Below the pieces are notes generated by a model that saw only the letters and a list, made by a program, of their open reading frames with translations, was not told where the DNA came from and made no database searches. From the NCBI GenBank assembly GCA_965203745.1, contig CBDBDK010000001.1, forward strand, positions 478,180-542,179: a DNA stretch of 64,000 bases, given 5' to 3'. This stretch comes from an uncultured Candidatus Binatia bacterium. GTDB lineage: Bacteria > Desulfobacterota > Binatia > Bin18. Made by a program: the position numbers and the translations under genes. Shown piece by piece: positions 1 through 64,000 of the stretch; the first letter of the stretch is position 1, and the number at the start of each line of letters is the position of its first letter.

Positions 1-99
1 GGGCCGTGCGGAGTTGTTGCTCGGCTTCGACATAATGACCTTTTTGATACAGCCGTGCGCCCGCCTCGTTTGCCGTCTCCCAGGTGGTGTCACTCATAG
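1..99 (-). CDS. Partial CDS: only the N-terminus is inside the window; the gene continues past the left edge. Hypothetical protein (MSDTTWETANEAGARLYQKGHYVEAEQQLRTA...).
   Basis: Reverse-complement of nt 1-99 reads ATG then an open frame to the window edge. It is not in the ORF track because it has no in-window stop. Confidence 0.3.
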
Positions 100-177
100 C
101 GTCCCCTTTTGCCCAGCGGTCTGAACACGCCCATATGTAGCAGCCCCTGTGAGAAACTGCGAGGCGTTGAGGCAGGC

Positions 178-1512
178 TTACGCCGCTTCTCGAATCACCG
201 GCATGCCGTCAGATGGAGCAAACGTAATACTCCGCCGGACAACACGCACGGTATGTCCCGGCACTGGCCGGAGTGAGACCCGAGACAACATCTGGGCCAG
301 GACGATTTTCATCTCATAGGTGGCAAAGGCTGCACCCAGACAGTGGCGGACTCCTCCGCCAAAGGGGAAAAAGGTGTAGGGATCAACACGTTTCCCAACA
401 AACCGGTCGGGGTTGAACGTCTCGGGCTCAGGCCATAATTCCGGGCGCCGGTGGGTGAGGTAAATACACGGCGCAGCCACACAGTCCGCAGGTATTTCGT
501 ACGCTCCAATCTGGGTGGGCTGTTCGAGATAGCGAGCTACGACCGGGACAATAGGATTGAGTCGGGCCGTCTCTTTGATGGTCGCATCGAGATACTCAAG
601 CTCGGACATATGCTCGGCTCGTATGGGACCCCCTCCGACTACGCGCTGGAGCTCGGCGCGAACTTTTTCCAGAACGTCCGGGTTTTGTAACAAGCGGTGC
701 ACGACCCAGGACAGCGAAGTGGCGGTGGTCTCGTGTCCGGCCAGCAGCATGGTGATCATCTCATCGCGCAGTTCTTGATCGCTCATGGGCTGCCCATCCT
801 CGTCTCGGGTTTCGATGAGCATGGCCATGATATCGGTGCGTCCGTTTTGGTTTGTGGCTTTGCGCTGGGCAATCTGCTCGTACAGCACCGTATCGATTTC
901 GTGGCCGAGTTGACCGATGCGCCGCCACGAGGTGAGCGGGCCCAGGTTGACTTGCAGCCAACGGATTAAGAGGAGGGGGCTACTCCCCACGAGTCTGAGA
1001 AACTCAATCAGCAGGGACCGCAGTTTCTGGAGCAGTACACCTTCGTCCACGCCAAAGACGGTCCGCAGAATGATGTCAAGCGTGATGGCCTGCATGCGTT
1101 CGTGAATGGGGAAAGGCTGTTCTACCGGCCAGTTGTCAATCGACCGGTCGGCAATCTCGCGCATGATCTCGCCATAGAGACGCATGCGTTCGCCATGAAA
1201 CGGCGGCATAAGCAGTTTGCGCTCCCGTTTATGGCGCGCGCCATCAAGCAACAGGACTGAGTTCTCACCCAAAAACGGTTTGAGAACCACATTGCCCCGA
1301 CCCGCCAGGGCGCGCTCGGGTGAGGCGGTAAAGATCTGTTTGATGGCAACCGGGTCGCTGAAGAACGCAAGCGGCGGCGTATTGAGCCAACGCATGGTGA
1401 AACACTCACCATACTCCTGGGCATATTGCCGCATGATGGGGATGGGCTTGCGAACCCAGTTCAGCGTCTGGAACAGCCGGGGGAGCCTCGGACCGGGGGG
1501 AAGGGAACTCAT
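178..1512 (-). CDS. Cytochrome P450 monooxygenase
   Basis: 444 aa; C-terminal heme-thiolate loop FGGGVRHCLGAAFA (FxxGxRxCxG); AGHETT I-helix motif; ETxR (ETAR) motif. Confidence 0.9.
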   Translation of the reverse strand: MSSLPPGPRLPRLFQTLNWVRKPIPIMRQYAQEYGECFTMRWLNTPPLAFFSDPVAIKQIFTASPERALAGRGNVVLKPFLGENSVLLLDGARHKRERKLLMPPFHGERMRLYGEIMREIADRSIDNWPVEQPFPIHERMQAITLDIILRTVFGVDEGVLLQKLRSLLIEFLRLVGSSPLLLIRWLQVNLGPLTSWRRIGQLGHEIDTVLYEQIAQRKATNQNGRTDIMAMLIETRDEDGQPMSDQELRDEMITMLLAGHETTATSLSWVVHRLLQNPDVLEKVRAELQRVVGGGPIRAEHMSELEYLDATIKETARLNPIVPVVARYLEQPTQIGAYEIPADCVAAPCIYLTHRRPELWPEPETFNPDRFVGKRVDPYTFFPFGGGVRHCLGAAFATYEMKIVLAQMLSRVSLRPVPGHTVRVVRRSITFAPSDGMPVIREAA

Positions 1513-1619
1513 AGAAAAAATCTACGAGACTCCGAGGCGAAGGGCAAGGCGGGAACAAAGTGTTTCCTTGATGACAAGACTTTTCCGTGTTGTACCTCTC
1601 TACGTTTCACGCTTATAAT

Positions 1620-1859
1620 GCATCTGCAAACCCCTGGGAGTGAAGTCAAAGTGCAACTGCTCCGCACTGAAAAACAAAAAGATAATCTCGCAAAATTCTT
1701 CTGGGATATGGCAAAAGTCTCTTTTGCCGTCCTCGTATTAACGCCCTTGGCCAAACCAGAGGCCGGAGAGGTGATTTCTTTTTCGATAGGGACTCTTTCT
1801 GGCGGGGTCCTTTTATCGGTAGGTTACCTTCTCGACGGAATGGAGGTTCAGACATGAGC
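1620..1859 (+). CDS. Possible small membrane protein (about 79 aa) in the P450/CoA-transferase intergenic region
   Basis: Begins MHLQTPGSEVKV... inside ORF 1426..1857; has a hydrophobic stretch VSFAVLVLTPLA; local G+C is lower than the flanks. Speculative. Confidence 0.2.
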
Positions 1860-1962
1860 CCGGCACAGGCACTCACCGCAGTCTTTTTAGTTTTCCTCGC
1901 AATGGGGTTGATCGGTTTGTTTATCGTTTTTACCGACAGGGGGCTGAAGTGGAAGAAATAAT
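1855..1962 (+). CDS. Possible 35-aa single-TM micro-protein (MSPAQALTAVFLVFLAMGLIGLFIVFTDRGLKWKK)
   Basis: ATG overlaps the stop of the preceding small ORF (ATGA coupling). It is an entirely hydrophobic helix followed by basic residues. Below the ORF-track size cutoff. Confidence 0.2.
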
Positions 1963-2046
1963 GCTCTTCTGGATACAGCCGCTCACGCGACTCCTCCCTC
2001 TTCCCTCACAGGACGGCCTCGTACAGGGTAACCCGATCCCTCAGGC

Positions 2047-3243
2047 TTAAATCACCCCGTCTTCTTTGAGCATCCGAATCTCGGCCTCGGACAATCCCAG
2101 CAGCGCGCTGTACACCAGTTCGTTATGCTCGCCCAGATTCGGACTCGGGGTGTCGTTGGGAGGCTGCTGGTCGTTAAAGCGCCAAGGCGCACCGAGCACG
2201 GTGACAGGACCGGCGGTGGGATGATCGATATCCTTGAGGATGCCGCGTTCGCGCAGGTGGGGATCGTTGAGGACTTCTTCGACGGTCTGGACCGCCCCAC
2301 AGGTGATATCCGCCTCACCACACCGGCGCATGATTTCGTGTTTTGGATGACGTGAGGTCCAGGCGCTGACAATCTCATCCACTTCGTCCGCGTGTTTGGA
2401 GCGAGCTCGGTTGGTCGCGAAATTTTCGTCCTGGGCAATATCCTCGCGTCCCATGAGGGTACACAACGCCTGCCAGCGCTGATTGTCCGAGGTCAGCAGT
2501 AAGACGTAGCCGTCACTGGCGGGGTAACAGTTATACGGAGAGAAGGCGCGGTTCGGAGCCCGGTTTCCGGCGCGTTCATAGCTGCCGCCTTGGGCGCGGT
2601 AGGCCGAGATCTGGGCGGTCAGTGGTCCAATGCCCGATTCAAACAGCGAGGTTTCTACTTCGAGCCCCTCTCCGGTGCGGTCGCGCTGATGCAGGGCGGC
2701 CAGTATGCCGGCCGCAAAATGGATGCCTGCCATAATGTCCATAATCGGCGGCCCGGCCTTCATCGGCGGGCCGGCCGGATCGCCCGTTGTGCTCATGATG
2801 CCGGACAGGGCTTGGACAATGGAGTCAAACGCGGGGTAGGCGCTGTACGGGCCGGTCTTGCCATAGCCCGAGCTCGACGCGTAAATAATGCGCGGGTTGA
2901 CATGCTTCAAGTCCTGATAGCCCAGCCCCAGCTTGTCCATGGTCCCGGCGGTAAAGTTCTCGACGACAATATCGGCGCGTGTCACAAACTGTTTGAACAG
3001 CTCTTTGCCGCGTTCGGATTTGAGATTGAGCGTGATGCCCTTTTTATTCGAGTTGAGCATCACAAAGGGATAACTCTGCTTTTCGGTGTCCGGAATGGGA
3101 AAAATACTGCGTGCGCGCTCACCGTAGGGGCGCGGCTCGATCTTAATGACCTCGGCACCGAGCAGCCCCAGCACCTGGGCGGCATAGGGACCGTTAAAGA
3201 CGTGGGTGAGATCAAGAACGCGGATATCGTCGAGTGCTCGCAT
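2047..3243 (-). CDS. Family III CoA-transferase (CaiB/BaiF-type)
   Basis: N-terminus MRALDDIRVLDLTHVFNGPYAAQVLGLLGAEVIKIE is typical of this family. A GAGGGG RBS sits 8 nt upstream of the ATG at 3243; the ATG at 3258 lies within that RBS. Confidence 0.85.
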   Translation of the reverse strand: MRALDDIRVLDLTHVFNGPYAAQVLGLLGAEVIKIEPRPYGERARSIFPIPDTEKQSYPFVMLNSNKKGITLNLKSERGKELFKQFVTRADIVVENFTAGTMDKLGLGYQDLKHVNPRIIYASSSGYGKTGPYSAYPAFDSIVQALSGIMSTTGDPAGPPMKAGPPIMDIMAGIHFAAGILAALHQRDRTGEGLEVETSLFESGIGPLTAQISAYRAQGGSYERAGNRAPNRAFSPYNCYPASDGYVLLLTSDNQRWQALCTLMGREDIAQDENFATNRARSKHADEVDEIVSAWTSRHPKHEIMRRCGEADITCGAVQTVEEVLNDPHLRERGILKDIDHPTAGPVTVLGAPWRFNDQQPPNDTPSPNLGEHNELVYSALLGLSEAEIRMLKEDGVI

Positions 3244-3367
3244 AGACAGTCCCCTCATCAGCGGTCAGCTATCAGTCGAGGCAGGGAAAGGCAAGCAAGC
3301 GCGGGGGATTTTCTGAAAGGAGAAGAAAGGAGTACAAAGGGAAAGGAAAACACACAGGAGGTGGACT

Positions 3368-4804
3368 ATGCTCGATCTCATCATTAGCGGGGGAACCGTT
3401 GTGACGCCCCACACTACGGCGGAACTGGATGTAGGCGTTACCGGGGAGCATATCGTTGCCGTGGGCCAACCGGGAACCCTGAATGCTTCCGCCGGACGGG
3501 TGATCGACGCAACGGGAAAAATCGTCCTGCCGGGCGGGATTGAGCCCCATGCGCATATCGGTATTCCCGTCCCGCCGGACTGGACCGGCCTGCCGGACGT
3601 GATGACCCAGCCGCCCGAGGCGGCCAGTCGGGCGGCCGCGTTCGGTGGGGTGACGACCATTATTGATTTTGCCGGCGACCTGTCCCGCAAGGCGCTGCGC
3701 GGAGAACGGCGCCGCCCGCTGCTTGAGGTGCTTGAGCGGCGGCGGGCCGTCTTTCGCGACCACTGCTACACGGATTTCGCCTTTCACTACATGCTTGCCG
3801 GGGAATGCGGCCATCAAGCCGCGGGCCAGATTGCCGAGGCCTTACAAGAGGGTGTGGGCAGCTTCAAGATTTTTACCACCACGGAGGTGCGTATCCCGTA
3901 CGGACATCTGTGGGAGATTTTTGCCGAAGTGGCCAAACACGGCGGCATGATGGCCGTCCACGCGGAAGAGGACGAGATCGTGAACTACATGCTTGAGAAG
4001 CTTAAGCGCGAGGGCCGCGACCAAGCCTATAATATGCACCTCGTCCACAACAATCTGTCCGAAGACTTGGCTTTTCGTTCGATCATTCGTCTGGCCGAGC
4101 ACACCGGCACCGGGGTGTATTTCGTCCATACTACGGCCAAGGAAGGCGTGCGCGCCATTGCCGAAGCACGCCAGTCCGGACAGCCCGTATACGGTGAGGC
4201 CCTGCATCACTATCTGCACTTCACCTGTGAAGATTATAAGAAGCCGGACGGCATGGCGGTTCATACCTATCCGGCGCTGAAATTCGCCGACGACCGAGAT
4301 GCTCTGGTGGACGGGTTGCTCGACGGACGTCTGTGCACCACGGCCACGGACGAGTATACGACCTATAAAGGCCCCAAACTGTTCAGCGATCGTATCGAAT
4401 CCATCTGCGGTGGGCATAACGGCATCGAGACGCGCATTCCGGTGGCGTTCACGAAATGTGTGGTCGAACGGGGGATGCCGCTCCAGCGCTTTGCCGCCAT
4501 CATCGCCACCAACGCGGCCAAGATTCTGGGGCTGTATCCGCAAAAGGGCGCCATTCAGCCGGGCAGCGATGCGGACATTGTCCTGCTCGATCCTCAGTTG
4601 ATCAAAACGCTGGCGGTAGAGGATTTGCACGCCGACTCTGACTACAGCATTTGGGAAGGGTTTACCTGCCAGGGCTATCCGGTGATGACGCTCTTGCGTG
4701 GCAAGGTGATTGTCGAAGACGGCAAGCTGGTCGGCCACTCGACGGATGGGCGCTGGCTGAAGCGCAAGGTTGGAGGGGATGTTTTGGCTCGGCCCGCTCT
4801 GTGA
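3368..4804 (+). CDS. Cyclic amidohydrolase (dihydropyrimidinase / D-hydantoinase-like)
   Basis: 478 aa; GGTVV...GGIEPHAHIG metal-binding HxH motif; overall amidohydrolase layout; AGGAGG RBS. Confidence 0.8.
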   Translation: MLDLIISGGTVVTPHTTAELDVGVTGEHIVAVGQPGTLNASAGRVIDATGKIVLPGGIEPHAHIGIPVPPDWTGLPDVMTQPPEAASRAAAFGGVTTIIDFAGDLSRKALRGERRRPLLEVLERRRAVFRDHCYTDFAFHYMLAGECGHQAAGQIAEALQEGVGSFKIFTTTEVRIPYGHLWEIFAEVAKHGGMMAVHAEEDEIVNYMLEKLKREGRDQAYNMHLVHNNLSEDLAFRSIIRLAEHTGTGVYFVHTTAKEGVRAIAEARQSGQPVYGEALHHYLHFTCEDYKKPDGMAVHTYPALKFADDRDALVDGLLDGRLCTTATDEYTTYKGPKLFSDRIESICGGHNGIETRIPVAFTKCVVERGMPLQRFAAIIATNAAKILGLYPQKGAIQPGSDADIVLLDPQLIKTLAVEDLHADSDYSIWEGFTCQGYPVMTLLRGKVIVEDGKLVGHSTDGRWLKRKVGGDVLARPAL

Positions 4805-4827
4805 TGCTATTGTCCGCCTGACAGGCC

Positions 4828-5619
4828 ATGACTACGTGGGACCCGCAACAATATCAGCGCTTTCAAAAGGAACGCGCCCAGCCGTTCTTCGATTTAGTGA
4901 ATCGTCTGCCGGATGGCGAGGTAACAACCGCCGCCGATCTGGGCTGCGGTCCGGGCACGCTCACAGTGACTTTGACCGAACGCTGGCCTCATGCGACCGT
5001 GTGGGGGGTGGATAATTCGCCTCAGATGCTGGCCAAGGCCAGGGCGCTCCCAGCTCAGCCACGGCTGCATTTTGTGGAAACGGATATTGCCGAATGGTCC
5101 CCGCCGCAGCGGCTGGACCGCATCATCTCGAACGCGGCCCTGCACTGGGTGCCCGAGCATCAGGCCGTTTTACGGCGTTTAATCGGCCTGCTGACCCCAC
5201 ACGGCGTGCTGGCCGTACAGATGCCGAACAATCATGCCGAGGCCGCCCACCGGATTCTACGCGAGTCAACGCAGCAAGAGCCGTGGGGGTCGCTGCTGGC
5301 GGACGCTGAAGAGCGCTTTACGCTACAGACTCCCCGCTGGTATGCCCAAACGCTCCACAGCCTCGGGTGTACAGTCCAGGTGTGGGAGACGATTTATTAC
5401 CACCTCTTGTCCGGTGAGAATGCGGTCCTGGAATGGATGAAAGGCACGGCCCTGCGACCGACGCTTGAGCGTTTGGGCCAACGCCTCGGTCAGGACGGGC
5501 AGACCGCATTTCTGTACATGTACGGCCAGAAGCTCGCCCAGGCGTATCCGGCCGGCCCGAACGGGATGCTGTTTCCTTTTCGTCGCCTGTTCTTTATTGC
5601 GCAGCGCGATAAGCCCTGA
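4828..5619 (+). CDS. tam: Trans-aconitate 2-methyltransferase-like SAM-dependent methyltransferase
   Basis: MTTWDPQQYQRFQKERAQPFFDL...DLGCGPGTLT glycine-rich SAM motif; length 263 aa. Confidence 0.75.
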   Translation: MTTWDPQQYQRFQKERAQPFFDLVNRLPDGEVTTAADLGCGPGTLTVTLTERWPHATVWGVDNSPQMLAKARALPAQPRLHFVETDIAEWSPPQRLDRIISNAALHWVPEHQAVLRRLIGLLTPHGVLAVQMPNNHAEAAHRILRESTQQEPWGSLLADAEERFTLQTPRWYAQTLHSLGCTVQVWETIYYHLLSGENAVLEWMKGTALRPTLERLGQRLGQDGQTAFLYMYGQKLAQAYPAGPNGMLFPFRRLFFIAQRDKP

Positions 5620-5714
5620 TAACACTCCGGGCCACCCTGCCACTCACGGAGTCGGCTGAGTCCAGCAAAGCCAGTGAGCGAGCAGTCCACCATCAGCGGT
5701 GTTGAGAGATTATT

Positions 5715-6944
5715 GTGTCAGACAGCACGCACAAACGCGCGATCTTCATTCTGGCCGGGGCGGTGTTTGCCACCATGCTGGGAAACGGCATGGTGATGCC
5801 CTTCATTCCCGTGTATGTCGCACAATTCGGCCTGGGCGGCCTGGGGGCGGGCTTGCTGTTCAGCGTCCATGCCGCCACCCGGACCGTGTTGCTGCCGTTC
5901 ATCGGACGCGCGTCCGACCGCTGGGGCAGACGTGGCTTTCTGCTGATCGGGGTGCTGTTCTACGCCGTGGCCTCCCTGGCCTATCCCCTGGCCGACCGGG
6001 TCGCGGCCTTTGTCGGCATTATGGCGGTCCACGGCACGGGCATGGCCATCGTCCATCTGGTTTCCATGGCCTATGTCGGCGACCTGGCACCGCGTGGTGA
6101 GGAGGGCCGCTATAGCGGGTATATGAATACCGCCCTCCTGGGTGGGATTGCCGGCGGGCCGGTCCTGGGAGGAGTCCTCCGCGACCTGTCTTCCATGTCG
6201 GTCAACTTTCTGACGATGAGTGTCATGAGCGGGGTGTCCTTCCTGTTGCTTGCAGTCCTGCTGTCTCCTGTCGAATCCGTCCGAACCGGACCGAAAAAAC
6301 CCCAGCCAGCCTCCACCACACCCTGGCAATTACTCTCCTGCCGTCCGGTCGTCGGGGTGGCGAGTTTTCGTCTCGCCTATGCGTGTACGAACGCGTTGAT
6401 CTGGATATTCCTGCCGGTCCTGGCTGCCCGGCTGTGGACCTTATCCACAACACAGATCGGGGTGTTAATCTCCGTCAACGTGATGGTCAGCACCGTGCTG
6501 CAAGCCCCCTGCGGCCGGCTGGCCGACCGCAAGCGGAAGGCTGTGCTGATTGCCCTGGGCGGAGTCGGCAGCGCGTTGGCCCTGGCCGCCGTTCCGTTTG
6601 CGACCGTGTTCTGGCAGGTGCTGGCCCTCAATATCTGTATAGGTGCCTGCTATGGTTTGGCCTTCCCGGCCCATACCGCGGTCGGCATGGAGAACGCCGG
6701 TCCATACGGCATGGCCACCGTCATGAGCCTGCTCATGATGGCGCACGGCGCCGGCATGATGGTCGGGCCACTGCTGTTCGGCGCAATTGCGGATCAACTG
6801 AGTCTGGCCTGGGTGTTCTGGGCCGGGGGGCTGATTAACCTCGGCCTGATCATCGCCTGTTGGCTGTTGCTGGTCGGCGCGCCAACCAAACTGGAAGTCG
6901 AACCGCTCCGACCCGTGAACACCGATCCTGTTGAGGCGGACTAA
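5715..6944 (+). CDS. MFS transporter
   Basis: 409 aa, with about 12 hydrophobic segments and an MFS-type GRxxDRxGRR loop (GRASDRWGRRG). Confidence 0.8.
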   Translation: MSDSTHKRAIFILAGAVFATMLGNGMVMPFIPVYVAQFGLGGLGAGLLFSVHAATRTVLLPFIGRASDRWGRRGFLLIGVLFYAVASLAYPLADRVAAFVGIMAVHGTGMAIVHLVSMAYVGDLAPRGEEGRYSGYMNTALLGGIAGGPVLGGVLRDLSSMSVNFLTMSVMSGVSFLLLAVLLSPVESVRTGPKKPQPASTTPWQLLSCRPVVGVASFRLAYACTNALIWIFLPVLAARLWTLSTTQIGVLISVNVMVSTVLQAPCGRLADRKRKAVLIALGGVGSALALAAVPFATVFWQVLALNICIGACYGLAFPAHTAVGMENAGPYGMATVMSLLMMAHGAGMMVGPLLFGAIADQLSLAWVFWAGGLINLGLIIACWLLLVGAPTKLEVEPLRPVNTDPVEAD

Positions 6945-8038
6945 AAGAACTTGATGACGCTCCGGGCCACCCCGCCGCCCTCTTTCAGCAGGTCGTAGGC
7001 CTCGTTGACCTGTTCGAGCGCAAACGTCTTGGAGACCAACTCGTCGATCTTGATCTTTTTATCCATATACATGTCGAGCAGGCGGGGCATATCGACGCGG
7101 GGGCGGGTCGAACCGTAGAATGAACCCTGAAGCCGCTTTTCCATCAGACAAAAGATGTTCGGATTGAGCGAGATGCGCGAACCGTCGGGCGACACGCCGA
7201 CCACCGTGCACACGCCCCCGCGGCCCGTCATCTTGAACGCCAGCTCGATCGTCTTGGGCGAGCTGATGACCTCGAAGGCATAGTCGGCTCCGCGTCCGCC
7301 GGTCAGTTCCATAACCGCCTTGAAGGCGTCGTCCTGGCCGGGGTTGATGGTATGGGTCGCGCCAAAGGTCTTGGCAAACTCCAGTTTCGAGTCGAGCAGA
7401 TCGACCGCAATAACCTGCCGCGCCCCTGCCAGGGCACAGCCCTGAATGACGTTGAGGCCCACGCCGCCACAGCCGATGACCACGGTGGAGGAGCCGGGCT
7501 GAACGTTGGCGGTGTTGACTGCCGCGCCAACCCCGGTCATGGTTCCGCAGCCCACAAAACAGGCCCGGTCAAGCGGAATATCTTCCCGGATCTTGATGGC
7601 GCAGCTCTCGTGGACAACGGCCTCTTCGGCGAACGAGGCCGTGTACGCAAAGTGGAAAACCTCCTCGTTGTTCTTACGCAGGCGCGTTGTCCCGTCCAGG
7701 AGCGTGCCGAGCGCTCTGGGCCGGGTTTCACACAGATGCGGCTGCCCCTGGGTACAATAGTGGCAGGTGCCACAGACAGGATTGAAAGACAGTACGACAT
7801 GGTCGCCCTCTTTGACCGAGGTCACGCCGGCGCCAACCTCGGCTACTACCCCGGCGCCCTCATGCCCCAGAACCATGGGCAGCGGCATCCGCATATCGCC
7901 GGTCATGACGTGCAAATCACTATGACAGGCCCCGTTGGCCGCCACCTTGACCTTGACCTCTCCGGCTTTTGGCGGGTCGATGTGTAAATCTTCAATCACG
8001 AGTGGTTTGTTCGGCTCATATAACACAGCAGCTTTCAT
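6941..8038 (-). CDS. Zn-dependent alcohol dehydrogenase (MDR family)
   Basis: GHEGAGVV and GACHSDLH zinc-ligand motifs; GCGGVG NAD-binding motif. The true start is MKAAVLYE, with a GGAGG RBS; the track ORF is extended upstream to 8122. Confidence 0.85.
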   Translation of the reverse strand: MKAAVLYEPNKPLVIEDLHIDPPKAGEVKVKVAANGACHSDLHVMTGDMRMPLPMVLGHEGAGVVAEVGAGVTSVKEGDHVVLSFNPVCGTCHYCTQGQPHLCETRPRALGTLLDGTTRLRKNNEEVFHFAYTASFAEEAVVHESCAIKIREDIPLDRACFVGCGTMTGVGAAVNTANVQPGSSTVVIGCGGVGLNVIQGCALAGARQVIAVDLLDSKLEFAKTFGATHTINPGQDDAFKAVMELTGGRGADYAFEVISSPKTIELAFKMTGRGGVCTVVGVSPDGSRISLNPNIFCLMEKRLQGSFYGSTRPRVDMPRLLDMYMDKKIKIDELVSKTFALEQVNEAYDLLKEGGGVARSVIKFF

Positions 8039-8193
8039 GACCTTTATCCTCCCGTTAATAAAATACTCCGTAGAACACCGGAATGATAAACGGCTCGGGG
8101 AGTGCTGTCCAGAAAGCCTCACCCGGTTCGATGGCCTGTTCCCACAAGAGCAAGCTCAGGGGGCGTGCGGGCCTTCCATTCTTCTGAGAAAAA

Positions 8194-10443
8194 ATGAATA
8201 ACCCTGATATGAAATTCCATCGAAGTCGGCGCGGAGGAGTGCTGTCTTGGGTTGTGTTGCTATGCGCCGCTACGCTGGTGCCGCCCCTCGTGTTTGCCCA
8301 GCCGCAGCACATGCTCGAAGATATTACCGTCACGGCCCGCAAACAGGAGCAGCGCGCTTTTGACGTGCCCCTGTCATTGTCCGTACTTCAGGGTGAGGGG
8401 CTCGACCGGCTGCGCTCGTCGGGCATGGACGTGCGTTTTCTGAACAACCGTGTGCCCAGCCTGCAAGCCGAATCGTCCTTTGGGCGCTTCTTTCCCCGGT
8501 TCTACATACGCGGCTTGGGCAATACCGACTTTGATATGAATGCATCCCAGCCGGTCTCGGTGATGTACGACGGGATTGTGTTGGAAAACTCCCAACTCAA
8601 GAGTACCCCGGTTTTTGATATAGAGCGTATTGAGGTGTTGCGCGGACCGCAGGGCACGCTCTTTGGGCGCAACACCACCGCCGGCGTTATCAAGATCGAA
8701 TCGGCCCGTCCGACCTGGGACTGGGAGGGCTATGGCCGGCTGTCTTATGGACGATTCAACAGCGTGAATTTTGAGGGAGCGCTGTCCGGGCCGCTGATCC
8801 CGTCCGTCCTGGCGGCGCGGGCCTCGGTGCTGGTCCAGCGTCGGAGCGACTGGGTAGACAACACCTACACTGGCGAGGACGACGCCTTGGGCGGCTATCG
8901 CGATGTGGCCGGACGGCTTCAGTTTTTATTGACACCGACCGAGAATCTGTCCGGGCGGTTCAAGGTGCATATTCGCGACTTCGGCGGCACGCCTCGCCTC
9001 TTCCGGGCAAATGTGCTCAAGCCGGGCCATGCTGACTTGGTTTCGGGCTTCCGACGCGACAAAATCGCCCATGACGCTGACAGTGACGCGGGGGTGAGCG
9101 GCCACGGCTTCGCCTCCGAATTGCACTACACGCTTGGGTCTGTCCGGTTGATCTCGCTGACCGGCGGGGAGTGGCTCGACAGCTTCGCAAGAGGCGATAT
9201 CGACGGTGGCTATGGTGCGGTCTGGAGTCCGCCCAGCGGACCGGGCCTGATTCCGTTTCCGGCTGAGACCGAGGACGGGATATCGGCTCTGCGTCAATTA
9301 AGCCAGGAGGTGCGTCTGGAACACACGGCCTGGCAGCGCCTGGACTGGCGGGTGGGTGTCTTCTATTTCCACGAGGAGCTCGACATGTTCGGCCTCAACT
9401 ACGACACCCTGGCTGGAAATGTCGTGAATGGCCGTATCCGCCATGAGCAACGGACAGAAGCGTGGGCCGTGTTTGCCGGGGCGACGCTGAGCATCACCGA
9501 CAATCTCGAAGTGACCGCTGGCGTGCGTGTCTCTGAGGACGACAAGGAATACCGTATCGAACGTCTGCAGTCACCCATCGGTGCCGGTCCGCTTGGCCCG
9601 CTCCGCAAGGCTCCCCGCGACCTGGTGCCGAGCTGGGATCTGAGCCTGCGCTACCAGTTCCGGCCCGGCATCCAGCCCTACGTCCGCGTGGCCAGCAGCT
9701 TCCGCGCGCCCAGCATTCAGGGCCGGTTGCTGTTCAGCGACGAGGTGACTGTGGCCGACACTGAAGACATCATCTCGGTCGAGGTTGGTCTGAAGATGCG
9801 GCTGTGGCAGCAGCGGCTCCACCTTGATCTGGCGGCCTATCATTTCTGGATGAACGATCAACAACTGACCGCGGTCGGCGGTGATGCCAATGTCGCCCGC
9901 CTCGTGAATGCCGACCGTACCATCGGACGGGGGGTTGAGGCTGAGCTGGCGCTGGTCCTGGCCCGTGGCCTGCGCTTTACCGCAGGGGCAAGTTACAATT
10001 ATACGCGGCTTGACGACTCTGGTCTGTTCATCCCCCCGTGCGGCGCGGACTGTGCCGTCCTGGACCCGCCCGGACCGGTTCCCGGTACCGTGTCGATCGA
10101 CGGCAACCGGCTGTACCAGGCACCACGCTGGATCGTGAATTTCAGTCTGGACTATACCTACGTGCTTGCCGGTGGCTCGACCCTGATAGCGTCCACCGAT
10201 TGGGCCTACCGCAGCCGCATTAACTTTTTTCTGTACGATTCGCGAGAATTCCGTGACGATCATCGGCTTGAGGGCGGGGCGCGCGTGGCCTGGGTCTCGC
10301 CTTCCGGTGTCCTGGAAGTTGCAGCCTTTGGGCGTAATATTCTGAACGATACCTCTCCCGCCGGCGGCATCGACTTTAACAACCTGACCGCCTACATCAA
10401 CCAACCGTCCTACTGGGGTGTTGAAGGGGGCGTGCGTTTCTGA
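8194..10443 (+). CDS. TonB-dependent outer-membrane receptor (paralog 1)
   Basis: Signal peptide ...LVFAQPQ; plug-domain region DITVTARKQEQRAFDVPLSLSVL...VEVLRGPQGTLFGRNTTAG; about 750 aa; C-terminal GGVRF. Confidence 0.8.
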   Translation: MNNPDMKFHRSRRGGVLSWVVLLCAATLVPPLVFAQPQHMLEDITVTARKQEQRAFDVPLSLSVLQGEGLDRLRSSGMDVRFLNNRVPSLQAESSFGRFFPRFYIRGLGNTDFDMNASQPVSVMYDGIVLENSQLKSTPVFDIERIEVLRGPQGTLFGRNTTAGVIKIESARPTWDWEGYGRLSYGRFNSVNFEGALSGPLIPSVLAARASVLVQRRSDWVDNTYTGEDDALGGYRDVAGRLQFLLTPTENLSGRFKVHIRDFGGTPRLFRANVLKPGHADLVSGFRRDKIAHDADSDAGVSGHGFASELHYTLGSVRLISLTGGEWLDSFARGDIDGGYGAVWSPPSGPGLIPFPAETEDGISALRQLSQEVRLEHTAWQRLDWRVGVFYFHEELDMFGLNYDTLAGNVVNGRIRHEQRTEAWAVFAGATLSITDNLEVTAGVRVSEDDKEYRIERLQSPIGAGPLGPLRKAPRDLVPSWDLSLRYQFRPGIQPYVRVASSFRAPSIQGRLLFSDEVTVADTEDIISVEVGLKMRLWQQRLHLDLAAYHFWMNDQQLTAVGGDANVARLVNADRTIGRGVEAELALVLARGLRFTAGASYNYTRLDDSGLFIPPCGADCAVLDPPGPVPGTVSIDGNRLYQAPRWIVNFSLDYTYVLAGGSTLIASTDWAYRSRINFFLYDSREFRDDHRLEGGARVAWVSPSGVLEVAAFGRNILNDTSPAGGIDFNNLTAYINQPSYWGVEGGVRF

Positions 10444-10492
10444 TGACAGGTGTGCCTCAGGCCGGGACCTCGGCACCGTAAGGGAGAAGAAG

Positions 10493-12784
<2,292 letters not shown>

Positions 12785-12876
12785 CGGGCAATTCGGCCCG
12801 GCGTTTGCGGTGTTGCCAAACGGTCCGGGCTCAGGCAAAACGGAGCGTATCTTACGGAAGGAAAAGGAGGTAACGC

Positions 12877-13158
12877 ATGATTTCATTGGTTGCAAAGCTG
12901 ACGGTTCGCGAAGGCAAGGAGCAGGATTTTATTGATGCCATGAAGGATGTTGTCCCGGCCGTGCGTGAAGAGCCCGGCAACAGCGCCTATGTGATGAACC
13001 GTTCAAAAGAAAATCCGAGCATGTTCGTGTTCTACGAAGAGTATACGGACCAGGCCGCTTTCGATGCCCATCGCAAGCATCTGGGTGAACTCGGGGTGGA
13101 TCTGAGGGCCATCCTCGCTGGCGCGCCAGCGCTCGAATTCTATGAGAAGATCTACTAG
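12877..13158 (+). CDS. Antibiotic-biosynthesis-monooxygenase (ABM) family protein
   Basis: 93 aa; LVAKLTVREGKEQDF...FVFYEEYTDQAAFDAHRKH is the ABM ferredoxin-like pattern; AAGGAGG RBS. Confidence 0.7.
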   Translation: MISLVAKLTVREGKEQDFIDAMKDVVPAVREEPGNSAYVMNRSKENPSMFVFYEEYTDQAAFDAHRKHLGELGVDLRAILAGAPALEFYEKIY

Positions 13159-13192
13159 GGTGCATTCCCCGTTGAAGTAGCCTATCTATCGA

Positions 13193-13228
13193 AGAGGGAC
13201 ACGGCATGTCGTGTCCCTCTTTTTGTTT
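13193..13228 (+). terminator. Rho-independent terminator after the ABM gene
   Basis: agagggacacg-gcat-cgtgtccctct stem followed by TTTTGTTT. Confidence 0.6.
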
Positions 13229-13290
13229 GCGCGTATGGGAATGCTTGCGTAGTGTTGAGGTGAAAGACCACACTCAGAACGAGGTCCCTC

Positions 13291-13746
13291 ATGATGCTCG
13301 AAATTGATCCGAAGGCGAAACAAGGCGTCCAGCTCGGTCCGGTGACGGTGACCGCCGAGGATATTCAATCCTTTGCCGAGGCGATGGGCGATCTCAACCC
13401 GCTGTATACGGACGTTGAAACGGCGCGCGCCGCCGGCTACCCGGACGTTATTGCCCCCCCGATGTTTTGTATGCGAATGCGCGGCGGCAGACTGCTACCC
13501 GAGGTTCCGCTCCCGTCTGGATTCATGAGTCTGCACGCGGGACAGGAAATCGAATTTCACGACGAGATTATGGCCGGGCAGACCTATACCATTACCTCGC
13601 GTGTGGCCGATGTGTATGAAAAAACAGGCCGGAGCGGTCCCATGGAGATTATTGTTCGGGAGTCGACGATTACGGATGCCGAGGGGCGAACGATCGTGAC
13701 GATCCGCGAGCGACAAATCGTGCGCTCGCCGGAAAAGAAAATCTAG
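13291..13746 (+). CDS. MaoC-like (hotdog-fold) hydratase subunit, short form
   Basis: 151 aa; FAEAMGDLNPLYTDVETARAAGYPDVIAPPMF is the MaoC dehydratase signature. Confidence 0.7.
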   Translation: MMLEIDPKAKQGVQLGPVTVTAEDIQSFAEAMGDLNPLYTDVETARAAGYPDVIAPPMFCMRMRGGRLLPEVPLPSGFMSLHAGQEIEFHDEIMAGQTYTITSRVADVYEKTGRSGPMEIIVRESTITDAEGRTIVTIRERQIVRSPEKKI

Positions 13747-13757
13747 GTCCAGGACCC

Positions 13758-14732
13758 ATGCGTATCAGTCTGGACCCCTGGGGGGGCGATTACGGTAGCC
13801 AGATTTCGACACCGCAGGCGGTCGATGAAGAACATCCCTCCGCCCAAGTGACCGGTCAGCAGGTTGAGGCTGGTCCGTGGCAGCCCCGAACACCAGCTCC
13901 CGAGCAGATGCCGAACATGACTGCGGTGATTGACGGGGTCATGCGGGTCGATGCGCCTGCGGTCCTGAGTGACGAAGATACACGCTTCCTGGCCCTGTTC
14001 GGATCGTACGCAGCCGGGGCGGTCGTTATTGACCGGCGCGTTGAGATTATCGAGGAACAGCTCGACCGCCTCTTTATTGTTGGCGGGGGGCAATCCGGAC
14101 AGGATGTGCTGGTCGCGGCGGGGACGGGTGGAAAGATTCCCATGCGCTACCGGAGCATGAGCGTATCGGACCTCACCCCGGATTCCTTACGTGAAAGCCT
14201 CTTGACCGCAATGCGACAGGCCGAGGTCGATTTGGCCCGCAAACTGTCCGGGAACGAACGTCTCATCCTTGCGGATGGTAATCTGACCTTTTTAGGAGAT
14301 AGCTCCTCAGTTGTCGGGGTCATCAAGACGATTCAACGTATGTACCTTGCACCCAAAGAGGCAAAAATTCTCGAACAGCTTCAGCCGGGTGAACGCACCC
14401 CGCTGTTCCAATTCTCTGGCAGCAGCAGGCGAAAAAGTTTTGAGGTGTTCACCTGTTATCTGCGTTTGGCGAATCCGCGACCGATCGAGCATCCGTTTAC
14501 CGGACTGGTGCGCTTAGAAGTGAAGCTTGGTCTTGGTATTCAGCAGGCGGTCAGACTGTTAGATCAAGCCGCACATGCTGTTTCGGCGCTGGCTTCCCGT
14601 GCGCCAAAAGACCCCCGCGCTCCCCAAAATTTGATTCCCATCGGCGGACTGGAGCGCCGGCTGCGGCACCGCCTGGGTGACCCCAAGCTGGTCCGGCGGT
14701 GTATTGAGAAGGCCCTCCTGAACCAGGTATAG
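13758..14732 (+). CDS. nurA: NurA-like nuclease
   Basis: 324 aa, immediately upstream of herA. Contains an AVIDG motif near residue 58 and a LILADGNL motif, which resemble the two catalytic Asp motifs of NurA (IDGS / DGSL). The assignment rests on these motifs plus gene context only. Confidence 0.5.
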   Translation: MRISLDPWGGDYGSQISTPQAVDEEHPSAQVTGQQVEAGPWQPRTPAPEQMPNMTAVIDGVMRVDAPAVLSDEDTRFLALFGSYAAGAVVIDRRVEIIEEQLDRLFIVGGGQSGQDVLVAAGTGGKIPMRYRSMSVSDLTPDSLRESLLTAMRQAEVDLARKLSGNERLILADGNLTFLGDSSSVVGVIKTIQRMYLAPKEAKILEQLQPGERTPLFQFSGSSRRKSFEVFTCYLRLANPRPIEHPFTGLVRLEVKLGLGIQQAVRLLDQAAHAVSALASRAPKDPRAPQNLIPIGGLERRLRHRLGDPKLVRRCIEKALLNQV

Positions 14733-14752
14733 CCAAACGGAAAGGAGAACGC

Positions 14753-16447
14753 ATGGGGAGAGTAATCGGCACGCAAGATGCCACCCCGCTCGAATTCTGG
14801 GTATGGCTCGAAGAAGGCGAACCAATCCAGGTTGATGATGCCATCGTGGTCGAGACCGACTCGCCAAACGGACCCCTGAAATTATTCGGCATGGTCGATA
14901 TCGTCCGGGCCCGCCATCAGGGCTCGACGTTTGACTCCGACGTGGTTGAGGCGGAACGCGGTCTGCCCGTTGAACTCTCCATCGCCGCGCACGTCAAAGT
15001 GACCCGTTTGATACCGGAGTATTATTATCCGCCGATGCCGGGCGACCCGGTCCGTACGGTCGAGGATGAAGAGTTCGCGCAAGCCCTGTTCATGGACAAG
15101 ATGGAGCGCAAGTTTCCGATTGGCCTGTCCCTGTCCGGCAAGGAAGTCGTATACGGCAACCTCGATTTTTTGAATGGTCGCAAGGGCGCGCATATGAATA
15201 TCAGTGGCGTGTCCGGCATTGCCACCAAAACGACCTACTCCACCTTTCTGCTCCACAGTCTGCTGCACTGCGGGCATCTGACCGACGCGAAGAACACCCA
15301 CGCCATTATCTTCAACGTCAAAGGCGAAGACCTGCTGTTCCTGGACAAGGCCAGTAACGTTATGGACGTTGAAAACGAAGCCCTCTACGCCCAACTGGGC
15401 CTGCCGGCGGAGCCGTTTGATTCGGTTCAATTCTATGTCCCGCCCACGGAAAGCGCGCGTGGACCGATCATGCCCAAGGTCAGCTCCCGCAAGGCGGATG
15501 AGGTCACGCCCTATTTTTGGACGGTTCGGGATTTCTGCCGTCAGCGCTTGCTGCGCTATCTGTTTTCTGAAGGCGGGGAAGACGCCTCCCTGCTGTCAGC
15601 CCTGACCTATCAGGTTGAACGCAAACTCCTTGAAGCAGCCGAAGACGCCGAGAAAGACGGTCCGGGTCCGGGTGTGTTGCTCCCCTTGGGAGAGGACTTG
15701 GCAGAGGACGACAGTTCAGCCCCTCCGACCGAGGTTCGCGATTTTCCGACTCTCCTCCGAGCGATGGAGGCCCTTGCCAGTGCGACCAACCATTCGCCAG
15801 GCACGGTCGGCGCGTTCATGCGCCGTCTGTACAGCGCCGAAGACAAGGTCTCGTATCTTATCCGCGACCCCGCGGATTCCGACGCGGCCCGGCACGCGAT
15901 CAACTGGCGCAACAGGCAGGTGACCGTGGTCAGCCTGAGCGGACTGTACGAGGTGGGCAAGAGTTTTGTGGTGGGCTCCGTGCTGCAACAGATTCAGGAA
16001 GAAAAAGAAGCAACCGGGTCAGCGGAACCCTTGTGTTTTATCGTTGTGGACGAGCTGAACCGCTACGCGCCCCGTGACGGCTGGTCTCCGATTCGAGAGC
16101 GGCTGCTTGAGATTGCCGAGCGGGGGCGGTCCAGCGGCACGATTCTGATCGGTGCGCAGCAAACCGCGTCCGAGGTGGAGCGGCGGATTGTTGCCAACCC
16201 TGCCTTTCGGATCGTTGGTCGGCTGGATGCCGCCGAAGCCGAACGTGCCGAATATGGTTTTCTACCGCCAACCCTGCGCAAACGGGCCGCGATTTTAACG
16301 TCAGGGCGGATGATCGTGTCGCAACCCGACATTCCCACTCCGGTCCCGATTCTATTCCCCATGCCGGCCTGGGCGACCCGGGCGGACGAACAGAAATTGC
16401 CGCCACCTGCTTTGAAGCTGTCCCGAGTCCGAGAAAGCGAGTATTAA
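14753..16447 (+). CDS. herA: HerA-family (FtsK/VirB4-like) hexameric ATPase-helicase
   Basis: N-terminal HAS-barrel-like TPLEFWVWLEEGEPIQVDDAIVVE; P-loop region NISGVSGIATKTT; Walker B CFIVVDELNRYAP; HerA-type ILIGAQQTASEV...NPAFRIVGRL block; GGAGA RBS. Confidence 0.8.
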   Translation: MGRVIGTQDATPLEFWVWLEEGEPIQVDDAIVVETDSPNGPLKLFGMVDIVRARHQGSTFDSDVVEAERGLPVELSIAAHVKVTRLIPEYYYPPMPGDPVRTVEDEEFAQALFMDKMERKFPIGLSLSGKEVVYGNLDFLNGRKGAHMNISGVSGIATKTTYSTFLLHSLLHCGHLTDAKNTHAIIFNVKGEDLLFLDKASNVMDVENEALYAQLGLPAEPFDSVQFYVPPTESARGPIMPKVSSRKADEVTPYFWTVRDFCRQRLLRYLFSEGGEDASLLSALTYQVERKLLEAAEDAEKDGPGPGVLLPLGEDLAEDDSSAPPTEVRDFPTLLRAMEALASATNHSPGTVGAFMRRLYSAEDKVSYLIRDPADSDAARHAINWRNRQVTVVSLSGLYEVGKSFVVGSVLQQIQEEKEATGSAEPLCFIVVDELNRYAPRDGWSPIRERLLEIAERGRSSGTILIGAQQTASEVERRIVANPAFRIVGRLDAAEAERAEYGFLPPTLRKRAAILTSGRMIVSQPDIPTPVPILFPMPAWATRADEQKLPPPALKLSRVRESEY

Positions 16448-16457
16448 GGATACGGGT

Positions 16458-17636
16458 ATGAGGTTCCTCCACACCTCGGACTGGCACGTAGGCCGAACTA
16501 TCCGCAATCGCTCGCGGATGGATGAGCACCGGGCGGTGTTTGCCGAGATTATTGATATCGCTAAGCGCGAGCACATTGATGCCGTCCTGGTGACCGGTGA
16601 CGTCTTTCACGAACGGCGTCCGCCGCTGGCTGCCGAGGAACTGGTGGCGCACACCCTGGCGCAGCTCGCCCGCGATAATATCGTCTCTGTTGTTATTCCC
16701 GGTAACCACGATGACGCCGCCCGCCTGCGCACCCTGAAACCGCTGGGTGATTTGCTTCACGTGCATATGATGACGGACATGAGTGAAACCCCGTCGGACC
16801 TCATTGTCTCCATTCCCCAGCGAACCGGAGGAGAGCGGGCGCTGGTGAGTTGTCTGCCCTATCTGCACCCCCACCGGGTGCTGACGGCGGCCGAAGGAAC
16901 CGACAAAAGCGAGAACGAACGTCTGAGTGTGTACCAGAGCATGGTGCAGGACTATCTGCGCGCCCTGGAGGAAGCGACGCTGCAAATGGACCCCAACGCG
17001 GTGTCCATCCTGCTCGCCCACGCCCATGTTTCCGGGACGGAGTTTGGAGGGGGTGAATGGCGCTCAAGCGTCTTTCCTGTTGATCCTGGCATCTTCCCCG
17101 GTCAGGTACATTATGTGGCCCTGGGGCATATGCATCAGCCCCAAAAGGTGGGCGGGACACGGGCGCAGGCACGCTATGCCGGATCGATCCTGCAAATGGA
17201 CTTTGGCGAGCGGGGCCAGGACAAAAGCGTCTGCCTCATTGAGGCCCATCCGGGGAAACCGGCGGAAGTCTCGCCCATTGCGCTGACTGCAGGGAAATCG
17301 CTGCTACGCCGGACGGGAACCGCCGAAGAAATACTGTCGCAGGCAGAAGAGTTCACCAATGCGTGGGTTGAGGTCGTCTTAAAGCCGGAGGGCCAAACGT
17401 CTGAGCTGATCGAGCAAATTCGGACGCTGCCGGGCGTAGTCTCGTTCCGGTTTGAAGAAATGTCGGCCAGCGATTCCGTCGACGAAACGATCCACAATCC
17501 GAAGGAGCGACCCGCAGCGGAACTTTTCACCGACTATTACAAGTCAAAACGCGGCGCAGAGCCCGAGCCTCAACTTGTAGCCCTGTTTGAGCGGCTGTAT
17601 CAGGAGGTCAGCACCGCGCGGGACGAGCCAGCATAA
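16458..17636 (+). CDS. sbcD: Mre11/SbcD-type DNA repair nuclease (calcineurin-like phosphoesterase)
   Basis: MRFLHTSDWHVG (motif I), TGDVFH (motif II), GNHD (motif III), LAHAHV and GHMH histidine motifs. Confidence 0.9.
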   Translation: MRFLHTSDWHVGRTIRNRSRMDEHRAVFAEIIDIAKREHIDAVLVTGDVFHERRPPLAAEELVAHTLAQLARDNIVSVVIPGNHDDAARLRTLKPLGDLLHVHMMTDMSETPSDLIVSIPQRTGGERALVSCLPYLHPHRVLTAAEGTDKSENERLSVYQSMVQDYLRALEEATLQMDPNAVSILLAHAHVSGTEFGGGEWRSSVFPVDPGIFPGQVHYVALGHMHQPQKVGGTRAQARYAGSILQMDFGERGQDKSVCLIEAHPGKPAEVSPIALTAGKSLLRRTGTAEEILSQAEEFTNAWVEVVLKPEGQTSELIEQIRTLPGVVSFRFEEMSASDSVDETIHNPKERPAAELFTDYYKSKRGAEPEPQLVALFERLYQEVSTARDEPA

Positions 17637-17683
17637 ATAAATGCCAACCCCCAACCCCGAATCCCCAGTCCCCCACTAAAGCC

Positions 17684-20600
17684 ATGCGTCCACAAAAACT
17701 CAGCCTCAAAAATTTCATGCCCTTTCGGGTGACGGGAGATCTGGTCCACGAAGTTGACTTTTCGCAACTCGATCTGTTTTCGATCACCGGCCCGATGGCC
17801 AGCGGCAAGTCCGCACTCATCGATGCCATGGTCTGGTGCCTGTATGGCCGCACCGCACGCTACGGGGCGGATTCAAAAGGCGTGATCTCGACCGGTGAGC
17901 AGACGTGTGAGGTTGCGCTCGACTTTACGCTTGGGCCGCGTTGGTTTCGGGCAGTAAGACGAACGGGGAAGATCACGGACTCCGGTCTCAGCGAAAGCGA
18001 AGGGGAAGAGTGGATACAGGATGTATCCGGGTCCGCGCGGCTCACCGGTCGGATCGAAGAGCTCCTAGGCCTCGATTTTGACAGCTTCACCAAAACAGTT
18101 ATCCTCCCCCAAGGCCGGTATGCCGAATTTCTCACCAGCGAGCCAAAAAAACGGCGCGAATTGCTGGCGAAGATCCTGGAGCTTGGCGTGTACTCCCGGG
18201 TGGCCGACCAGGCCAAGCTTGTAGCCGATCGGGAAAAAACTCGGGCAGAAACGCTACGTGAAACTCTGGCCCAATACGCCGGTCTGAGTCAGGAGCATAT
18301 TGCTCTTCAGAAAGACGAACTTTCCAAGCTCAGCCAACGCATTGAACAGGTTTCTCAGGAGGAGCAATGCTTACGCAATGTGGCTCAACACGTCGACCAA
18401 ATATCGGGCTTACGAAGTCGTGTGACCGAGCTGCAAACTGAGGTGCAGACGCGCACTCAGGAGAAAGAGCTAGCGCAAAGGAAAGCTGATAAGGCGACCG
18501 CCCTGGTTACCAGCCTGACAGATGAATTGGAAAAGGTTGGTCAGGAGCGAGAAGCGTTAGGATACGACACGGCGAGGCACGAGGTTGTCAAACGGGCTTC
18601 TGAACATCTTGCGGCCTGGATGGCTGCTCAAACGGAAGCCGAGCGGAAAAAGACTGAACGGGCCGCTGTCCAGGGAGAAGTTGACACCCTTGTACAACAG
18701 ATCAAATCCCACACGCGGCAGGTCGAGCAGGCTCAGTCTCAACATCAGGACTACGCCATTAGGTTTGAGCAGCTTGTTGTCGAAGCCGGTGACGTGACCA
18801 CACTGACGGAAAAGCTCGGCGCAGCAAAACGCTGGAAAGAGCTGCAACAGGAACAGCGGCAACTGGCCTCTCGGATAGAAGACCTACGCCAGAACCACAC
18901 CGCTATCCAACACCGTCTGGACGACCTGAAGCGGCAAGATGTAAGCTGCGAGCAGACCGTTCGAGAACTGAAAGACAAGTTCGAAAGAACAAAAGAAGAC
19001 GAACGGCAGAAACGCCAACTGATCGATGAAGCCGAACGTCTGGACCGAGAACTGCACGAGGCGACTGAGGCGGAAGAGCGAGTCAGGGCCGAACTTGAGG
19101 CTACCCGTACTACGCTCATCCAAGCGGAACATACAGCCCAGCAGGTTCATCAGGCGCTCGTCCAATCCGAAGAACAGGAGCAAGCGGCCCGCACCGCGCT
19201 TGAAGACAACCAACGCAGGCACGAAGCCGCCCACCTGCGGGCCACGCTTCACATTGGCGATACCTGCCCCGTGTGTCAGGCAACCGTCAACGAAATTCCT
19301 GCGGCTCAAGAAGCAGGGGAGGATTTGAAGGAACTCCAGGCTCAAATGGAGCGGGTCACACAGGTCGCCCAACAAAGACGCACGGCAGCGCAAGAAGCAG
19401 ACACCACGGTTGCCACATGCAGGGCGCGGCTTGATGCTGCGGAGCAAGGGCTAAAGGAACGTGAACGCCTCAGGCAGGAAGTCCAAGACCAATTCGGGCT
19501 ACGTTTCCCCGGCTATGCGTCTCCTCCTGAAGCCCTTCAGTCTGTACAGGTCCAGCACGGAGAACTGAGCGCAGCGCTCAAAGACCTGGAAGCTCAGGTC
19601 ATATCCGCCGAGCAGGAAAAAGCGAGGCTGTCAGGCCAACGCGAAGCCGCACAACAAGAAGAGGCAACGCTCACTGAAGCGCTGCGTGGGACAACTGAAA
19701 GGCTAGAGGCTGATATCCGCGAGTTAGATGTGCTCGGACGTGAGATTGCTGCGTTTCTCGCTACTAATGGTGACCCTGAGCAGAGTGTGGCACAACGCCG
19801 GACTACGGTGATGCGGGCTGAGCAACAAATGAAGGAGGCGGAGAGAGCCTTGCGTCAACTCGATTCGACGCTCAACTCACTGAAAACAACCCAGGTCCAG
19901 AAAGATGGCGACCTCAAATTGCTTACCGCTGAGTACGAGGGTACGTTGCTCAGAGCCGAGCGCGAAGCGCAGGCCGTACGTACCTGCCTTGGTCTGGCGG
20001 AAGACGCGGTGCTGCCGCAGACCGAAGACGTAGAAAGTGAACTCAAAGCGCTGTCAGACAAGCAAACCCGGCATGCAGATTTGTTACATCGCGAAGAAAA
20101 CGCACGGGCGAGGCGAGAACAGGCCGGACGCCAGGCCACCGCATCACAGGCCGACCTTCAGGCCCGAACGCAAATGTTGGAAGAGTCACACAAGAAGCGG
20201 CAACAGGTGTCCGACACGCTGGCAGAGGAGTGGGAAAAGCTTCGTGGGCTGATCGAGCAACACAACCTCACTGACGCCGGAGAGGATGGAGAGCAGATCA
20301 AGCCCCAACTTGAAACGGTTCGGGGACAGATGATGTCTCTCCAAGAACAACGTGGACGTTTAGAGGCGGAACATGCCGAAGCTGAACGTCGTTGGCAGGA
20401 GAAAGAGCAAGAAGAAGAAAAGCTGCACGCCGCACAGAGTGAAGCACGTCTGGCCTCGGACCTGCGTAAGCTCCTGGGTTCGGAATTTACCGATTTCTTG
20501 TCGCGGGGAGCCATAGAGGCTCTGATGCGTGACGCGTCCGCTCACCTGCAACGCCTCACCCACGGGCGATATGTGTTTGATATTGCGTATCGGGGGCGGG

Positions 20601-20965
20601 CGATCACACTCCAAATTGTCGACCACGAGGATCAGCGCCGCGCCCGGCCCACCCATTCGCTGTCGGGCGGAGAAACGTTTTTAGCCTCGCTCGCTATTGC
20701 ACTCGCTCTGTCGCAAGGGTTTCGGACCGTGGCGACCGGCCGGGCGGCCCAGACCTCGACCGAATGCCTGATTCTGGATGAAGGCTTCGGGACGCTGGAC
20801 CGAGAAGGGGTGCAGATGGTCACGGAGACCCTGCAAGAGTTGCGGGGCGAAGACGGCCGGATGGTAGGCATTATTACCCATGTCGAAGAAGTCGCTGCGG
20901 CTATGCCCATGCGCATAGAAGTGCGCAAAGGTGGCAGGACGAGCGAGATTACGGTATCAGGCTAA
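17684..20965 (+). CDS. sbcC: Rad50/SbcC-type SMC-like ATPase
   Basis: 1093 aa; N-terminal Walker A GPMASGKSALIDAM; very long Glu/Gln/Arg-rich coiled coil; central zinc-hook CPVC (nt 19264-19275); C-terminal signature SLSGGETFLASLAIALAL and Walker B CLILDEGFGTLD. Confidence 0.9.
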   Translation: MRPQKLSLKNFMPFRVTGDLVHEVDFSQLDLFSITGPMASGKSALIDAMVWCLYGRTARYGADSKGVISTGEQTCEVALDFTLGPRWFRAVRRTGKITDSGLSESEGEEWIQDVSGSARLTGRIEELLGLDFDSFTKTVILPQGRYAEFLTSEPKKRRELLAKILELGVYSRVADQAKLVADREKTRAETLRETLAQYAGLSQEHIALQKDELSKLSQRIEQVSQEEQCLRNVAQHVDQISGLRSRVTELQTEVQTRTQEKELAQRKADKATALVTSLTDELEKVGQEREALGYDTARHEVVKRASEHLAAWMAAQTEAERKKTERAAVQGEVDTLVQQIKSHTRQVEQAQSQHQDYAIRFEQLVVEAGDVTTLTEKLGAAKRWKELQQEQRQLASRIEDLRQNHTAIQHRLDDLKRQDVSCEQTVRELKDKFERTKEDERQKRQLIDEAERLDRELHEATEAEERVRAELEATRTTLIQAEHTAQQVHQALVQSEEQEQAARTALEDNQRRHEAAHLRATLHIGDTCPVCQATVNEIPAAQEAGEDLKELQAQMERVTQVAQQRRTAAQEADTTVATCRARLDAAEQGLKERERLRQEVQDQFGLRFPGYASPPEALQSVQVQHGELSAALKDLEAQVISAEQEKARLSGQREAAQQEEATLTEALRGTTERLEADIRELDVLGREIAAFLATNGDPEQSVAQRRTTVMRAEQQMKEAERALRQLDSTLNSLKTTQVQKDGDLKLLTAEYEGTLLRAEREAQAVRTCLGLAEDAVLPQTEDVESELKALSDKQTRHADLLHREENARARREQAGRQATASQADLQARTQMLEESHKKRQQVSDTLAEEWEKLRGLIEQHNLTDAGEDGEQIKPQLETVRGQMMSLQEQRGRLEAEHAEAERRWQEKEQEEEKLHAAQSEARLASDLRKLLGSEFTDFLSRGAIEALMRDASAHLQRLTHGRYVFDIAYRGRAITLQIVDHEDQRRARPTHSLSGGETFLASLAIALALSQGFRTVATGRAAQTSTECLILDEGFGTLDREGVQMVTETLQELRGEDGRMVGIITHVEEVAAAMPMRIEVRKGGRTSEITVSG

Positions 20966-21005
20966 GGCATTCACTCTCTGGAAGAGACCGTTAAGGAGGA
21001 GGGTC

Positions 21006-21875
21006 ATGGCACTGCATTCAACAACGGTTGGTTCTGCTGGACAACCTTTTGTCAGCGAAATCGATGCGCGTTGGGTCATGTCGTACGCGGCCGGACTCGA
21101 CGACTATTTACCCTGTTATATGGACACCTGCCGACCGGACGGGATCGTTGCTCACCCGCTCTTTCCGGTCTGTATTGAGTGGCCAGTCATGCTCGCCATG
21201 CGAGACAGTGCCCTGAAACGGGAAGAGGCTCTGCGGGGTGTCCATGCCACACACGATCTGGTGATTCACCGTCTTATCCGGGCGGGCGAAAAGCTGACAA
21301 CGCAGGCAACGGTGGCCGGCGTTGAACAGCGCAAGCCGGGGGCCTACCAGACTGTCCGTTTTGATACCCGGGACGCCGATGGCCAGCCGGTCTGTTCGAC
21401 CTGGTATGGAACGCTCTTTCGTGGGGTTGACGTCGAGGGGGAAGATAGCCCGGTCTCCGACCTGCCAACTCCATTGGAGCCGCTCGATACGGCGACCGGG
21501 GCGAAGGCGGAAATCCCGGTGGCGATTTCGGCCGGAGCGGCTCATGTCTATACCGAGTGTGCGCGCATCTGGAACCCGATCCATACCGACCCGGCGGTGG
21601 CCGAGCAGTACGGGTTGCCTGGGCTGATCCTGCACGGAACGGCTACGTTGGCGCATGGCATCTCCTGTGTCATTGCTCAGGAAACCGACGGTCACCCGGA
21701 ACGGGTCAAACGGGTAAGTGGGCGCTTTGGCGCCATGGTGTTCATGCCCTCACGCCTGACCGTTCGGATCGTATCGAGAGAAGCGAGCGCGGAGGGCGAC
21801 GTGGTGCGGTTTGAGATACGGACTGAAGAGGGCAAACCTGCGGTGCGGGACGGGGCCCTTGTTCTGGGTCAATAA
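21006..21875 (+). CDS. MaoC-like double-hotdog hydratase/dehydratase
   Basis: 289 aa from the ATG at 21006, with a GGAGGAGGG RBS. C-terminal hotdog motif YTECARIWNPIHTDPAVAEQYGLPGLILHGTATLA. Confidence 0.7.
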   Translation: MALHSTTVGSAGQPFVSEIDARWVMSYAAGLDDYLPCYMDTCRPDGIVAHPLFPVCIEWPVMLAMRDSALKREEALRGVHATHDLVIHRLIRAGEKLTTQATVAGVEQRKPGAYQTVRFDTRDADGQPVCSTWYGTLFRGVDVEGEDSPVSDLPTPLEPLDTATGAKAEIPVAISAGAAHVYTECARIWNPIHTDPAVAEQYGLPGLILHGTATLAHGISCVIAQETDGHPERVKRVSGRFGAMVFMPSRLTVRIVSREASAEGDVVRFEIRTEEGKPAVRDGALVLGQ

Positions 21876-21930
21876 GAGTTCTGGGTCAATAAGAGTTCAG
21901 CCAATAAGGACACGAAATAAGGAGAGGTGT

Positions 21931-22938
21931 ATGCAACGCGGACTGATTTTTCCCGGAGGCGGGATGTCGCAGCGCGACATGATGGTTGTGGCCAAAGAAG
22001 CCGAAGCGGCCGGTTTTGATTCTCTGTATGTCACCGAAGCCTGGCGCAGCGCCTTCGTGCCGTTGACCGCGCTCGCCCTGGCAACCGAACGGGTCCGGAT
22101 TGGTTCCTACGTGCTGAACGCCTACGGTCGCAGCCCTTTTATTGCCGGTATGAGTGCGGTTGACGTGGACGAGATTTCCGGCGGACGGCTGCTCCTCGGG
22201 GTCGGCAGCGGCAACCGGCATATTAACGCCGAGTGGCAGGGTGTTCCGCACGAGAAACCCTACCAGAAAATGACCGAGTATATTGAAAACCTCAAACAAA
22301 TCGTTCGTACCCCCGCTGGTTCGCGCGTCTCCTACCAGGGCGAAATTCATACCATGGACTGGGTGCCGGCGGTGACGCCCATTCGCGAGAGCATTCCCAT
22401 ATACATCTCCGCCATTTTCCCGCGTATGGTCCGCGTCGCCGGTCGGGTCGCGGATGGCATCGCCATGGGCGCGATATTATCCGCACCGTACGCGCGCGAG
22501 GTGATTCAACCTGCGGCCCGAAAATCTGCGGAAGAAGCTGACCGCGACCCGCACGCCCTCGGCTTTCTGATGGGCTCGTTTGTCTCGGTGCATGAGGAGC
22601 GTGAAGTCGCCCGCCAAGCCGCGCGTGAAGCGATCTGTCGTCTCTTCTCTCCGCTGCCGCATCCGTATTACGAGTACATGCTGCGGGAACAGGGTTTCTC
22701 GCCTGCGGCAGACGCGGCGCTGAAGCACGTGCCCGAGGGAAATATCCAGAAAGCGGCGGAGGCCATGACCGACGAAGTGGTCGATACCGTCACCATCGCC
22801 GGAACGCCCGAGGAATGCCGGCGTCGTCTGTCCGAGTATGAAGGTGTTGTGGACGAGGTGATTTTTGTCAATGTGTCCTACGCGTCGGGAGCGGGTGCGG
22901 GTATGCTGGAGGGGTATCGGCGTTTATTGGCGGTATAA
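21931..22938 (+). CDS. LLM-class (luciferase-like) flavin/F420-dependent oxidoreductase
   Basis: AGFDSLYVTEAWR...GRLLLGVGSGN is the LLM TIM-barrel pattern; AGGAGAGG RBS. Confidence 0.8.
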   Translation: MQRGLIFPGGGMSQRDMMVVAKEAEAAGFDSLYVTEAWRSAFVPLTALALATERVRIGSYVLNAYGRSPFIAGMSAVDVDEISGGRLLLGVGSGNRHINAEWQGVPHEKPYQKMTEYIENLKQIVRTPAGSRVSYQGEIHTMDWVPAVTPIRESIPIYISAIFPRMVRVAGRVADGIAMGAILSAPYAREVIQPAARKSAEEADRDPHALGFLMGSFVSVHEEREVARQAAREAICRLFSPLPHPYYEYMLREQGFSPAADAALKHVPEGNIQKAAEAMTDEVVDTVTIAGTPEECRRRLSEYEGVVDEVIFVNVSYASGAGAGMLEGYRRLLAV

Positions 22939-22982
22939 TGTCTCCGCTGGTCCGTGCGAGAGGGCTATGGTAGAGAGATGGT

Positions 22983-23228
22983 ATGGCTACGATACAGCCT
23001 GTCGCGTACGATGAAATTGTCGATCTGTTTGCCGAACCTGCGATAGCAGAGCGTGTGCTCTCCTTTCATCCCTCGCCAGGGATGCAAGAACGCGTTGAGG
23101 CGTTGCTTGAAAAGAACCGGAATGGCACGTTGACTCCTGACGAGCAAGCTGAGCTTGATGAGGTTGAGCGCTTGGAGCATTTTATGCGCCTCGTAAAGGC
23201 GCGCTTGCGGCAAAAGCTCGCGCAATGA
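22983..23228 (+). CDS. Small hypothetical protein (81 aa), translationally coupled to the downstream HNH gene
   Basis: Its stop overlaps the HNH ATG by 4 nt. Acidic helical C-terminus (LTPDEQAELDEVERLEHFMRLVKARL). Confidence 0.4.
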   Translation: MATIQPVAYDEIVDLFAEPAIAERVLSFHPSPGMQERVEALLEKNRNGTLTPDEQAELDEVERLEHFMRLVKARLRQKLAQ

Positions 23229-23641
23229 GTCAACGCGTCTCTGCAAAGCTTCGTCTACAGATCCAACGCCAAGCTGCCGGACGGTGTGAGTATTGCTTGA
23301 TCCACGAAGACGATAGCTACGCTGCCCATCAAATTGACCACGTTTTGGCCCGCAAACATGGCGGCACAACAACACAGAGCAATCTGGCCTATGCGTGCAC
23401 GCTGTGTAATCGCTACAAGGGCAGCGATGTGGCCGCGCTCGACCCGGACACACAAGAGATTGTCCCGCTCTTTCATCCACGCCGGCAGCAATGGAAAGCC
23501 CATTTTTCGCTGCAAGGGGCAATGATCGTACCGCTCTCTGGGATAGGAAGAGCAACGGTGGCGCTCCTGAGAATCAACAGCACTGAACGGCTCCTTGAGC
23601 GTCAGGAACTGATCGAGGCCGGACGCTACGGACAGGTCTGA
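23225..23641 (+). CDS. HNH endonuclease
   Basis: 138 aa; CEYC...HQIDHVLARKHGG...NLAYACTLCNRYKG is a canonical HNH fold with two CxxC pairs. Confidence 0.8.
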   Translation: MSQRVSAKLRLQIQRQAAGRCEYCLIHEDDSYAAHQIDHVLARKHGGTTTQSNLAYACTLCNRYKGSDVAALDPDTQEIVPLFHPRRQQWKAHFSLQGAMIVPLSGIGRATVALLRINSTERLLERQELIEAGRYGQV

Positions 23642-23666
23642 GGCGTCATCTCGGATGCGTGTGGAT

Positions 23667-24404
23667 TTACACATCCGCAGCCAGGCTGGCCAAAGAGCCG
23701 GAGCGGGGGAGGGCAATCCAACCTTCCCGTTTGGCGGTCGCCATATGCTTCTGCGGAATGGGTTCGATCTGATCCGTGGCCGCAGCCCGAGCGACAAGAG
23801 CGGCCACGACCGCATCAAGCGCGTCGTCGCTCTTCTCGCATGCCTCTCTTGCGTCAACCGGCCAATCTAACCACTTTTCTGTGGCGGTCATCAAACATCT
23901 CGTCAACTCACGCCGGTTTTCCTCGCCCTCCTTCTTCTTGTAGCGGCTGGAAGGGAAACCCCACACATGCAGAGCGGCGGCGGGATACACCTCGACAAAA
24001 CGACCGCGGCCACTGCGATCGATCCGTCCGGTCTCGGAGAGCAAGCGGGCGGCGCGCATGGCCGTGACGCCGATCAGGTCCGATGACACGCTCAACGGCC
24101 AGCGCTTGATGCGCTCCCGCACGATGTGGTCCGTCGTCCGGTATCGGAGCGAAGCGGTAGAGACGGCGGGCCACACGTTCCGACGCTGGTGCGCGTAAAC
24201 GGCGGTGGCGAATGCGGTTGGCCAGCCGAACGGAGCGTCGATGCCGGTCTTGTCCGAGCGATCAAACATCTCCAGCAGTATCTCGTCGTCCGCTCCACAA
24301 CGAAGCTCAATGATCCGAGCTTCCGGCTTGACCCATTCGATGAGGCAATACGCGGTGTTCTCCGGCTGCGCCGCCAGATCGACACCGAGCGTCGTGTGGG
24401 ACAC
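23667..24404 (-). CDS. DUF429-family protein (predicted RNase-H-like fold)
   Basis: LGVDLAAQPENTAYCLIEW N-terminus and overall length are typical of DUF429. Confidence 0.55.
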   Translation of the reverse strand: MSHTTLGVDLAAQPENTAYCLIEWVKPEARIIELRCGADDEILLEMFDRSDKTGIDAPFGWPTAFATAVYAHQRRNVWPAVSTASLRYRTTDHIVRERIKRWPLSVSSDLIGVTAMRAARLLSETGRIDRSGRGRFVEVYPAAALHVWGFPSSRYKKKEGEENRRELTRCLMTATEKWLDWPVDAREACEKSDDALDAVVAALVARAAATDQIEPIPQKHMATAKREGWIALPRSGSLASLAADV

Positions 24405-24461
24405 CTGGGAACCCCTCGCAAACTATTTTTTGGATGGTAGACTTTCTCTCAGGAACCGTGG

Positions 24462-24737
24462 TTATTCCAAATGGTCGGGTAGGGATGAAAATTCAGCGAG
24501 GTTTATACTCTTACCGGCCTGAGAGTCCCGTTCGGCCTCCGCCAGCCGTTCCCGCCAGTCAGGCTGACTCATCTCCTCCAAGGTCGCAACCATCCCGGCG
24601 TAATCTTCGTAGTTGACAAGCAAGGCCGCCGGCCGGCCTCTTTGCGTAATCACGACCGGGTCTCGCGTATTCTTTACGCGCTCAACAATTTTCTTGGCCT
24701 GACTCTGAAGATCCGAGATCGGAACGATTGTTTCCAT
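24462..24737 (-). CDS. Phd/YefM-type antitoxin-like protein
   Basis: METIVPISDLQSQAKKIVERVKNTRDPVVITQRGRPAALLVNYEDY is the Phd/YefM N-terminal fold. The track ORF is extended upstream; METIV is the likelier start. Confidence 0.6.
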   Translation of the reverse strand: METIVPISDLQSQAKKIVERVKNTRDPVVITQRGRPAALLVNYEDYAGMVATLEEMSQPDWRERLAEAERDSQAGKSINLAEFSSLPDHLE

Positions 24738-24980
24738 AAGGACACCTATAAACTTATATATGGACAAGTCTATAGCCAAAGAGCTGTGCAGGTGGCCCCA
24801 TCATGCCGGACGTGATACGTCCCCCGGAGTGTACTTCGACTCCGCCCCTCCGGAGCTACGCTCAGCACGAACGGCGATGGGAGCCGAGTGGCTACACATA
24901 ATAGTGAAACGCTCTGGTAAAAGCAGGCTTATGAAAAAAGCTTGCTCAAGATTCAACGCCAATACGGTTGAATTGCACAG

Positions 24981-26189
24981 TCAGGCTTCTTCTTCGTTGC
25001 GCATGGCCTCAAAATCATCTACCTCGGGCGTGACGACTTCGATGAAACGCCTGAGCGTGTCGGCCAGTGTTTTGGCGAAAGGCTCGTCCAGCGCATCTGC
25101 ATGACGTGATACTGTCAACTCGCACCAGGTGCCTTTTCTTGTCAACTCCTGATCCTCATAGACGCGCAGCTCTTCGATCCTGTCAACCAGGGCTTCGAGT
25201 TCACTTGTAGAAAGGTTCACAGACCCCGCCTTCGCCGAATTCCAATATCCCACTTTCGCTGTCCATTGAGCAACGCCTGAGTCGCTCTCCTTTCCTGGGT
25301 ACAGGTAAACTAGGTAGGCCAAATACGCGCTCCAAGGCAGACGCGAGTACCAGACGTTATAGTAGCGATAGTCGGTCGACGCCCCCGCCCATCTACTCTT
25401 CTTGTTCGGCTTGAGTTCGTCCGGCAAGTCGTCTATAGCCAGTTCTCCAACTCCTCTGAGGAATCGCGTAACCTCATCGTCTTTGTTCGGATTCTGTCGC
25501 GGTGAGCGGGCCCTCCGTATCGTGGGTCCGCTTTTGCTCGGTGAATCGCCGACCCCGATGACGTAATCCTCTACTCCTGGCACAGGTATGATTGTGGAAG
25601 TCTGTATGTACAGCGAACCGGTCTTCGCATCCCGGTAAGGCGTCAGTTGGACGCAAGTGATGAGGTCTTTGCCGGTGATTTTCTCGTTCAGCCAAAGCAC
25701 GGCAGAAGTTACTTCTGGAGCGAACCTGTGGCTCGCGAGGATGATATGCTGGTCGTTGTTCAGAATATCAAGGTTGTCCGACTCAAGATGTTGCAACAGC
25801 CTGTTCTCGGCTTCTGACTCCGACACCTTTTTGTAGTCGGCAAGCATGCGAATGATATTGTCTGGACTGGTGCTGTGGAGATAGCTTGCGTACTTGATGG
25901 CCTGCCAGTGGACATCCGCGCCCGTGTCGTCGCGCTTCAGTTCGATGACGACCAGCTTCCCGTCCGCATCCACCGCCAACAGATCGAGTCTCTCGTTCGT
26001 CTTGTCGAAGCCGCTGAACTCCTTACCAATTATCAGTAGATCCTCGCCCAGGATGCCCGGGTTGGCGGCTACCCATTCCTGTATGTCCTGCCGCTCCTGG
26101 AATCCCAGTTGGGAGAACTCGACCTCTTCTATCCTCTCGGACTCTTGGCTTTCCGGATTGACTCGAAACAACTGTGGTTCAGTGCTCAC
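24981..26189 (-). CDS. PD-(D/E)xK nuclease-domain protein (NucS/DUF91-like core) with a roughly 250-aa uncharacterised C-terminal extension
   Basis: RLDLLAVDADGKLVVIELKRDD...QAIKYASYL (D...D-x-ELK nuclease core), preceded by a QERQDIQEWVAANPGILGEDL helix. G+C is visibly lower than the flanks. Confidence 0.55.
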   Translation of the reverse strand: MSTEPQLFRVNPESQESERIEEVEFSQLGFQERQDIQEWVAANPGILGEDLLIIGKEFSGFDKTNERLDLLAVDADGKLVVIELKRDDTGADVHWQAIKYASYLHSTSPDNIIRMLADYKKVSESEAENRLLQHLESDNLDILNNDQHIILASHRFAPEVTSAVLWLNEKITGKDLITCVQLTPYRDAKTGSLYIQTSTIIPVPGVEDYVIGVGDSPSKSGPTIRRARSPRQNPNKDDEVTRFLRGVGELAIDDLPDELKPNKKSRWAGASTDYRYYNVWYSRLPWSAYLAYLVYLYPGKESDSGVAQWTAKVGYWNSAKAGSVNLSTSELEALVDRIEELRVYEDQELTRKGTWCELTVSRHADALDEPFAKTLADTLRRFIEVVTPEVDDFEAMRNEEEA

Positions 26190-26284
26190 ATGTTCTCCGT
26201 TCTCCTGTATCAGAATTACATCGGTGTAGGGCGTCGCTCCACGGCTTAGAAAATCCCTAACACGTTTTAGCCCTTCTTGGCGCG

Positions 26285-26665
26285 CTACTCGCTCTTGGCA
26301 TTCTTCTCGTCGATGCTGTCGAAGACCTGTTTAGCGATACGCAGGCCGTTGACGCCGACCGGCCAGCCGCCGTAGTGGGCGAGGTGGATCATGATCTCGT
26401 TGATCTTGTCGCGGCTGATGCCGATGTTGAGTGCGCCGCGGATGTGAACCTTGAGTTCAGGGTCACGGCCCAGCACGGTCAGGGCGGCCATGGTAATCAT
26501 TGAGCGCTCTTGAATGGCCAGGCCGTCCCGGCCCCAAATATCGCCGAACAGATTTTTTACCGTGATATCCAGAAAATCCTCGTGCATGCTACCCGGTCGG
26601 GGTTCTACGCCGAAGAGTTCCTTCATCTTTGCCGCACCCTTTTGATAACGTTCGGAATCTGCCAT
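26285..26665 (-). CDS. Carboxymuconolactone decarboxylase (CMD/AhpD-like) family protein
   Basis: 126 aa; ITMAALTVLGRDPELKVHIRGALNIGISRDKINEIMIHLAHYGGWP. Confidence 0.75.
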   Translation of the reverse strand: MADSERYQKGAAKMKELFGVEPRPGSMHEDFLDITVKNLFGDIWGRDGLAIQERSMITMAALTVLGRDPELKVHIRGALNIGISRDKINEIMIHLAHYGGWPVGVNGLRIAKQVFDSIDEKNAKSE

Positions 26666-26783
26666 ATTCGCCTCCTTCTCCTATAAGATGTCCCTGCTGG
26701 ACCCTTGCCCAGTAGGGGTCCGTTGTCTAGTATCAGACCGGCTGTTCTGTCGTCAAAACAGCATGGCTGAAAGATAGTGTCTG

Positions 26784-27104
26784 ATGTCTCTCGAAATCAC
26801 CGTTCACGAACTCCAGGCCAAACAAAACGCAGGTGAAGACTTTGTGCTGCTCGATGTCCGTGAAGCCGAAGAAGTGGCGCTGGTGCAACTCCCGCACTCG
26901 GTCCATATTCCGATGGGCGATATCCCCAGCCGTTTGCCCGAACTCGACCCTGAGGCCGAGATTGTGGTCTACTGCCACCACGGGGTGCGGAGTCTGCGCG
27001 TAGTCCACTTCCTGCGTCAGCACGACTTCGCGCAGGTCGTTAATCTGGCGGGCGGGATAGACGCCTGGGCCAACGAGATCGACCCCCGTATGGCCCGATA
27101 CTAA
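26784..27104 (+). CDS. Rhodanese-domain sulfurtransferase
   Basis: FVLLDVRE...VVYCHHGVRS is the catalytic Cys loop. Confidence 0.85.
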   Translation: MSLEITVHELQAKQNAGEDFVLLDVREAEEVALVQLPHSVHIPMGDIPSRLPELDPEAEIVVYCHHGVRSLRVVHFLRQHDFAQVVNLAGGIDAWANEIDPRMARY

Positions 27105-27127
27105 ATCTGTAGTGAGATAGGAACACT

Positions 27128-28363
27128 ATGAGCGGACATCCTTCCTCCATGCCTGATCCCCAGGCCCCAGGCCCCCTATATGGTATCCGCGTGGTTGAAT
27201 GTGGTCATATGGTCGCGGCTGCGTATGCGGGCAAGCTGATGGCCGACCTTGGCGCGGAGGTAATCAAAGTCGAAGAACCGAGTGGCGACCTTGCCCGGCA
27301 GCGCGGACCCTATCCAGGGAATACCCCCCATCCCGAAAAGAGCGGGCTGTTTCTGTATCTGAATACGAATAAGCGCGGGGTGACGCTGAACCTGGAGACG
27401 GTAAAAGGCCGGGAGTTGTTCCAGCGACTGGTCAAAGACGCGGATGTCGTGGTCCATAATTATCATCCCACCCAGCTCGCCTCGCTTGGTCTGGAGTATG
27501 AGGCCCTGGCCCAGCAGAATCCCAAGCTGGTCATGACCTCGATTTCACCCTTTGGCCAAACCGGTCCACACCGGGATTACACCGCGCATGATTTAACCAT
27601 GTGGACTGCGGGGGGCATTGTCTTTCTGGGCGGACTGGGTGGACGACCGGACCTGCCGCCCCTCAAGGCCGCCGGTCAACAGGCGGGATTCCAGGCTGGG
27701 GTCAATGCGGGCATTGCCTCTTTGGGAGCCCTGTACGCCCGACTCGGAACGGGCAGAGGCCAGCACATCGACATCTCGGTTCAAGAGTGTCTGGTCGCCA
27801 TTATGGAGAACAACTATATTGCCTGGCCGTACGATCAGACGACGCCGTCGAGACTGGGCTTTCGGCTGATTCCCCAGGACGTCCTGCCCTGCCGCGACGG
27901 TTATATTTATGTGCTCGCGGTTGAAGGGCATCAGTGGCAGAATGCGGTCGAGCTCATGGGCAATCCGGAATGGGCGGATACCGAACTCTTCCAGGATTTT
28001 GTGGCGCGTTCGGTCAACTGGGACGCCCTGAAAGCGTTGCTGGAAGACTGGTTGCAGGACAAGTCGGTCCACGAGGTCTACCATGGGGCGCAGAAACGGC
28101 GTGTGCCTTTTGCGCCGGTTTCGACCATGGGCGACCTGCTCAAATCCGACCATCTCAACGCGCGGGGCTTTTTTGCCGAGATCGGACATCCCGAAGCCGG
28201 CTCTCTTCGCTATCCGGGGGCGCCGTTCAAATTTGCCGCCTCGCCGTGGACCCTGCGCAGTCCGGCCCCATGTCTGGGCCAGCACAATGAGGAGGTCTAC
28301 GGCGGGCAGCTTGGGCTTGCGCCGGAAGAATTGCAGGCGTTGCAAGAAACGAAGATTATTTGA
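27128..28363 (+). CDS. Family III CoA-transferase
   Basis: GIRVVECGHMVAAAYAGKLMADLGAEVIKVE. Confidence 0.85.
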   Translation: MSGHPSSMPDPQAPGPLYGIRVVECGHMVAAAYAGKLMADLGAEVIKVEEPSGDLARQRGPYPGNTPHPEKSGLFLYLNTNKRGVTLNLETVKGRELFQRLVKDADVVVHNYHPTQLASLGLEYEALAQQNPKLVMTSISPFGQTGPHRDYTAHDLTMWTAGGIVFLGGLGGRPDLPPLKAAGQQAGFQAGVNAGIASLGALYARLGTGRGQHIDISVQECLVAIMENNYIAWPYDQTTPSRLGFRLIPQDVLPCRDGYIYVLAVEGHQWQNAVELMGNPEWADTELFQDFVARSVNWDALKALLEDWLQDKSVHEVYHGAQKRRVPFAPVSTMGDLLKSDHLNARGFFAEIGHPEAGSLRYPGAPFKFAASPWTLRSPAPCLGQHNEEVYGGQLGLAPEELQALQETKII

Positions 28364-28437
28364 TTGGGGATTGGGAACTGGGGATTGGGGGCTGGGCTGC
28401 CAACCCCTAATCCCCAATCCTCCCTAGAAGGTGAAGA

Positions 28438-29658
28438 ATGATGTCTGAGCAATTACCGTTATCGGGTGTGCGTGTTGCCGATTTTACCTGGGTTTGGGCC
28501 GGGCCGTTCTGCACCTTGCAACTGGCTCATCTGGGGGCCGAGGTCATTCGGATCGAGTCAGAGAGCCGCCTGTGTGTCACGCGGCGTATCCCGCCGGTTG
28601 CCGACGGGGAAGCCGGGCCGAACCGCTGTGGGTATTTCAATCAGTACAACCAGGGCAAACACTCAATCTGCCTCAATCTCAAAAAGCCGGAGGGTCTGGC
28701 GGTCGCAAAAAAGCTGGTTGCAGCCAGCGATATCGTTGCTGAGAATTTTGCCGCGGGTGTCATGGACCGAATGGGCCTGGGCTATGAAACCCTCAAAGCG
28801 ATAAAGTCCGATATCATCATGATTGCGCTCTCCGGCTATGGTGCGACCGGACCGGAAAGCCCATATGTGTCCTATGGTCCGGCCCAGGTGCCGATGAGCG
28901 GGCTGGCCTCCCTGACGGGCTTTCCCGACTCCCCCCCGATGAGCGTCGGGTTTTCTTATGGCGACCCGAACGGCGGGCTGCACGGCGCTTTTGCCGTGTT
29001 GGCCGCGATGATGCATCGCGCCCGGACTGGGGAGGGGCAGTATATTGACATGTCGCAGTGGGAGACCTCGGTGGCGCTCGTGGGCGAAGGGATCATGGCT
29101 CAGGAAATGAACGCCGCCGCACCCCAGCGGATGGGCAACCGCGACCCGTATATGGCTCCGCACGGCCTGTTCCGCTGTCAGGGGGAAGACCGCTGGGTCA
29201 GTATTGTGGCGGCGGACGACGACGAGTGGCAGCGGCTGTGTGCGGTCATGGAGAAACCGGACCTGGCGAGTGATGCTCGGTTTGCGACGCTGGCAGACCG
29301 GAAGGACAACGAAGATGCCCTCGAAGCCGCTGTCACGGACTGGACTGCCACGCGGGCCGCGGAAGAGGTCACCCGCACGCTCCAGGCGGCGGGTTTGGCC
29401 GCCTTTCCGGCCGTGACCAATAAGGAATTGGCCGAAGACGAGCATCTGCGCTCTCGCCCCTTCTTTGCCGCGCTTGAGCACCCGGAGGTCGGTGTGCGGC
29501 AACATGCCGGCATCCCGTGGCACTTCTCGGATACTCCGTGTCAGGTCCGTCGGTCCGCGCCCTGTTTTGGCCAGGATACCGAGGATGTGTTGCAGCGCGT
29601 ATTGGGCTATTCGGCAGACGAAGTCGCCACCCTCAAGGGTAACGGGGTCTTAAGCTGA
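28438..29658 (+). CDS. Family III CoA-transferase
   Basis: LSGVRVADFTWVWAGPFCTLQLAHLGAEVIRIE. Confidence 0.85.
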   Translation: MMSEQLPLSGVRVADFTWVWAGPFCTLQLAHLGAEVIRIESESRLCVTRRIPPVADGEAGPNRCGYFNQYNQGKHSICLNLKKPEGLAVAKKLVAASDIVAENFAAGVMDRMGLGYETLKAIKSDIIMIALSGYGATGPESPYVSYGPAQVPMSGLASLTGFPDSPPMSVGFSYGDPNGGLHGAFAVLAAMMHRARTGEGQYIDMSQWETSVALVGEGIMAQEMNAAAPQRMGNRDPYMAPHGLFRCQGEDRWVSIVAADDDEWQRLCAVMEKPDLASDARFATLADRKDNEDALEAAVTDWTATRAAEEVTRTLQAAGLAAFPAVTNKELAEDEHLRSRPFFAALEHPEVGVRQHAGIPWHFSDTPCQVRRSAPCFGQDTEDVLQRVLGYSADEVATLKGNGVLS

Positions 29659-29689
29659 GGGCGGTTGGTCTCCTCTGAAAAATCACCTG

Positions 29690-30100
29690 ATGCGATTCCC
29701 TTTGCCTTTTCTCTTTTTGCTGGTTGGGTTTCTTCTGGTGTCCGGCGGTGCGGCAGGTCCGGTTCATGCGCAGCATGGCGGTCTGCCTATAGAACTGTAT
29801 GGGATGATCAGCTTGGCGCCGGGCAGTCAGGTCGTGACGCTTGCCGTGGGAAAAGGAGAGACGCTGCGGTTTCGGGTCCAGGATGTGGAGAGCCGCTATC
29901 CCGATTTCTCAGTGATTAATTTTCTGTCCGAAATTCGTCATCGTGAGCCGAATCTGTATATCAAGGGTCCGGCGCATTATGTGGACCTGTTGCGCAAGGA
30001 AGAGCCCGAAAAACGTCTGCTCCGGCTCACCGGCTTATACTATGCGAGCGCCCGCAATTTCGTGCTGAGCCGGGTGCGGCCGGTCCGGCCGGGCGAGTAG
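29690..30100 (+). CDS. Secreted hypothetical protein
   Basis: N-terminal signal peptide MRFPLPFLFLLVGFLLVSGGAAGPVHA. Confidence 0.45.
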   Translation: MRFPLPFLFLLVGFLLVSGGAAGPVHAQHGGLPIELYGMISLAPGSQVVTLAVGKGETLRFRVQDVESRYPDFSVINFLSEIRHREPNLYIKGPAHYVDLLRKEEPEKRLLRLTGLYYASARNFVLSRVRPVRPGE

Positions 30101-30208
30101 GAGAGCGACGCTTCTCAATCCCGGTATCAGAGGACTGCGCGAGATCAGCGCGCTATCGAAGCGCGGCATCTCCTGCCTGCCAGGCCGTTGCTGAAGGAGG
30201 ACGGTAGG

Positions 30209-30946
30209 ATGAGCGAACAAAAGAAAGCGATTGTGGTCGGCGTCGGAGCCGAGGTCGGGGTTGGCGGGGCGGTCTGCCACCGCCTGGCGCGTGAGGGCCT
30301 GCACGTGTTTATTGCCGGGCGCACCCAGGACAGGCTGGAGCATCTCGCGCGGAGCATTCAGACCAACGGCGGAACCGCAACCGGAGTAGTGACGGATACC
30401 ACGCAGGAGCCTGATGTCCTCCGCTTGTTTGATACCGCGGAAAACCAGGGCGACGGTGTGCTGGACTGCGTGGTGTATAACGCGGGCAATAATTTTCCCA
30501 AGCCGCTACTGGAGACCGAAGCCGAGTTCTTTGAGATGGTCTGGCGGGTGGGCTGCCTGGGCGGCTTTCTGGTCGGTCGGGAAGCTGGTCGGCGCATGAT
30601 CCCCCGTGGACGGGGAACCATTATTTTTACCGGTGCGACCGCCTCGATTAAGGGCCGCCCGCCGTTCGGTTCGTTTGCCTCGGCCAAAGCGGCCCTGCGT
30701 TCTCTGTCGCAAACCATGGCACGCGACTGGGGACCGCAGGGGATACACGTGGCGCATGTGATTATCGACGGTGGTATTAACGGTGACCTGCTGAACACCC
30801 GCCGCCCACAACTCAAGGAGCAGCGCGGGGAAGACGGCCTGTTGGACGTTGACGCCATTGCCGATACCTATTGGCACCTCTATACCCAGGATAAAACCGC
30901 CTGGGCCCAGGAAATCGACCTCCGGCCGTATAAAGAAACGTTTTAA
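30209..30946 (+). CDS. SDR-family oxidoreductase
   Basis: KKAIVVGVGAEVGVGGAVCHRLAREG Rossmann motif; NAG motif; S...A...K catalytic spacing. Start taken at MSEQKK. Confidence 0.75.
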   Translation: MSEQKKAIVVGVGAEVGVGGAVCHRLAREGLHVFIAGRTQDRLEHLARSIQTNGGTATGVVTDTTQEPDVLRLFDTAENQGDGVLDCVVYNAGNNFPKPLLETEAEFFEMVWRVGCLGGFLVGREAGRRMIPRGRGTIIFTGATASIKGRPPFGSFASAKAALRSLSQTMARDWGPQGIHVAHVIIDGGINGDLLNTRRPQLKEQRGEDGLLDVDAIADTYWHLYTQDKTAWAQEIDLRPYKETF

Positions 30947-30981
30947 GCCTGGGTCGGTCGGGGCGGAAAGAAGGGGAACGT

Positions 30982-32019
30982 ATGGATTTTGGGTTGCTGC
31001 TGCCTTTTCGGAATCCGAAACAATGGGAAGTGCCGTTTCCGCAGCTCTACCAGGAGCATATCGAGCAGGCGGTTCGGGCCGAGGAGTTGGGCTACGATCA
31101 TATCTGGACGACCGAGCACCATTTTGCGGACGACGCCTGGTCGCCCTCCCTGCTGCCAATCCTGTCCGCCACGGCCATGAAAACCAGCCGCATTCGGCTT
31201 GGGACCTATATTATCATCCTGCCCCTGCATAACCCGGTTCGGGTCGCGGAAGATGCCGCAACCGTTGACATTCTCTCCAACGGCCGGCTCGACCTGGGTC
31301 TCGGCCAGGGTTACTGGCTGAGCGAATTCGCCAGCTTTGGTATTCCGCGTAAAGAGCGTGCAGCGCGACTCGAAGAAGGAACCGAGATTATCCGGCGCTG
31401 CTTTACCGAGGACAGCTTCTCTTTTGAAGGGAAACACTACAATCTGCGCGAGGTGATCCTGGCTCCCAAGCCTGTCCAAAAACCCCACCCGCCAATCTGG
31501 ATAGCGGCGATGGCGGAAAAATCGGTCGCCCGGGCTGCGAGACTGGGCTATCACCTGGGCGGCAGCGGCGGAGTTGACTTGCAGCAAATGTATGATGCCG
31601 GACTCCAGCAGCATGGCCGTAACACGGACGATTATCATATTGCCCAACTGCGGGCGGTCTATGTGGCCGAGAGCCGGGAACAGGCCTGGGACGATGTGGA
31701 ACCGCATCTGCACTATATGATGAGTTCCTATGACCGGCGCTTTAAGGAGGCTGACGACCTGCCCTGGAGCGACTCGGTCATGTCCACCCCAACGGTGCCA
31801 CCGGTAGGTGAACTGCGCCACGTCAAGGACCTGTCCTTTTTCCAAGCGCCGCTCATCGTCGGTACTCCGGACGATGCCGTTCAGGAGATCGAGCGCTACA
31901 GCGCGGAAACACGCGTCACCCATCTGGTAATGTGGATGCAGATGGCGGGGCTCGATCCGAAAAAGTCACAGCGCTCAATGGAGCTGTTTGCCAAAGAAGT
32001 CATGCCGCATTTTCGGTAG
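30982..32019 (+). CDS. LLM-class flavin/F420-dependent oxidoreductase
   Basis: LGYDHIWTTEHHF...GRLDLGLGQGY. Confidence 0.8.
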   Translation: MDFGLLLPFRNPKQWEVPFPQLYQEHIEQAVRAEELGYDHIWTTEHHFADDAWSPSLLPILSATAMKTSRIRLGTYIIILPLHNPVRVAEDAATVDILSNGRLDLGLGQGYWLSEFASFGIPRKERAARLEEGTEIIRRCFTEDSFSFEGKHYNLREVILAPKPVQKPHPPIWIAAMAEKSVARAARLGYHLGGSGGVDLQQMYDAGLQQHGRNTDDYHIAQLRAVYVAESREQAWDDVEPHLHYMMSSYDRRFKEADDLPWSDSVMSTPTVPPVGELRHVKDLSFFQAPLIVGTPDDAVQEIERYSAETRVTHLVMWMQMAGLDPKKSQRSMELFAKEVMPHFR

Positions 32020-32034
32020 GAGGGAGTCCGTCTT

Positions 32035-33183
32035 ATGCCGTCCACCGCACCTATTGCTGGTATATGTGATCCGGCATTCAAGGCCGTCCGCGAGGCGCTT
32101 GAGCAAAACTTGACCGATGGTAAAGAAATTGGCGAGTGTGTGGCCGTTGTCGTGAATGGGAAGACGGTTGTTGATCTGTGGGGTGGGTATAAGGATCGGG
32201 CACGGACGCAGCCTTGGGAGCGCGACACGCTCGTGTGCATGTTCTCGGTCGGAAAGCCGCTCTCCATCCTGCCGGTGTTGATCCTCGCCGATCAGGGTCG
32301 AATTGCCCTGGACCAGCCCGTCTCCCGTTATTGGCCAGAGTTTGGCCAAGCCGGTAAAGAGCACATTACTGTCAACCACGTGCTTTCTCATCAGGCAGCT
32401 ATTCCAGGTGCGTTCAAGGCCCGCAAAGGCGATGCCTACCATTGGGGAAACATGGTCCGGGCTATCGAGGAACAAGAACCGTTATGGGAGCCTGGCACGA
32501 ACGGCTGCTATCATACGGTTACCCTGGGCTATCTGACTGGCGAGTTGGTGCGGCGTGTCACCGGAAGGACCATCGGCCAGTTCTGGCGTGAAGAAATAGG
32601 TCTGCCGCTCAACATCGACTATCATTTTGGTCTGTCTGCGGCGGATCAACAGCGTTGCGCGGAAATCTACGAAGCTCCTCACGGGCCGTTCATGGACGCG
32701 ATCCGGGATACGAATACCCTCCTCGGTAAATGCTGGGTTCCCCTGCCGTTACAGGACCACGAAGAGGATTTTAACAGCGAGTTATATCGGGCCGCGGAGA
32801 TGCCGTCTTTTAACGGCCAAGGTGTCTCCCGGAGTGTTGCCCGGTTATTTTGCATCCTGGCCTGCGGTGGTGAACTTGAGGGGACGCGTCTGCTGAGTCA
32901 GGCTCTGGTTGAGCATGCCATGACCGAGGCGTGGTATCAGACCGACGCGCTTGGGCTGACATGTCGGATGTCGAACGGCGGCTTTATGCTGCGCAACCCC
33001 GAGTTGACCTCGTATAATCACAATCCCAGATCGTTTGGGCATCTGGGTCTGGGCGGTGCCATCGCTTTTGGCGACCCGGACGCCAAACTGGGCTTTAGCT
33101 TTTGTGGCAATCGCATGGCGCCAATAGGCGATCTTGGGCCGTATGCGAGCCGGTTGCTCCAGGCGACAGCAGCCGCGCTGTAG
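32035..33183 (+). CDS. Serine hydrolase (beta-lactamase / esterase class C-like)
   Basis: SVGK (SxxK) active-site motif near residue 70; 382 aa. Confidence 0.7.
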   Translation: MPSTAPIAGICDPAFKAVREALEQNLTDGKEIGECVAVVVNGKTVVDLWGGYKDRARTQPWERDTLVCMFSVGKPLSILPVLILADQGRIALDQPVSRYWPEFGQAGKEHITVNHVLSHQAAIPGAFKARKGDAYHWGNMVRAIEEQEPLWEPGTNGCYHTVTLGYLTGELVRRVTGRTIGQFWREEIGLPLNIDYHFGLSAADQQRCAEIYEAPHGPFMDAIRDTNTLLGKCWVPLPLQDHEEDFNSELYRAAEMPSFNGQGVSRSVARLFCILACGGELEGTRLLSQALVEHAMTEAWYQTDALGLTCRMSNGGFMLRNPELTSYNHNPRSFGHLGLGGAIAFGDPDAKLGFSFCGNRMAPIGDLGPYASRLLQATAAAL

Positions 33184-33292
33184 GGCCGAAATCCGTCTGT
33201 CCAGTATCGGCACCATTTTCGGTAAGCGGGTGAAGTAGGAGAATGGGTAGGTATCAAAGCCATCTCTTGGTATGCTGTAGGTGGAGGGTCCG

Positions 33293-33907
33293 ATGACGAA
33301 TGTCCCCACATATGGGCAGAGTCCACCGCTGGTGCTGCATACGCGACCGGCTATCGACATGAGCCCTGAGCAATTCCATGAGTTCTGTTTGCTTAACCGC
33401 GAGTGGCGCATTGAGCGAACCGCCGAGGGAGACCTGCGGATTATGACACCAGCCGGAGGAGGAACGGGCAGTCGGAATGCGCTCATCACATCCATGCTCA
33501 CGACCTGGGCCTTACAAGACGGAACAGGCGTCGCCTTTGACTCTTCCACCGGATTTACCTTGCCGAACGGGGCCACCCGTTCCCCTGATGCCGCCTGGGT
33601 GCAACGCGCCCGCCTGACGGGATTGACTGCCGACCAAAAGGAGAAATTCCTGCCCCTCTGCCCCGACTTTGTGTTGGAATTACGTTCTCCAGCCGATGAC
33701 CTCGGGAGCGGGCAGGGGAAGATGCGGGAATACCTGGACAATGGCGCACAGTTAGGTTGGCTGATTGATCCAGCCACGCGCCAAGTCTACGTCTACCGTC
33801 CGTCTGCCACAGTTGGGTGTGTGGACGATCCGTCCCGTATGTCAGGAGACCCCGAACTTCCCGGCTTTGTGCTGGAACTGACGCCTATTTGGGAACCGCT
33901 GTTTTGA
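33293..33907 (+). CDS. Uma2-family (DUF820) endonuclease
   Basis: MSPEQFHEF...EWRIERTAEGDL...FDSSTGFTLPNG...PDFVLELRSP pattern. Confidence 0.65.
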   Translation: MTNVPTYGQSPPLVLHTRPAIDMSPEQFHEFCLLNREWRIERTAEGDLRIMTPAGGGTGSRNALITSMLTTWALQDGTGVAFDSSTGFTLPNGATRSPDAAWVQRARLTGLTADQKEKFLPLCPDFVLELRSPADDLGSGQGKMREYLDNGAQLGWLIDPATRQVYVYRPSATVGCVDDPSRMSGDPELPGFVLELTPIWEPLF

Positions 33908-33967
33908 CCCTCTACGACAATACCCAGAATTAACCGAGGCCATAAAGATTGTCCCCTTCTCATCAAA

Positions 33968-34396
33968 TTGAAAAGATGGCATGTAGTGAAAGTTATCAGC
34001 CGTAAGGCGCTTCCGGTTAAGATTCGGACAGAAGCGGAGTACGACCGGATGAACGCAATTATCCGTGAACTTGTTGACCGGGACGACGATGGCCTTTCGC
34101 CTGAAGAAGAACGGCTTTTAGACCTCCTCAGTGACCTGATTCAGCAGTATGATGAGGAATACTATCCGGTCAAAGAGCCGACACCACACGAGATGCTCCG
34201 TTCCCTCATGGATGATAACGGCCTCCGCCTTCAGGACATCTGGCAGATATTCGGCTCCCAGGGTGTAGCCTCAGAGGTGCTCAATGAGAAGCGAACTATC
34301 AGCAGGATACAGGCGAGGAAGCTTGGGGACTTTTTTAAGATTGATCCTCAGGTCTTCCTTGAGAAGGGGGGTATGAAGGACCCTCCCCGGTCATGA
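33968..34396 (+). CDS. HigA-like XRE-family HTH antitoxin-type regulator (orphan)
   Basis: C-terminal HTH TISRIQARKLGDFFKIDPQVFL is typical of HigA/COG5499-type antitoxins. No recognisable toxin is adjacent. Confidence 0.45.
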   Translation: MKRWHVVKVISRKALPVKIRTEAEYDRMNAIIRELVDRDDDGLSPEEERLLDLLSDLIQQYDEEYYPVKEPTPHEMLRSLMDDNGLRLQDIWQIFGSQGVASEVLNEKRTISRIQARKLGDFFKIDPQVFLEKGGMKDPPRS

Positions 34397-34617
34397 CATG
34401 GGATGTTCGCCACCGCCTACGCAGACATGCCTGCCCTCGATTCAGCTTTCCGCATTGGGACCAGCAAAATAGAATCCTTGATGTGGAAGGGGCCTATGTC
34501 TTGATAGGGCCCCACGCAGAGCAGCGCGGCTCCAATGCCTCATTTATCGTCGCCCGGAACGGGGCTCTGAAACGCTATTCTCGCAACCCGCGCGTTGCGC
34601 TCGGGGAGACCTCGTAG
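34393..34617 (+). CDS. Hypothetical 74-aa ORF coupled (ATGA overlap) to the HigA-like gene
   Basis: Start overlaps the upstream stop. No recognisable motif; it may not be real. Confidence 0.15.
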   Translation: MTWDVRHRLRRHACPRFSFPHWDQQNRILDVEGAYVLIGPHAEQRGSNASFIVARNGALKRYSRNPRVALGETS

Positions 34618-34641
34618 ACGCTCAGCATCTCGTTCATCCGC

Positions 34642-36042
34642 CTATAACTCCGGGTGCTGTTTGTGCCACTCGGTGGCCTGTTCATACGCATAGCCAACCT
34701 GACAGATGGTCTGCTCGTCAAACGGCTTGCCGGCAATCTGGAGACCGACGGGCAAACCGTCCGTGTCAAAACCGCATGGCACCTGAAGGGCCGGCAGGCC
34801 GGTGAAATTGAAAATCGGGGTGTAGACGCTGAAGTCCGTAGAAACGATGCTCAGGCCGGGCGAGTCTTCGGCAATTCGGTTGACCTGAAAGCCGGCGGTG
34901 GGCAGCATCAGGACATCGACGCTGGTGTCGAGGGCGTTGAGGAGGTCGTCCCGCACCTGGGCACGCACCTGGGCGCCCATCAGGTATTGCGCCCCGCTGA
35001 CCAGAAGACCGTAGGCCACAAAGAGTTTGGCGTGGGGATTATACTGCTCTCCGCAGTTGCGCACATTGTCCACGTGGATGGCAGCGCACTCGGCAAATAA
35101 TCCCGGCCACTCAATAGCCTGGAGTTGGGCCAGCGTAATGGAAGGGACATCAACGATTTCCGCTCCGAGACGCTCGAACTGCTTGACCGCTTCGTTATAA
35201 GGTCCGAGCAGTTTGGGGTCGCAGTTGTCCTCATAAATGGAACGCAGCAGCCCGATTCGCATGCCTGTAAGGTCCTGACCGAGCTTCTGGGTAAAGTCCG
35301 GCACAGGCGTGTTTGCCGAGGCCGGGTCCAGGGGATCATAGCCGGCACAGCCTTGCAGCATGAGGGCCGCATCGGTCACGGTTCGGGCCAGCGGGCCGGT
35401 ATGGTCAAGGCTCCACGAGAGCGGATACACGCCCGCTCGACTGACACGCCCGTAGGTTGCTTTGAGTCCGACAATGCCGCAGCACTGGGCCGGCCAGCGG
35501 ATGGAGCCGCCCGTACACGATCCCATGCCGGCATAGGCCATCCCCGCGGCGGTAGACGCCGCGGTGCCGCTGCTCGACCCGCCGGCGTCGTGGGCCAGGT
35601 TCCAGGGATTATGGGTGGGCTGGTAATAGGACTGTTTGGTGGGAAAACCATAGGCAAACTCATAGGTCGCGGTCTTGCCCAGGACCAGCGCGCCGGCTTC
35701 CTTGAGTTTGGCCACCGAGGTGCAGTCCTTCTCGGCCACATAATGCTCCAGCGATTGGGAGCCGCAAGTGGTTGGCCCGCATTCATAGATGTCTTTGATG
35801 CCGATGGGGACGCCGTGCAGGGGGCCGTGATAGGTCCCGCGCTGAATCTCGGCCTCAGCTGCGCGAGCCGCTTCCATCACCTCGTCTCTGAAAACCGTAT
35901 TAAAGGCATGGAGTTGAGGTTCGAGCTGTTCCACTCGATCCAGCATGGCCTGGGTGACCTCGACCGGAGAGACATCTCTCCGTTGAATGTTCCCGGCCAA
36001 TTCCTCAATCGACATATAGGCGAGTTCTTGGGCAGCCGTCAT
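34642..36042 (-). CDS. Amidase-signature family enzyme (GatA-like amidase)
   Basis: GGSSSGTAASTAAGMAYAGMGSCTGGSIRWPA is the amidase signature (GGSS[GS]G). Confidence 0.85.
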   Translation of the reverse strand: MTAAQELAYMSIEELAGNIQRRDVSPVEVTQAMLDRVEQLEPQLHAFNTVFRDEVMEAARAAEAEIQRGTYHGPLHGVPIGIKDIYECGPTTCGSQSLEHYVAEKDCTSVAKLKEAGALVLGKTATYEFAYGFPTKQSYYQPTHNPWNLAHDAGGSSSGTAASTAAGMAYAGMGSCTGGSIRWPAQCCGIVGLKATYGRVSRAGVYPLSWSLDHTGPLARTVTDAALMLQGCAGYDPLDPASANTPVPDFTQKLGQDLTGMRIGLLRSIYEDNCDPKLLGPYNEAVKQFERLGAEIVDVPSITLAQLQAIEWPGLFAECAAIHVDNVRNCGEQYNPHAKLFVAYGLLVSGAQYLMGAQVRAQVRDDLLNALDTSVDVLMLPTAGFQVNRIAEDSPGLSIVSTDFSVYTPIFNFTGLPALQVPCGFDTDGLPVGLQIAGKPFDEQTICQVGYAYEQATEWHKQHPEL

Positions 36043-36260
36043 GATGCCCCCCCTTTCTTATCGAGCGCATGTACCAGCACGGGCTCGCTCTCCGGCATGC
36101 TCATGCCCTCAACGAGTTGGCGGGACTGCCGCATGTCCTCCACGACCCGCTGCCAGCGCAGGAGGTTTTCATACGGGACCAGCAACTTATCGAGTTCGGT
36201 ATCGGTCAGCTCAAGATTCCACTCGGCGAGTTTCGCTGCAATGAGGGCTTTTGCGTCCAT
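36039..36260 (-). CDS. GatC-like / AtzG-like small subunit (73 aa), translationally coupled to the amidase
   Basis: 4-nt overlap with the amidase start; small acidic helical protein. The pairing resembles AtzG-AtzE (GatC-like + GatA-like). Confidence 0.45.
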   Translation of the reverse strand: MDAKALIAAKLAEWNLELTDTELDKLLVPYENLLRWQRVVEDMRQSRQLVEGMSMPESEPVLVHALDKKGGAS

Positions 36261-36269
36261 ATCTTTCTC

Positions 36270-36554
36270 CTACTTCAGTTCCGTTTCCACAAAGACGAAC
36301 TCGTAGTCATTGGCGTTAATCACATCGTGTTCGACCCCAACATTCCGAAAATAGGGGACGCCCTGAGTCAACTCGGCTTCGTGGTCGCCGTCCGGGGCTT
36401 TCAGTAGTAACTTGCCCGTTGTCATGGGGACGACAACATAGTCGTACTCGTGCCGATGGTAGCCGGTGGCCGCACGGGGGGCGAAACGCCACTCCGTCAC
36501 GCGTACGCGCTCATTCTCGATGAGGACGGTTGAGCGGGCTTGCTCTTGCGACAT
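36270..36554 (-). CDS. Cupin-domain protein
   Basis: GYHRHEYDYVVV...GVEHDVIN are cupin motifs 1 and 2. Start at MSQEQ, with a GGAGG RBS. Confidence 0.65.
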   Translation of the reverse strand: MSQEQARSTVLIENERVRVTEWRFAPRAATGYHRHEYDYVVVPMTTGKLLLKAPDGDHEAELTQGVPYFRNVGVEHDVINANDYEFVFVETELK

Positions 36555-36740
36555 ACAACCCTCCTTCCCTGTTGCTGTGGAAAGAGCGTAGCGCAAGAAT
36601 TTTGAGATGCAACTCTTTTCGTTGTGACAGGCTGAGTGGCGAAAAAGGCGACCCGACGGTAGGCAGCCGGGCTGGATTGCAGCTTTTGGCCGGGAGCTAG
36701 AGTGTTTCACGATAGGTTCTCGCCGTACCATTGCGCTCTC

Positions 36741-36767
36741 GTCATGCCGGACGTGATCCGGCATGAC
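36741..36767. repeat. Perfect palindromic hairpin (11-bp stem, 5-nt loop: gtcatgccgga-cgtga-tccggcatgac). Possible terminator for the gene ending at 36843.
   Basis: Read directly. Lies in the intergenic region downstream of the minus-strand gene 36843..37556. No T-run follows it. Confidence 0.45.
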
Positions 36768-36842
36768 GAGACCGGGAGACTGGAGGGCTGGATTCCTGCT
36801 TTCGCAGGAATGACGGACGGCTACACAGAACCGTAATTTGCC

Positions 36843-37556
36843 CTAGGAACGATCAACAGCGACCCATTCACGCTGCATCCGGTCCGAGTGGAGGCCCATG
36901 CGTGGCTTTCGCTCGGGAATAATCTGATAACAGGCGGACTGAGCGGTCCCGAGTCCGCAGAGCGTCTCATAACCGGCTGACTGCTGCCACCGCTGGCAAT
37001 CCGTGGTGCTGCCCCAAGAGCTGAGCAGGACGTAATGCACGGGAGCTTGCTGCGGGACAATGCCGCCGAGTTGGGTAAAGACGTAGGGGGTATGGATGCG
37101 TTCGTTCTTGAGTGCCTCATAGGGCAGGATACCAAAGCTCGCGATGTCCGAGAGTGCGCCGATGACCTGATCGGACTCCGTGTCTGAAAGCGGAGTATCC
37201 CGGAGTAGCATGGTTTCGTTCAAGATAATGCCAGTCGCCGTTTCGTTGTCCGCCAGTATTCGGCCCTTACGGATATAATAGGCAGTCCACCATTTTTCTC
37301 GGGCTTCATCCTGAACCTGCACATGTGCACGGTCGCGCTGCCAGTCTTCCATGGCTTCAAGCGTGTCAAACTTGGCAAAGAAGAGCCACCAGGAAGTGCC
37401 CGCAATCGGCCCGCCATAGGTTTCCCGAAAGCCCGCCTGTGCCACGGCGTGGGGCATGAACTGTTCATGGCGTTTGATGTAGGCGTCCAGGAGTTCCGGG
37501 CGTGGACGAAAGCCGCCTTCGGCAATATGCAGGGTAGAGGGACAATCTTCAGCCAT
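36843..37556 (-). CDS. Hypothetical protein (237 aa)
   Basis: Long ORF, co-directional with its neighbours, with coding-like composition. No motif recognised. Confidence 0.45.
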   Translation of the reverse strand: MAEDCPSTLHIAEGGFRPRPELLDAYIKRHEQFMPHAVAQAGFRETYGGPIAGTSWWLFFAKFDTLEAMEDWQRDRAHVQVQDEAREKWWTAYYIRKGRILADNETATGIILNETMLLRDTPLSDTESDQVIGALSDIASFGILPYEALKNERIHTPYVFTQLGGIVPQQAPVHYVLLSSWGSTTDCQRWQQSAGYETLCGLGTAQSACYQIIPERKPRMGLHSDRMQREWVAVDRS

Positions 37557-37702
37557 GGCGTCCTCCCTTTTTCAGCACCAGAAGTGCTGGGGCGAGTGTA
37601 CTCAGCCGCGATTTGATAGGCAAGCTTGCGAGTGGGATGGTCGACGAAGCTGAAACCCTATAAGAGACCATTTGCAATTCAATTTTACAGAAGGAGAAGG
37701 GC

Positions 37703-39094
37703 GTGAAAGTGGTCATTATCTGGCTGGGAATGGTTGGCCTCTTGGCAGTTTCTCATATTTCTTGGGCGGCCGTCCTGGAAAGCCCGAACCAGGGAGTGAA
37801 CCTGTCAGGTGTTGGTTTTATCTCCGGGTGGAAATGTGATGGAACCAACATCACCGTTACCATTAATGGAGGAGAGCCTCTTCCCGTCGCCATGAACCAG
37901 GAACGAGCGGATCTTATTGAAGTCTGCAAAGGAACTATCCATCACGGGTTTATTATGCAGATCAATTGGGCCAGGCTGGGGGATGGGGAGCACGAAGTGA
38001 TTGCTTATGATGAGGGGGTGGAGTTTGGCCGTGCGGAGTTTGCTGTGGGGACATTGGGTGAGGAATTTCCAAAACATTTAGAACGACGAATCACAGTTGA
38101 TGGATTTCCTTCCCTGAATGAGAAGACAGTGCTTGAGTGGAATGAGAGCACCCAACATTTTGAAGTTGTTACTTTAGAGCCAAGCAGTTTAGCAAATGAA
38201 TATGACGAAGACTTTTGGAACGATTTTAATAGAACTTACTTAGCAGGAGCCCTTTGGAACACAGGGCGTTTATACGCTGAGATTCCGAATGTGAGTAACT
38301 GCCAAGCCGGACAATTAACAGAAGCAGCTAAAAACCGGGCACTGGAGGTAGCCAATCAAATTCGAGCCTTACATGGTTTATCCCCCCTCAGGTATGTCGC
38401 TTTCTATGACAGTCAAATGCAAAAAGCCAGCCTCATTCAAGAAGCAAATAATTATGGGGACCACAATCCCCCTCCCAGTCTTAAATGCTATACCGAAGAA
38501 GGAAGGGAAGGTAGCGCAACAAGTAACATTTCTCTTAGCTCTGCCAACCTTGATCCAGGGGCTCATATCATGCATCTGACGAATGACGCTAATCCCGCAA
38601 ACCTACCCTCTGCTGTAGGGCACCGCCGTTGGATACTCAACCCTTTCACCACCAGCTTTAGTTATGGTCAAGTGGGAAAGTACGCCACACAGAAAGTCAT
38701 TGGCTTCTTACAAGAATATGCCCTTACCCCAAAAATCAATATTAATTTTGTCGCTTTTCCTTATGAAACTTATCCTTCCAATCTCCTTAGGGAGGATCCT
38801 CCATGGAGCTTCAGTATAATCGTAGATAAGAAAAACCTGCAGAACAATCAAGGTGACTTTTTCCGAAATGCAAGCATCACTGTCACACGTGTTTCTGACG
38901 AAGCACAGTTGCCAATTTACAACCGATATACAGACACTGTTGGATATGGATTACCCAACTTTATCAGTTGGCAGGTTGAGGGATGGGAATACGATACTTT
39001 ATACGAAGTGGACATTAAAAATGTCGTACTTAGTGATGGAACCACCAAAGATTATTCCTATTCGGTTTTCATTAAAAAAGAGCACATTGATTAA
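37703..39094 (+). CDS. Secreted protein with CAP/SCP (PR-1-like) domain; low G+C
   Basis: Signal peptide MKVVIIWLGMVGLLAVSHISWA. EVANQIRALHGLSPL and GHRRWILNPFTTSFSYGQVG resemble the CAP HNxxR and GHYTQVVW motifs. Codon usage is A/T-rich, unlike neighbouring genes. Confidence 0.5.
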   Translation: MKVVIIWLGMVGLLAVSHISWAAVLESPNQGVNLSGVGFISGWKCDGTNITVTINGGEPLPVAMNQERADLIEVCKGTIHHGFIMQINWARLGDGEHEVIAYDEGVEFGRAEFAVGTLGEEFPKHLERRITVDGFPSLNEKTVLEWNESTQHFEVVTLEPSSLANEYDEDFWNDFNRTYLAGALWNTGRLYAEIPNVSNCQAGQLTEAAKNRALEVANQIRALHGLSPLRYVAFYDSQMQKASLIQEANNYGDHNPPPSLKCYTEEGREGSATSNISLSSANLDPGAHIMHLTNDANPANLPSAVGHRRWILNPFTTSFSYGQVGKYATQKVIGFLQEYALTPKININFVAFPYETYPSNLLREDPPWSFSIIVDKKNLQNNQGDFFRNASITVTRVSDEAQLPIYNRYTDTVGYGLPNFISWQVEGWEYDTLYEVDIKNVVLSDGTTKDYSYSVFIKKEHID

Positions 39095-39299
39095 AAAGAG
39101 CACAGTTCTCCGAATGCCGCGTCATGTAACGCAAGTTGATTGGCACTGGGATAGAGAACGGCCTCCCTCACCACGATTCCGTCGAGATCGACTCCACGGT
39201 TCATAGTTTGTTCGGATGCACTCAGTTTCGACTTGATGGGCAAGTTTGAGAGTCGGAATATCTCATCCCCTCTTGAAACGTGTGCTGCATATTGTCGCG

Positions 39300-39596
39300 T
39301 TAGCCCCTCCTCGGGGGGCGCCGGCCCCCTCACCCTAGCCCTCTCCCGCTGGGCTCACGGCCCGACAGTTTGACGGAAGCGAGGGCCGGGGGCCGTCCCA
39401 TCCCCTCTTGGGAGGGGTGGCCGAAGGCCGGGGTGGGTTTCTCCGGGCCCATCGGCGTTCCCGAACCCACCCCGCCGCTACGCGGCACCCCTCCAAGGAG
39501 GGGATTTGCTGCGTCCTTCCCCCCCCCCCGGATTCCCGGTCTCGGTGAAACTGTCGTGTACTCAGCCCTCCAAGGGAGAGGGAATGAAAACTGTAG
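39300..39596. repeat. G+C-rich cluster of short hairpins (CCCCTC-ttgg-GAGGGG at 39402-39417; ggggtgggtt...aacccacccc at 39430-39473; CCCCTC-caag-GAGGGG at 39488-39503) plus an 11-nt poly-C tract at 39519-39529
   Basis: Read directly. Non-coding (both track ORFs here are G+C artefacts). Abuts the left end of the IS. Confidence 0.4.
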
Positions 39597-41074
39597 GGGC
39601 AACCCCCTGTGGCATCTGCTCCAACTAATTGAGATGCAGGGTGTGTGGCGTTGGCCTAGAACAAGTACGTTGAGCATATCGAGGAGTGCGGATAAGCACC
39701 AGTTCGGGCGGGGCAGGGAGGATGGACTTGAGCGGTATGTTGGGGGCGCGGATGCGTGTTCTACGCGAAGGTCTAATGAAGCCCAGTTCGCGCCCTCGCT
39801 CCACAAAGATCTTCACAGGGTCTCTGCCTTCGTAGGCATAGCGGGGGGCATACGCCACCAGCAGCCCGATGGACACCTCGAACGGGTCAACTCCGGCCTC
39901 AGAGGCGACCTCAAGCCGCAGGGCCTGGAGCACCTGGGAGATTATCAACGTTGCCCATATCTGTTGTTGGATGACGACCGGCTTGGCCGACCACAGGAGG
40001 CGCAGCTTGAGGTGGTGCTTGACCAAGGCCAGCGCCATCTCAATGTCCCACCGGCGCGCGTAGACCTTGGCCATGGCTCGAAGCGGGAACGTGTGCGGCT
40101 CCCGCACGTTGGTGATATAGCGGCGGAGCGTTCCGCCCTGTCTGAAAGTCACCAGCCGAACGGCATGGCTGGCCCGGTCCGCCCGGTGGGCCCCCAGCCA
40201 CACGAGGCCGTCAAAGACCGCGCCCCGCTCATAGAACACGTGGATAACCTTGTAGCTGGTCTTCGCTCGCAGCCGACTCAGCCAGTAGTACCCCCGGTCG
40301 GTGAGCCAGTCGAACCAGGCGAAGCCGAAGTAGCCTAGGTCTGCTACTACCAGCGCCCCGGCAGGGAGGGCCGCCACCAAGTCTCGCGCGCCCACCTTCG
40401 CGTTTTGGTGGGGGTGAGGCTGAAAGCTGACTCTCCGCCACTGCTGGCGCCTTATGTCGAACACCCCCGCCAGCTTGCCAGGGAGGAGCCGGCTATCGCC
40501 TGCAGGGACCCCTCTCAGCGCGGGCAGCCGCCTCGACACGGCGTCCAGCGTACTCTCGTCTATGCCCACCACCTCCGGGGCGAAGGGGGCCAGCCTCTCG
40601 GAGACCGCGCCCCGCCCTCGCTCTGCCAGCACCGTGCTGATCTGGCCGAAGAGCCGCTCCAGGGGCGCCGTCCCCGCACTCTGGAGCCGCTTATAGACCG
40701 CTTGGTCTGTCACCGGAAATCGGGGGAAGAACCAGAGCCCCCGTTCCGAGATGAGCCGCCAGACTGCCAGTTGGCTCCCAAAGCCGCGCAGGACGCAGAC
40801 CAGCAGGCCCGCCCACAGAGCCATTGCGGGCAGCACGCGGGGCCGGCCAGGCCCCTTATGCGCGTGGTCTGGCTTCATCTCCGCCAAACACTGGCAGAGG
40901 AACTCCTCTATGCTCCCAATGGTGTCTTGTGGATCGTTGACGCGCTTGGCAAATATCGCCACCTCGTGCCTCCTGCAGAGTACTCATCCTCTTGTACTAC
41001 CCCCAGAGGACAACTCAAAGGGAAAACTGGGCCTTGTCCGAATTAGTTGGAGCAGATGCCACAGGGGGTTGCCC
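39597..41074. mobile_element. IS4-family insertion sequence (about 1.48 kb) with perfect 34-bp terminal inverted repeats
   Basis: gggcaaccccctgtggcatctgctccaactaatt at 39597-39630 is the exact reverse complement of 41041-41074. It encloses a single DDE transposase. No flanking target-site duplication is visible. Confidence 0.8.
39625..40962 (-). CDS. IS4-family DDE transposase (DDE_Tnp_1)
   Basis: 445 aa; ADLGYFGF (D-x-G-Y) and YARRWDIEMAL (Y-x2-R-x3-E) IS4 motifs. Confidence 0.85.
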   Translation of the reverse strand: MAIFAKRVNDPQDTIGSIEEFLCQCLAEMKPDHAHKGPGRPRVLPAMALWAGLLVCVLRGFGSQLAVWRLISERGLWFFPRFPVTDQAVYKRLQSAGTAPLERLFGQISTVLAERGRGAVSERLAPFAPEVVGIDESTLDAVSRRLPALRGVPAGDSRLLPGKLAGVFDIRRQQWRRVSFQPHPHQNAKVGARDLVAALPAGALVVADLGYFGFAWFDWLTDRGYYWLSRLRAKTSYKVIHVFYERGAVFDGLVWLGAHRADRASHAVRLVTFRQGGTLRRYITNVREPHTFPLRAMAKVYARRWDIEMALALVKHHLKLRLLWSAKPVVIQQQIWATLIISQVLQALRLEVASEAGVDPFEVSIGLLVAYAPRYAYEGRDPVKIFVERGRELGFIRPSRRTRIRAPNIPLKSILPAPPELVLIRTPRYAQRTCSRPTPHTLHLN

Positions 41075-41128
41075 GGTGGCTTTTGTCCCGCTCAGCAAAG
41101 TGCTATGGCGGCAGGGGAGGAGGACGTC

Positions 41129-42595
41129 ATGTCAACATCAAAGTCTGCTGCAATCCGAGCCAAGCTGGATCACCCGGTGATTGATTCAGATGGCCATATG
41201 GTCGAATTTGAACCCGGCTTTCTCGACTATCTCAAGCGCGAGGGCGGGGCCTCCATGGTCAAGCGCTTTCTTTCGCCCGAGCGCAACTCCGGGGGGTGGG
41301 GCCGTTTGTTCCGCTGGTATTCCTTGTCGCCTGAAGAGCGGCTGGACCAACGCGCAACGCGCTCGCCCTGGTGGGCGCTGCCGACCAAGAACACCTTGGA
41401 TCGCGCAACCGCCATGCTGCCCAAGCTGCTGTCCGAACGGATGGACGTCATCGGCTTGGACTTTACCGTTCTCTACCCGACGCTGGGCTTACTGTTCCCA
41501 CATATTGAAAACACCGAAATGCGCCGGGCCGCCTGCCGGGCGCTCAATACCTTTCATGCCGAGTATTTCGGCGAGCATGCCAGCCGGATGACCCCGGCGG
41601 CCGCTATTCCCATGCATACGCCGCAGGAGGCCATTGAAGAGCTTGAGTTTGTGGTCCATGAGCTCGGTCTCAAGGCCGTGATGATGGCCGGGCATGTACA
41701 GCGTCCCGTTCCGGTTGTCGAACGGGCTGCCCCGGAGGTTGCCGAACACGCGTTTTGGCTGGATACCTTCTGTTTGGACAGCGCGTATGACTACGATCCG
41801 GTCTGGGCTCGCTGTGTCGAGCTGAAGCTCGCGCCGACCTTTCACTCTCCAGCCATGGGCTGGGGCAGCCGGACCTCCATCTCGAACTATATGTATAACC
41901 ACATCGGACATTTTGCCGCTTCGGGCGAGGCGTTGTGTAAGGCCATGTTCATGAGCGGTGTCACGCGTCGATTTCCGACGCTCAAGTTCGGCTTCCTGGA
42001 AAGTGGGGTTGGCTGGGCGTGCAACCTCTACGCCGACATGATCGGCCACTGGGAGAAGCGCAACGGGAAAAAGATGGACAACTACGATCCGGCCAATCTG
42101 AACACCGAACAGTTGCTTGAGCTGTATCAGCGCTACGGCGGCAAATGGGCCGAGGAGTATCCCGGTCGTCTGATCGATGAAAAAAACCTGATGGGTGGGA
42201 CCCGCGAAGACCCCAACACGCTGGACGACTGGGCGCGCTGCGGTATTGAAACAGCCGAAGATATCAAAGATTTGTTTGTCCCGAATTTCTATTTTGGTTG
42301 TGAAGCCGACGATCCCATGAATGCCACCGCGTTTAATGCCGGGCTGAATCCGTTTGGCGCGCGCCTCAAGGCCATTTTCAGTTCGGACATCGGCCACTGG
42401 GACGTGCCCGACATGGAAGAAGTTCTGGAAGAGGCCCATGAGTTGGTCGAGCACGACGTGATCACCCCAGATGACTTTCGGGATTTTGTCTTCACCAATC
42501 CGACCACACTATGGACGGGGACCAATCCCGATTTTTTCAAAGGAACGGTGGTGGAAGGGGCCGTGGACAAGCTGCTGGCTCAAGAGGCTGCGTAA
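41129..42595 (+). CDS. Metal-dependent amidohydrolase (amidohydrolase-2 / ACMSD-like TIM-barrel family)
   Basis: Start at MSTSKSAAIRAKLDHPVIDSDGHMVE (HxH-like DxH N-terminal metal motif), with a GGGGAGGAGGA RBS. The track ORF 40751..42595 is an artefactual read-through across the IS end. Confidence 0.65.
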   Translation: MSTSKSAAIRAKLDHPVIDSDGHMVEFEPGFLDYLKREGGASMVKRFLSPERNSGGWGRLFRWYSLSPEERLDQRATRSPWWALPTKNTLDRATAMLPKLLSERMDVIGLDFTVLYPTLGLLFPHIENTEMRRAACRALNTFHAEYFGEHASRMTPAAAIPMHTPQEAIEELEFVVHELGLKAVMMAGHVQRPVPVVERAAPEVAEHAFWLDTFCLDSAYDYDPVWARCVELKLAPTFHSPAMGWGSRTSISNYMYNHIGHFAASGEALCKAMFMSGVTRRFPTLKFGFLESGVGWACNLYADMIGHWEKRNGKKMDNYDPANLNTEQLLELYQRYGGKWAEEYPGRLIDEKNLMGGTREDPNTLDDWARCGIETAEDIKDLFVPNFYFGCEADDPMNATAFNAGLNPFGARLKAIFSSDIGHWDVPDMEEVLEEAHELVEHDVITPDDFRDFVFTNPTTLWTGTNPDFFKGTVVEGAVDKLLAQEAA

Positions 42596-42619
42596 CTGCG
42601 CGGGATAAAGAGGAGAAGC

Positions 42620-44308
42620 ATGGCCTACGATCTGTTGATCAAAAACGGAACCGTTGTGGATGGCACGGGTGCGGCCCGCTATCGGGCCGATCTTGGGGTG
42701 GCGCAGGGCCGGATCGCTGAAATTGCGCCAACCGGAACACTCAATGAGAACGCCCCCCGCGTTATTGACGCGTCCGATCTGATCGTCGCTCCAGGCTTTA
42801 TTGACCCTCACACCCACTACGACGCCCAGGTCTGCTGGGACCCGCTGATCTCCTGTTCTTCGTGGAATGGGGTGACGAGTGTGGTGATGGGAAACTGCGG
42901 GGTGGGGCTCGCGCCGTGTCTGCCCGAGAAACGGGAGGTACTGGCCTGGGACCTGGTCAATGTGGAGGGGATGTCCTTTGAGGTATTGTCACAGGGAGTG
43001 ACCTGGGAGTGGGAGAGCCTGGCGGATTTCATGGCTGCTCCGTTCCGGACGGGGATGGGAATCAATCTCGGTTTTCTGGTTCCGCTGTCGCCGATTCGCT
43101 CCTACGTCATCGGGGAAGCCGCCCAGGAACGGGCCGCAACGCCTGACGAGATCCAGCGGATTACAACCCTCCTGCGAGAAGGCGTACAGGCTGGGGCACT
43201 CGGCTTTTCCACCACCGTGGCCACGCAGCACGTGGGCTTCAAGGGCCGTCCTCTGGCGTGTCGCCTCGCCAGTCGGGACGAGCTGCGGGCGTATGCAAAT
43301 GTGCTACGCGACCTCGGGCAGGGTGCGATCGAGGTGAACCTGGGAGGCGCCGGATCATCCATCCTGCCCTCGGGCAGTCCCGAGTTGATTGATTTCCTGC
43401 TGGCCGAAAGCCAACGTCCGGTCACTTGGCTGTCGGTGCAAACGCGGAGCGACCAGCCAACCGCGCACCGCGAGCTGCTGACCAATACCGATGGACTGAT
43501 TCAACGCGGGGGGATTCCTCAGGCGAGTTGCCAACCTACAGAGCTCCAGTTCAATCTGCGCAATCCCTTTATCCTGGGCGCGTATGACGTGTGTCACTCC
43601 CTGTTTAACTGTAGCGCTGAGGAACAGGCGCGAATCTATGCCGACCCGATTTTCCGGGCGGCGTTCCGGGCGGCGTGCACGGCAACGCCCAAAGCCTTCA
43701 GCGGCCAGTGGCAGCAGACCCAGGTGTGCAAGGTCGGCAAACCAACGCATCAGGCGTGGCTGGGGAAGAGCATCGCAGAGCTGAGTCAGCAAGCCGGCAC
43801 CGACCCCTTTGACACCTTTTTCGATCTGGCCCTGGCCGACGATCTGGCGACCGAGTTCTCCCTGGCCATGCTGAATTTTGATCTCGACCTGGTTGAGGAA
43901 GTCATTACGGACCCGCGCGTATTGATCGGCTTGTCGGACGGCGGGGCGCATGTCGATATGCTGTGTAATGCCGGCTATCCGACCTATCTGCTGGGGACCT
44001 GGGTGCGCAGGCGTCAGGCCATGAGTCTGGAACGCGCGGTACAGCGCATCACCTCCGAACCGGCCCAGCTTTTTGGGGTGTTGGATCGGGGCGTGATTGC
44101 AGCCAGTAAAGCTGCGGACTTTGTGGTCTTCGATCCCGACACGGTTGATGCCGGGGAAAAAGTGATGCTGAACGATCTGCCGGGCGGGGAGCGACGCTTC
44201 GTGCAACGCGCCGAAGGCATACACTACGTCGTGGTGAACGGGGAGGTCGTGCTCACTCAGGGCGAGCACTCCGGCGCGCTGCCGGGGCAGATGCTGCGTG
44301 CGGGTTGA
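42620..44308 (+). CDS. N-acyl-D-amino-acid deacylase (D-aminoacylase)-family amidohydrolase
   Basis: MAYDLLIKNGTVVDGTG...APGFIDPHTHYD and a C-terminal DADFVVFD are typical of this family. Confidence 0.8.
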   Translation: MAYDLLIKNGTVVDGTGAARYRADLGVAQGRIAEIAPTGTLNENAPRVIDASDLIVAPGFIDPHTHYDAQVCWDPLISCSSWNGVTSVVMGNCGVGLAPCLPEKREVLAWDLVNVEGMSFEVLSQGVTWEWESLADFMAAPFRTGMGINLGFLVPLSPIRSYVIGEAAQERAATPDEIQRITTLLREGVQAGALGFSTTVATQHVGFKGRPLACRLASRDELRAYANVLRDLGQGAIEVNLGGAGSSILPSGSPELIDFLLAESQRPVTWLSVQTRSDQPTAHRELLTNTDGLIQRGGIPQASCQPTELQFNLRNPFILGAYDVCHSLFNCSAEEQARIYADPIFRAAFRAACTATPKAFSGQWQQTQVCKVGKPTHQAWLGKSIAELSQQAGTDPFDTFFDLALADDLATEFSLAMLNFDLDLVEEVITDPRVLIGLSDGGAHVDMLCNAGYPTYLLGTWVRRRQAMSLERAVQRITSEPAQLFGVLDRGVIAASKAADFVVFDPDTVDAGEKVMLNDLPGGERRFVQRAEGIHYVVVNGEVVLTQGEHSGALPGQMLRAG

Positions 44309-44365
44309 GAGCCGAGCCGGAGCGTTGCCCGACGATCAATCGTCAGCGCGCGGCAAGGAGGGCGC

Positions 44366-45430
44366 ATGAAATTCGCTATTCTCTATAACACCGACTATTA
44401 CCCCGACATCCACGGCTCGGCCGAGCAGTATTATAACCATATTCTGGAACAGGTCGAACTGGAGGAAGAACTCGGCTTTGACGCGGTCTGGTTTGGCGAG
44501 CACCACTACTCGGGCTATTCGTTCGGGTCGCCGCCGGTCATGGCTATGGCGGCCGCCGGCCGGACCAAACGCATTCGGCTCGGGACCGGCATCTCCCTGG
44601 TGCCACTCAATAATCCTATCCGACTGGCCGAAGAGTACGCCATGGTCGATGTGCTCTCCGGCGGCCGTCTGGAGTACGGCATCGGTAGAGGTTTTCTGAA
44701 ATACTCGCATAAAATTTTTGGCGTGGACGAAGCGGAGAATACCGAGCGCTATCACGAGGGGACGGATATTATCTGTCAAGCCTGGACGAGTACGCAGCCC
44801 TTCTCGTATCGCGGCAAATTCTGGGAACTCGAAGACTACACGTTTTTCCCCAGCCCCTTACAAAAGCCCCACCCGCCCATTTACGCTTCCGGGGCGATTA
44901 CGCCCGAGAGTTATCAGTGGGCCGGTCAGCGGGGCTTTCATTTGGCGACCGCCTTTTTCCTCCCCAACCAGGAACACGTCCAGGAGTGTATCGGCCTCTA
45001 CCGTCAAGCGCTCCGGGAAAACAACCATGAGCCGGCCACCCGTGATGTCGCTGGCGTGTATCAGATGTATTGTGGTGAATCGAACGAAGAAGCCCGGCGC
45101 AACGGCGGTCAGCACGCGCTGACGTACTATGCCTTCTTTGGGGCCCTGGCCCAGCGTGGCGCCTTAACCTCTCAGTCGTTCGCCTACCACAAAGGAACGA
45201 TCTCGCATCTCTTTGCCGGGCTGACCTTCGAAGACCTGGACAAGCGCAACTTGGTCCTGGTTGGCGACCCGGATAATCTGATTGAGCGTATCCGCTGGGC
45301 CAAAGAGTTCTACGGTACGAACTATCTGATTCTTGAAATCGCCCAAGGCGGCATGAAGCACGAACATGTCATGCCCTCGCTCGAACGCTTTGCCAAATAT
45401 GTCATGCCCGTATTTCGGGATGAGGAATGA
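44366..45430 (+). CDS. LLM-class flavin/F420-dependent oxidoreductase
   Basis: LGFDAVWFGEHH...GRLEYGIGRG. Confidence 0.8.
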   Translation: MKFAILYNTDYYPDIHGSAEQYYNHILEQVELEEELGFDAVWFGEHHYSGYSFGSPPVMAMAAAGRTKRIRLGTGISLVPLNNPIRLAEEYAMVDVLSGGRLEYGIGRGFLKYSHKIFGVDEAENTERYHEGTDIICQAWTSTQPFSYRGKFWELEDYTFFPSPLQKPHPPIYASGAITPESYQWAGQRGFHLATAFFLPNQEHVQECIGLYRQALRENNHEPATRDVAGVYQMYCGESNEEARRNGGQHALTYYAFFGALAQRGALTSQSFAYHKGTISHLFAGLTFEDLDKRNLVLVGDPDNLIERIRWAKEFYGTNYLILEIAQGGMKHEHVMPSLERFAKYVMPVFRDEE

Positions 45431-45599
45431 GGTATCTCCTCCTCAAAGGGGCGGCGCGTGAGCGCCGGGGTGGGCTCCCTCTCCTCCCGGTCTCTTGCTA
45501 TATGCCCCTAAAATATGAAAGAGTCGGTGCATCCGCCTGCCAGCGGTACGGGCGGGGCAATCTCAAACCGTAAGAACGAGGAAAAAGGGAGGACTGCAT

Positions 45600-46895
45600 A
45601 TGCATATTATGTCTTTCTCGGAACGTGAATACGTCGATGTCTCCGAGGATGCAATCATCGAAAACGGGAGTAGCTATTTTGGCCTTCCCAATACGATGTT
45701 TGATGCCGACCGGGGCGGCCAGCTCATGAATGAATATCTGGACGAGCGGATCTACGCCGAAGAGCTGGGCTTTGACGGTGTCATGCTCAACGAGCACCAC
45801 CAGACCCCGTTTTGTGGTGGTGGGGTCATGGATGTGGAAGCCGCTATTCTGGCCCGGATCACCAAGCGGGTGAAAATTGTCCTGCTCGGCAACCCCCTCC
45901 CGGTGGGCGATCCGCTGCGACTGGCGGAAGAGCTGGCCACGATTGATATGATTTCCGGTGGCCGTCTGGTACCGGGCTGGGTGCGTGGTGCGGGCACGGA
46001 ACAACTCGCCAATAACATCAACCCGGCCTACAATCGGGAGCGCTTTAACGAAGCCCATGACTTTATTCAACAGGCGTGGACGAAGCCGGGACCGTGGCGT
46101 TACGAGGGCAAACACTATCACTACCGAAACGTCAATCCCTGGCAGTTGCCGGTTCAGAAGCCGGTGCCGCAACAGTGGATTCCGGGGTTGATCAGCCCGG
46201 AAACCGTCATCTGGAGCGCTAAACATCGCTATCCCTATGTGGCGCTCGGCACCAATGTCGAATCCACGGTTGAGATGGTGAATCTGTACGCCGATGTCGC
46301 CGAGCAGGAAGGCTATCAGGCCGGACCGGAGAACTTCGGTTATCTGCAGAACGTGTGTGTGGCCGAGACGGAGGAGAAGGCGCATGAGTTGGCCCGGGGC
46401 TTTGTCTTTGGCGGTGGATTCGGCTCGTTTGCCCGTGCCGAGTGGATGTTTCCTCCGGGATATAACTCCAAGGCCGCAACCAAGCGTCTGGCGCAAGCCC
46501 TGACCGATCCGCGCACCGGCGCCGAAATCATCAAGCATACTCAGGGTGAGATTGACGTCGAAGAAATCAAGCGGAGCATTGAATCGGGTTTCCAGGCCTC
46601 GCTCGACAGCGATCTGATTATGGCCGGTACACCGGAGACGGTCATGAAAAAGCTGCGGAAAATGTGCGAAACCCTCCGACCCGGTATCATGGGCCTGTGG
46701 TATCACCACGGTCCGATGAGTTTCGAGCAGCGTAAGACCTGCCTGCGTCTGCTTGGCCAGGAAGTCCTGCCGGCCATGCGTGAGATGGCCAAAGAGCTCG
46801 ACCTGCCCGGACCGTTTGAGGTAACGCCGGGTTCGCGGTCGCTGCCGGCCTCCGGCAAGCGCGAACAGATCGTGCCCGATATCGCCGCGGCTTAA
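45600..46895 (+). CDS. LLM-class flavin/F420-dependent oxidoreductase
   Basis: LGFDGVMLNEHHQ...GGRLVPGWVRG; GGGAGG RBS. Confidence 0.8.
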   Translation: MHIMSFSEREYVDVSEDAIIENGSSYFGLPNTMFDADRGGQLMNEYLDERIYAEELGFDGVMLNEHHQTPFCGGGVMDVEAAILARITKRVKIVLLGNPLPVGDPLRLAEELATIDMISGGRLVPGWVRGAGTEQLANNINPAYNRERFNEAHDFIQQAWTKPGPWRYEGKHYHYRNVNPWQLPVQKPVPQQWIPGLISPETVIWSAKHRYPYVALGTNVESTVEMVNLYADVAEQEGYQAGPENFGYLQNVCVAETEEKAHELARGFVFGGGFGSFARAEWMFPPGYNSKAATKRLAQALTDPRTGAEIIKHTQGEIDVEEIKRSIESGFQASLDSDLIMAGTPETVMKKLRKMCETLRPGIMGLWYHHGPMSFEQRKTCLRLLGQEVLPAMREMAKELDLPGPFEVTPGSRSLPASGKREQIVPDIAAA

Positions 46896-46922
46896 GGCGC
46901 GGCTCAGATTAGACAACGAAAC

Positions 46923-46956
46923 AGGGGCGGTCCGAAGGACCGCCCCTTTCTTTTTT
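46923..46956 (+). terminator. Rho-independent terminator
   Basis: aggggcggtcc-gaa-ggaccgcccct stem followed by TTCTTTTTTC. Confidence 0.7.
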
Positions 46957-46980
46957 CAGGACGGAATTGTCGGCACGGCC

Positions 46981-47061
46981 TTTAGTGAAAGCCCATGAGG
47001 CTATGATAATAATCCCAGTAGCCACGAATGGCGCTCTCGGTTAAGAGATTCTCCTGATTCT
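46981..47061. repeat. 81-bp direct repeat, copy A (a duplicate of the 3' end of the Rieske oxygenase gene)
   Basis: Identical at all 81 positions to 49562-49642. Confidence 0.9.
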
Positions 47062-47117
47062 GTTTTTCTGTGCTACTGATTAGCACTGACACACCGAATA
47101 ACAGTGCAGGGCAACCC

Positions 47118-47432
47118 ATGCTGAGATTAACCGATCAGGAAAAGCAGGAGATTCTCCGATTTCTGGAAGCAGACCGGGAATTACCGGAGAAATACCGTTT
47201 CCTGCTATTCAAGGACAAGCGCGAGGTCGAGTTGGTCTGGAACGGCAAGACCAACGAGGTCTGCAATATCGTACTGCCGTTTCAGACTATTGAGCATGTC
47301 GACGAGCCACGGGCGGAGAAGCCACAAGACACCAAGGCTCAGATGGCGCTCTTCGATGAACGGGGCCGACAACTGCGAGGCTGGACCAATAAACTCAAAA
47401 GGTGGTGGATATCTTCGGCAATGACACCATGA
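47118..47432 (+). pseudogene. N-terminal fragment of an N6-adenine DNA methyltransferase (type III Mod / type IIG-like)
   Basis: VELVWNGKTNEV and GWTNKL match the conserved LxWxGK ... NxLIxGDN N-terminal blocks of these MTases. The ORF stops after 105 aa, before any catalytic DPPY/NPPY region. Confidence 0.4.
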
Positions 47433-47451
47433 CGATTGTGGAGGTATCGGT

Positions 47452-48324
47452 GTGAGGTTCGTCCTGCCGACAATCCGGCACAACCGGAGAGGGTTTGCGG
47501 CGCTCGCGACCCTTCATGCGCAAACCGAGCACTGTTTTGTCGATGATGTCGAGATCGACATGCGGTCAACGAACCGGTTCGACGGCGATATGTGCGCAGC
47601 GTTTGGCGCGATTCTGTACAGCCTGGGAGCCAGTCTGAATACCATCAGTTTGACGAATATCAATTCCAAAGTAGAGAAGATTCTTTCTAAAAACGGCTTC
47701 CTCAGCCACTATGGAGGACAGGAAATGCCCAACCTTCGGGAAACGGCCGATTTCTACGAACGATTCGACATTGGGGACGACCGCTATTTCTCCGCTTATA
47801 TTGAGCGTGGGCTTATCCGTCGTCCTGAAGTGCCAGAGATGTCCGCAGGGTTATTAAAAAAGTTCCGCGAGAGCATCTTCGAGATCTTCAGCAATGCCGT
47901 GCTACACTCTCGCACTGAACTGGGCATTTTCAGTTGTGGACAGTTTTTTCCCGACAGGAACCGACTCGATTTTACTGTGGCCGATCTGGGTATCGGTATC
48001 CGAAAGAATATCTACAACAGTCTCCAGCAAGACTTGTCTCCGGTGGACGCCATCATCTGGGCGACTCAGGAGCACAATACGACCAAACGTGGTAGAGTTC
48101 CCGGTGGACTGGGGCTAACGCTGCTTAGCGAGTTCATCGACCTGAACGGCGGCTGTATTCGGATAGTGTCTGACGCTGGATATTGGCGGCGCAAAAACAA
48201 GCGGACCAAGACGGCTCTATTGGACCAGCCATTTCCAGGGACAGTCGTTAGCGTGGAAATCAACACAGCGGACGACCGCTCTTACAGACTCATTTCAGAA
48301 TTCGAAGATGACGAAATCTTCTAA
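47452..48324 (+). CDS. GHKL-superfamily (histidine-kinase-like / RsbW-like) ATPase
   Basis: N box FSNAVLHS, G1 box VADLGIGI, G2 box GGLGLTL. Confidence 0.65.
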   Translation: MRFVLPTIRHNRRGFAALATLHAQTEHCFVDDVEIDMRSTNRFDGDMCAAFGAILYSLGASLNTISLTNINSKVEKILSKNGFLSHYGGQEMPNLRETADFYERFDIGDDRYFSAYIERGLIRRPEVPEMSAGLLKKFRESIFEIFSNAVLHSRTELGIFSCGQFFPDRNRLDFTVADLGIGIRKNIYNSLQQDLSPVDAIIWATQEHNTTKRGRVPGGLGLTLLSEFIDLNGGCIRIVSDAGYWRRKNKRTKTALLDQPFPGTVVSVEINTADDRSYRLISEFEDDEIF

Positions 48325-48334
48325 GGGATTTCCC

Positions 48335-48700
48335 ATGAGCACAGACGTTGCAGTATCCATATTCGAGGTCGTCGGGAGCCCCTTATGTGTCGCATCGGGC
48401 GATGGCCAGAAGGTACACGACCGTATCGCCGCCTTATTGGAACAAGACCAGCGTGTCTTGCTCTCGTTCCGTAATGTGTCCACGCTGACATCGGCATTTC
48501 TCAACACGGCGATCGGCCAATTATATGGCACCTTCACCGAAGACCGGATTCGGGCTTTACTGACGGTGAAAGACATGGAAGCCGATGATGTTGCCCTGTT
48601 AAGGCGGGTTGTTGATACGGCCAAGCGATACTTTCAAGACCCGGAGAGATTCAACAATGTGGTGCGGGATGTGCTGGAGGATGACGGCGATGGCACATAA
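48335..48700 (+). CDS. STAS-like (DUF4325-like) small protein
   Basis: About 120 aa; VLLSFRNVSTLTSAFLNTAIGQLY pattern; AGGGA RBS 8 nt after the upstream stop. Family assignment is from memory and tentative. Confidence 0.45.
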   Translation: MSTDVAVSIFEVVGSPLCVASGDGQKVHDRIAALLEQDQRVLLSFRNVSTLTSAFLNTAIGQLYGTFTEDRIRALLTVKDMEADDVALLRRVVDTAKRYFQDPERFNNVVRDVLEDDGDGT

Positions 48701-49223
48701 CGTTTCACATGTCGAGCGTTACGACTTCACGTCCGGGGATGCATTATTTTTAGATACCAATATCTGGTTATTTATCTACGGCCCACAAGACCCCGCTAGC
48801 ACTCAAATGTATGCATACTCCTCGGCGTTTCGTCACATCCTGGAAGCGCAAAGCCGTATCTATATCGATGCTCTTGTCATTTCGGAATTTATTAACGCCT
48901 ACGCTCGGCAGCAATGGCACCTTGTTGCACCCAATACGAGGTTCAAGGAGTTCCGCAACAGTCCACGCTTCAAGCCGGTCGCTCGAGAAATAGCCGACAA
49001 TACCAAGCGAGTGCTGAACCACTGCTCGCGGGTCGAAAGTCACTTTGAGACGTTGGACGTAGATGGCTTGATGAACGAGTATGCGGAGGGCGGTGCCGAT
49101 TTTAATGACCAGGTTATCAGGGAGTTGTGTAACAGCCGAGGCTTGAAGCTGGTCACAGATGACGGCGATTTCGATGGGCAAGGAATATCCATAATAACAG
49201 CAAACAGGCGCTTATTGGGCTGA
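48690..49223 (+). CDS. PIN-domain nuclease
   Basis: LFLDTNIWLF (first catalytic Asp), further acidic positions, C-terminal LVTDDGDF. The ATG overlaps the upstream stop (ATGGCACATAA). Confidence 0.7.
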   Translation: MAHNVSHVERYDFTSGDALFLDTNIWLFIYGPQDPASTQMYAYSSAFRHILEAQSRIYIDALVISEFINAYARQQWHLVAPNTRFKEFRNSPRFKPVAREIADNTKRVLNHCSRVESHFETLDVDGLMNEYAEGGADFNDQVIRELCNSRGLKLVTDDGDFDGQGISIITANRRLLG

Positions 49224-49227
49224 TTCC

Positions 49228-49506
49228 ATGGCGCTGCATATCGACTTCCCCGATTCTCCCCATACCATTCTTGACCCCGAGCTTCGTTGGTTTCCCGCGG
49301 ATGAAACTCTGCGTGCGACGGGCTCTGGGCCGAAAACGCCACTGATGGTGGAGGTCGATAACGACAATACAATTAAGGACATCGACGCCTTGGATATTGA
49401 GATTCCGATACTGACGCCGCGAGCCTATCGAGAATATAAGCATCTGTTTTTGTCGATGACGTTGGGTTTGAAAAGTATAAGCCCAAGACCTTTGACGCGC
49501 TATTAG
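49228..49506 (+). CDS. Hypothetical small protein (92 aa), the last gene of the cassette operon
   Basis: Starts 4 nt after the PIN stop. No motif recognised. Confidence 0.3.
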   Translation: MALHIDFPDSPHTILDPELRWFPADETLRATGSGPKTPLMVEVDNDNTIKDIDALDIEIPILTPRAYREYKHLFLSMTLGLKSISPRPLTRY

Positions 49507-49561
49507 CCGGGTTTCGCGATTATCAATCAGACGTGGCAGAGTGACGGGTTTCCAATGCAGA

Positions 49562-49642
49562 TTTAGTGAAAGCCCATGAGGCTATGATAATAATCCCAGT
49601 AGCCACGAATGGCGCTCTCGGTTAAGAGATTCTCCTGATTCT
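49562..49642. repeat. 81-bp direct repeat, copy B (the genuine 3' end of the Rieske oxygenase gene)
   Basis: Reverse complement translates to ...NQENLLTESAIRGYWDYYHSLMGFH*. Confidence 0.9.
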
Positions 49643-50822
49643 CTCTTCCCGTACCACCGAAGGCGAGCAGGGAGCATTCGTCCTTTTCCTGGGCGATAGC
49701 CTGTTGGACCAATTCGGTGGCGTAGCCATCTTCCATGGAGATGTAGCCGGCCGGACCGACCAGATTGGCCTGCTTGATGCGGATGCGGCGGATTTCTTCG
49801 TCATCATCTTCATAGCCAAAGAATGTAAATAACAGTTCAAACTGATCCGGTCCCTTGGGCAGAATATGTCGGGTTGCCAGCGTGTTTTGAATCTGCTGGA
49901 CGACCAGGCACGGAAAAATCATCTGGATGTGATTGGTTAATTCCACCTCGAATTCTTTGCGCGAGGTGAGGAGCGAGGGGTCGGCTAAGGTGTAGTCCGT
50001 CTGGTAACTGCGGATGTTCTTGCCCGTGTAGGCGGCCACCTCTTCCTGTTCCGTCTTTTTATACGCGCGCAGCATGCTGTGGCGGCCCGCCGCGTCCATA
50101 ATGACCCCACCCCCTTGGGACGAACGATAGATACCAAAAGTGGTGTGAAAAAGGTGCAGCAGACTGGCGTGATAGGGGTCTTTGACATTCTCCGAGTAGA
50201 GTTTCCAGTTGGCATGAACGAACTGGCGGGCGTAGCCCAGCACCTGGACCGGTCGGTTGAAGACCCGGTCGAGCCACGGCCGCATGGCCGGGCCCAGATA
50301 GTCGGCCAGCGGTTCAACCTCGGAAGAAAAGGAGGCAAAGATCAGCCCGTTATAGGTATCCACGCGTAGTTTACGGAGGGAGTGCTGGGCGAGATCAAAG
50401 TCCGCCGGGTACCCGCCCTGGCGGCGAATGCCGGTCCGAAACGGAACCCCAATCAGATCGCCCTGCTGGTTATAACTCCACTGGTGGTAGATGCAGGTAT
50501 GGGTGGCCCGATTACCCCGAGACTCGCGACACACCAGTGCCCCGCGATGCGCGCACCGATTCACAAAGGCGTGCAGCTTCCCCGCTTTGTCGCGCGATAC
50601 GACGACGGGCGTGGCGCCGACAAAGGTGGAGCGGAAATCGCCGGGGTTGGCAACCTCCGCTTCGAGCCCTACATAGCTCCAGGTTGGACCTCTGAAGATG
50701 CGTTCTTGTTCCAGGTTGTAGACGGCAGGATCGCAAAAGACCTGATACGGGACTGAGGTTATCCCCGCTGTCGTCGGCCATCTCAACGCGACGGGCGCAT
50801 TGTCCATGGGTGAAAGGCTCAT
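49563..50822 (-). CDS. Rieske non-haem-iron aromatic-ring-hydroxylating oxygenase, alpha subunit
   Basis: CAHRGALVC...CIYHQWSY Rieske CxH...CxxH motif. Start at MSLSPMDNAP, with an AAGGAGG RBS. Confidence 0.85.
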   Translation of the reverse strand: MSLSPMDNAPVALRWPTTAGITSVPYQVFCDPAVYNLEQERIFRGPTWSYVGLEAEVANPGDFRSTFVGATPVVVSRDKAGKLHAFVNRCAHRGALVCRESRGNRATHTCIYHQWSYNQQGDLIGVPFRTGIRRQGGYPADFDLAQHSLRKLRVDTYNGLIFASFSSEVEPLADYLGPAMRPWLDRVFNRPVQVLGYARQFVHANWKLYSENVKDPYHASLLHLFHTTFGIYRSSQGGGVIMDAAGRHSMLRAYKKTEQEEVAAYTGKNIRSYQTDYTLADPSLLTSRKEFEVELTNHIQMIFPCLVVQQIQNTLATRHILPKGPDQFELLFTFFGYEDDDEEIRRIRIKQANLVGPAGYISMEDGYATELVQQAIAQEKDECSLLAFGGTGRENQENLLTESAIRGYWDYYHSLMGFH

Positions 50823-50971
50823 CCTGGCACCTCCTTGATAAGCGCTTTTCTCCTCCCACTTCCTCTCCCTAGTAGACACTGGTTTGTGTCGATTGACAAG
50901 CCATATTTGAGGCGCGTATACGAGGAGCAGGGATGCTGTCCCAACAGGCTCTGGGAGAAAAGGGAGGACCT

Positions 50972-51229
50972 ATGAGTGCGCAAAGCTTGAACATCATGCT
51001 GGTTGACCTGTTTCGATCCGAGACGGAGTTGGCCCGGTACCAGCAAGACCCCGAGGTCATTCTGGCAAACTACGATGTCACGGACGAAGAGCGGACGCGA
51101 CTCAAAGACCCAGACTGGGGGTGGCTCTATACGCACGGGATTCATCCCTACATTCTGGTCCAGTTTGCCTTAGCCATGGGGGTAGAGATCCCGCAGTATG
51201 TGCAGCAGGTGAAAGAAGCGGCCGGGTAG
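50972..51229 (+). CDS. LigA-like small subunit of extradiol (class III) dioxygenase
   Basis: About 85 aa, immediately upstream of the LigB-like gene. GGGAGG RBS. Confidence 0.45.
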   Translation: MSAQSLNIMLVDLFRSETELARYQQDPEVILANYDVTDEERTRLKDPDWGWLYTHGIHPYILVQFALAMGVEIPQYVQQVKEAAG

Positions 51230-51275
51230 GGCGGCCAACTCGAAGACCCGTCAAACGAGAAAAAAGGAGAACCAG

Positions 51276-52097
51276 ATGGCGAATATCGTTGCAGCCATGT
51301 CGTCAGTTCACAGTCCCCTGATGATGAGTGCGCCCCAGATGGCGGATGAGGCCACCTGGGGAAGGATCAATACGGGCTTCGATACCCTCCGAGACACCTT
51401 CACTGCTGCTGGAGCCGATACGATCGTCGTTATCTCAGACGAACATTTTAATGCGCTCGACCCGCGCCGCTATCCGTCGTTTGGTGTGGTGACGGCTGAG
51501 ACGAGCGTCGGCCCGGTCGAAAACTGGCTCGGCGTGCCCTGCAATAGCATCTCGGTCAATTTCGAGCCGGAGCTGGCCGAAGCGGTCCTCGACGAGGGGG
51601 TCCGCCAAGGCTTCGATTTGACGCGGATTGGCGAAGTCGGTTTAGACCATGGCTTTCTGACCTGCCTGAACTTTCTTACGCCGCAGTGGGACATGTCCTA
51701 TCTGTGGCTGATCCAGAACTGTGTCCTGCCGCCCCTGCCGAGCCTCAGGCGGTGTTATGATTTCGGGCGGATGGTCGGGCAAGCCATCCGGTCGTGGGAC
51801 AGCTCCCGCCGCGTGGCTCTGCTCGGCACGGGTGGCTTGTCGCATGCGGTTGGCACGCCGGATATGGGCAAGGTGGATGCACACTTCGATAAAAAATTCC
51901 TCGATCTCCTGTGCCAACACGACCCGGCCATGTTCGATATCACGGATGCGGAGATTGATGCGGTCGGCAACGGCACGCACGAGATCCGGAACTGGATTGC
52001 GGTGGCTGGGGCGGTCGAAGGCGCACAAGGCGAAGTCGTCATGTATGAAGAAGGAACCATGGTCGTAGGCTTCGGCATGATGCAGTTCCAACTGTAA
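51276..52097 (+). CDS. LigB-family class III extradiol ring-cleavage dioxygenase catalytic subunit
   Basis: 273 aa; IVVISDEHF...HGF...GTGGLSH pattern. Confidence 0.7.
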   Translation: MANIVAAMSSVHSPLMMSAPQMADEATWGRINTGFDTLRDTFTAAGADTIVVISDEHFNALDPRRYPSFGVVTAETSVGPVENWLGVPCNSISVNFEPELAEAVLDEGVRQGFDLTRIGEVGLDHGFLTCLNFLTPQWDMSYLWLIQNCVLPPLPSLRRCYDFGRMVGQAIRSWDSSRRVALLGTGGLSHAVGTPDMGKVDAHFDKKFLDLLCQHDPAMFDITDAEIDAVGNGTHEIRNWIAVAGAVEGAQGEVVMYEEGTMVVGFGMMQFQL

Positions 52098-52109
52098 AGT
52101 CCATTCCGC

Positions 52110-52169
52110 GAAGAGGAAATGTCTCCAGCATCTCGTCGCTATGGAAGGAGACGTTTCCTCTTTAGTTCG
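52110..52169. repeat. Palindromic hairpin repeat element, copy 1 (about 17-bp inverted arms gaagaggaaatgtctcc / ggagacgtttcctcttt with a 20-nt spacer)
   Basis: About 56 bp, near-identical to 54939-54998 in the same orientation. Confidence 0.75.
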
Positions 52170-52170
52170 G

Positions 52171-53052
52171 ATGAGTGGAGCCAGGCCGCGTGGAACGCTC
52201 GCTGTTCTGGGTGTGGGCATCCTCGCCATCTCGACGGCTGCGCCGCTGATAAAACTTGTCCCCGACGTCCCGCCGCTCGTGGTGGCCGCCTTTCGGCTCG
52301 GTCTCGCCGCGCTGATATTCACCCCGCTGAGCCTCGTCCGGCTCCAGACCGCCGGTGGCTCACTCTCGCTTCCTGACCTGCGGGTGGTGAGCGTGGCCGG
52401 TCTGTGTCTGGCACTCCACTTTGCCGCCTGGATTGCCTCGCTCCGCTACACCTCTGTGGCGAGTTCCGTGGCACTGGTGACCATAAATCCACTCCTACTC
52501 GCCCTCGCCGGCTATCTCATCTGGCGAGAGCGTCTCGTCCGGCGTCAATGGTTGGGGATTGGCTTGGCATTACTCGGCAGCCTGTGCATCGGCTGGAACG
52601 ATTTTCAGCAGGCAGGTCCGGCCCGAGAGTCCGCGCTGTACGGCGATGGCTTAGCCGTATGCGGTGCGGTCATGATATCCGCCTACCTGCTGTGTGGCCG
52701 CTTTGCCCGACCGCGTCTCGGCCTGAGCGTGTATGTCGGGCTGGTCTATGGGTGTGCGGCGGTTCTCTTACTCGTCGGCTGTTTTGTCCTCCAACTGCCG
52801 CTGCTGGGCTATGCCCCATGGGTCTACCTCGTTCTGGTCCTGCTTGCCCTTATCCCCCAAGTGTTGGGCCATACCATTCTGAACTGGGCGCTGGCCTATA
52901 TGTCTCCGACACTGGTCGCACTGGCGATTCTCGGCGAACCGCTTGGAGCTGCCCTGCTGGCCTGGATATTTCTTAACGAGTCAGTGGGCCTGCTCCAAGG
53001 GATAGGGGCGGTGGGCCTGCTGACGGGGATTGTGCTGGGACAGCAACGCTGA
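52171..53052 (+). CDS. DMT-superfamily (EamA-like) transporter
   Basis: 10 hydrophobic segments and two EamA-like halves. Start taken at MSGARPRG, just after the repeat element; the track start at 52141 lies inside the element. Confidence 0.7.
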   Translation: MSGARPRGTLAVLGVGILAISTAAPLIKLVPDVPPLVVAAFRLGLAALIFTPLSLVRLQTAGGSLSLPDLRVVSVAGLCLALHFAAWIASLRYTSVASSVALVTINPLLLALAGYLIWRERLVRRQWLGIGLALLGSLCIGWNDFQQAGPARESALYGDGLAVCGAVMISAYLLCGRFARPRLGLSVYVGLVYGCAAVLLLVGCFVLQLPLLGYAPWVYLVLVLLALIPQVLGHTILNWALAYMSPTLVALAILGEPLGAALLAWIFLNESVGLLQGIGAVGLLTGIVLGQQR

Positions 53053-53113
53053 CGGAATGGAGAGAATCGGTCAACAGCCCGACACAGGGCAACCACAAGG
53101 GTTGCCCCGGCTG

Positions 53114-53821
53114 CTAGTCATCATTCGCCAGGGAAAGCAGAATTCGTAGCAGATACCAGAACATCAGGGCCACACCGGCAAACAGCGCCAGCGAGGCGGC
53201 GACGTGTTGGTCGGTCCGATAGTGGTGAATAATGTTCGAGGTCGTATACAGAATGGACCCGGCGGCAAAGGCAACCATAATGGCGGAGAAGAACAACCCC
53301 AGGCTAAAGCCAAACAGCATGCTGGCCAAAATCACCCCCAGGGCGACAAATCCGCCGACGGCGAGAATGCCCCGCAGAAAAGAGAAGTCTTTGCGGGTGG
53401 TGAAGGCCGTGAACGTCAGCCCACCAAACAGCAGCAGGGTCATCAGGCCGGCCGTCGGAATAACATCCGGTGAGCTATAGTGCGTCGCAATGTACAGCAT
53501 GGGGAGAAAGATGACTGCCTGAGCCAGGATATACAGACCCAGGCCCAGGTATTGTATCTGCGGCGAGGTATCAGACTGCGCCCAGCGGTCGGCCAGCCAG
53601 GACACGCCCATGAAGGCGGCGAGCACGACGAACCAGCCGTAACCACCAACCATGGTCTGGACCAGGGCTGGTGCAAACGACGACTGCAGCAGGAGATTTT
53701 CAACCAGGATAAAGGCCAGTATTGCCAACGCGAGGTGGGTGTACGTGCGGCGAATGAATTCCGCTCGCGCGACCTCGGACGCCTGAGCCGCGGGCCGGGA
53801 ATACGTCATCGTTGAAGCCAT
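53114..53821 (-). CDS. Bax-inhibitor-1/YccA-family membrane protein
   Basis: FIRRTYTHLALAILAF N-terminal motif and 7 TM segments. Confidence 0.75.
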   Translation of the reverse strand: MASTMTYSRPAAQASEVARAEFIRRTYTHLALAILAFILVENLLLQSSFAPALVQTMVGGYGWFVVLAAFMGVSWLADRWAQSDTSPQIQYLGLGLYILAQAVIFLPMLYIATHYSSPDVIPTAGLMTLLLFGGLTFTAFTTRKDFSFLRGILAVGGFVALGVILASMLFGFSLGLFFSAIMVAFAAGSILYTTSNIIHHYRTDQHVAASLALFAGVALMFWYLLRILLSLANDD

Positions 53822-53994
53822 ATATACCTCCGTGGAGTTGACTATCCTTTCTTCAGGCTAATGCCCTGACAGGGGACAGTCAATGCCGGAGGGGATTGGT
53901 CCCCTCGACAGTGGAGCAAAAAGAAGGGACAGCCCGGTGCGGCCGTCCCTCTCTATTCGACGGTAAAGAAACAGGTGTGCAGCCCCGTACGCGT

Positions 53995-54921
53995 TTATTG
54001 AGCAAACGCGGCTTTCAGTCCCTCAGCCGCTTCCGCCAGGGCTTTCTTCTGGGCGTCAAGATGGAAGAAGCTGAAGAAGCCGTGAATCGTTCCGTCGTAG
54101 CGGGATATGGTGATATCCGCGCCAGCGTCCTGGAGTTTTTTGCCGTAGGCCTCGCCCTCGTCGCGCAGAGGATCAAACTCGGCCGTGATCACTAGCCCCG
54201 GCGGGGGGCTGTTTACGTATTTGGCCAAGAGCGGGGAGGCGTACGGGCTCTTTCCGGCCTCGTCGTTTTCAAGATAATGGTCCCAGAACCACACCATGGA
54301 GTCTTTGGTCAGCAGATAACCCTCCCCGTTCTGCTTGCACGACTCGGTATCAAAGGAATGATTGGTGACCGGATAGAGTAGGAGTTGGTAGGCGAGCGAG
54401 GGAGCGCCCCGGTCGCCGGACATAAGCGCCACTGCTGCGGCGAGGTTGCCGCCGGCACTATCGCCGCCAACCGCTACCCGTTGTGGGTCTCCGCCAAGGG
54501 ACGCCACGTTGAGCACCGCCCATTTGGTCGCTTCGTAACAATCCTCGGCCGCCGCGGGAAATTTGTGCTCCGGAGCGAGGCGGTAATCAACGGCAATCGT
54601 CATGCAGCCAGCGGCGTTGGTCAGGACGCGACAGGTTGCATCGTGGCTTTCGAGGTCGCCGACCACCCAGCCGCCCCCATGAAAAAAGACCAGAACGGGA
54701 AGCGGACCGTCTCCCTCGGGCGTATAGATCCGGACCGGCAGGTCGCCGTTCGGGGTCGGAATGGTCCGGTCTTCAACCTTGGCAACCGGCTCTGGATGCT
54801 CAATCTGGAAGAGCTGCTGAATGGCTTGGCGTGCCTCAGCAACCTCCATTTCATTAAAGCCGCGGCCACCGGCGGCCACGATTTGATCAATAAAGGCTTG
54901 TTCCTGCTGGCCTAGGGGCAT
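53995..54921 (-). CDS. Alpha/beta-hydrolase fold-3 esterase/lipase
   Basis: HGGGW oxyanion motif and GDSAGG nucleophile elbow. Start at MPLGQQ, with an AGGAGG RBS. Confidence 0.8.
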
Positions 54922-54938
54922 ACTTCCCTCCTTGCTGT

Positions 54939-54998
54939 GAAGAGGAAACATCTCCAGCATCTCGTCGCTATGGGAGGAGACGTTTCCTCTTTGATTCG
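54939..54998. repeat. Palindromic hairpin repeat element, copy 2
   Basis: Same about 56-bp sequence as copy 1, with 3 substitutions. Confidence 0.75.
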
Positions 54999-55200
54999 TG
55001 CTGTGCTGTGTCGATAGGTCATGACTGGAATGAGATGTTTATCTGGGGTGAGTGGTATTTTTCAAGAGGGCAATCGACGCCGTACGCGCATCACATGGCT
55101 GAGACACGTACGCTGGGACCCCCGGCTGACTGGAAGAAGAAAGGGAGCGGTTGAGACCGAGTCCCGGACTCTCTTTTTTCAGCCCGAGACCATGGGGCGA

Positions 55201-56166
55201 TCAGCGTGTGCTTGCCTGCCCGTTCATCCAACGGGCAAATTTGTCCGTTTCATTCCGGGCCTGCCGCCACAGGAGTTGAACCGCGCGGTCCGGGTCCCAG
55301 CTGCCAGGCCGCTCAATGAAGTCAAAGCCCAGTTTGTCCGGCGAGTCTTTAATGCTCGAACGGAGAAACGGATATTTATCCACCCAGGCGGTGACAGGTG
55401 AATCGTAAAAATACGGAACGGCTTCGGAAGTAAAGCTGACGGCCCGTCCCTGTCGGATGTCTTTCCGTTCACTGCTGATGTAGTCATACTTGTACTGCCG
55501 GATCGCACGGGCCGTCTCGTAATAGCCGATGAGGACTCTGGCGCCGGCCACCACGCGTTTTTCTGCATCTCCTTGGCTTTGGCGGCCCAAGCTGCGGAGC
55601 CGATTCCTGGCTTCTCGTACGCCCTTCTCGTAGACTGGAAGCGGGTCGGACAGCACGGCCAGCGTTTCCAGCCCGCGCAAGGTGGCGAGGGCCTGGTCGC
55701 CTATGGCTTCCGTTCTCATCTGCACGCCTTCCGGCAACGGTGCCGTCAACATGGTTTGCAGGCTGGCGACCGCCTGTTTCTCCTCTTTCTTCTCTTCTAT
55801 CCGCTGCCAGATTTCGGGCTCAAAAAAGATCGGACGCCGTTTTCCCTTGCGGGTGACCAACAGCAGGACGGCCTTTTGCTTTTTCTGAGCATCACGGACG
55901 GCGTTGCGGTAACTCTTACAGTTTTGAATAGGCCAGCTATTCACCTGTTCAAGGATGTCACCCTTGCGCAACCCGACGCGTGAGCCTGGGGTGAGCTGGG
56001 CAATCTCCGCAATAGGGAGACCAGGTGCATCTTTTTGCTTGGCTGGGTGGAGGGTGAGACCCAGATACTCTTGCGCTTCCTGACAGGGATTGGCTCTGGC
56101 GGGAGACGGTTGAAAAAAGAAACTCAGTGTGATCACGGCCACAAGAACAAAAGCAGAATATCTCAC
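55201..56166 (-). CDS. Secreted PDZ-domain protein
   Basis: Signal peptide MRYSAFVLVAVITLSFFF...ARA; PDZ-like GSRVGLRKGDILEQVN. Confidence 0.55.
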   Translation of the reverse strand: MRYSAFVLVAVITLSFFFQPSPARANPCQEAQEYLGLTLHPAKQKDAPGLPIAEIAQLTPGSRVGLRKGDILEQVNSWPIQNCKSYRNAVRDAQKKQKAVLLLVTRKGKRRPIFFEPEIWQRIEEKKEEKQAVASLQTMLTAPLPEGVQMRTEAIGDQALATLRGLETLAVLSDPLPVYEKGVREARNRLRSLGRQSQGDAEKRVVAGARVLIGYYETARAIRQYKYDYISSERKDIRQGRAVSFTSEAVPYFYDSPVTAWVDKYPFLRSSIKDSPDKLGFDFIERPGSWDPDRAVQLLWRQARNETDKFARWMNGQASTR

Positions 56167-56338
56167 GGGGACCTTCCTTCTCTCTTGGCTGCCCGCATTT
56201 TATATATGGGAGCCTATCGAGTCCGGTCAAGGCGCATACCGGACGGATCGTGATCGAAAGCGAGCCAGGGCAGCCGCTTCTCCCTCGCCGGGGGCTACGG
56301 GATTCGAGGCGAAACCTGAGATCGGCCGGCTGGCGGGG

Positions 56339-57193
56339 CTATCTCTCCCCCCAGCGAAGTTTGCTGCGCAGGACATCAAAAAAGGTCCGGTTAGGGGAGA
56401 TGATAAGCGGTACGGTCACGCGAGAGCGTTGAATACACACGGTGTCCCCACTCTTGAGCGGATGCCCTTCTTGGCCGTCCAAGGTCAGAGTGACGTCCTC
56501 ATCCGGAGTCTGGACTACAACGTTGATCTCGGCTTGGTCCGGGAGAATAACCGGGCGGTTTGTCAACGTATGCGGACAGATTGGCGTCAGCACGACCACG
56601 CCAAGCGTGGCGTCAACAATCGGTCCGCCCGCCGCCAGCGAATAGGCGGTCGAGCCGGTTGGGGTGGCGACAATGAGCCCGTCCGCTTTATAGGTACAGA
56701 GATGTTTGCCGTCCACCCAGGTAGCAAGGTCCATAATACGGGCCAGGGCGCCTTTGTTGATGACCGCATCATTCAGCGCCTGAAACGTGCCAACCGGCTG
56801 CCTGTCGCGGATAAGCGTGGTGGTGAGCAGGCTGCGCCGCTCGATGGCATAATCGCCAGCGAAGATACGGGTGAGCGTGGTAAACAGCTCTTCGGTCGTT
56901 GTTTCGGTCAGAAAGCCCAGCCCGCCAAGATTGACGCCAAGAATCGGTACGTCCCGCGACGTGGCCCGCCGGGCAACGCTGAGCAGCGTCCCGTCACCGC
57001 CCAGCACAACAACCAAGTCGGCCTGGGCCATGATCTCGACTTTACGCCACCCCCGCCCAAGGCCCAGTTCTTCACTGGTGCGGTCCTCCGGCAGAATGCT
57101 CTTGCCACGCTCTTGCAGCCAGGCAGCCAGGTCGCGACCCAGCGCAATCGCGGCGGGCGTATTGACTTTGATGACCAGACCGATTGTCTGCAT
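56339..57193 (-). CDS. nadK: NAD+ kinase
   Basis: LVVVLGGDGTLL (GGDG motif); NE/D short motif; about 284 aa. Confidence 0.85.
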   Translation of the reverse strand: MQTIGLVIKVNTPAAIALGRDLAAWLQERGKSILPEDRTSEELGLGRGWRKVEIMAQADLVVVLGGDGTLLSVARRATSRDVPILGVNLGGLGFLTETTTEELFTTLTRIFAGDYAIERRSLLTTTLIRDRQPVGTFQALNDAVINKGALARIMDLATWVDGKHLCTYKADGLIVATPTGSTAYSLAAGGPIVDATLGVVVLTPICPHTLTNRPVILPDQAEINVVVQTPDEDVTLTLDGQEGHPLKSGDTVCIQRSRVTVPLIISPNRTFFDVLRSKLRWGER

Positions 57194-57240
57194 ATATCGA
57201 GCGGAGCGGTGAGGGCGCTCCCTTTTCTCCGTGCCTCGCG

Positions 57241-57246
57241 TATAAT
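57241..57246 (+). promoter_or_regulatory. Candidate -10 box TATAAT, 9 nt upstream of the rarA ATG; this suggests a leaderless or very short-leader transcript
   Basis: cgtataatggcctatctATG. No Shine-Dalgarno sequence is present. Inference only. Confidence 0.25.
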
Positions 57247-57255
57247 GGCCTATCT

Positions 57256-58620
57256 ATGGCAATCCGTCAGCCTCATCTGAAGGACCAACACAGTTTATTT
57301 GCTCATAGTGCCGAAAAGGAGGCGGCCAAGAAAGCCCCTCTGGCCGAGCGGATGCGACCCCAGACGCTGGATACCTATATTGGCCAGACACATCTCCTCG
57401 GGCCGGGTCGCCTCCTGCGCCAAATGATTGAGCAGAAAACGCTGACCTCGCTGATCTTATGGGGGCCGCCGGGCAGTGGAAAAACGACCCTGGCCCGGGT
57501 GCTCGCCCAGGCCGTCGAGCTCCCCTGGGTGAGCTTTTCGGCGGTCCTGTCCGGGGTCAAAGATCTGCGTCTCATCCTGGCGGATGCGCAGCGACACCAG
57601 CAACAAACAGGGCAGGCGACCGTCGTATTTGTGGACGAAATTCACCGTTTCAATAAAGCCCAACAGGACGCCTTTCTGCCGCATGTAGAGCAGGGGCTGA
57701 TTATCCTGATTGGCGCAACAACAGAAAATCCATCTTTTGAAGTGATTGCTCCTCTCTTGTCGCGCTCTCGTGTGGTGGTGCTGGAAGCGCTCGAAGCAGA
57801 GCAGCTTGTCCAGATTCTGTCTCACGCCTTACAGGACGCAGACCGCGGCCTTGGGCAGTATCAGATTGAAGCGGACGAAGCCGTGCTGCGGACCATTGCC
57901 GAGGCCGCACAGGGAGATGCCCGGGTCGCCCTCAATACTCTTGAGGTTGCAACGACCCTGGCGGTCCAAAAAAAAGCTACGCACCTTGACGTAGCCCTGG
58001 TACAAGAAGCAACCCAGCGGAAGGCTATCCTGTACGATAAGGCTGGGGAGGAACACTATAATGTCATTTCCGCCTTTATTAAGAGCCTGCGCGGGAGTGA
58101 TCCTGATGCGGCCTTATACTGGATGCTGCGCATGCTGGAGGCCGGGGAAGATATTCTCTTTATTGCCAGACGGATGGTCATCTTTGCGGCCGAAGACATT
58201 GGCAATGCCGATCCGCAGGCCTTGTCTCTGGCTATAGCGACCAAGGAAGCGGTGCATTTCGTCGGGCTGCCGGAGGCGCGTATTCCATTAGCCCAAGCCG
58301 CCACCTATCTTGCGGTCGCGCCCAAATCGAACGCGTCATACAAAGCCATGACCGCCGCCCAGGCAGATGTGCAGACCCATGGCCCTCTGCCCGTTCCGCT
58401 CCATTTGCGCAACGCACCGACAAAGCTGATGAAAGACCTGGAGTATGGCAAGGGGTATCAGTATGCGCATGATTACGAGGATGCCGCTGTGACCCAGGCC
58501 CATTTGCCTGAGAAGCTGACCCAACGACGGTATTATCAGCCCAGCGACCGCGGCCATGAAAAAGTCATGGGCGAGCGGCTGAAGGCATGGCGGAAAAGGC
58601 GGACAGACTCTCAGGACTGA
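57256..58620 (+). CDS. rarA: Replication-associated recombination protein A (AAA+ ATPase RarA/MgsA)
   Basis: [16 protein letters not shown]...[15 protein letters not shown] Walker A; [11 protein letters not shown] Walker B/sensor. Confidence 0.85.
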
Positions 58621-58639
58621 AACGGAAGGAGAAAGAAAC

Positions 58640-59794
58640 ATGGCCCACTCAGCACCGGAACCTTTTACCATCGCCATACCAGAGGCGGTGCTGACCGATC
58701 TGGAAGAGCGGCTCTGCCGCATACGTTGGCCGGGCGAGCTCCCCCATTCAGACTGGGATTACGGTGCGAATCTCTCCTATATTCAGCAACTCGTTGAATA
58801 CTGGCGCACTGAGTATGACTGGCGTGCCCAGGAACGGGCGATGAATCGCTGGGACCATTTCAAAACCACTATAGACGGACAGGGGATCCATTTTATCCAC
58901 GCGCGCGGGAAAGGCCCCGCGCCGTTGCCGCTGATTATTTCGCACGGTTGGCCCGGCTCGTTTTACGAGTTTATGGAGGTGATCGGGCCGTTGACCGACC
59001 CCGCCGCCCACGGCGGTGACCCGGCCGACGCATTCGATGTGGTGGTGCCGTCCCTGCCGGGCTATGGATTTTCCGCTCCCCCCCAAGAGCGTCAAGTCAA
59101 TATCAGTCGCATGGCCGAGTGGTTCGCCGTCTTGATGCGAGAGGTCCTTGGCTATGAGCGCTACGGTGCCCAGGGGGGCGACTGGGGCTCCATGATTTCG
59201 TCCCGGCTGGGTTATGCCTACCCTGAGCAGCTGATCGGTGTGCATCTCAATATGGTCGGGATTGCGCCCCATCCGGCTAATCGCCAGAATTTGAGCCCTG
59301 CGGAGGAGGACTTTCTGAAAGGGATGAGGAGCTGGCAACGAGAGGAGCGCGGCTACCAGGAAATTCAGGGCACCAAGCCTCAGACCCTGGGCTTTGCGCT
59401 CAACGACTCGCCGGTTGGAGTATGCGCCTGGATCGTTGAAAAGTTTCGGACCTGGAGTGACTGTGGCGGGAATCCGGAAAACTCCTATACCAAAGACCAA
59501 CTGCTGACCAACGTCATGCTTTACTGGGTCACGCAAACCTTCCATTCAGCCTCCCGCATTTATTATGAGGAGCGGCACCATCCGTGGCGGCTGGAAAAAG
59601 ACGAAAAAGTGAGTGTCCCCACCGGGATCGCCGCCTTTCCCAAAGAGATTGCCTGCCCGCCGCGGGAGTGGGCCGAGCGGGCGTATAATATTCAGCACTG
59701 GACTGACATGCCGGCCGGCGGCCATTTTGCGGCCATGGAGCAGCCTGCATTGCTGGTCGAGGATATGCGAACGTTCTTCCGCGGTCTGCGTTAA
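58640..59794 (+). CDS. Epoxide hydrolase (alpha/beta hydrolase with EHN N-terminal domain)
   Basis: IHFIHARGKGPAPLPLIISHGWPGSFYEF is the microsomal-EH-type N-terminal motif. Confidence 0.8.
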   Translation: MAHSAPEPFTIAIPEAVLTDLEERLCRIRWPGELPHSDWDYGANLSYIQQLVEYWRTEYDWRAQERAMNRWDHFKTTIDGQGIHFIHARGKGPAPLPLIISHGWPGSFYEFMEVIGPLTDPAAHGGDPADAFDVVVPSLPGYGFSAPPQERQVNISRMAEWFAVLMREVLGYERYGAQGGDWGSMISSRLGYAYPEQLIGVHLNMVGIAPHPANRQNLSPAEEDFLKGMRSWQREERGYQEIQGTKPQTLGFALNDSPVGVCAWIVEKFRTWSDCGGNPENSYTKDQLLTNVMLYWVTQTFHSASRIYYEERHHPWRLEKDEKVSVPTGIAAFPKEIACPPREWAERAYNIQHWTDMPAGGHFAAMEQPALLVEDMRTFFRGLR

Positions 59795-59799
59795 GGTCG

Positions 59800-60504
59800 A
59801 TGGCCGACCGCCACAAAATTATTCTCCACGGCTCACGACGCTCACCTTTTGTAGAAAAAGTCTATCGGGGCCTGATGCTGAAACGCCTGCCGTTCGAGAT
59901 CCACGAGCCCCACACGCTTCAGGACCTCCGTCGGCATAATCCCACGACGGGTAAGATGCCGGCGCTTGAGCTGGACGGACAGCTCCTCTTTGATTCAACC
60001 TTCATCCTGCGCGCGCTTGACGCCTACCAGCCGCGCCCGCCGTTACTGTCGGCCGACCCACTGATTGCCGCGCAACAACGCTTGATTGAGGATTGGGCGG
60101 ACGAGTCCCTGTATTGGTATGGCATGGCCCTGCGGTGGACAGTCCCGGCCAATACCAAACGCGCGCTCCAGATTTTCGTGTCCGCGGCACCACCGCTGCT
60201 GCGTCCTCTCATCAGGGTCATGGCTCCACGCCTGATGCGATCACAGGTTCGGGCTCAAGGGACGGGCCGGCTGCCTGCGGACGTGCTGGTACACGAACTC
60301 GATGGACACCTTGCGGCCCTGGTCAAAATGGTCGGCCGTGGTCCCTTCTTCTTTGGTCTGGACCAGCCCAGCGTTGCCGACTTGGCCGTCTACGGACAAT
60401 TATTTTTCCTGTACGACAAGGCCATCCCCGAAGGCCGGGCAACAGTTGAAAACCACCCCGCACTGACCGAACTCTGTCTGCGTTTGGATGTGATGACCGA
60501 CTAG
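59800..60504 (+). CDS. Glutathione S-transferase
   Basis: Thioredoxin-like N-terminal domain (IILHGSRRSPFVEKV...MPALELDGQLLFDSTFI). Confidence 0.7.
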   Translation: MADRHKIILHGSRRSPFVEKVYRGLMLKRLPFEIHEPHTLQDLRRHNPTTGKMPALELDGQLLFDSTFILRALDAYQPRPPLLSADPLIAAQQRLIEDWADESLYWYGMALRWTVPANTKRALQIFVSAAPPLLRPLIRVMAPRLMRSQVRAQGTGRLPADVLVHELDGHLAALVKMVGRGPFFFGLDQPSVADLAVYGQLFFLYDKAIPEGRATVENHPALTELCLRLDVMTD

Positions 60505-60542
60505 AGGCAGAATATTCAGGCGGGCCTGCCGCAAAAGCGGTG

Positions 60543-60980
60543 TCAGCCCTGGGCTTGCTGCGGGGTGATCTCAAAAGCGAAGGCCTCTCTATACCAGCCG
60601 ATCCAGCGAAAGAGACGAGCAAGAAAATATTTACGAAAGAAGAGTGGGAAAATAGTACCCCGGACCTGTCTCTCCTCCATCCAGACTGCGCTGCCTTGGA
60701 AACGGGTTGAACCTATCTGACAGGTGACGGTTGGCGTCTGTTTCAGGTTCTTGACCCACTGCGAGTTCGAGCCTCGCCCGGACGAGACATAAATTTTGTC
60801 CTGGGTGGCGACAAACCAGATTTTGACCGTGCGCGGTGCGCCCGTCTTTCGACCGACGACGGTCAGTTCAAGAAGCGATTCGCGATTAAGGTTGGAAAGA
60901 GTAAACGTCTCCAGCTTTGTCGATGTGAGGGAGGAGACGTTTACTCTTTCAAGGTCATGTGGGTCGTTTACGCTGGCCAT
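60543..60980 (-). CDS. DUF385-family deazaflavin (F420H2)-dependent reductase-like protein
   Basis: LLELTVVGRKTGAPRTVKIWFV matches the ...TTTGRKSGKPR... core of DUF385. The N-terminal region is encoded through the palindromic repeat element. Confidence 0.6.
   Translation of the reverse strand: MASVNDPHDLERVNVSSLTSTKLETFTLSNLNRESLLELTVVGRKTGAPRTVKIWFVATQDKIYVSSGRGSNSQWVKNLKQTPTVTCQIGSTRFQGSAVWMEERQVRGTIFPLFFRKYFLARLFRWIGWYREAFAFEITPQQAQG
60895..60950. repeat. Palindromic hairpin repeat element, copy 3 (perfect 18-bp inverted arms gaaagagtaaacgtctcc / ggagacgtttactctttc, 20-nt spacer)
   Basis: Same architecture and arm core (aacgtctcc / ggagacgtt) as copies 1-2, but diverged. Lies inside the 5' coding region of the DUF385 gene. 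Confidence 0.6.
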
Positions 60981-60987
60981 AGCATTG

Positions 60988-62088
60988 TCATGATTCCAGT
61001 GGACCGAAGCGGCCCGCCGTGCCCTTGAGATTCCGAGGCTCGATGATGATCGTCCGCTCCGGAGAGGCGACCGTCGTGCCGAGACGCCAAGCCTGGACGC
61101 CATGATCGTCCGCGATCTGTATCACGCGGTCAGCCTCCGCCTCAGCAACTACGACGCAGAAGCCAATCCCCATATTGTAGACCTGGTACATTTCCGCCTC
61201 GGTGATCCGTCCGACATCCTGCAACACCGTGAAGAGCGGGGGAGGCGGCGGAAGGGTATGAATATGATAGCCCACTGCGGCCGCGGTCCGAGTAAGATTG
61301 AAGAAGCCGTCCCCGGTGATGTGAATAAGGGCTTTGAGCGGAACGTCGGCCGCAAACATGGCGGTGATTTCCGGAACATAAATATGGGTTGGTTCCAGCA
61401 GTTCTTCTCCGACGGTGCGTCCAAGTTCTTGCAGATAGCTATCGACCTTGAGTCGGGCGCCTTTGAACAGCACGTGTCGGGCCAAGGTTAAGCCATTGCT
61501 ATGGATGCCGCTGCTGGCAAGCCCGATCAGCGTATCGCCTGGCTCGACCTCTTTGCCGATAATAATGCGGTCAAGCGGAACCGTGCCGATGGCGGTCCCG
61601 GCGAGATCCAGCCCGACGCCGTCCCGAACGCCGTGAATCATCTCTCTCAGTTGCGCAATTTCTCCACCCGCAATATTGACTCTGGCTTGCTCGGCTCCAC
61701 GATGCAGGCCTTGACCTAATGCGTCGAGCACATCCGGCTGCAAGCTCTCGACCGCGACATAATCAACAAACGAGATCGGGGTCGCGCCAACGCACAACAG
61801 GTCGTTGACGTTCATGGCGATACAGTCAATGCCAACCGTATCGTATTTCCCCAGCAACTCTGCCACCAGGAGTTTGGTCCCAACCCCATCGGTGGTAATG
61901 CCAATGCCGAGGTTGAGCGCGTCGAGACGAATGATGTTGGCAAAATATCCAAGGGGCAGAGCGGGTCGAGCAGTGGGGTGAAAGGAGAAGGTTTGTTCGA
62001 CCCAGGCACGGAGTCGATTTAAGCCTGCTTCGGCCTGTGTGCTATCGACGCCTGAAGCGGCATACCGTGGGTCTCTCGCGTGCTCCAT
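60988..62088 (-). CDS. purM: PurM-like protein (AIR synthase family)
   Basis: DGVGTKLLVAEL motif and overall PurM N/C-domain layout. Start at MEHARDPRY. Confidence 0.7.
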   Translation of the reverse strand: MEHARDPRYAASGVDSTQAEAGLNRLRAWVEQTFSFHPTARPALPLGYFANIIRLDALNLGIGITTDGVGTKLLVAELLGKYDTVGIDCIAMNVNDLLCVGATPISFVDYVAVESLQPDVLDALGQGLHRGAEQARVNIAGGEIAQLREMIHGVRDGVGLDLAGTAIGTVPLDRIIIGKEVEPGDTLIGLASSGIHSNGLTLARHVLFKGARLKVDSYLQELGRTVGEELLEPTHIYVPEITAMFAADVPLKALIHITGDGFFNLTRTAAAVGYHIHTLPPPPPLFTVLQDVGRITEAEMYQVYNMGIGFCVVVAEAEADRVIQIADDHGVQAWRLGTTVASPERTIIIEPRNLKGTAGRFGPLES

Positions 62089-62209
62089 GTGCCGCCTTAC
62101 TCTACCGAATCTCTTATCCGAAGGCAATTGTCCGGCTTTCCTCTTGACTCCATACTGAGCCACGCTCACTATGGAAAGAGAGTCCTGTGAGACTGTATGC
62201 CAGACGCCT

Positions 62210-64000
62210 ATGTATGAAGCCTTTTACGGTTTTCAGGAAAATCCGTTCCGCCTCACCCCAGACCCCCGTTACCTCTTTCTGAGCGACAATCACCAGGAGG
62301 CCCTTGGTCATCTTCTGTTTGGGGTGAATGAGGGCAATGGCGTGGTGGTCCTGACCGGAGAAATCGGCGCAGGGAAAACAACGCTCCTGCGGACCCTGGT
62401 GGGCGATCTTGATGCGCCGACAACGCTTGCGTATCTCTTTAATCCAGCGCTGTCCGACGTCGAACTCTTGCAAGCGATTAATGCTGATCTGGGACTATCG
62501 GCCGACTCGACGAGCAAAAGAGAGTTAACCGACGAACTCAACCGTTTTCTTCTCGCCCAACAGGCTGCGGGACGACGGGTGGTGGTGATTATCGATGAAG
62601 CTCAGAATCTGACAGCAGCGGTCTTGGAACAGCTCCGTCTCCTCTCTAACCTCGAGACTGAGCAAGAAAAGCTGCTGCACATTATTCTTGCCGGGCAACC
62701 AGAACTGCGTGAAATTCTGGCCCAACCAGAACTTGCTCAACTCGACCAGCGCGTGACCATACGCTGGCACCTTGAGCCACTGGGCGTAAAAGACACCGCG
62801 GCCTATGTCCGACACCGGCTCAGCGTTGCCGCAGATGGACGAGAAGTCTCGCTTTTTTCGCCTGCGGCTCTGCGGCGGGTGTACCGTTTTTCGCGCGGCA
62901 TCCCGCGACTCATCAATATTCTGTGCCACCGTGCGCTATTGGTTGGCTATACTCAAGAAGAGTCGCACATACGGTCACAGACGATTCGACAGGCGATCAA
63001 GGAATTACGTCGCCATACGACTCGTAGCCCGCGCTTTCGCTGGTCGTCTGCCACTGCGGCAATCGCACTCGTTGTTGGCGGCTTCCTGCTGGTCTGGGGG
63101 AGCCTTGATATTCCTGCGGCGTGGAATCAACTGGATAGGTGGGCGTCCCGCGAGGAGGCACAACACTCTCCTCTGTCGGACACTTTCCCCGTACTGGAAA
63201 CGCGGCCCGGCGTTTCTCAGGAAGAACAGAAAGGGGCGGAAACGCCGCCCTCCATTTTGGAGCCGCGGGTTGTAGACCTTGCCGTTGCAACATCCTCCCC
63301 TCAGGAATTATTCCACGCGCTCCAGCAGGACGAGACGCTGTCCAGTGCGGTGCGAGCAACACGCGAGCTGATTGCCACGTGGCGGGGATCGCCTTTGGAA
63401 AAAATTGAGTGGCAAGGCGGGAAACTCGACCTTGCTGCCATTGCCGCCGCTCGTCGGCTTGAGTATCTGCCTGTGCGGAGCGATATCCGCCTCCTGACCC
63501 TGCTGGACCTGCCAGTGATGATCGGTTTGACGGTTCCACCTTCTCAGCAGACGCGCTTTGCTTTGATCCGCCAGATGACAGCTACCCACTGCCGTATCCG
63601 GCTGGAGAGAGATTACATTGTGCCACTCGAAGCAATTCCGCGGCGCTGGTTCCGGGAAGCGCACGTCTTTTGGAAAAACTACGAAGAGATCCGAACAACC
63701 CTGGCTATGGGCAGTAGAGGCCCAGCGGTCGAGAAATTGCAAACCTTATTGGCCAACGTCCCCACGCCGTCTCATAGAGGGGCCCTGCTCGTCCATCAGG
63801 CGGGAGAGCCGACACTGTTTTTTGGCCCACAAACGCAGGACGCGGTGGCGCACTTCCAGAAAATGCAGCACCTCGTCCCCGACGGGATCGTTGGGCCACA
63901 GACCCTGATTCTTCTGTACCGTCGTCTGCCCGAGTATACGCCACCGAGTCTGAGTCGAAGAGAGAGGCTGGAGGGTGCATTTGCCGTTCAACTCCCAACG
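62210..64000 (+). CDS. ExeA-like AAA ATPase with C-terminal peptidoglycan-binding domain. Partial: no stop before the window end.
   Basis: Manual translation from the ATG at 62210 shows GFQENPFRLTPDPRYLFLSDNHQEALGHLLFGVNEGNGVVVLTGEIGAGKTTLLR (ExeA/AAA_16), Walker B VVVIIDEAQNL, a TM segment, and a PG_binding-like ...DGIVGPQTLILLY. It is not in the ORF track because it lacks an in-window stop. Confidence 0.7.
   Translation, partial: MYEAFYGFQENPFRLTPDPRYLFLSDNHQEALGHLLFGVNEGNGVVVLTGEIGAGKTTLLRTLVGDLDAPTTLAYLFNPALSDVELLQAINADLGLSADSTSKRELTDELNRFLLAQQAAGRRVVVIIDEAQNLTAAVLEQLRLLSNLETEQEKLLHIILAGQPELREILAQPELAQLDQRVTIRWHLEPLGVKDTAAYVRHRLSVAADGREVSLFSPAALRRVYRFSRGIPRLINILCHRALLVGYTQEESHIRSQTIRQAIKELRRHTTRSPRFRWSSATAAIALVVGGFLLVWGSLDIPAAWNQLDRWASREEAQHSPLSDTFPVLETRPGVSQEEQKGAETPPSILEPRVVDLAVATSSPQELFHALQQDETLSSAVRATRELIATWRGSPLEKIEWQGGKLDLAAIAAARRLEYLPVRSDIRLLTLLDLPVMIGLTVPPSQQTRFALIRQMTATHCRIRLERDYIVPLEAIPRRWFREAHVFWKNYEEIRTTLAMGSRGPAVEKLQTLLANVPTPSHRGALLVHQAGEPTLFFGPQTQDAVAHFQKMQHLVPDGIVGPQTLILLYRRLPEYTPPSLSRRERLEGAFAVQLPT

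Follow-up and report, generated by a model that had tools for sequence, protein, structure and literature searches.

The window, i.e., the whole stretch of 64,000 nucleotides that was analysed, comes from a Candidatus Binatia genome and carries a compact block of four genes (nurA, herA, sbcD, and sbcC), which is located between two genes encoding MaoC-type hydratases. The features of this region, all of them on the + strand, are as follows:

13191..13222, + strand: terminator-like hairpin (inverted repeat I2; 14-bp stem, T-run), 3' of the ABM gene
13291..13746, + strand: MaoC1, single hot-dog (R)-hydratase/dehydratase subunit, 151 aa, ending 11 nt before nurA
13758..14732, + strand: nurA, bacterial-type NurA nuclease, 324 aa (Pfam, drNurA match, motifs)
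14753..16447, + strand: herA, bacterial-type hexameric translocase/ATPase, 564 aa (drHerA match, Walker motifs)
15206-15232, + strand: Walker A of HerA, GVSGIATKT (K159/T160), placed by alignment
16049-16054, + strand: Walker B of HerA, DE (D433/E434), placed by alignment
16458..17636, + strand: sbcD, Mre11-family nuclease, 392 aa (TIGR00619, Pfam, motifs)
17684..20965, + strand: sbcC, Rad50-family ATPase, 1093 aa (Pfam, motifs, E. coli SbcC match)
19265-19276, + strand: zinc hook of SbcC, CPVC, residues 528-531, in the central part of SbcC (1093 aa)
21006..21875, + strand: MaoC2, double hot-dog hydratase, 289 aa (Pfam FAS1_DH_region and MaoC_dehydratas)
21931..22938, + strand: luciferase-like monooxygenase, 335 aa (ATG at 21931; Pfam Bac_luciferase, 3.7e-64)

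The intergenic gaps along MaoC1-nurA-herA-sbcD-sbcC-MaoC2 amount to 11, 20, 10, 47, and 40 nt, respectively, and the ORF check confirmed the gene calls and the 20, 10, and 47 nt spacings that an earlier note on this DNA had given for the four-gene block. The MaoC2 gene is equipped with a strong RBS, while the luciferase-like monooxygenase gene, for which the 335 aa call was also found in relatives, closes the string of co-directional genes with short spacing. At the other end, the hairpin at 13191..13222 likely delimits the transcription unit upstream in the present lineage; the closest relatives have kept it, and it lies at the junction where the PpoB2 gene, present in other relatives, was deleted. 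Searches for tRNA genes, Rfam elements, integrases, and bounding direct repeats around the block found none. The surrounding cluster is indeed catabolic, as previously proposed (P450, CoA-transferases, amidohydrolases, and luciferase-like monooxygenases), and it includes TonB receptors too. Candidate defence genes are located downstream, i.e., PDC-S11 (7e-71), DUF429/PDC-S44, and a PtuB-like HNH gene.

The product of the first gene of the block matched the Pfam NurA family (PF09376; 1.6e-10, 41.4 bits against a cut-off of 21), as well as NurA of Deinococcus radiodurans (7F6D_H, 4.5e-25) and the Thermotoga maritima protein 1ZUP (1.6e-6). Three residues, D59, E156, and D173, are invariant across 58 homologues and are probably the catalytic acidic residues of this enzyme. 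Its N-terminus (MRISLDPWGGDYGSQ, aligned with MRIRLDPWPIDTFEGQ of drNurA) follows the pattern MRIxLDPW, in which W8 is conserved in at least 90% of the homologues aligned, and continues into a pin-like stretch. The role of the N-terminal Trp and of the pin-like element of bacterial NurA was described in drNurA, and the element is not present in archaeal NurA (PMC9960219).

For the HerA protein, no significant match was found in Pfam, the HerA/DUF87 families included, and therefore Pfam does not cover the HerA subfamily of this block. The comparison with D. radiodurans HerA (PDB 7F6D_B) gave a full-length match (residues 2-546) with an E-value of 2.2e-133, and a profile built from 17 homologues scored 4e-196. 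In the alignment of these 17 diverse proteins, K159/T160 and D433/E434 are invariant, and they correspond to K175/T176 and D487/E488 of drHerA, which are required for its ATPase activity (PMC9960219).

The SbcD protein was assigned with TIGR00619 (1.3e-52, 179 bits against a cut-off of 77.65), the Pfam domains Metallophos and SbcD_C were found in it, and the phosphoesterase motifs DWH, GDVFH, GNHD, and GHMH could be read in its sequence. It is much closer to E. coli SbcD (4LTY/6S6V, 1e-31) than to archaeal Mre11 (7e-13). In SbcC, the Pfam models AAA_23 (6.9e-21) and SbcC_Walker_B (3.3e-10) both scored over their cut-offs, and the protein has a Walker A motif (GPMASGKS), a coiled coil, the signature LSGGE, and a Walker B motif (LILDEGFG), together with the zinc hook that had been anticipated for the fourth gene. 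It matched E. coli SbcC (6S6V_C) at 6.9e-25; however, it stayed under the cut-off of TIGR00618 (1.8e-67, 228 bits against 478.5) and far under those of the equivalog models, so this SbcC is divergent and its assignment is limited to the SbcC/Rad50 family. All four identities given in the earlier note (NurA, HerA, Mre11/SbcD, and zinc-hook Rad50/SbcC) were therefore right, as judged by Pfam, TIGR00619, structure matches, and motifs, whereas its description of the block as archaeal-style has to be abandoned, since the best matches of all four proteins are bacterial homologues.

It had also been proposed that the block is a horizontally acquired insertion between the two MaoC genes, which split a hydratase pair; here, this model was assessed as that of a recent island of archaeal origin. 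The gene content fits such a model, as the cluster gathers in one place all four functions of the archaeal herA-mre11-rad50-nurA operon, and the TonB-receptor genes immediately upstream are richer in G+C. However, the G+C content of the block (0.5849) is practically that of the remaining window (0.5837) and falls into the 54th percentile among windows of equal size, the tetranucleotide distance is ordinary (z from -1.05 to +0.70), and GC3 of the block genes (0.60-0.70) is comparable with that of the other genes (0.63-0.78). The supposed G+C deficit of the block (58.5% vs. 58.4%) is thus not real, and the impression arose because its neighbour is unusually G+C-rich: only the TonB-receptor pair directly upstream stands out (0.61-0.64). 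This pair is missing at the corresponding site in the relatives L001 and L002.

The distribution of the block points in the same direction. About 20 Binatia chromosomes encode a HerA with 88-98% identity to the present one, and the order MaoC1-NurA-HerA-SbcD-SbcC-MaoC2-LLM was found in the 19 nearest Binatia genomes whose flanks were readable, one of which (L027) carries a 3-kb insert before nurA; it should be stressed that all relatives sampled are genomes that carry HerA. MaoC2 occupies an identical position in every close relative whose flanks were readable, and MaoC1 is found 5' of nurA in the majority of Binatia loci. Among approximately 37 Binatia-type loci that reach past sbcD, the block is contiguous, with sbcC following sbcD, in all but one (L036, without sbcC nearby), while in deeper Binatia lineages the block is kept and the flanks are partly different. 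Insertions of toxin-antitoxin and Uma2 genes separate sbcD from sbcC in relatives. Divergence of the block genes and of the flank genes is strongly correlated (r = 0.92, n = 18).

Neither was a hydratase gene pair split. MaoC1 (Pfam FAS1_DH_region, 4e-31; MaoC_dehydratas, 4.8e-7) shares only 28% identity over 100 residues with MaoC2, and deeper Binatia lineages have upstream of the block a second subunit of 145-155 aa, which is the natural partner of MaoC1. As MaoC1 and MaoC2 are distant paralogues and the partner of the former lies upstream of the block, the two genes do not represent a divided pair. The genomic island was consequently rejected: the composition is native, close relatives with readable flanks carry the block with the same MaoC neighbours at native G+C, the block occurs throughout the class, its four proteins are of bacterial type (the HerA family profile did not retrieve archaeal HerA at E <= 1e-3), and bounding repeats, tRNA genes, and an integrase are lacking. 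Conserved MaoC flanks at native G+C in related genomes were, moreover, the very observation that the earlier note had named as refuting its own model. A recent archaeal insertion is thus very improbable, and the operon is an old one, inherited vertically within Binatia, an uncultured class of bacteria. Its long-standing syntenic neighbours, i.e., the MaoC, ABM, and luciferase-like genes, may be co-transcribed with it, although nothing indicates a functional tie of these genes to repair.

Another possibility is that the block mainly destroys foreign linear DNA, either as a RecBCD-like or as a dedicated anti-phage machine, with repair being secondary or absent. HerA ATPases paired with effectors are proven anti-phage systems (Sir2-HerA and DUF4297-HerA), and a patchy, mobile distribution is typical of defence systems. 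The evolution of NurA is far more rapid than that of HerA, and at the L027 locus NurA was replaced; such rapid change with allele replacement, which resembles an arms race, would not be expected of a strictly housekeeping gene. The candidate defence genes located 2-4 kb downstream and the toxin-antitoxin and Uma2 genes between sbcD and sbcC of relatives would fit this function as well, and in a 2026 study HerA-NurA of Thermococcus kodakarensis was found to digest both strands, and an antiviral (anti-foreign-DNA) role was proposed (PMC12977600). Nevertheless, the similarity of our HerA to defence HerAs is limited to the RecA core (E from 1e-5 to 1e-6 with the profile), and the matches to defence models are marginal (PADLOC: best HerA match 1.9e-4, mad8 7.7e-7; NCBIfam HerA_antiphage_2: 13.4 bits against a cut-off of 850) when compared with 2e-133 for the repair-type drHerA. 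NurA had no match among the PADLOC defence models, and the neighbours of herA are NurA and SbcD, with no Sir2 or DUF4297 partner beside it. Moreover, the locus is fixed in nearly every Binatia locus recovered, it diverged together with its metabolic flanks, and its composition is native. The defence module suggested earlier as an alternative has therefore gained no positive support, and we consider it rather unlikely.

The question whether the two halves of the block belong together can be addressed by their linkage in other bacteria. In the pool of sampled loci, HerA-NurA was linked with SbcCD in at least four phyla, to which the literature adds Deinococcota, and three gene orders occur. The sampled arrangements include nurA-herA-sbcD in Solirubrobacteraceae, herA-(methyltransferase)-sbcD-sbcC-nurA in Euzebya, sbcD-sbcC-nurA-herA in Coprothermobacterota, and herA-sbcD-sbcC in Chloroflexota. 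Such recurrent linkage in three orders indicates selection on co-localisation rather than one inherited accident. The claim that bacterial herA-nurA pairs usually lie apart from sbcCD did not hold in the loci recovered, and it is also contradicted by Oceanithermus profundus, in which a nurA-hepA-sbcD-sbcC cluster was described and interpreted by its authors as an archaeal-like layout for the repair of double-strand breaks (Blesa et al. 2017, PMC5448004).

It is nonetheless conceivable, if improbable, that nurA-herA and sbcDC represent separate systems, which stand side by side without physical or functional cooperation. About half of the sampled non-Binatia HerA loci have no sbcCD within 10 kb, and therefore cooperation is not obligatory for the family; nurA-herA stands alone in several of the sampled phyla, sbcD and sbcC can be interrupted by small inserted genes, and sbcC is not present near the L036 block. 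Against this separation speak the recurring linkage, the gap of just 10 nt between herA and sbcD, and the archaeal homologues, since archaeal Mre11 and HerA reportedly interact physically. In D. radiodurans and Thermus, on the other hand, nurA-herA is located away from sbcCD (PMC5448004).

Taking the above into account, we conclude, with a probability of roughly 0.7, that the block is a housekeeping operon for end resection of double-strand breaks, which combines a Deinococcus-type NurA-HerA motor with a bacterial SbcCD (Mre11-Rad50) complex. This reading is built on the gene identities, the intact catalytic motifs, which were matched to residues known to be essential in drHerA/drNurA (PMC9960219), the operon-like spacing, the conservation within the class, and the recurrence of the linked modules in other phyla, while what the NurA-HerA and SbcCD modules do biochemically, and that they cooperate, is predicted by analogy with the archaeal operon, with NurA-HerA of D. 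radiodurans, and with SbcCD of E. coli. In the proposed mechanism, dimers of SbcC, linked via the CPVC zinc hook, would recognise, along with SbcD, broken, hairpin-capped, or protein-blocked DNA ends, which SbcCD would clean by ATP-dependent endo- and exonucleolytic cuts. The HerA hexamer, to whose HAS-barrel face a NurA dimer is docked, would then thread the duplex through its pore, the strands being presumably split by the N-terminal pin-like element of NurA, and NurA would degrade the 5' strand during translocation, leaving a 3' tail for RecA. The assignment gives Binatia, an uncultured, widespread phylum including sponge symbionts, a clear conserved operon for DNA-break processing, it adds comparative evidence for bacterial NurA-HerA working with SbcCD, although these modules are unlinked in the cultured models Deinococcus and Thermus, and it exemplifies that a gene set of archaeal appearance, surrounded by metabolic genes, can be native and ancient.

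More tentatively, NurA-HerA could be the dedicated partner of SbcCD in Binatia and in several other phyla, in a four-protein resection machine equivalent to the archaeal HerA-Mre11-Rad50-NurA, perhaps as the main route replacing RecBCD/AddAB. If this were true, the orders nurA-herA-sbcDC, herA-sbcDC-nurA, and sbcDC-nurA-herA would reflect repeated selection for co-expression, and the quick, mosaic change seen in NurA could point to an interface that phage inhibitors attack. Such a partnership would also help to settle the in vivo role of bacterial NurA-HerA, which is disputed, as deletion mutants of D. radiodurans and Thermus thermophilus showed mild or even improved damage resistance (PMC9960219).

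Among the known systems, E. coli SbcCD (PDB 6S6V) gave the best match with a solved structure for SbcD (1e-31) and SbcC (7e-25) alike, with the phosphoesterase motifs, the ABC-type ATPase head, and the CxxC zinc hook common to both, but in E. coli sbcDC stands without nurA-herA, and the Binatia SbcC falls under the TIGR00618 cut-off. The archaeal herA-mre11-rad50-nurA operon (Constantinesco et al. 2004), in which joint 5' end resection is presumed, shares the four functional components; however, the order in Binatia is nurA-herA-sbcD-sbcC, and archaeal Mre11 and Rad50 score far under SbcCD of E. coli and T. maritima. With Sir2-HerA and DUF4297-HerA the block has in common a HerA-family hexameric ATPase encoded beside a nuclease-type effector, yet here the effector is NurA and the position is conserved class-wide rather than confined to patchy islands. 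The D. radiodurans NurA-HerA system (PDB 7F6D, 7WRW, 7WRX; Xu 2022, Yang 2023) is similar in its full-length homologous HerA with identical Walker residues, in a homologous NurA with the N-terminal W8 and pin-like element, and in the location of nurA directly upstream of herA. It differs in the distant similarity of NurA, in its host (Deinococcota vs. an uncultured Binatia bacterium), and in that the pair does not adjoin sbcCD, whereas in the Binatia block sbcD starts 10 nt after herA. Finally, the operon is a further instance of a known arrangement, as the same order was already noted in Oceanithermus profundus, in which, compared by the description in the paper, four bacterial-type genes follow each other identically; that case is a single-genus observation from another phylum, whereas the Binatia block is class-wide and located among MaoC, ABM, and luciferase-like genes.

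A closely spaced string of genes on the + strand of the window (13.2-23 kb) encodes NurA, HerA, SbcD and SbcC between two MaoC genes, followed by a luciferase-like monooxygenase (LLM) gene. The coordinates and spacings listed in the earlier note proved exact when the ORFs and gaps were re-read. The elements of the region are:

13191-13222, strong terminator-like hairpin, 3' of the ABM gene
13291-13746, + strand, MaoC1
13758-14732, + strand, nurA (324-aa protein)
14753-16447, + strand, herA (564-aa protein)
16458-17636, + strand, sbcD (392-aa protein)
17684-20965, + strand, sbcC (1093-aa protein)
21006-21875, + strand, MaoC2 (ATG start with a strong RBS)
21931-22938, + strand, LLM

The intergenic gaps from MaoC1 to LLM are, in order, 11, 20, 10, 47, 40, and 55 nt. 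As a convincing promoter was not found, we infer the operon limits (MaoC1 to LLM) from spacing only. In relatives, a gene encoding PpoB2 (a DUF2182-like membrane protein) is localized between ABM and MaoC1; alignment with these relatives showed that it is deleted in the window (13191-13262), where its last ~25 bp remain, preceded by the strong terminator-like hairpin. The sequence TTGCGC-N17-TAGTGT 5' of MaoC1 was considered as a sigma-70-type promoter and rejected, as it is partly made up of a 3' remnant of the deleted PpoB2 gene, and a consensus promoter scan 5' of MaoC1 found no promoter at this site. A perfect 17-nt tandem duplication (GTTCTGGGTCAATAAGA, two copies) spans the MaoC2 stop codon (21861-21894) and is followed by a third, degenerate copy; a relative, L011, has three degenerate copies.

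The identities of all four block proteins were confirmed by Pfam and TIGR models, PDB matches and motifs. NurA passes the Pfam NurA model (1.6e-10) and aligns end to end with NurA from the Deinococcus radiodurans NurA-HerA structure (7F6D_H, 4.5e-25), as well as with Thermotoga maritima NurA (1ZUP). Its residues D59, E156, and D173 are invariant across 58 homologues, and its N-terminus retains the bacterial MRIxLDPW, W8 included, and next to it the pin-like stretch; the pin-like N-terminal element of NurA is required for strand separation (Yang et al., PMC9960219). The Pfam check proposed in the earlier note thus succeeded for NurA, SbcD and, as described below, SbcC, but HerA gave no significant match in Pfam or NCBIfam. 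The refutation of HerA identity for 14753-16447 that this missing call would imply was overturned by a PDB sequence search, in which residues 2-546 matched D. radiodurans HerA (7F6D) at 2.2e-133. A profile built from 17 diverse HerA homologues scored 4e-196 against the window protein, and the alignment of homologues shows no variation at K159/T160 of Walker A or D433/E434 of Walker B, the corresponding residues being essential in the D. radiodurans protein (PMC9960219). SbcD passes TIGR00619 (1.3e-52), with Escherichia coli SbcD as its best solved match (1e-31). In SbcC, the Pfam domains AAA_23 and SbcC_Walker_B were found, together with Walker A, LSGGE, and DEGFG motifs; a CPVC zinc hook (residues 528-531) occupies the centre of its coiled coil. 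Among solved structures, E. coli SbcC is the closest match, and the window protein scores under the TIGR00618 cut-off.

The description of the block as archaeal-style holds for gene content and fails for protein type. Bacterial references outscored archaeal ones for all four proteins, and the HerA family profile retrieved no archaeal HerA at E <= 1e-3; therefore, the set is archaeal-like in content only.

It had also been proposed that the block, with a G+C content lower than that of its flanks, was horizontally inserted and split a MaoC gene pair. The G+C content of the block is 0.5849 vs 0.5837 for the rest of the window (54th percentile among equal-sized windows), the GC3 of its four genes (0.60-0.70) lies inside the range of other genes, and its tetranucleotide distance is unremarkable (z from -1.05 to +0.70); all three tests for a compositional island were negative. 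Searches for island borders found no tRNA, Rfam element or bounding/direct repeat. The block had seemed low in G+C by eye because two tandem paralogous TonB-dependent receptor genes just 5' of it (8194-12784) have a G+C content of 0.61-0.64, above that of the window. This pair stands between ADH and ABM in the window and is absent there in the related loci L001 and L002, where ADH adjoins ABM; therefore, it is these receptor genes rather than the repair block that make up the lineage-specific content near the locus. As for the MaoC genes, identity between MaoC1 and MaoC2 is only 28% across 100 residues, and deeper lineages have a second hot-dog subunit of 145-155 aa after MaoC1, both located 5' of nurA. 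Nothing thus speaks in favour of a split pair, and an origin of MaoC2 by fusion of MaoC1 with its partner was ruled out, the similarity being only distant.

A much stronger case for recent acquisition can be made for a 463-aa ORF (37703-39094) than for the repair block: the ORF has a G+C content of 0.449 and a GC3 of 0.43 vs ~0.70 elsewhere, has no match in Pfam or PADLOC, and lies inside the stretch where the tetranucleotide deviation of the window peaks (z ~2.1-2.2). A second low-G+C stretch (47000-49500; 0.513) encodes a weak HATPase_c-like protein (47452-48324), a PIN-domain protein (48609-49223), and small ORFs without matches.

MAGs of Candidatus Binatia (phylum Binatota) with complete chromosomes of 3.8-6.0 Mb carry HerA homologues with 88-98% identity; OZ243979.1, OX638322.1 and OZ220487.1 are examples of complete Binatia chromosomes with the block. 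Eight window proteins were mapped by tblastn onto 71 fetched loci. All 19 of the nearest species representatives whose flanks are readable have the order MaoC1-NurA-HerA-SbcD-SbcC-MaoC2-LLM, ABM being located 5' of MaoC1 in 18 of them and a 3-kb insert preceding nurA in one of the 19, L027; the same block thus has the same MaoC flanks in close relatives. In deeper Binatia lineages (HerA 75-85% identical), nurA-herA-sbcD-sbcC is kept and the flanks are partly different, with ABM-PpoB2-MaoC1-MaoCB, or rpiA / DUF1016 without any MaoC, upstream. In 18 relatives, the mean identities of block and flank genes rise and fall together (r = 0.92), and therefore block and flanks were inherited together. 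Combined with the native composition and the lack of borders in the searches, this leaves horizontal insertion unsupported.

Some Binatia have insertions between sbcD and sbcC. The spacer harbors two small ORFs, VapBC-type toxin-antitoxin-like as judged by eye, in L037 (13248-13939), and a 253-aa gene, Uma2-like by the same criterion, in L043 (6735-7496); the gap is about as large in L039 and L044, and in L036 sbcC is absent within 8.8 kb 3' of sbcD. A lineage with HerA at 53% identity, comprising L008 (11678-17290) and also L009 and L010, has 3' of nurA-herA a gene for a 504-aa protein that opens with the SbcD motif MRFIHTADWH and closes with an SbcC Walker B region, apparently the product of a deletion that fused sbcD to sbcC. 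Some 1.3 kb past this gene, a 923-aa OLD-TOPRIM/UvrD-helicase protein, Gabija-like, is encoded.

Within Binatia, NurA diverges much faster than HerA (~50-60% vs 75-90% identity). In the related locus L027 (6072-9828), most of nurA was swapped for a divergent allele: HerA and SbcD are 98% and 96% identical to those of the window, whereas NurA is 52% identical to the window protein and does not exceed 52% with any other recovered NurA. Homology with the window ends precisely at the stop codon of MaoC1 and restarts ~145 nt before the nurA stop, and a 3-kb insert before nurA encodes 314-aa and 149-aa proteins, the latter resembling, by eye, a type III secretion chaperone. The Binatia NurA and HerA trees are discordant: L005 and L038 share 93% identity in HerA and only 54% in NurA, and L025 HerA is nearer to that of the window (90%) than to that of L003 (83%), whereas for NurA the relation is reversed (60% vs 85%). 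These conflicts (L005/L038; L025/L026 vs L003) suggest recombination within the operon.

The rapid divergence and allele replacement of NurA, the candidate defence genes 2-4 kb downstream of the operon, and the toxin-antitoxin or Uma2 genes between sbcD and sbcC in some relatives could point to a defence module, as the earlier note had suggested, or to a RecBCD-like dual role. However, HerA gave only marginal matches to defence HerA models (PADLOC, NCBIfam) and NurA none, no Sir2 or DUF4297 partner lies beside herA, and the locus is fixed and class-wide; we consider either role improbable. A literature search found no description of a NurA-HerA-SbcCD defence system.

A small variable group of defence-like genes is localized just 3' of the operon (23225-26189), and a Uma2 gene further downstream:

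23225-23641, HNH endonuclease with weak PtuB similarity
23667-24404, - strand, DUF429, matching candidate defence family PDC-S44
24981-26189, - strand, 402-aa protein, candidate defence family PDC-S11 (7e-71)
33281-33907, Uma2-family putative endonuclease

The PDC-S11 gene has no call in L001/L002, where a PhdYeFM antitoxin is present near the corresponding position. The Uma2 gene is followed, within 33281-34396, by a gene for a 142-aa protein resembling the PD-Lambda-2_B N-terminus (4e-20).

Most likely, the four-gene block, in whose genes both the motifs and the linkage are seen directly, functions in the processing of double-strand-break ends. SbcCD would recognize and trim DNA ends, and a HerA hexamer with a NurA dimer would translocate the duplex and resect the 5' strand, providing a 3' tail for RecA. 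D. radiodurans NurA-HerA, E. coli SbcCD, and the operon of archaea are the sources from which these presumed activities are drawn. The repair reading is uncertain chiefly on biological grounds: bacterial nurA/herA mutants have mild phenotypes (PMC9960219), and a recent archaeal study proposed foreign-DNA degradation in place of resection (PMC12977600). Within the 64-kb window, neither RecBCD/AddAB nor a second sbcCD was found, and the supplements of the Binatota genomics paper contained nothing on repair genes. The window also encodes a RarA/MgsA recombination-associated ATPase (57184-58620).

The interest of the locus lies mainly in its class-wide conservation and in the recurrent cross-phylum linkage, both relevant to the still debated role of NurA-HerA in bacteria. 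The premise that bacterial herA-nurA pairs are usually apart from sbcCD is not general. We found nurA-herA-sbcD in Solirubrobacteraceae (interrupted by a contig end), sbcD-sbcC-nurA-herA in Coprothermobacterota, and herA-sbcD-sbcC in Chloroflexota, while a Euzebya MAG (L055, 10001-19928) carries herA-methyltransferase-sbcD-sbcC-nurA, i.e., the archaeal gene order, followed directly by a UvrD-family helicase gene. Outside Binatia, nurA-herA alone occurs in about as many sampled loci as the SbcCD-linked form. In Oceanithermus profundus, sbcD and sbcC are located 3' of nurA-hepA, which was read as an archaeal-like repair architecture (Blesa et al. 2017, PMC5448004), and thus the nurA-herA-sbcDC arrangement was already known. 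The linkage of a bacterial NurA-HerA module to SbcCD is therefore not new; its occurrence in Binatia is.

Follow-up and report, generated by a model that had tools for sequence, protein, structure and literature searches.

A probable eroded Type III restriction-modification operon between long direct repeats of a Rieske oxygenase gene end in Candidatus Binatia

Results

The window, a 64,000-nt stretch of DNA from an uncultured Candidatus Binatia bacterium, harbors a cassette flanked by two long direct repeats (Table 1). Pairwise alignment within the window bears out a preliminary description of this locus, which had the repeats identical at 81 of 81 positions, the right copy as the true 3′ end of a minus-strand Rieske gene (~25 codons, the stop codon, and one base), and the left copy as an orphan. 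No further copies with three or fewer mismatches are present in the window (shuffled sequences predict 0). The Rieske gene itself is intact, and its orthologs share 90-96% amino acid identity across 16 Binatia genomes.

Identity falls abruptly at the edge of the 81-mer. Beyond it, on the element-proximal side, 11 of 18 positions are alike (47062-47079 vs. 49643-49660; p about 0.0025). The homologous repeat unit thus measures about 99 nt, with these 18 nt included, and the degenerate tail beside the orphan indicates that the original duplication was of about this length. The tail overlaps a palindrome upstream of mod, GTGCTA-N5-TAGCAC (47070-47086). The orphan in L016, a related Candidatus Binatia genome, carries the degenerate 18-mer as well, with one difference from the window.

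Table 1. Coordinates of features at the repeat-flanked locus (positions in the window).
Feature	Position	Strand	Remarks
Bidirectional terminator hairpin	46923..46947		Kept in L001, L014, and L016
Left direct repeat	46981..47061		Orphan copy: last ~25 codons of the Rieske gene, stop codon, and one base
18-nt degenerate tail of orphan copy	47062..47079		Differences from the gene mostly G>A transitions
mod 5′ remnant, codons 1-93	47118..47396	+	85% identical (nucleotides) to the Mod start at L016 17808-18086
mod 3′ remnant, last ~17 codons (ending in VVDIFGNDTMTIVEVSV, then stop)	47399..47455	+	Matches the L016/L015 Mod C-terminus
GHKL (Bergerat-fold) ATP-binding protein, 290 aa, intact	47452..48324	+	HATPase_c match below the Pfam cut-off
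STAS-like DUF4325 protein, 121 aa, intact	48335..48700	+	PF14213, E=8.7e-16; ORF opens at 48308, ATG at 48335
PIN-domain nuclease, intact	48690..49223	+	PF01850, E=7e-9; ORF opens at 48609, likely start near 48690
res remnants, frameshifted	49228..49543	+	N-terminal ~29 codons, internal ~40 codons, C-terminal ~30 codons; aligned to L016 Res
Right direct repeat	49562..49642		Functional Rieske 3′ end
Rieske non-haem iron oxygenase alpha subunit, intact target gene	49563..50879	-	Rieske + Ring_hydroxyl_A domains

The orphan copy lies between the terminator of the neighboring LLM gene and the cassette. It adjoins the native downstream flank and the terminator, matching related genomes with an empty site, in which the hairpin sits directly between the LLM and Rieske genes. 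The sequence between the repeats (47062-49561) has a G+C content of 0.516, compared with 0.584 for the window and 0.59 for each flank. This places the cassette below the 5th percentile of 2.5-kb windows; it is not the minimum of the window. The cassette ends carry no terminal inverted repeats, and a promoter-like motif shared by the two repeat copies occurs at no more than chance frequency. An Rfam search of 44000-52500 returned no matches, and no tRNA genes occur in the window or the related loci examined, except for two unrelated tRNA-Gln genes in L119.

We find that the cassette corresponds to a larger operon in L016. There, an insertion of about 6.8 kb with the same junctions encodes, in order, Mod, the GHKL ATPase, the STAS-like DUF4325 protein, the PIN nuclease, and Res. 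Both L016 restriction-modification (R-M) proteins are intact (Mod: 770 aa, N6_N4_Mtase; Res: 897 aa, ResIII plus a C-terminal endonuclease). By blastn, the window cassette forms four colinear blocks on L016 11286-18124, separated by gaps of 777, 1605, and 1928 bp. The 2.5-kb cassette thus appears, on these alignments, to be an eroded version of the 6.8-kb five-gene Type III R-M operon.

The window has lost 4.3 kb in total to three deletions inside mod and res. The largest, in mod, corresponds to L016 15879-17806 (1928 bp); past its junction near 47398 the mod 5′ remnant is out of frame and reaches a stop at 47432. The stop of the mod 3′ remnant overlaps the GTG start of the ATPase gene (GTGTGA). 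Two deletions in res correspond to L016 12358-13962 (1605 bp) and 11465-12241 (777 bp). No intact Mod is present in the window, and its remnants give no Pfam match; no intact Res is present either, only three short frameshifted pieces. The first and last interior open reading frames (ORFs), at 47070-47432 and 49228-49506, are thus remnants of mod and res, respectively. Of the earlier account of five interior genes with low G+C, the base composition stands, while only three of the five ORFs are intact genes.

Perfect short repeats can also arise from assembly errors, and the related genomes are metagenome-assembled. A mis-join, or a collapsed or duplicated consensus, is nevertheless an extremely improbable source of the repeat: L016, assembled independently, has the same architecture with diverged repeat copies, and colinearity with relatives holds at every junction of the cassette and its flanks.

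Eight relatives (L001, L002, L003, L006, L009, L014, L032, and L010) carry a single repeat copy and the order Rieske gene-terminator-LLM gene, the arrangement that the preliminary description had anticipated for an uninterrupted site. Recombination of the two 81-mers in silico gives an 820-nt product. We compared this product with seven of the eight single-copy genomes (all but L010); in each, it aligns with the empty site from end to end, with 0-3 gaps and 86-92% identity. The empty state, colinear with what recombination between the repeats would yield, is found in at least seven related species. In a locus tree built from three locus genes only, the occupied genomes are scattered. Vertical inheritance of the cassette would therefore require that it was precisely lost several times independently, or that recombination spread the empty allele.

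Six further genomes (L004, L005, L007, L008, L011, and L012) have extra segments of 190-1,110 bp at the “empty” site. We considered these as remnants of the island and rejected this reading. The segments represent an unrelated cation-diffusion-facilitator gene downstream of the native flank; L012 retains this gene intact, and in the other five genomes it is decaying.

The insertion appears to be old. Its gene-side junction (the stop codon, one base, then TCTGCATTGG...) is common to the window, L016, and L015, and a diverged form is found in the basal L013. The mod 5′ ends of the window, L016, and L015 are 85-88% identical and the flanks 89-90% identical; dS is 0.33-0.44 for the cargo compared with 0.51-0.56 for the flanks. 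The cassette is 13% diverged from its nearest sampled copy. This agreement between element and host divergence is what would be expected of an old insertion.

The repeat copies of L016 are 77% alike over 99 nt. In the window, TAC and AGC codon variants occur in both copies and are absent from 17 orthologs and from the L016 orphan. The sharing of such genome-specific SNPs by both copies points to gene conversion. We infer that the 81/81 identity reflects recent conversion of the orphan by the functional gene end, rather than recent integration. If the repeats have been homogenized in this way, their perfect identity is no proof of recency.

The same identity, with its sharp edges, could also be produced by recent RecA-dependent re-entry of the Campbell type, in which a circle bearing one 81-99-bp repeat, looped out from a repeat-flanked cassette in this or a very closely related strain, integrates by a single homologous crossover at the Rieske 3′ end. 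The match between the empty sites and the loop-out product is consistent with such a cycle, as are related loci in which tandem cargo units are split by res-5′/mod-3′ fusion fragments and the repeats are 94-100% identical. However, the divergence of the cassette is in step with that of the host, so that the donor must have been of essentially the same lineage. Furthermore, the private SNPs of this genome are in both copies, and a crossover with foreign DNA would need conversion anyway. We therefore regard recent re-entry as very unlikely, and conversion of a resident orphan as the better account.

A second Rieske gene, paralogous to the first, is also affected in this clade: its 3′ end is duplicated over 175-205 nt around variable cargo. 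These repeats show concerted evolution too, such as in L019, where the copies are 98.5% identical with shared private variants. Duplication at this paralog hints at a site preference, which a model of random long target duplication does not predict. Homologs of the five-gene operon are also found elsewhere; flank searches revealed no long repeats within 3 kb in L090 and L097, and in L087 nothing beyond a weak 71% repeat 1-2 kb away. Thus, the R-M family is not demonstrably mobile by this route.

As the preliminary description had noted, no integrase or recombinase is encoded between the repeats, a point on which domain and PADLOC searches of the cassette concur. An integrase is likewise missing from all four orthologous loci with an insertion (window, L016, L015, and L013), from five occupied paralogous loci, and from the scanned ORFs of at least 180 aa across the 64-kb window. 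This bears on the proposal that the cassette is a decayed island dependent on a tyrosine or serine recombinase, with an attP containing the Rieske 3′ end, the repeats as attL and attR, and an integrase gene that disappeared early or operates in trans from another part of the genome. Duplication of a gene 3′ end as direct repeats is the classic att signature, and the 18 nt beside the orphan look like a diverged, element-borne gene piece. The identical junction positions in the window, L016, and L015 and the targeting of the same region of the paralogous gene, as by a sequence-specific recombinase, are likewise in keeping with such an origin. Repeat boundaries differ between the paralogs, however (99 nt vs. 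about 200 nt), with no common core site evident, and no candidate attP in the form of a Rieske C-terminal fragment turned up in a scan of viral contigs. A bare R-M operon also fits an integrase-free class of insertions (Furuta et al., PMC2853133). Together with the missing integrase, these points make an integrase-dependent island unlikely. Of the earlier reading as site-specific integration at the Rieske 3′ end, insertion is upheld by the relatives with an empty site; nothing supports attL and attR made by an integrase.

An IS4-type DDE transposase gene (39625-40962) was also considered as a cause and rejected. It lies 6 kb outside the repeats, and it makes no such duplication.

The three middle genes are intact and under purifying selection. 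They have equal lengths in L016 and the window, with dN/dS values against L016 of 0.30 (ATPase), 0.21 (DUF4325), and 0.15 (PIN). In the ATPase, the N, G1, and G2 boxes (N148, D178-x-G-x-G, and G218-G-L-G) are invariant across homologs. Its AF2 model has a pLDDT of 95, and the best PDB fold matches of this model are SpoIIAB; sequence-only PDB searches returned nothing except a marginal histidine-kinase match. The SpoIIAB-like part is the C-terminal half, preceded by an extra N-terminal domain of ~120 aa. The likely start of the PIN gene overlaps the DUF4325 stop, and the acidic residues D24, E68, D142, D160, and D162 of the nuclease are conserved.

In related loci, the DUF4325 gene always follows the ATPase gene. 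The whole triad is kept as a unit in 80 metagenome loci, lying between homologous mod and res genes in about half of them and standing alone in others. The triad is thus an autonomous module that is also found alone elsewhere. A metagenome scan with the ATPase detected no close relative (best 54-71% amino acid identity) and no sister copy of the island, and exact-sequence look-ups with the window ATPase and Rieske proteins gave no identical record. No system model of PADLOC-DB v2 matched the cassette: the sole match was a weak partial one of the ATPase to DrmA (E=8.5e-4), and the other four ORFs had none. A description of the triad was found neither in the literature searched nor in PADLOC.

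Discussion

R-M gene units inserted with long target duplications were reportedly noted by Nobusato et al. in 2000. Integrase-free insertions of this kind form a described class (Furuta, Abe & Kobayashi 2010, NAR 38:2428, PMC2853133), and Table 3 of that survey includes Type III cases with direct repeats in Campylobacter jejuni (208/208 and 98/107). The class is defined by homologs of both R and M in the insert, an insert smaller than 20 kb, direct repeats of more than 30 bp of which the uninterrupted site in a related genome has one copy, and the absence of other mobile-element genes (PMC2853133). Here, mod and res are complete in L016 and present as colinear remnants in the window; the inserts measure about 6.8 kb and 2,500 bp, respectively; the repeat is 81/81 (99 nt with the degenerate part) and single-copy in eight relatives; and no integrase or transposase lies in the insert of the window, L016, L015, or L013. 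Among known classes, the cassette best fits an “R-M insertion with long target duplication,” eroded in this genome.

Members of the class likewise have a G+C content unlike that of the host and a repeat that overlaps the 3′ end of a neighboring gene. The present cassette differs from them in having its R-M genes largely deleted and three embedded non-R-M genes retained, in being an ancient insertion common to several species instead of a polymorphism among strains, and in a repeat identity apparently kept by gene conversion. Integrase-dependent islands and prophages at the 3′ ends of tRNA or protein genes also have repeats that rebuild the target 3′ end, are absent from relatives, and deviate in G+C. 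Unlike these, the present locus has no recombinase in any version and no tRNA, and an element bearing attP was not found in viral contigs.

Our preferred reading, which we consider fairly likely, is that of an integrase-free Type III R-M operon that was inserted with a ~99-bp duplication, partly deleted, and had its repeats homogenized. The operon would have entered an ancestor of the present Candidatus Binatia clade one base past the Rieske stop codon, along with a duplication of the gene end and without a recombinase gene. The repeat could have originated as a target duplication or as an element-borne copy of the gene end, each of which is possible; with only one ancestral insertion event inferable, the original mechanism is not readable from it.

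A Type III Res acts only with Mod, so that such a system is able to decay without killing its host. In this genome, mod and res decayed through three illegitimate deletions, 4.3 kb in all, and the triad has stayed intact, with purifying selection acting on it. RecA-type recombination between the repeats may, in turn, remove the island precisely and leave the Rieske gene intact; the product of this step is present in the relatives with an empty site.

The attL/attR-like signature thus probably represents an old integrase-free R-M insertion with repeats kept identical by conversion. It would extend R-M mobility with long target duplication to the uncultured phylum Binatota, which was not part of the earlier survey (PMC2853133). 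Taken together, the related genomes document a full life cycle, from the intact operon through exchange of the genes in the mod-res interval and erosion to precise removal.

The triad holds more novelty than the repeat-flanked insertion. It is also the more useful lead, being often embedded in Type III R-M operons and combining an intact PIN active site with a SpoIIAB-like regulator. By analogy with known systems, it probably acts as a module of the toxin or abortive-infection type, with a partner-switching pair like SpoIIAB/SpoIIAA controlling the PIN RNase. More speculatively, the triad could be an autonomous defense or addiction module that is habitually lodged in the mod-res cargo slot of a single Type III R-M family and persists after the R-M system has decayed. 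This tentative proposal would further make the Rieske 3′-end repeats at the two paralogous genes integrase-free, RecA-driven landing pads, where defense or toxin-antitoxin cargo is swapped, looped out, and homogenized.

The PrrC anticodon nuclease sits within the EcoprrI Type Ic R-M locus. There, as here, a gene for an RNase-type effector lies inside an R-M operon, and the likeness suggests that the triad may be a latent back-up toxin tied to the R-M complex. In contrast to EcoprrI, the system here is Type III instead of Type I, the nuclease is PIN instead of HEPN-like, there are two extra regulator-like genes, and the triad also occurs without R-M. Should the triad serve R-M systems as a guard or reserve toxin, it would amount to a Type III equivalent of PrrC/EcoprrI.

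The second likeness is to SpoIIAB and SpoIIAA, an anti-sigma kinase and its STAS antagonist. In structure, the GHKL domain most resembles SpoIIAB, and it has the N, G1, and G2 boxes; the neighboring gene is STAS-like, as in a partner-switching pair. Unlike SpoIIAB/SpoIIAA, the triad has the additional N-terminal domain in its ATPase, a HATPase_c match below threshold, and a PIN nuclease as third partner. The three-gene unit includes neither a sigma factor nor a PP2C phosphatase.

PIN nucleases coupled to DUF4325 have been placed in a group designated PIN.4, according to the passages of PMC5499597 that deal with this group. The window PIN agrees with that description in its acidic active-site residues, its ~180-200-aa VapC-like size, and a gene that directly follows and overlaps that for DUF4325. 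The PIN.4 entry itself does not mention the upstream GHKL ATPase, or that these genes often lie between mod and res of Type III systems. The triad family comprises about 1,000 clusters at 50% identity, and on a Deinococcus plasmid its three members are annotated as ATP-binding, STAS-like, and PIN proteins.

A Rieske gene end repeated around an eroded restriction-modification operon

The 2.5-kb segment 3′ of the Rieske oxygenase gene is bounded by two direct repeats that are identical at 81/81 positions. These are the only copies in the whole window with up to three mismatches allowed; none is expected by chance. Similarity continues for 18 more bases (11/18 matching, p ~0.0025), which run into the cassette interior from the left copy and into the Rieske gene from the right copy. 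Thus, the homologous unit is 99 nt. The preliminary description of perfect repeats, with a genuine gene end downstream and an orphan duplicate upstream, is confirmed, as is the lower G+C content of the interior (51.6%, versus 58-59% in its surroundings).

Coordinates of the repeats, the remnants and the related loci
Feature	Coordinates	Strand	Description
Left repeat	46981-47061		Orphan; adjoins hairpin terminator 3′ of luciferase-like monooxygenase (LLM) gene
mod 3′ remnant	47399-47455		Last ~17 codons kept
res remnant (last interior "gene")	49228-49506		Patchwork of res pieces
Right repeat	49562-49642		Stop codon, one base and last ~25 codons of Rieske/Ring_hydroxyl_A gene
Rieske/Ring_hydroxyl_A oxygenase gene	49563-50879	minus
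Extra segments at the Rieske-LLM site, six species	L004:11319-11683, L005:11318-11544, L007:11319-11508, L008:11319-12398, L011:3695-4049, L012:11304-12408
Repeat loci at the paralogous Rieske gene, five genomes	L019:11099-12279, L027:11153-13463, L029:7005-9613, L030:11096-13242, L080:11096-12474

Searching one genome per species with the Rieske protein placed the host among uncultured Candidatus Binatia and recovered 17 orthologous loci with conserved LigAB-Rieske-LLM synteny. In one of these (L016), a 6.8-kb insert has both junctions exactly as in the window. It encodes Mod (770 aa, N6_N4_Mtase), an ATP-binding protein (290 aa), a DUF4325 (STAS-like) protein (121 aa), a PIN protein (204 aa), and Res (897 aa, ResIII helicase with a C-terminal TnsA-like endonuclease). 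[quoted passage not shown] The window cassette aligns with it in four colinear blocks (85-88% identity) and lacks 1928 bp of mod and 1605 bp plus 777 bp of res. As a result of these internal deletions, what looked like the first interior "gene" (47070-47432) consists of mod codons 1-93 read on out of frame. Of the five interior genes originally described, the middle three are full length, with lengths equal to those in L016 and dN/dS of 0.15-0.30, while the outer two are remnants of mod and res.

A perfect palindrome (GTGCTA-CTGAT-TAGCAC, 47070-47086) lies ~30 nt 5′ of the mod start, across the point where the degenerate repeat extension ends. L016 retains it with one loop base changed, and it may be an operator or regulatory site of the operon.

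An old insertion whose repeats were probably homogenized recently

Empty sites, predicted to exist in relatives with a single repeat copy, were found in eight species (L001, L002, L003, L006, L009, L010, L014, and L032), where the repeat leads directly into the native flank, then the terminator and the LLM gene. In silico removal of one 81-mer and the cassette leaves 820 nt that align end to end with the seven empty sites compared (all but L010) at 86-92% identity with 0-3 gaps. The site is 190-1,110 bases longer in six further species. The added segments were ruled out as relatives of the island: they represent a cation-diffusion-facilitator gene beyond the native flank, intact in L012, frameshifted or fragmentary in the other five, and missing from the window and the empty-site genomes.

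The window, L016, and a third occupied locus, L015, share the gene-side junction (stop codon, one base, then TCTGCATTGG...), of which the fourth, L013, has a diverged form. On the orphan side, the window and L016 have the junction in common, down to the same degenerate 18-mer. Among the window, L016, and L015, the mod 5′ region is 85-88% identical, versus 89-90% for flanking genes, and dS is 0.33-0.44 for the cargo, versus 0.51-0.56 for Rieske and LLM. Element divergence tracks host divergence, and the insertion is thus older than the split of these species. The two L016 repeat copies, 77% identical over 99 nt, are consistent with this age. In L015, the orphan copy is mostly overwritten (L015:16577-16714) by G+C-rich palindromic sequence of the GGGCGGG...CCCGCCC type, and the island there is therefore no longer removable by repeat recombination.

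Occupied genomes are scattered in a neighbour-joining tree of three locus genes: L013 branches at the base, L014 (empty) is the sister of L016, and the empty L001/L002/L006 group includes the window. Given the co-divergence of element and host, we infer that the insertion is ancestral and that the island was later lost, either repeatedly and precisely by recombination of one repeat copy with the other or because homologous recombination spread the empty allele.

Both window copies share two variants, TAC for TAT and AGC in the ...YYH-S-LMGFH codon, which occur in none of the 17 orthologous gene ends and not in the L016 orphan. Furthermore, identity stops abruptly where divergence turns dense. 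Since an old, unconstrained orphan shares the private substitutions of its functional twin up to a sharp edge, the identity appears best explained by recent gene conversion.

A similar arrangement recurs at a paralogous Rieske gene (78-82% amino acid identity), where five genomes carry an orphan copy (175-205 nt) of that gene's 3′ end, located 0.8-2.2 kb downstream. The boundaries are fixed, the left one being equal in all five, while the cargo varies (VapBC-, HicAB-, and BrnA-like modules, an NnrU-like membrane-protein gene, and an IS200-like Y1 transposase). Copies within one genome are 90-98.5% alike (98.5% in L019) with shared private variants, a pattern that indicates concerted evolution. 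Together with the probable gene conversion, this means that perfect identity of the window repeats is no evidence for recent integration. The recurrence keeps alive a site-preferring process, either a trans-acting integrase or looped-out circles that re-enter by a Campbell-type route, although the differing repeat boundaries (99 nt versus ~200 nt) argue against a shared core site.

Mode of arrival

No integrase or transposase was found in the cassette, the intact L016 element, the L015 and L013 variants, or the paralogous-locus islands, apart from the Y1 transposase among the cargo of the latter. Across the 64-kb window, the scanned ORFs (at least 180 aa) include no integrase, and their sole transposase (IS4-type DDE, 39625-40962) lies outside the repeats. 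The cassette has no terminal inverted repeats, the window contains no tRNA, and viral contigs gave no match to the Rieske 3′ fragment. The preliminary description was thus right that no recombinase lies between the repeats. Its proposal of attL/attR site-specific integration holds as far as a repeat-flanked insertion with empty sites; the lack of an integrase in every occupied version and the R-M content speak against the remainder.

Furuta, Abe and Kobayashi described "insertion with long target duplication" in every R-M type; among the repeat-flanked R-M systems that they tabulate are Type III direct-repeat cases from Campylobacter (208/208 and 98/107) (PMC2853133). The mechanism is unknown according to these authors, who proposed that double-strand breakage is involved (PMC2853133). 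Like that class, the island is an R and M unit of <20 kb with a target-derived direct repeat of >30 bp and no mobility genes. It is placed there by this operational definition; the duplication may have been made at the target or borne by the element. A single, ancestral insertion event can be inferred here, and long repeats do not flank two other operons of this family that have enough surrounding sequence. We conclude that the feature is an eroded addition to an already known kind of R-M insertion, its repeats probably kept identical by gene conversion.

The surviving triad and the mod-res junction

The repeat itself is of modest interest; the uncharacterised ATPase-DUF4325-PIN triad and the behavior of its insertion point merit follow-up. 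Each of the 80 metagenome loci that a search with the ATPase retrieved contains the triad. Roughly half of them place it between homologues of these Mod and Res proteins, and there the mod stop overlaps the ATPase start; other loci have it alone, with unrelated neighbours. The ATPase family numbers ~1,000 clusters (50% identity, E of 1e-10 or better), and its Bergerat-fold N, G1, and G2 boxes are invariant. In the PDB, the confident predicted model (pLDDT 95) most resembles the anti-sigma kinase SpoIIAB, structures in complex with the STAS protein SpoIIAA among them. The window's PIN protein keeps its acidic residues. No PADLOC model covers the triad, and no functional description was found in the searchable literature. 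By analogy, our working model is a partner-switching pair that would restrain a PIN RNase. The triad could serve addiction or abortive infection; possibly it would act as a back-up to its R-M system, comparable to PrrC/EcoprrI.

Distant triad homologues on Deinococcus gobiensis plasmid P5 (L161, NC_017806.1 39983-41829) are annotated ATP-binding, STAS-like, and PIN. In Streptococcus prophage Javan172 (L162, MK448860.1 1891-3169), a two-gene relative (ATPase and small protein) lies between the integrase and repressor region, a position typical of prophage-borne exclusion genes.

The autonomy of the triad explains why it outlived mod and res. Type III Res depends on Mod (PMC2853133), and the R-M system could therefore erode without host death.

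At the same chromosomal site, L015 (12025-13783) and L013 (13940-15924) carry a different two-gene cargo between mod and res: an AAA_15/AAA_21 ATPase (443 or 469 aa) and a ~190-aa protein without a family. L015 has a truncated res, and L013 has fragments of both mod and res. Locus L140 has yet another gene in this position. Thus, the mod-res junction behaves as an exchangeable slot.

Metagenome loci L143:1-3103, L085:1444-3646, and L100:1-2271 contain, in this order, the triad, a res/mod fusion fragment (res codons 1 to ~52-65 joined to the last ~50-60 mod codons), a second cargo, and full res. Direct repeats around these units derive from the mod 3′ end (106 nt, 100%; 132 nt, 92%) and the res 5′ end (150 nt, 94%). 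The layout suggests cargo exchange or tandem integration via these conserved segments. The L015 Mod (13780-16566, 928 aa) has an in-frame DUF559 (Vsr-like endonuclease) domain near residues 630-740, flanked by repeated proline/glycine-rich motifs such as SGGKPGSL; it looks like a domain-sized insertion element inside mod.

Other features of the window

A second direct repeat (52100-52169 and 54929-54998; 70 nt, 87% identity) flanks EamA transporter, Bax1-I, and esterase genes. It holds a long hairpin, AAGAGGAAA(T/C)(G/A)TCTCC ... GGAGACGTTTCCTCTT, and may be a repeated palindromic element or shared regulatory site. The lowest G+C content of the window (0.498 over 2.5 kb) falls within 36751-40962, where two ORFs with weak or no family matches (36843-37556 and 37703-39094) adjoin the minus-strand IS4-type transposase gene; this is probably another acquired segment. 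Two TonB-dependent receptor genes in tandem (8194-12784) are ~80% identical over long stretches, a similarity that indicates tandem gene duplication. The cluster at 13758-20965 encodes NurA, a 564-aa protein without a Pfam match that is possibly HerA-like, an Mre11-like metallophosphoesterase, and a Rad50/SbcC-like ATPase. A lone gene for a Uma2-family putative restriction endonuclease (33281-33907) lies amid metabolic genes.

Follow-up and report, generated by a model that had tools for sequence, protein, structure and literature searches.

The window analysed here is a 64,000-nt stretch of DNA from an uncultured Candidatus Binatia bacterium. On its forward strand lie three tightly packed genes in the order kinase-STAS-PIN (K-S-C), which we designate vapK, vapS and vapC after the three-gene VapKSC operon that they match (Table 1). 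The initial annotation had described four packed genes. All four ORF positions were confirmed, the fourth being a 92-aa ORF at 49228-49506, as were the 11-nt overlap between vapS and vapC and the 4-nt gap before the fourth ORF; the gap between vapK and vapS is 10 nt and not 8. The vapK start codon is GTG, with GGAGG 6 nt upstream as a ribosome-binding site of its own. Only the first three ORFs are real genes. The fourth, which had been counted as an operon component, is what remains of a Type III restriction-modification (R-M) res gene, now a pseudogene.

Table 1. Features of the vapKSC locus and its flanks, in window coordinates
Feature	Position	Strand	Description
Left direct repeat	46981..47079		99 nt; over its first 81 nt the same as the right copy
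mod remnant (Type III DNA methyltransferase)	47118..47432	+	Mod aa 1-93, then a frameshifted tail; blastn/tblastn against L004
vapK	47452-48324	+	290 aa; N-terminal STAS and anti-sigma-factor-type GHKL Ser kinase domain
vapS	48335-48700	+	121 aa; predicted DUF4325/STAS antitoxin; conserved Ser53 (T52-S53) and conserved, putatively inhibitory C-terminal region
vapC	48690-49223	+	177 aa; predicted PIN-domain RNase toxin; 11-nt overlap between its start and the vapS stop
res remnant (Type III)	49228..49526	+	Res aa 1-31 joined in frame with aa 565-606, plus a third piece (aa 864-892) read in a different frame
Right direct repeat	49562..49660		Authentic 3' end of the oxygenase gene listed below; right cassette edge
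Rieske ring-hydroxylating oxygenase gene	49563-50879	minus

The HATPase_c match in VapK lies under the Pfam cut-off (E=2.5e-4; 21.9 bits against 26.4), and the N, G1 and G2 boxes (E144/N148, D178xG180xG182 and G218-G221) are invariant across the family, which bears out the earlier assignment as a GHKL ATPase. The predicted structure combines a STAS domain with a SpoIIAB/RsbW-like kinase fold, and the protein has the N-terminal STAS domain and the CapK-like GHKL kinase with an active-site Asn that are expected of a VapK. A DrmA match to VapK (E=8.5e-4) was set aside as weak and covering the GHKL fold only. The middle protein, previously called STAS- or DUF4325-like, gives a clear match to Pfam DUF4325 in the profile check (E=8.7e-16). 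It consists of one STAS domain with a short C-terminal region, residues 85-106 of which are at least 90% conserved; T52 and S53 are conserved to at least 90% among 85 homologues and would provide the Ser/Thr phospho-acceptor site of the STAS domain. VapC matches Pfam PIN (E=4.6e-9). Its acidic residues D22, E66, D140 and D158 each reach at least 90% conservation among 81 homologues, D137 and D160 are also conserved, and the pattern is that of a PIN nuclease with a catalytic Asp and further acidic residues, consistent with the intact active site that had been proposed. Because no exact copy of the window VapK was found by sequence look-up, the comparisons use homologues at 73-93% identity instead.

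The three proteins are sequence homologues of the Escherichia VapK, VapS and VapC proteins (PMC13373217; PDB 9z7o). VapK aligns with its Escherichia counterpart at E=8e-26 and with an hhalign probability of 99.7%, at an identity of only 26%. By phmmer, residues 7-116 of VapS align with residues 21-128 of PDB chain 9z7o_A (E=2.1e-15), and S53 falls on chain residue 66, which is native S48 of Escherichia VapS once the 18-residue tag is taken into account. Residues 4-175 of VapC align with chain 9z7o_C (E=1e-5), with D22 on the catalytic D28. We therefore assign the locus, with a probability of roughly 85%, to the VapKSC three-component toxin-antitoxin and abortive-infection modules. The window's own copy is presumably active. 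Searches of the three proteins against PADLOC v2.0 and NCBIfam gave no meaningful family match, because both libraries predate VapKSC; the NCBIfam VapC model scored the PIN protein below significance (E=0.13).

VapKSC is already known. It was characterised by Chambers, Rani, Min, Villa and Corbett in a bioRxiv preprint of February 2026 and in EMBO J in June 2026 (PMC13373217), and the linkage of PIN and DUF4325 had been noted in 2017 as subfamily PIN.4, as a bioinformatic note only (Matelska et al., NAR; PMC5499597). In the 2026 work VapS proved to be the antitoxin to VapC, a phosphomimetic at the conserved VapS Ser releases VapC, the VapS2VapC2 structure of the Escherichia homologue was solved (PDB 9z7o), and the Escherichia operon gives ∼2-log protection against phage Bas42, for which a VapK ssDNA-site residue is needed (PMC13373217). 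VapC toxicity, VapS neutralisation, release and phage protection are shown there for a single operon, that of Escherichia sp. E4736 (PMC13373217). Since VapK is insoluble, the evidence there for its kinase activity and for its activation by ssDNA comes from AlphaFold 3 models and from mutant phenotypes (PMC13373217); VapK is presumed to be an ssDNA-activated sensor kinase. The initial annotation had proposed an undescribed system with a defence or addiction role, in which the STAS protein sequesters the PIN protein and the kinase releases it on a trigger. This is essentially the published VapKSC model, which has experimental backing (PMC13373217), so the mechanism gains support and the claim of novelty is outdated. 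What is new is the setting, a VapKSC member inside a wrecked Type III R-M cassette.

Transferred to the window, the model would run as follows. VapC would be the RNase toxin and VapS the protein antitoxin that binds it through its STAS face, with the VapS C-terminal helix placed close to the active site of VapC. In response to DNA damage or phage infection, VapK would bind ssDNA at the interface of its STAS and kinase domains and phosphorylate the conserved serine of VapS (Ser53 in the window), which would lie in the VapS-VapC interface. The complex would then dissociate, and free VapC would cleave RNA and arrest the cell. The predicted ssDNA site of Escherichia VapK contains an aromatic residue, F54 (W68 in CapK), and F54A abolishes defence (PMC13373217). 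VapK position 42 aligns with F54 in an ungapped segment of low identity, and among 85 homologues it is W in 78, R in 5 and Y in 2. The window has Arg here, as does L004, and 5 further loci have Arg or Tyr. We rejected W42R as a marker of sensor decay, as Arg is also found in the syntenic locus L004, which is intact, and recurs in unrelated lineages.

Comparison with characterised systems locates both the likeness and the differences. With the Escherichia sp. E4736 operon the window shares all three proteins, their order, and the conserved VapS Ser, VapC Asp and kinase Asn. It differs in that identity is only about 26-30%, the F54 equivalent is Trp in the clade and Arg in the window, and the window clade often sits between Type III mod and res, the window copy itself lying in a decayed R-M shell. 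The CapK/CapS DNA-damage switch appears analogous in that the STAS partner is phosphorylated at a conserved Ser by a STAS-GHKL kinase in response to an ssDNA signal, and it too is associated with R-M and defence loci (PMC13373217). However, CapK has an additional N-terminal HTH and CapS is a transcriptional repressor with a wHTH, whereas the STAS partner in the window has no DNA-binding domain and its target would be a PIN toxin. In the SpoIIAB/SpoIIAA and RsbW/RsbV modules a sigma factor is held by the kinase, whereas here a nuclease would be held by the STAS protein; the VapKSC kinase has a STAS sensor domain of its own, and neither a cognate sigma factor nor a PP2C phosphatase is present in the cassette, whose only genes are mod, K, S, C and res. 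Classical type II VapBC likewise pairs a PIN RNase toxin with a protein antitoxin encoded just upstream by an overlapping gene, but VapB is a DNA-binding protein and is removed by proteolysis, whereas the VapKSC antitoxin is a STAS protein released by phosphorylation. The gene upstream of vapC in the window gave no DNA-binding family match, and no upstream VapB with a DNA-binding domain (AbrB, RHH, PHD/YefM and similar) is present. VapS leaves the active-site Mg2+ of VapC undisplaced (PMC13373217). PrrC of the EcoprrI Type Ic R-M system, together with other R-M and BREX "backup" RNases, resembles the present arrangement as a latent RNase inside an R-M operon that serves as a suicidal second line (PMC1484252, PMC12707154, PMC12839542). 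PrrC, however, is kept silent by physically associating with the R-M enzyme and is set off by an anti-restriction peptide, whereas VapKSC brings an antitoxin and a kinase sensor of its own and remains intact where the R-M genes are absent.

The initial annotation had placed the genes in a mobile cassette beside a methyltransferase remnant. The mod remnant is indeed present, but a more fitting description of the surroundings is a Type III R-M cassette with the gene order mod-vapK-vapS-vapC-res, whose two R-M genes have been gutted by internal deletions. Intact mod and res surround the same triad in two syntenic loci, L004 and L005. In L004, Mod is an intact protein of 726 aa (PADLOC MTase_III, E=7e-117; Pfam N6_N4_Mtase), and Res is an 892-aa protein with Pfam ResIII and a C-terminal endonuclease domain (PADLOC REase_III, E=1.6e-22). 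Relative to L004, blastn places a 1843-bp internal deletion in the window mod gene. Only Mod aa 1-93 precede the frameshift (95% match by tblastn), and no Type III methyltransferase is encoded; the mechanical ORF at this remnant begins at 47070. Res is likewise present as fragments only, with no complete SF2 helicase motor and C-terminal endonuclease. With the L004 Res as a query, tblastn traces the 92-aa ORF through the pieces aa 1-31 and aa 565-606; it has no family match and was rejected as a novel small partner. The left repeat is a second copy of the final 27 codons and the stop codon of the Rieske oxygenase gene, its reverse-complement translation matching the oxygenase C-terminus ...ENLLTESAIRGYWDYYHSLMGFH*, and thus gives the left boundary of the insertion. 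In L004 and L005 the cassette lies between this repeat pair as well.

We surveyed 159 related loci from genomes and metagenomes. The triad is complete in all 136 informative loci (76/76 from genomes and 60/60 from metagenomes with enough sequence), in more than 10 phyla and with VapK at least 58% identical; the conservation of the three-gene unit, whose absence the initial annotation had named as a refutation, far exceeds chance. The gene order is permuted to S-C-K in 4 loci, and the PIN gene is present in every locus surveyed. Members come from Binatia, Nitrosomonas, Poribacteria, Chloroflexota, Nitrospirota and others, and horizontal spread is wide. vapK is abutted by a Type III mod gene in roughly half of the loci (40/76 and 31/63), and the vapK start codon overlaps the mod stop (NTGA) in 71 of 73 cases; where mod adjoins, vapKSC usually lies between mod and res. 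Partial or remnant mod/res genes are found in 17 of the 59 informative genome loci, and none in 23 of the 59. Including loci with mod/res scraps, a triad without the R-M system accounts for about half of the 159 loci across many phyla, and the triad there is always intact. This recurrence speaks for selective maintenance of the stand-alone triad.

On the favoured reading, the module arrived as cargo in a mobile Type III R-M operon (mod-vapK-vapS-vapC-res), which inserted at the 3' end of the oxygenase gene with a 99-nt target duplication; subsequent internal deletions destroyed mod and res and left the triad intact, still preceded by the mod promoter region. vapKSC may be functionally coupled to restriction. 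The Type III R-M family concerned is very widespread, with more than 8000 Res homologues, and horizontally mobile. The plain form of its mod-res junction is a 4-nt overlap of the mod stop and the res start, and the junction is a slot that also takes other defence cargo, among it KilA-N, TIR/SLATT and AAA_15/21 ATPase genes. More tentatively, and at somewhat less than even odds, we suggest that vapKSC is a dedicated "backup" passenger of this slot, cotranscribed and translationally coupled with mod, that fires on ssDNA from restriction or its failure and persists beyond its R-M host, since a toxin-antitoxin under kinase control is difficult to discard. In that case the window would show the end state of a recurrent R-M decay in which the abortive-infection cargo is retained. 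The VapKSC paper is silent on both the R-M embedding and the decay series, and no RM_type_III call occurs in its Dataset EV3 (PMC13373217). Genomes of the clade are represented among the 289 operons of the authors' vapKSC list, namely Nitrosomonas nitrosa Nm90 (L040) and a Zetaproteobacteria MAG (L079).

The same decay pattern could arise if the triad were mainly an addiction module that stabilises the R-M cassette or itself by post-segregational killing, in which case its persistence would be selfish retention. We consider this unlikely as the main role. The recurrence of R-M remnants beside an always-intact triad fits it, as do the mobility of the cassette (seen in the long target duplication), its wide horizontal spread and a cassette dS lower than that of the flanking genes. 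However, a 290-aa sensor kinase would be superfluous in a simple module, whereas VapK shows the strongest conservation of the three proteins, 131 of its 290 columns being at least 90% conserved, and the phage protection by the Escherichia homologue depends on the VapK ssDNA-site residue (PMC13373217). We note that addiction and phage-sensing roles are not mutually exclusive.

That the window copy is itself a decaying relic is improbable. Its function would have been lost after the mod/res deletion, with vapKSC now turning into a pseudogene and perhaps persisting merely because loss of the VapS/VapC pair would kill the cell. Besides the gutted R-M genes, this reading can draw on two private VapK substitutions, D94N and T99A, where the family residue is kept in 92-100% of homologues, and on the mod frameshift, which broke the translational coupling of mod and vapK. 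The dN/dS values against L004 are below 1 for all three genes (0.44 for vapK, the highest, then 0.23 and 0.13), which supports the VapKSC assignment, while the vapK value is a further point in favour of the relic. Against it, all three frames are full length, with the catalytic, ATP-binding and phospho-acceptor residues intact; VapC departs from the family at none of its 50 columns with at least 90% conservation, and neither VapS nor VapC carries a lineage-private change at any such column. vapK moreover retains its own ribosome-binding site, and the recurrent stand-alone triads are always intact.

A role of VapK and VapS mainly as regulators of the expression or activity of the flanking mod and res, with the PIN protein a side component, would fit the location inside the mod-res operon and the paralogous CapK/CapS transcriptional switch, 88 of 443 of which lie immediately downstream of an R-M operon (PMC13373217), but it is very improbable given that VapS has no wHTH (its 121 aa are a STAS domain together with a short helix that align end to end with the VapC-binding Escherichia VapS), that the triad is equally conserved where R-M is absent and that no locus is without PIN.

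The main value of assigning the locus to VapKSC is a negative one, in that an apparent new class of defence system proves to be a VapKSC member and redundant discovery effort is spared. The remaining value lies in the context. A clade that is embedded in Type III R-M in about half of its loci and has survived repeated mod/res decay is a natural system for testing two questions: whether DNA damage generated by restriction is the physiological trigger of VapK, and how a layered defence, with R-M first and abortive infection second, is wired into one operon.

Where triads stand without mod/res, the neighbours are mostly housekeeping genes (PGI, amidase, FtsH, ABC transporter) and not another R-M type; a single such triad, L070, abuts a Type ISP/IIG enzyme. 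No close relatives of the clade were found in IMG/VR. Distant relatives alone were found on mobile elements, as an HTH-K-S-PIN arrangement on Deinococcus plasmid P5 and as a K-S pair without PIN in Streptococcus prophages.

The four plus-strand ORFs that the initial annotation reported are present in the ORF listing, spaced in order by a 10-nt gap (given there as 8 nt), an 11-nt overlap, and a 4-nt gap, where GC content is 0.51 (window 47-50 kb) versus ~0.58 on both sides. An alternative in-frame ATG lies upstream of the second ORF at 48308; the annotated homologue length is 121 aa. In Pfam, the first protein matches HATPase_c (E = 2.5e-4, with a score under the gathering threshold), and its N, G1, and G2 boxes are invariant across the family; the second matches DUF4325 (E = 8.7e-16) and the third PIN (E = 4.6e-9). 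Neither the fourth ORF nor a 120-aa ORF upstream of the triad has a Pfam match, and searches of NCBIfam and PADLOC 2.0 gave no further useful assignment.

The arrangement had been put forward as a candidate novel system. The observation was real, but the system is already described: a PIN-DUF4325 linkage was recorded in 2017 as subfamily PIN.4 (PMC5499597), and Chambers et al. (EMBO J 2026, PMC13373217; bioRxiv February 2026) define vapKSC alongside the CapK/CapS DNA-damage switch, with 289 operons identified. There, VapK is a STAS + GHKL kinase, VapS a STAS domain with a short C-terminal helix, and VapC a PIN toxin; the VapS2VapC2 crystal structure is 9z7o. Window VapS aligns over almost its full length with 9z7o_A (E = 2.1e-15), S53 falling on S48, and VapC aligns with 9z7o_C (E = 1e-5), D22 falling on D28 and the remaining acidic residues in register as well. 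Against the Escherichia VapK sequence, taken from the authors' AlphaFold 3 file, 276 residues of window VapK align (E = 8e-26; hhalign 99.7%). Judged from these alignments, the window proteins are direct homologues of Escherichia VapK, VapS, and VapC. Genomes of the clade also occur in the authors' Dataset EV3, for example, Nitrosomonas nitrosa Nm90 and a Zetaproteobacteria MAG (our loci L040 and L079). Only the context embedded in a restriction-modification (R-M) system and its decay series are new.

In the published work (PMC13373217), VapC toxicity is abolished by D28A, and VapS protects cells from VapC unless its C-terminus is deleted or it carries the phosphomimetic S48E; the operon gives ~2-log protection against phage Bas42, which needs VapC D28, VapS S48, and VapK F54. 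The mechanism first suggested for the window, a kinase and STAS partner gating a PIN toxin, is supported and essentially matches this model. We put at roughly 85% the probability that the locus is a VapKSC kinase-gated toxin-antitoxin/abortive-infection module, intact after decay of its R-M carrier. It is possible, if doubtful, that the triad is mainly an addiction module, which is compatible with the VapKSC reading.

Features of the window and of the compared loci
Feature	Locus	Coordinates	Strand	Size	Detail
vapK (first ORF)	window	47452-48324	+	290 aa	GTG start; GGAGG 6 nt upstream
vapS (second ORF)	window	48335-48700	+	121 aa	
vapC (third ORF)	window	48690-49223	+	177 aa	
Fourth ORF	window	49228-49506	+	92 aa	res remnant
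Direct repeat, left	window	46981-47079		99 nt	duplicate of last 27 codons of Rieske oxygenase gene
Direct repeat, right	window	49562-49660		99 nt	true 3' end of Rieske ring-hydroxylating oxygenase gene
Low-GC ORF	window	37703-39094	+	463 aa	
SbcC/Rad50-like region	window	16458-20965	+	392 aa, then 1093 aa	second ORF with AAA_23, SbcC_Walker_B
N6_N4_Mtase	L004			726 aa	
ATPase	L004			290 aa	
DUF4325 protein	L004			121 aa	
PIN protein	L004			180 aa	
ResIII protein	L004			892 aa	
mod segment missing from window	L004	8104-9946		1843 bp	internal
SLATT/TIR cargo	L017	3070-4691			between res and mod
ATPase cargo	L030	8815-10814			between vapC and res
vapKSC with Type ISP/IIG enzyme	L070	3761-6994			Pyrinomonadaceae
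ATPase + DUF4325 pair	L086	3983-5261			Streptococcus phage Javan172

The carrier is recognizable from the metagenomic contig L004, which holds the nearest VapK homologue (P0001, 93% identity) and is syntenic with the window, having an amidohydrolase and two luciferase-like monooxygenases upstream. Its five-gene operon reads N6_N4_Mtase - ATPase - DUF4325 - PIN - ResIII. Because the methyltransferase matches PADLOC MTase_III (E = 7e-117) and the ResIII protein, with its endonuclease domain at the C-terminus, matches REase_III (E = 1.6e-22), the operon is a Type III R-M system in which mod and res flank three inserted genes. When the window was aligned with L004 by blastn, the internal mod deletion emerged together with two losses from res, ~1.6 kb and then ~0.8 kb; tblastn confirmed the losses in both genes. 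The ORF upstream of vapK retains Mod aa 1-93 and then runs on out of frame, and a third Res fragment (aa 864-892) lies in a different frame. The fourth ORF, originally counted as a component of the operon, is Res aa 1-31 joined in frame to aa 565-606; with no family match either, it is ruled out as a partner protein and is a pseudogene remnant, an artefact of res decay.

One 99-nt repeat lies at each end of the cassette, in agreement with the "insertion with long target duplication" on record for type I-IV R-M units (PMC2853133). The same pair occurs in L004 and the likewise syntenic L005, where the two copies now match at 80/99 and 76/99 positions, respectively; in the window, by contrast, the initial 81 nt are identical, which points to gene conversion between its copies in the window's lineage. 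The repeats could also be a means of precise cassette excision. Synonymous divergence between window and L004 is 0.07-0.21 in vapKSC (47452-49223) versus 0.35-0.48 in the flanking luciferase-like genes (44366-46895), a hint that exchange of the cassette between the two lineages postdates the divergence of their chromosomes.

At columns at least 90% conserved, window VapS and VapC have zero private changes and VapK has two, D94N and T99A; dN/dS against L004 is 0.44 (vapK), 0.23 (vapS), and 0.13 (vapC). We consider it quite unlikely that the triad is a non-functional relic. The Escherichia F54 equivalent, Trp in 78/85 homologues, is Arg in the window; we dropped this as a sign of decay, as the same Arg occurs in intact L004, and further loci also have Arg or Tyr there.

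We surveyed one-genome-per-species contigs and metagenome contigs, taking 80 loci from each set. They span Binatia (probably the host group of the window, with 77% identity to L005), Acidobacteriota, Nitrosomonas, Poribacteria, Chloroflexota, Nitrospirota, Thermodesulfobacteriota, Leptospirales, Legionellaceae, and others. In every locus, VapK identity is 58% or more. The triad is complete wherever there is enough sequence (76/76 genome and 60/60 metagenome loci). A Type III mod frame, whether complete or a remnant, runs up to the vapK start in 40/76 and 31/63, and the res N-terminus comes after vapC in 21/72 and 20/47, mostly with a 1-18 nt gap. Where the mod C-terminus abuts vapK, the start overlaps the mod stop (NTGA) in 71 of 73 loci. 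The order is permuted to S-C-K in four loci and is res-mod-K-S-C in seven. Among 59 loci with long flanks, 19 have both mod and res at full length, 17 have window-like partial or remnant combinations, and 23 lack any mod/res trace, the triad lying among housekeeping genes; R-M loss with the triad kept is therefore recurrent. The embedded position notwithstanding, a role as regulator of the R-M system is highly improbable beside these R-M-free loci. The VapKSC paper names R-M only for capKS and has no RM_type_III entry in its PADLOC table, Nm90 included (PMC13373217); in our analysis, the Nm90 order is mod-K-S-C-res. Building on the authors' CapKS suggestion (PMC13373217), we infer that Res-cut DNA might be processed to ssDNA that would activate VapK, coupling it to restriction. 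In L070, vapKSC abuts a 1077-aa Type ISP/IIG enzyme (Type_ISP_C, N6_Mtase) rather than a Type III mod, so the triad can accompany other R-M types.

The Res family is very large and highly conserved, with >8000 matches; among the best 120 listed, which come from many phyla, identity never falls below 80%. Four members were sampled at the mod/res junction (at about 7001): in L167-L169, mod and res adjoin directly and overlap by 4 nt, whereas L170 has a 36-aa ORF and a KilA-N protein between them, so the junction seems to be a slot for cargo in general rather than for vapKSC alone. Some vapKSC-bearing loci carry further defence-like cargo: two SLATT/DUF4231 proteins on either side of a ThsB-like TIR protein (L017), and an AAA_15/AAA_21 (OLD/AbiEii-like) ATPase with a 200-aa unknown protein (L030). 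Taken with L170, these indicate that the operon's internal junctions behave as slots for abortive-infection-type cargo, resembling PrrC within EcoprrI and the BREX "backup effectors" (PMC1484252, PMC12707154, PMC12839542).

Distant VapK-like ATPase + DUF4325 pairs without a PIN gene occur in Streptococcus phage Javan172 and in Francisella prophage KIRK (Fhv_0046/0047; PMC7924643). Both adjoin the repressor/integrase region of temperate phages, where such a pair may have a regulatory role or work with other effectors. Elsewhere in the window, GC is lowest (0.44 vs ~0.58) in the region of the 463-aa ORF. This ORF has no Pfam match at E ≤ 0.001, and its hydrophobic N-terminus resembles a signal peptide, so its product may be a secreted protein gained by horizontal transfer. 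The 1093-aa SbcC/Rad50-like ATPase gene falls in a stretch of strongly positive AT skew (0.21-0.28, 18-21 kb). In the related locus L003, a 392-aa SbcD-like (Metallophos) gene adjoins a 1093-aa SbcC-like gene; the window region looks ordinary, and coiled-coil coding bias could cause the skew.
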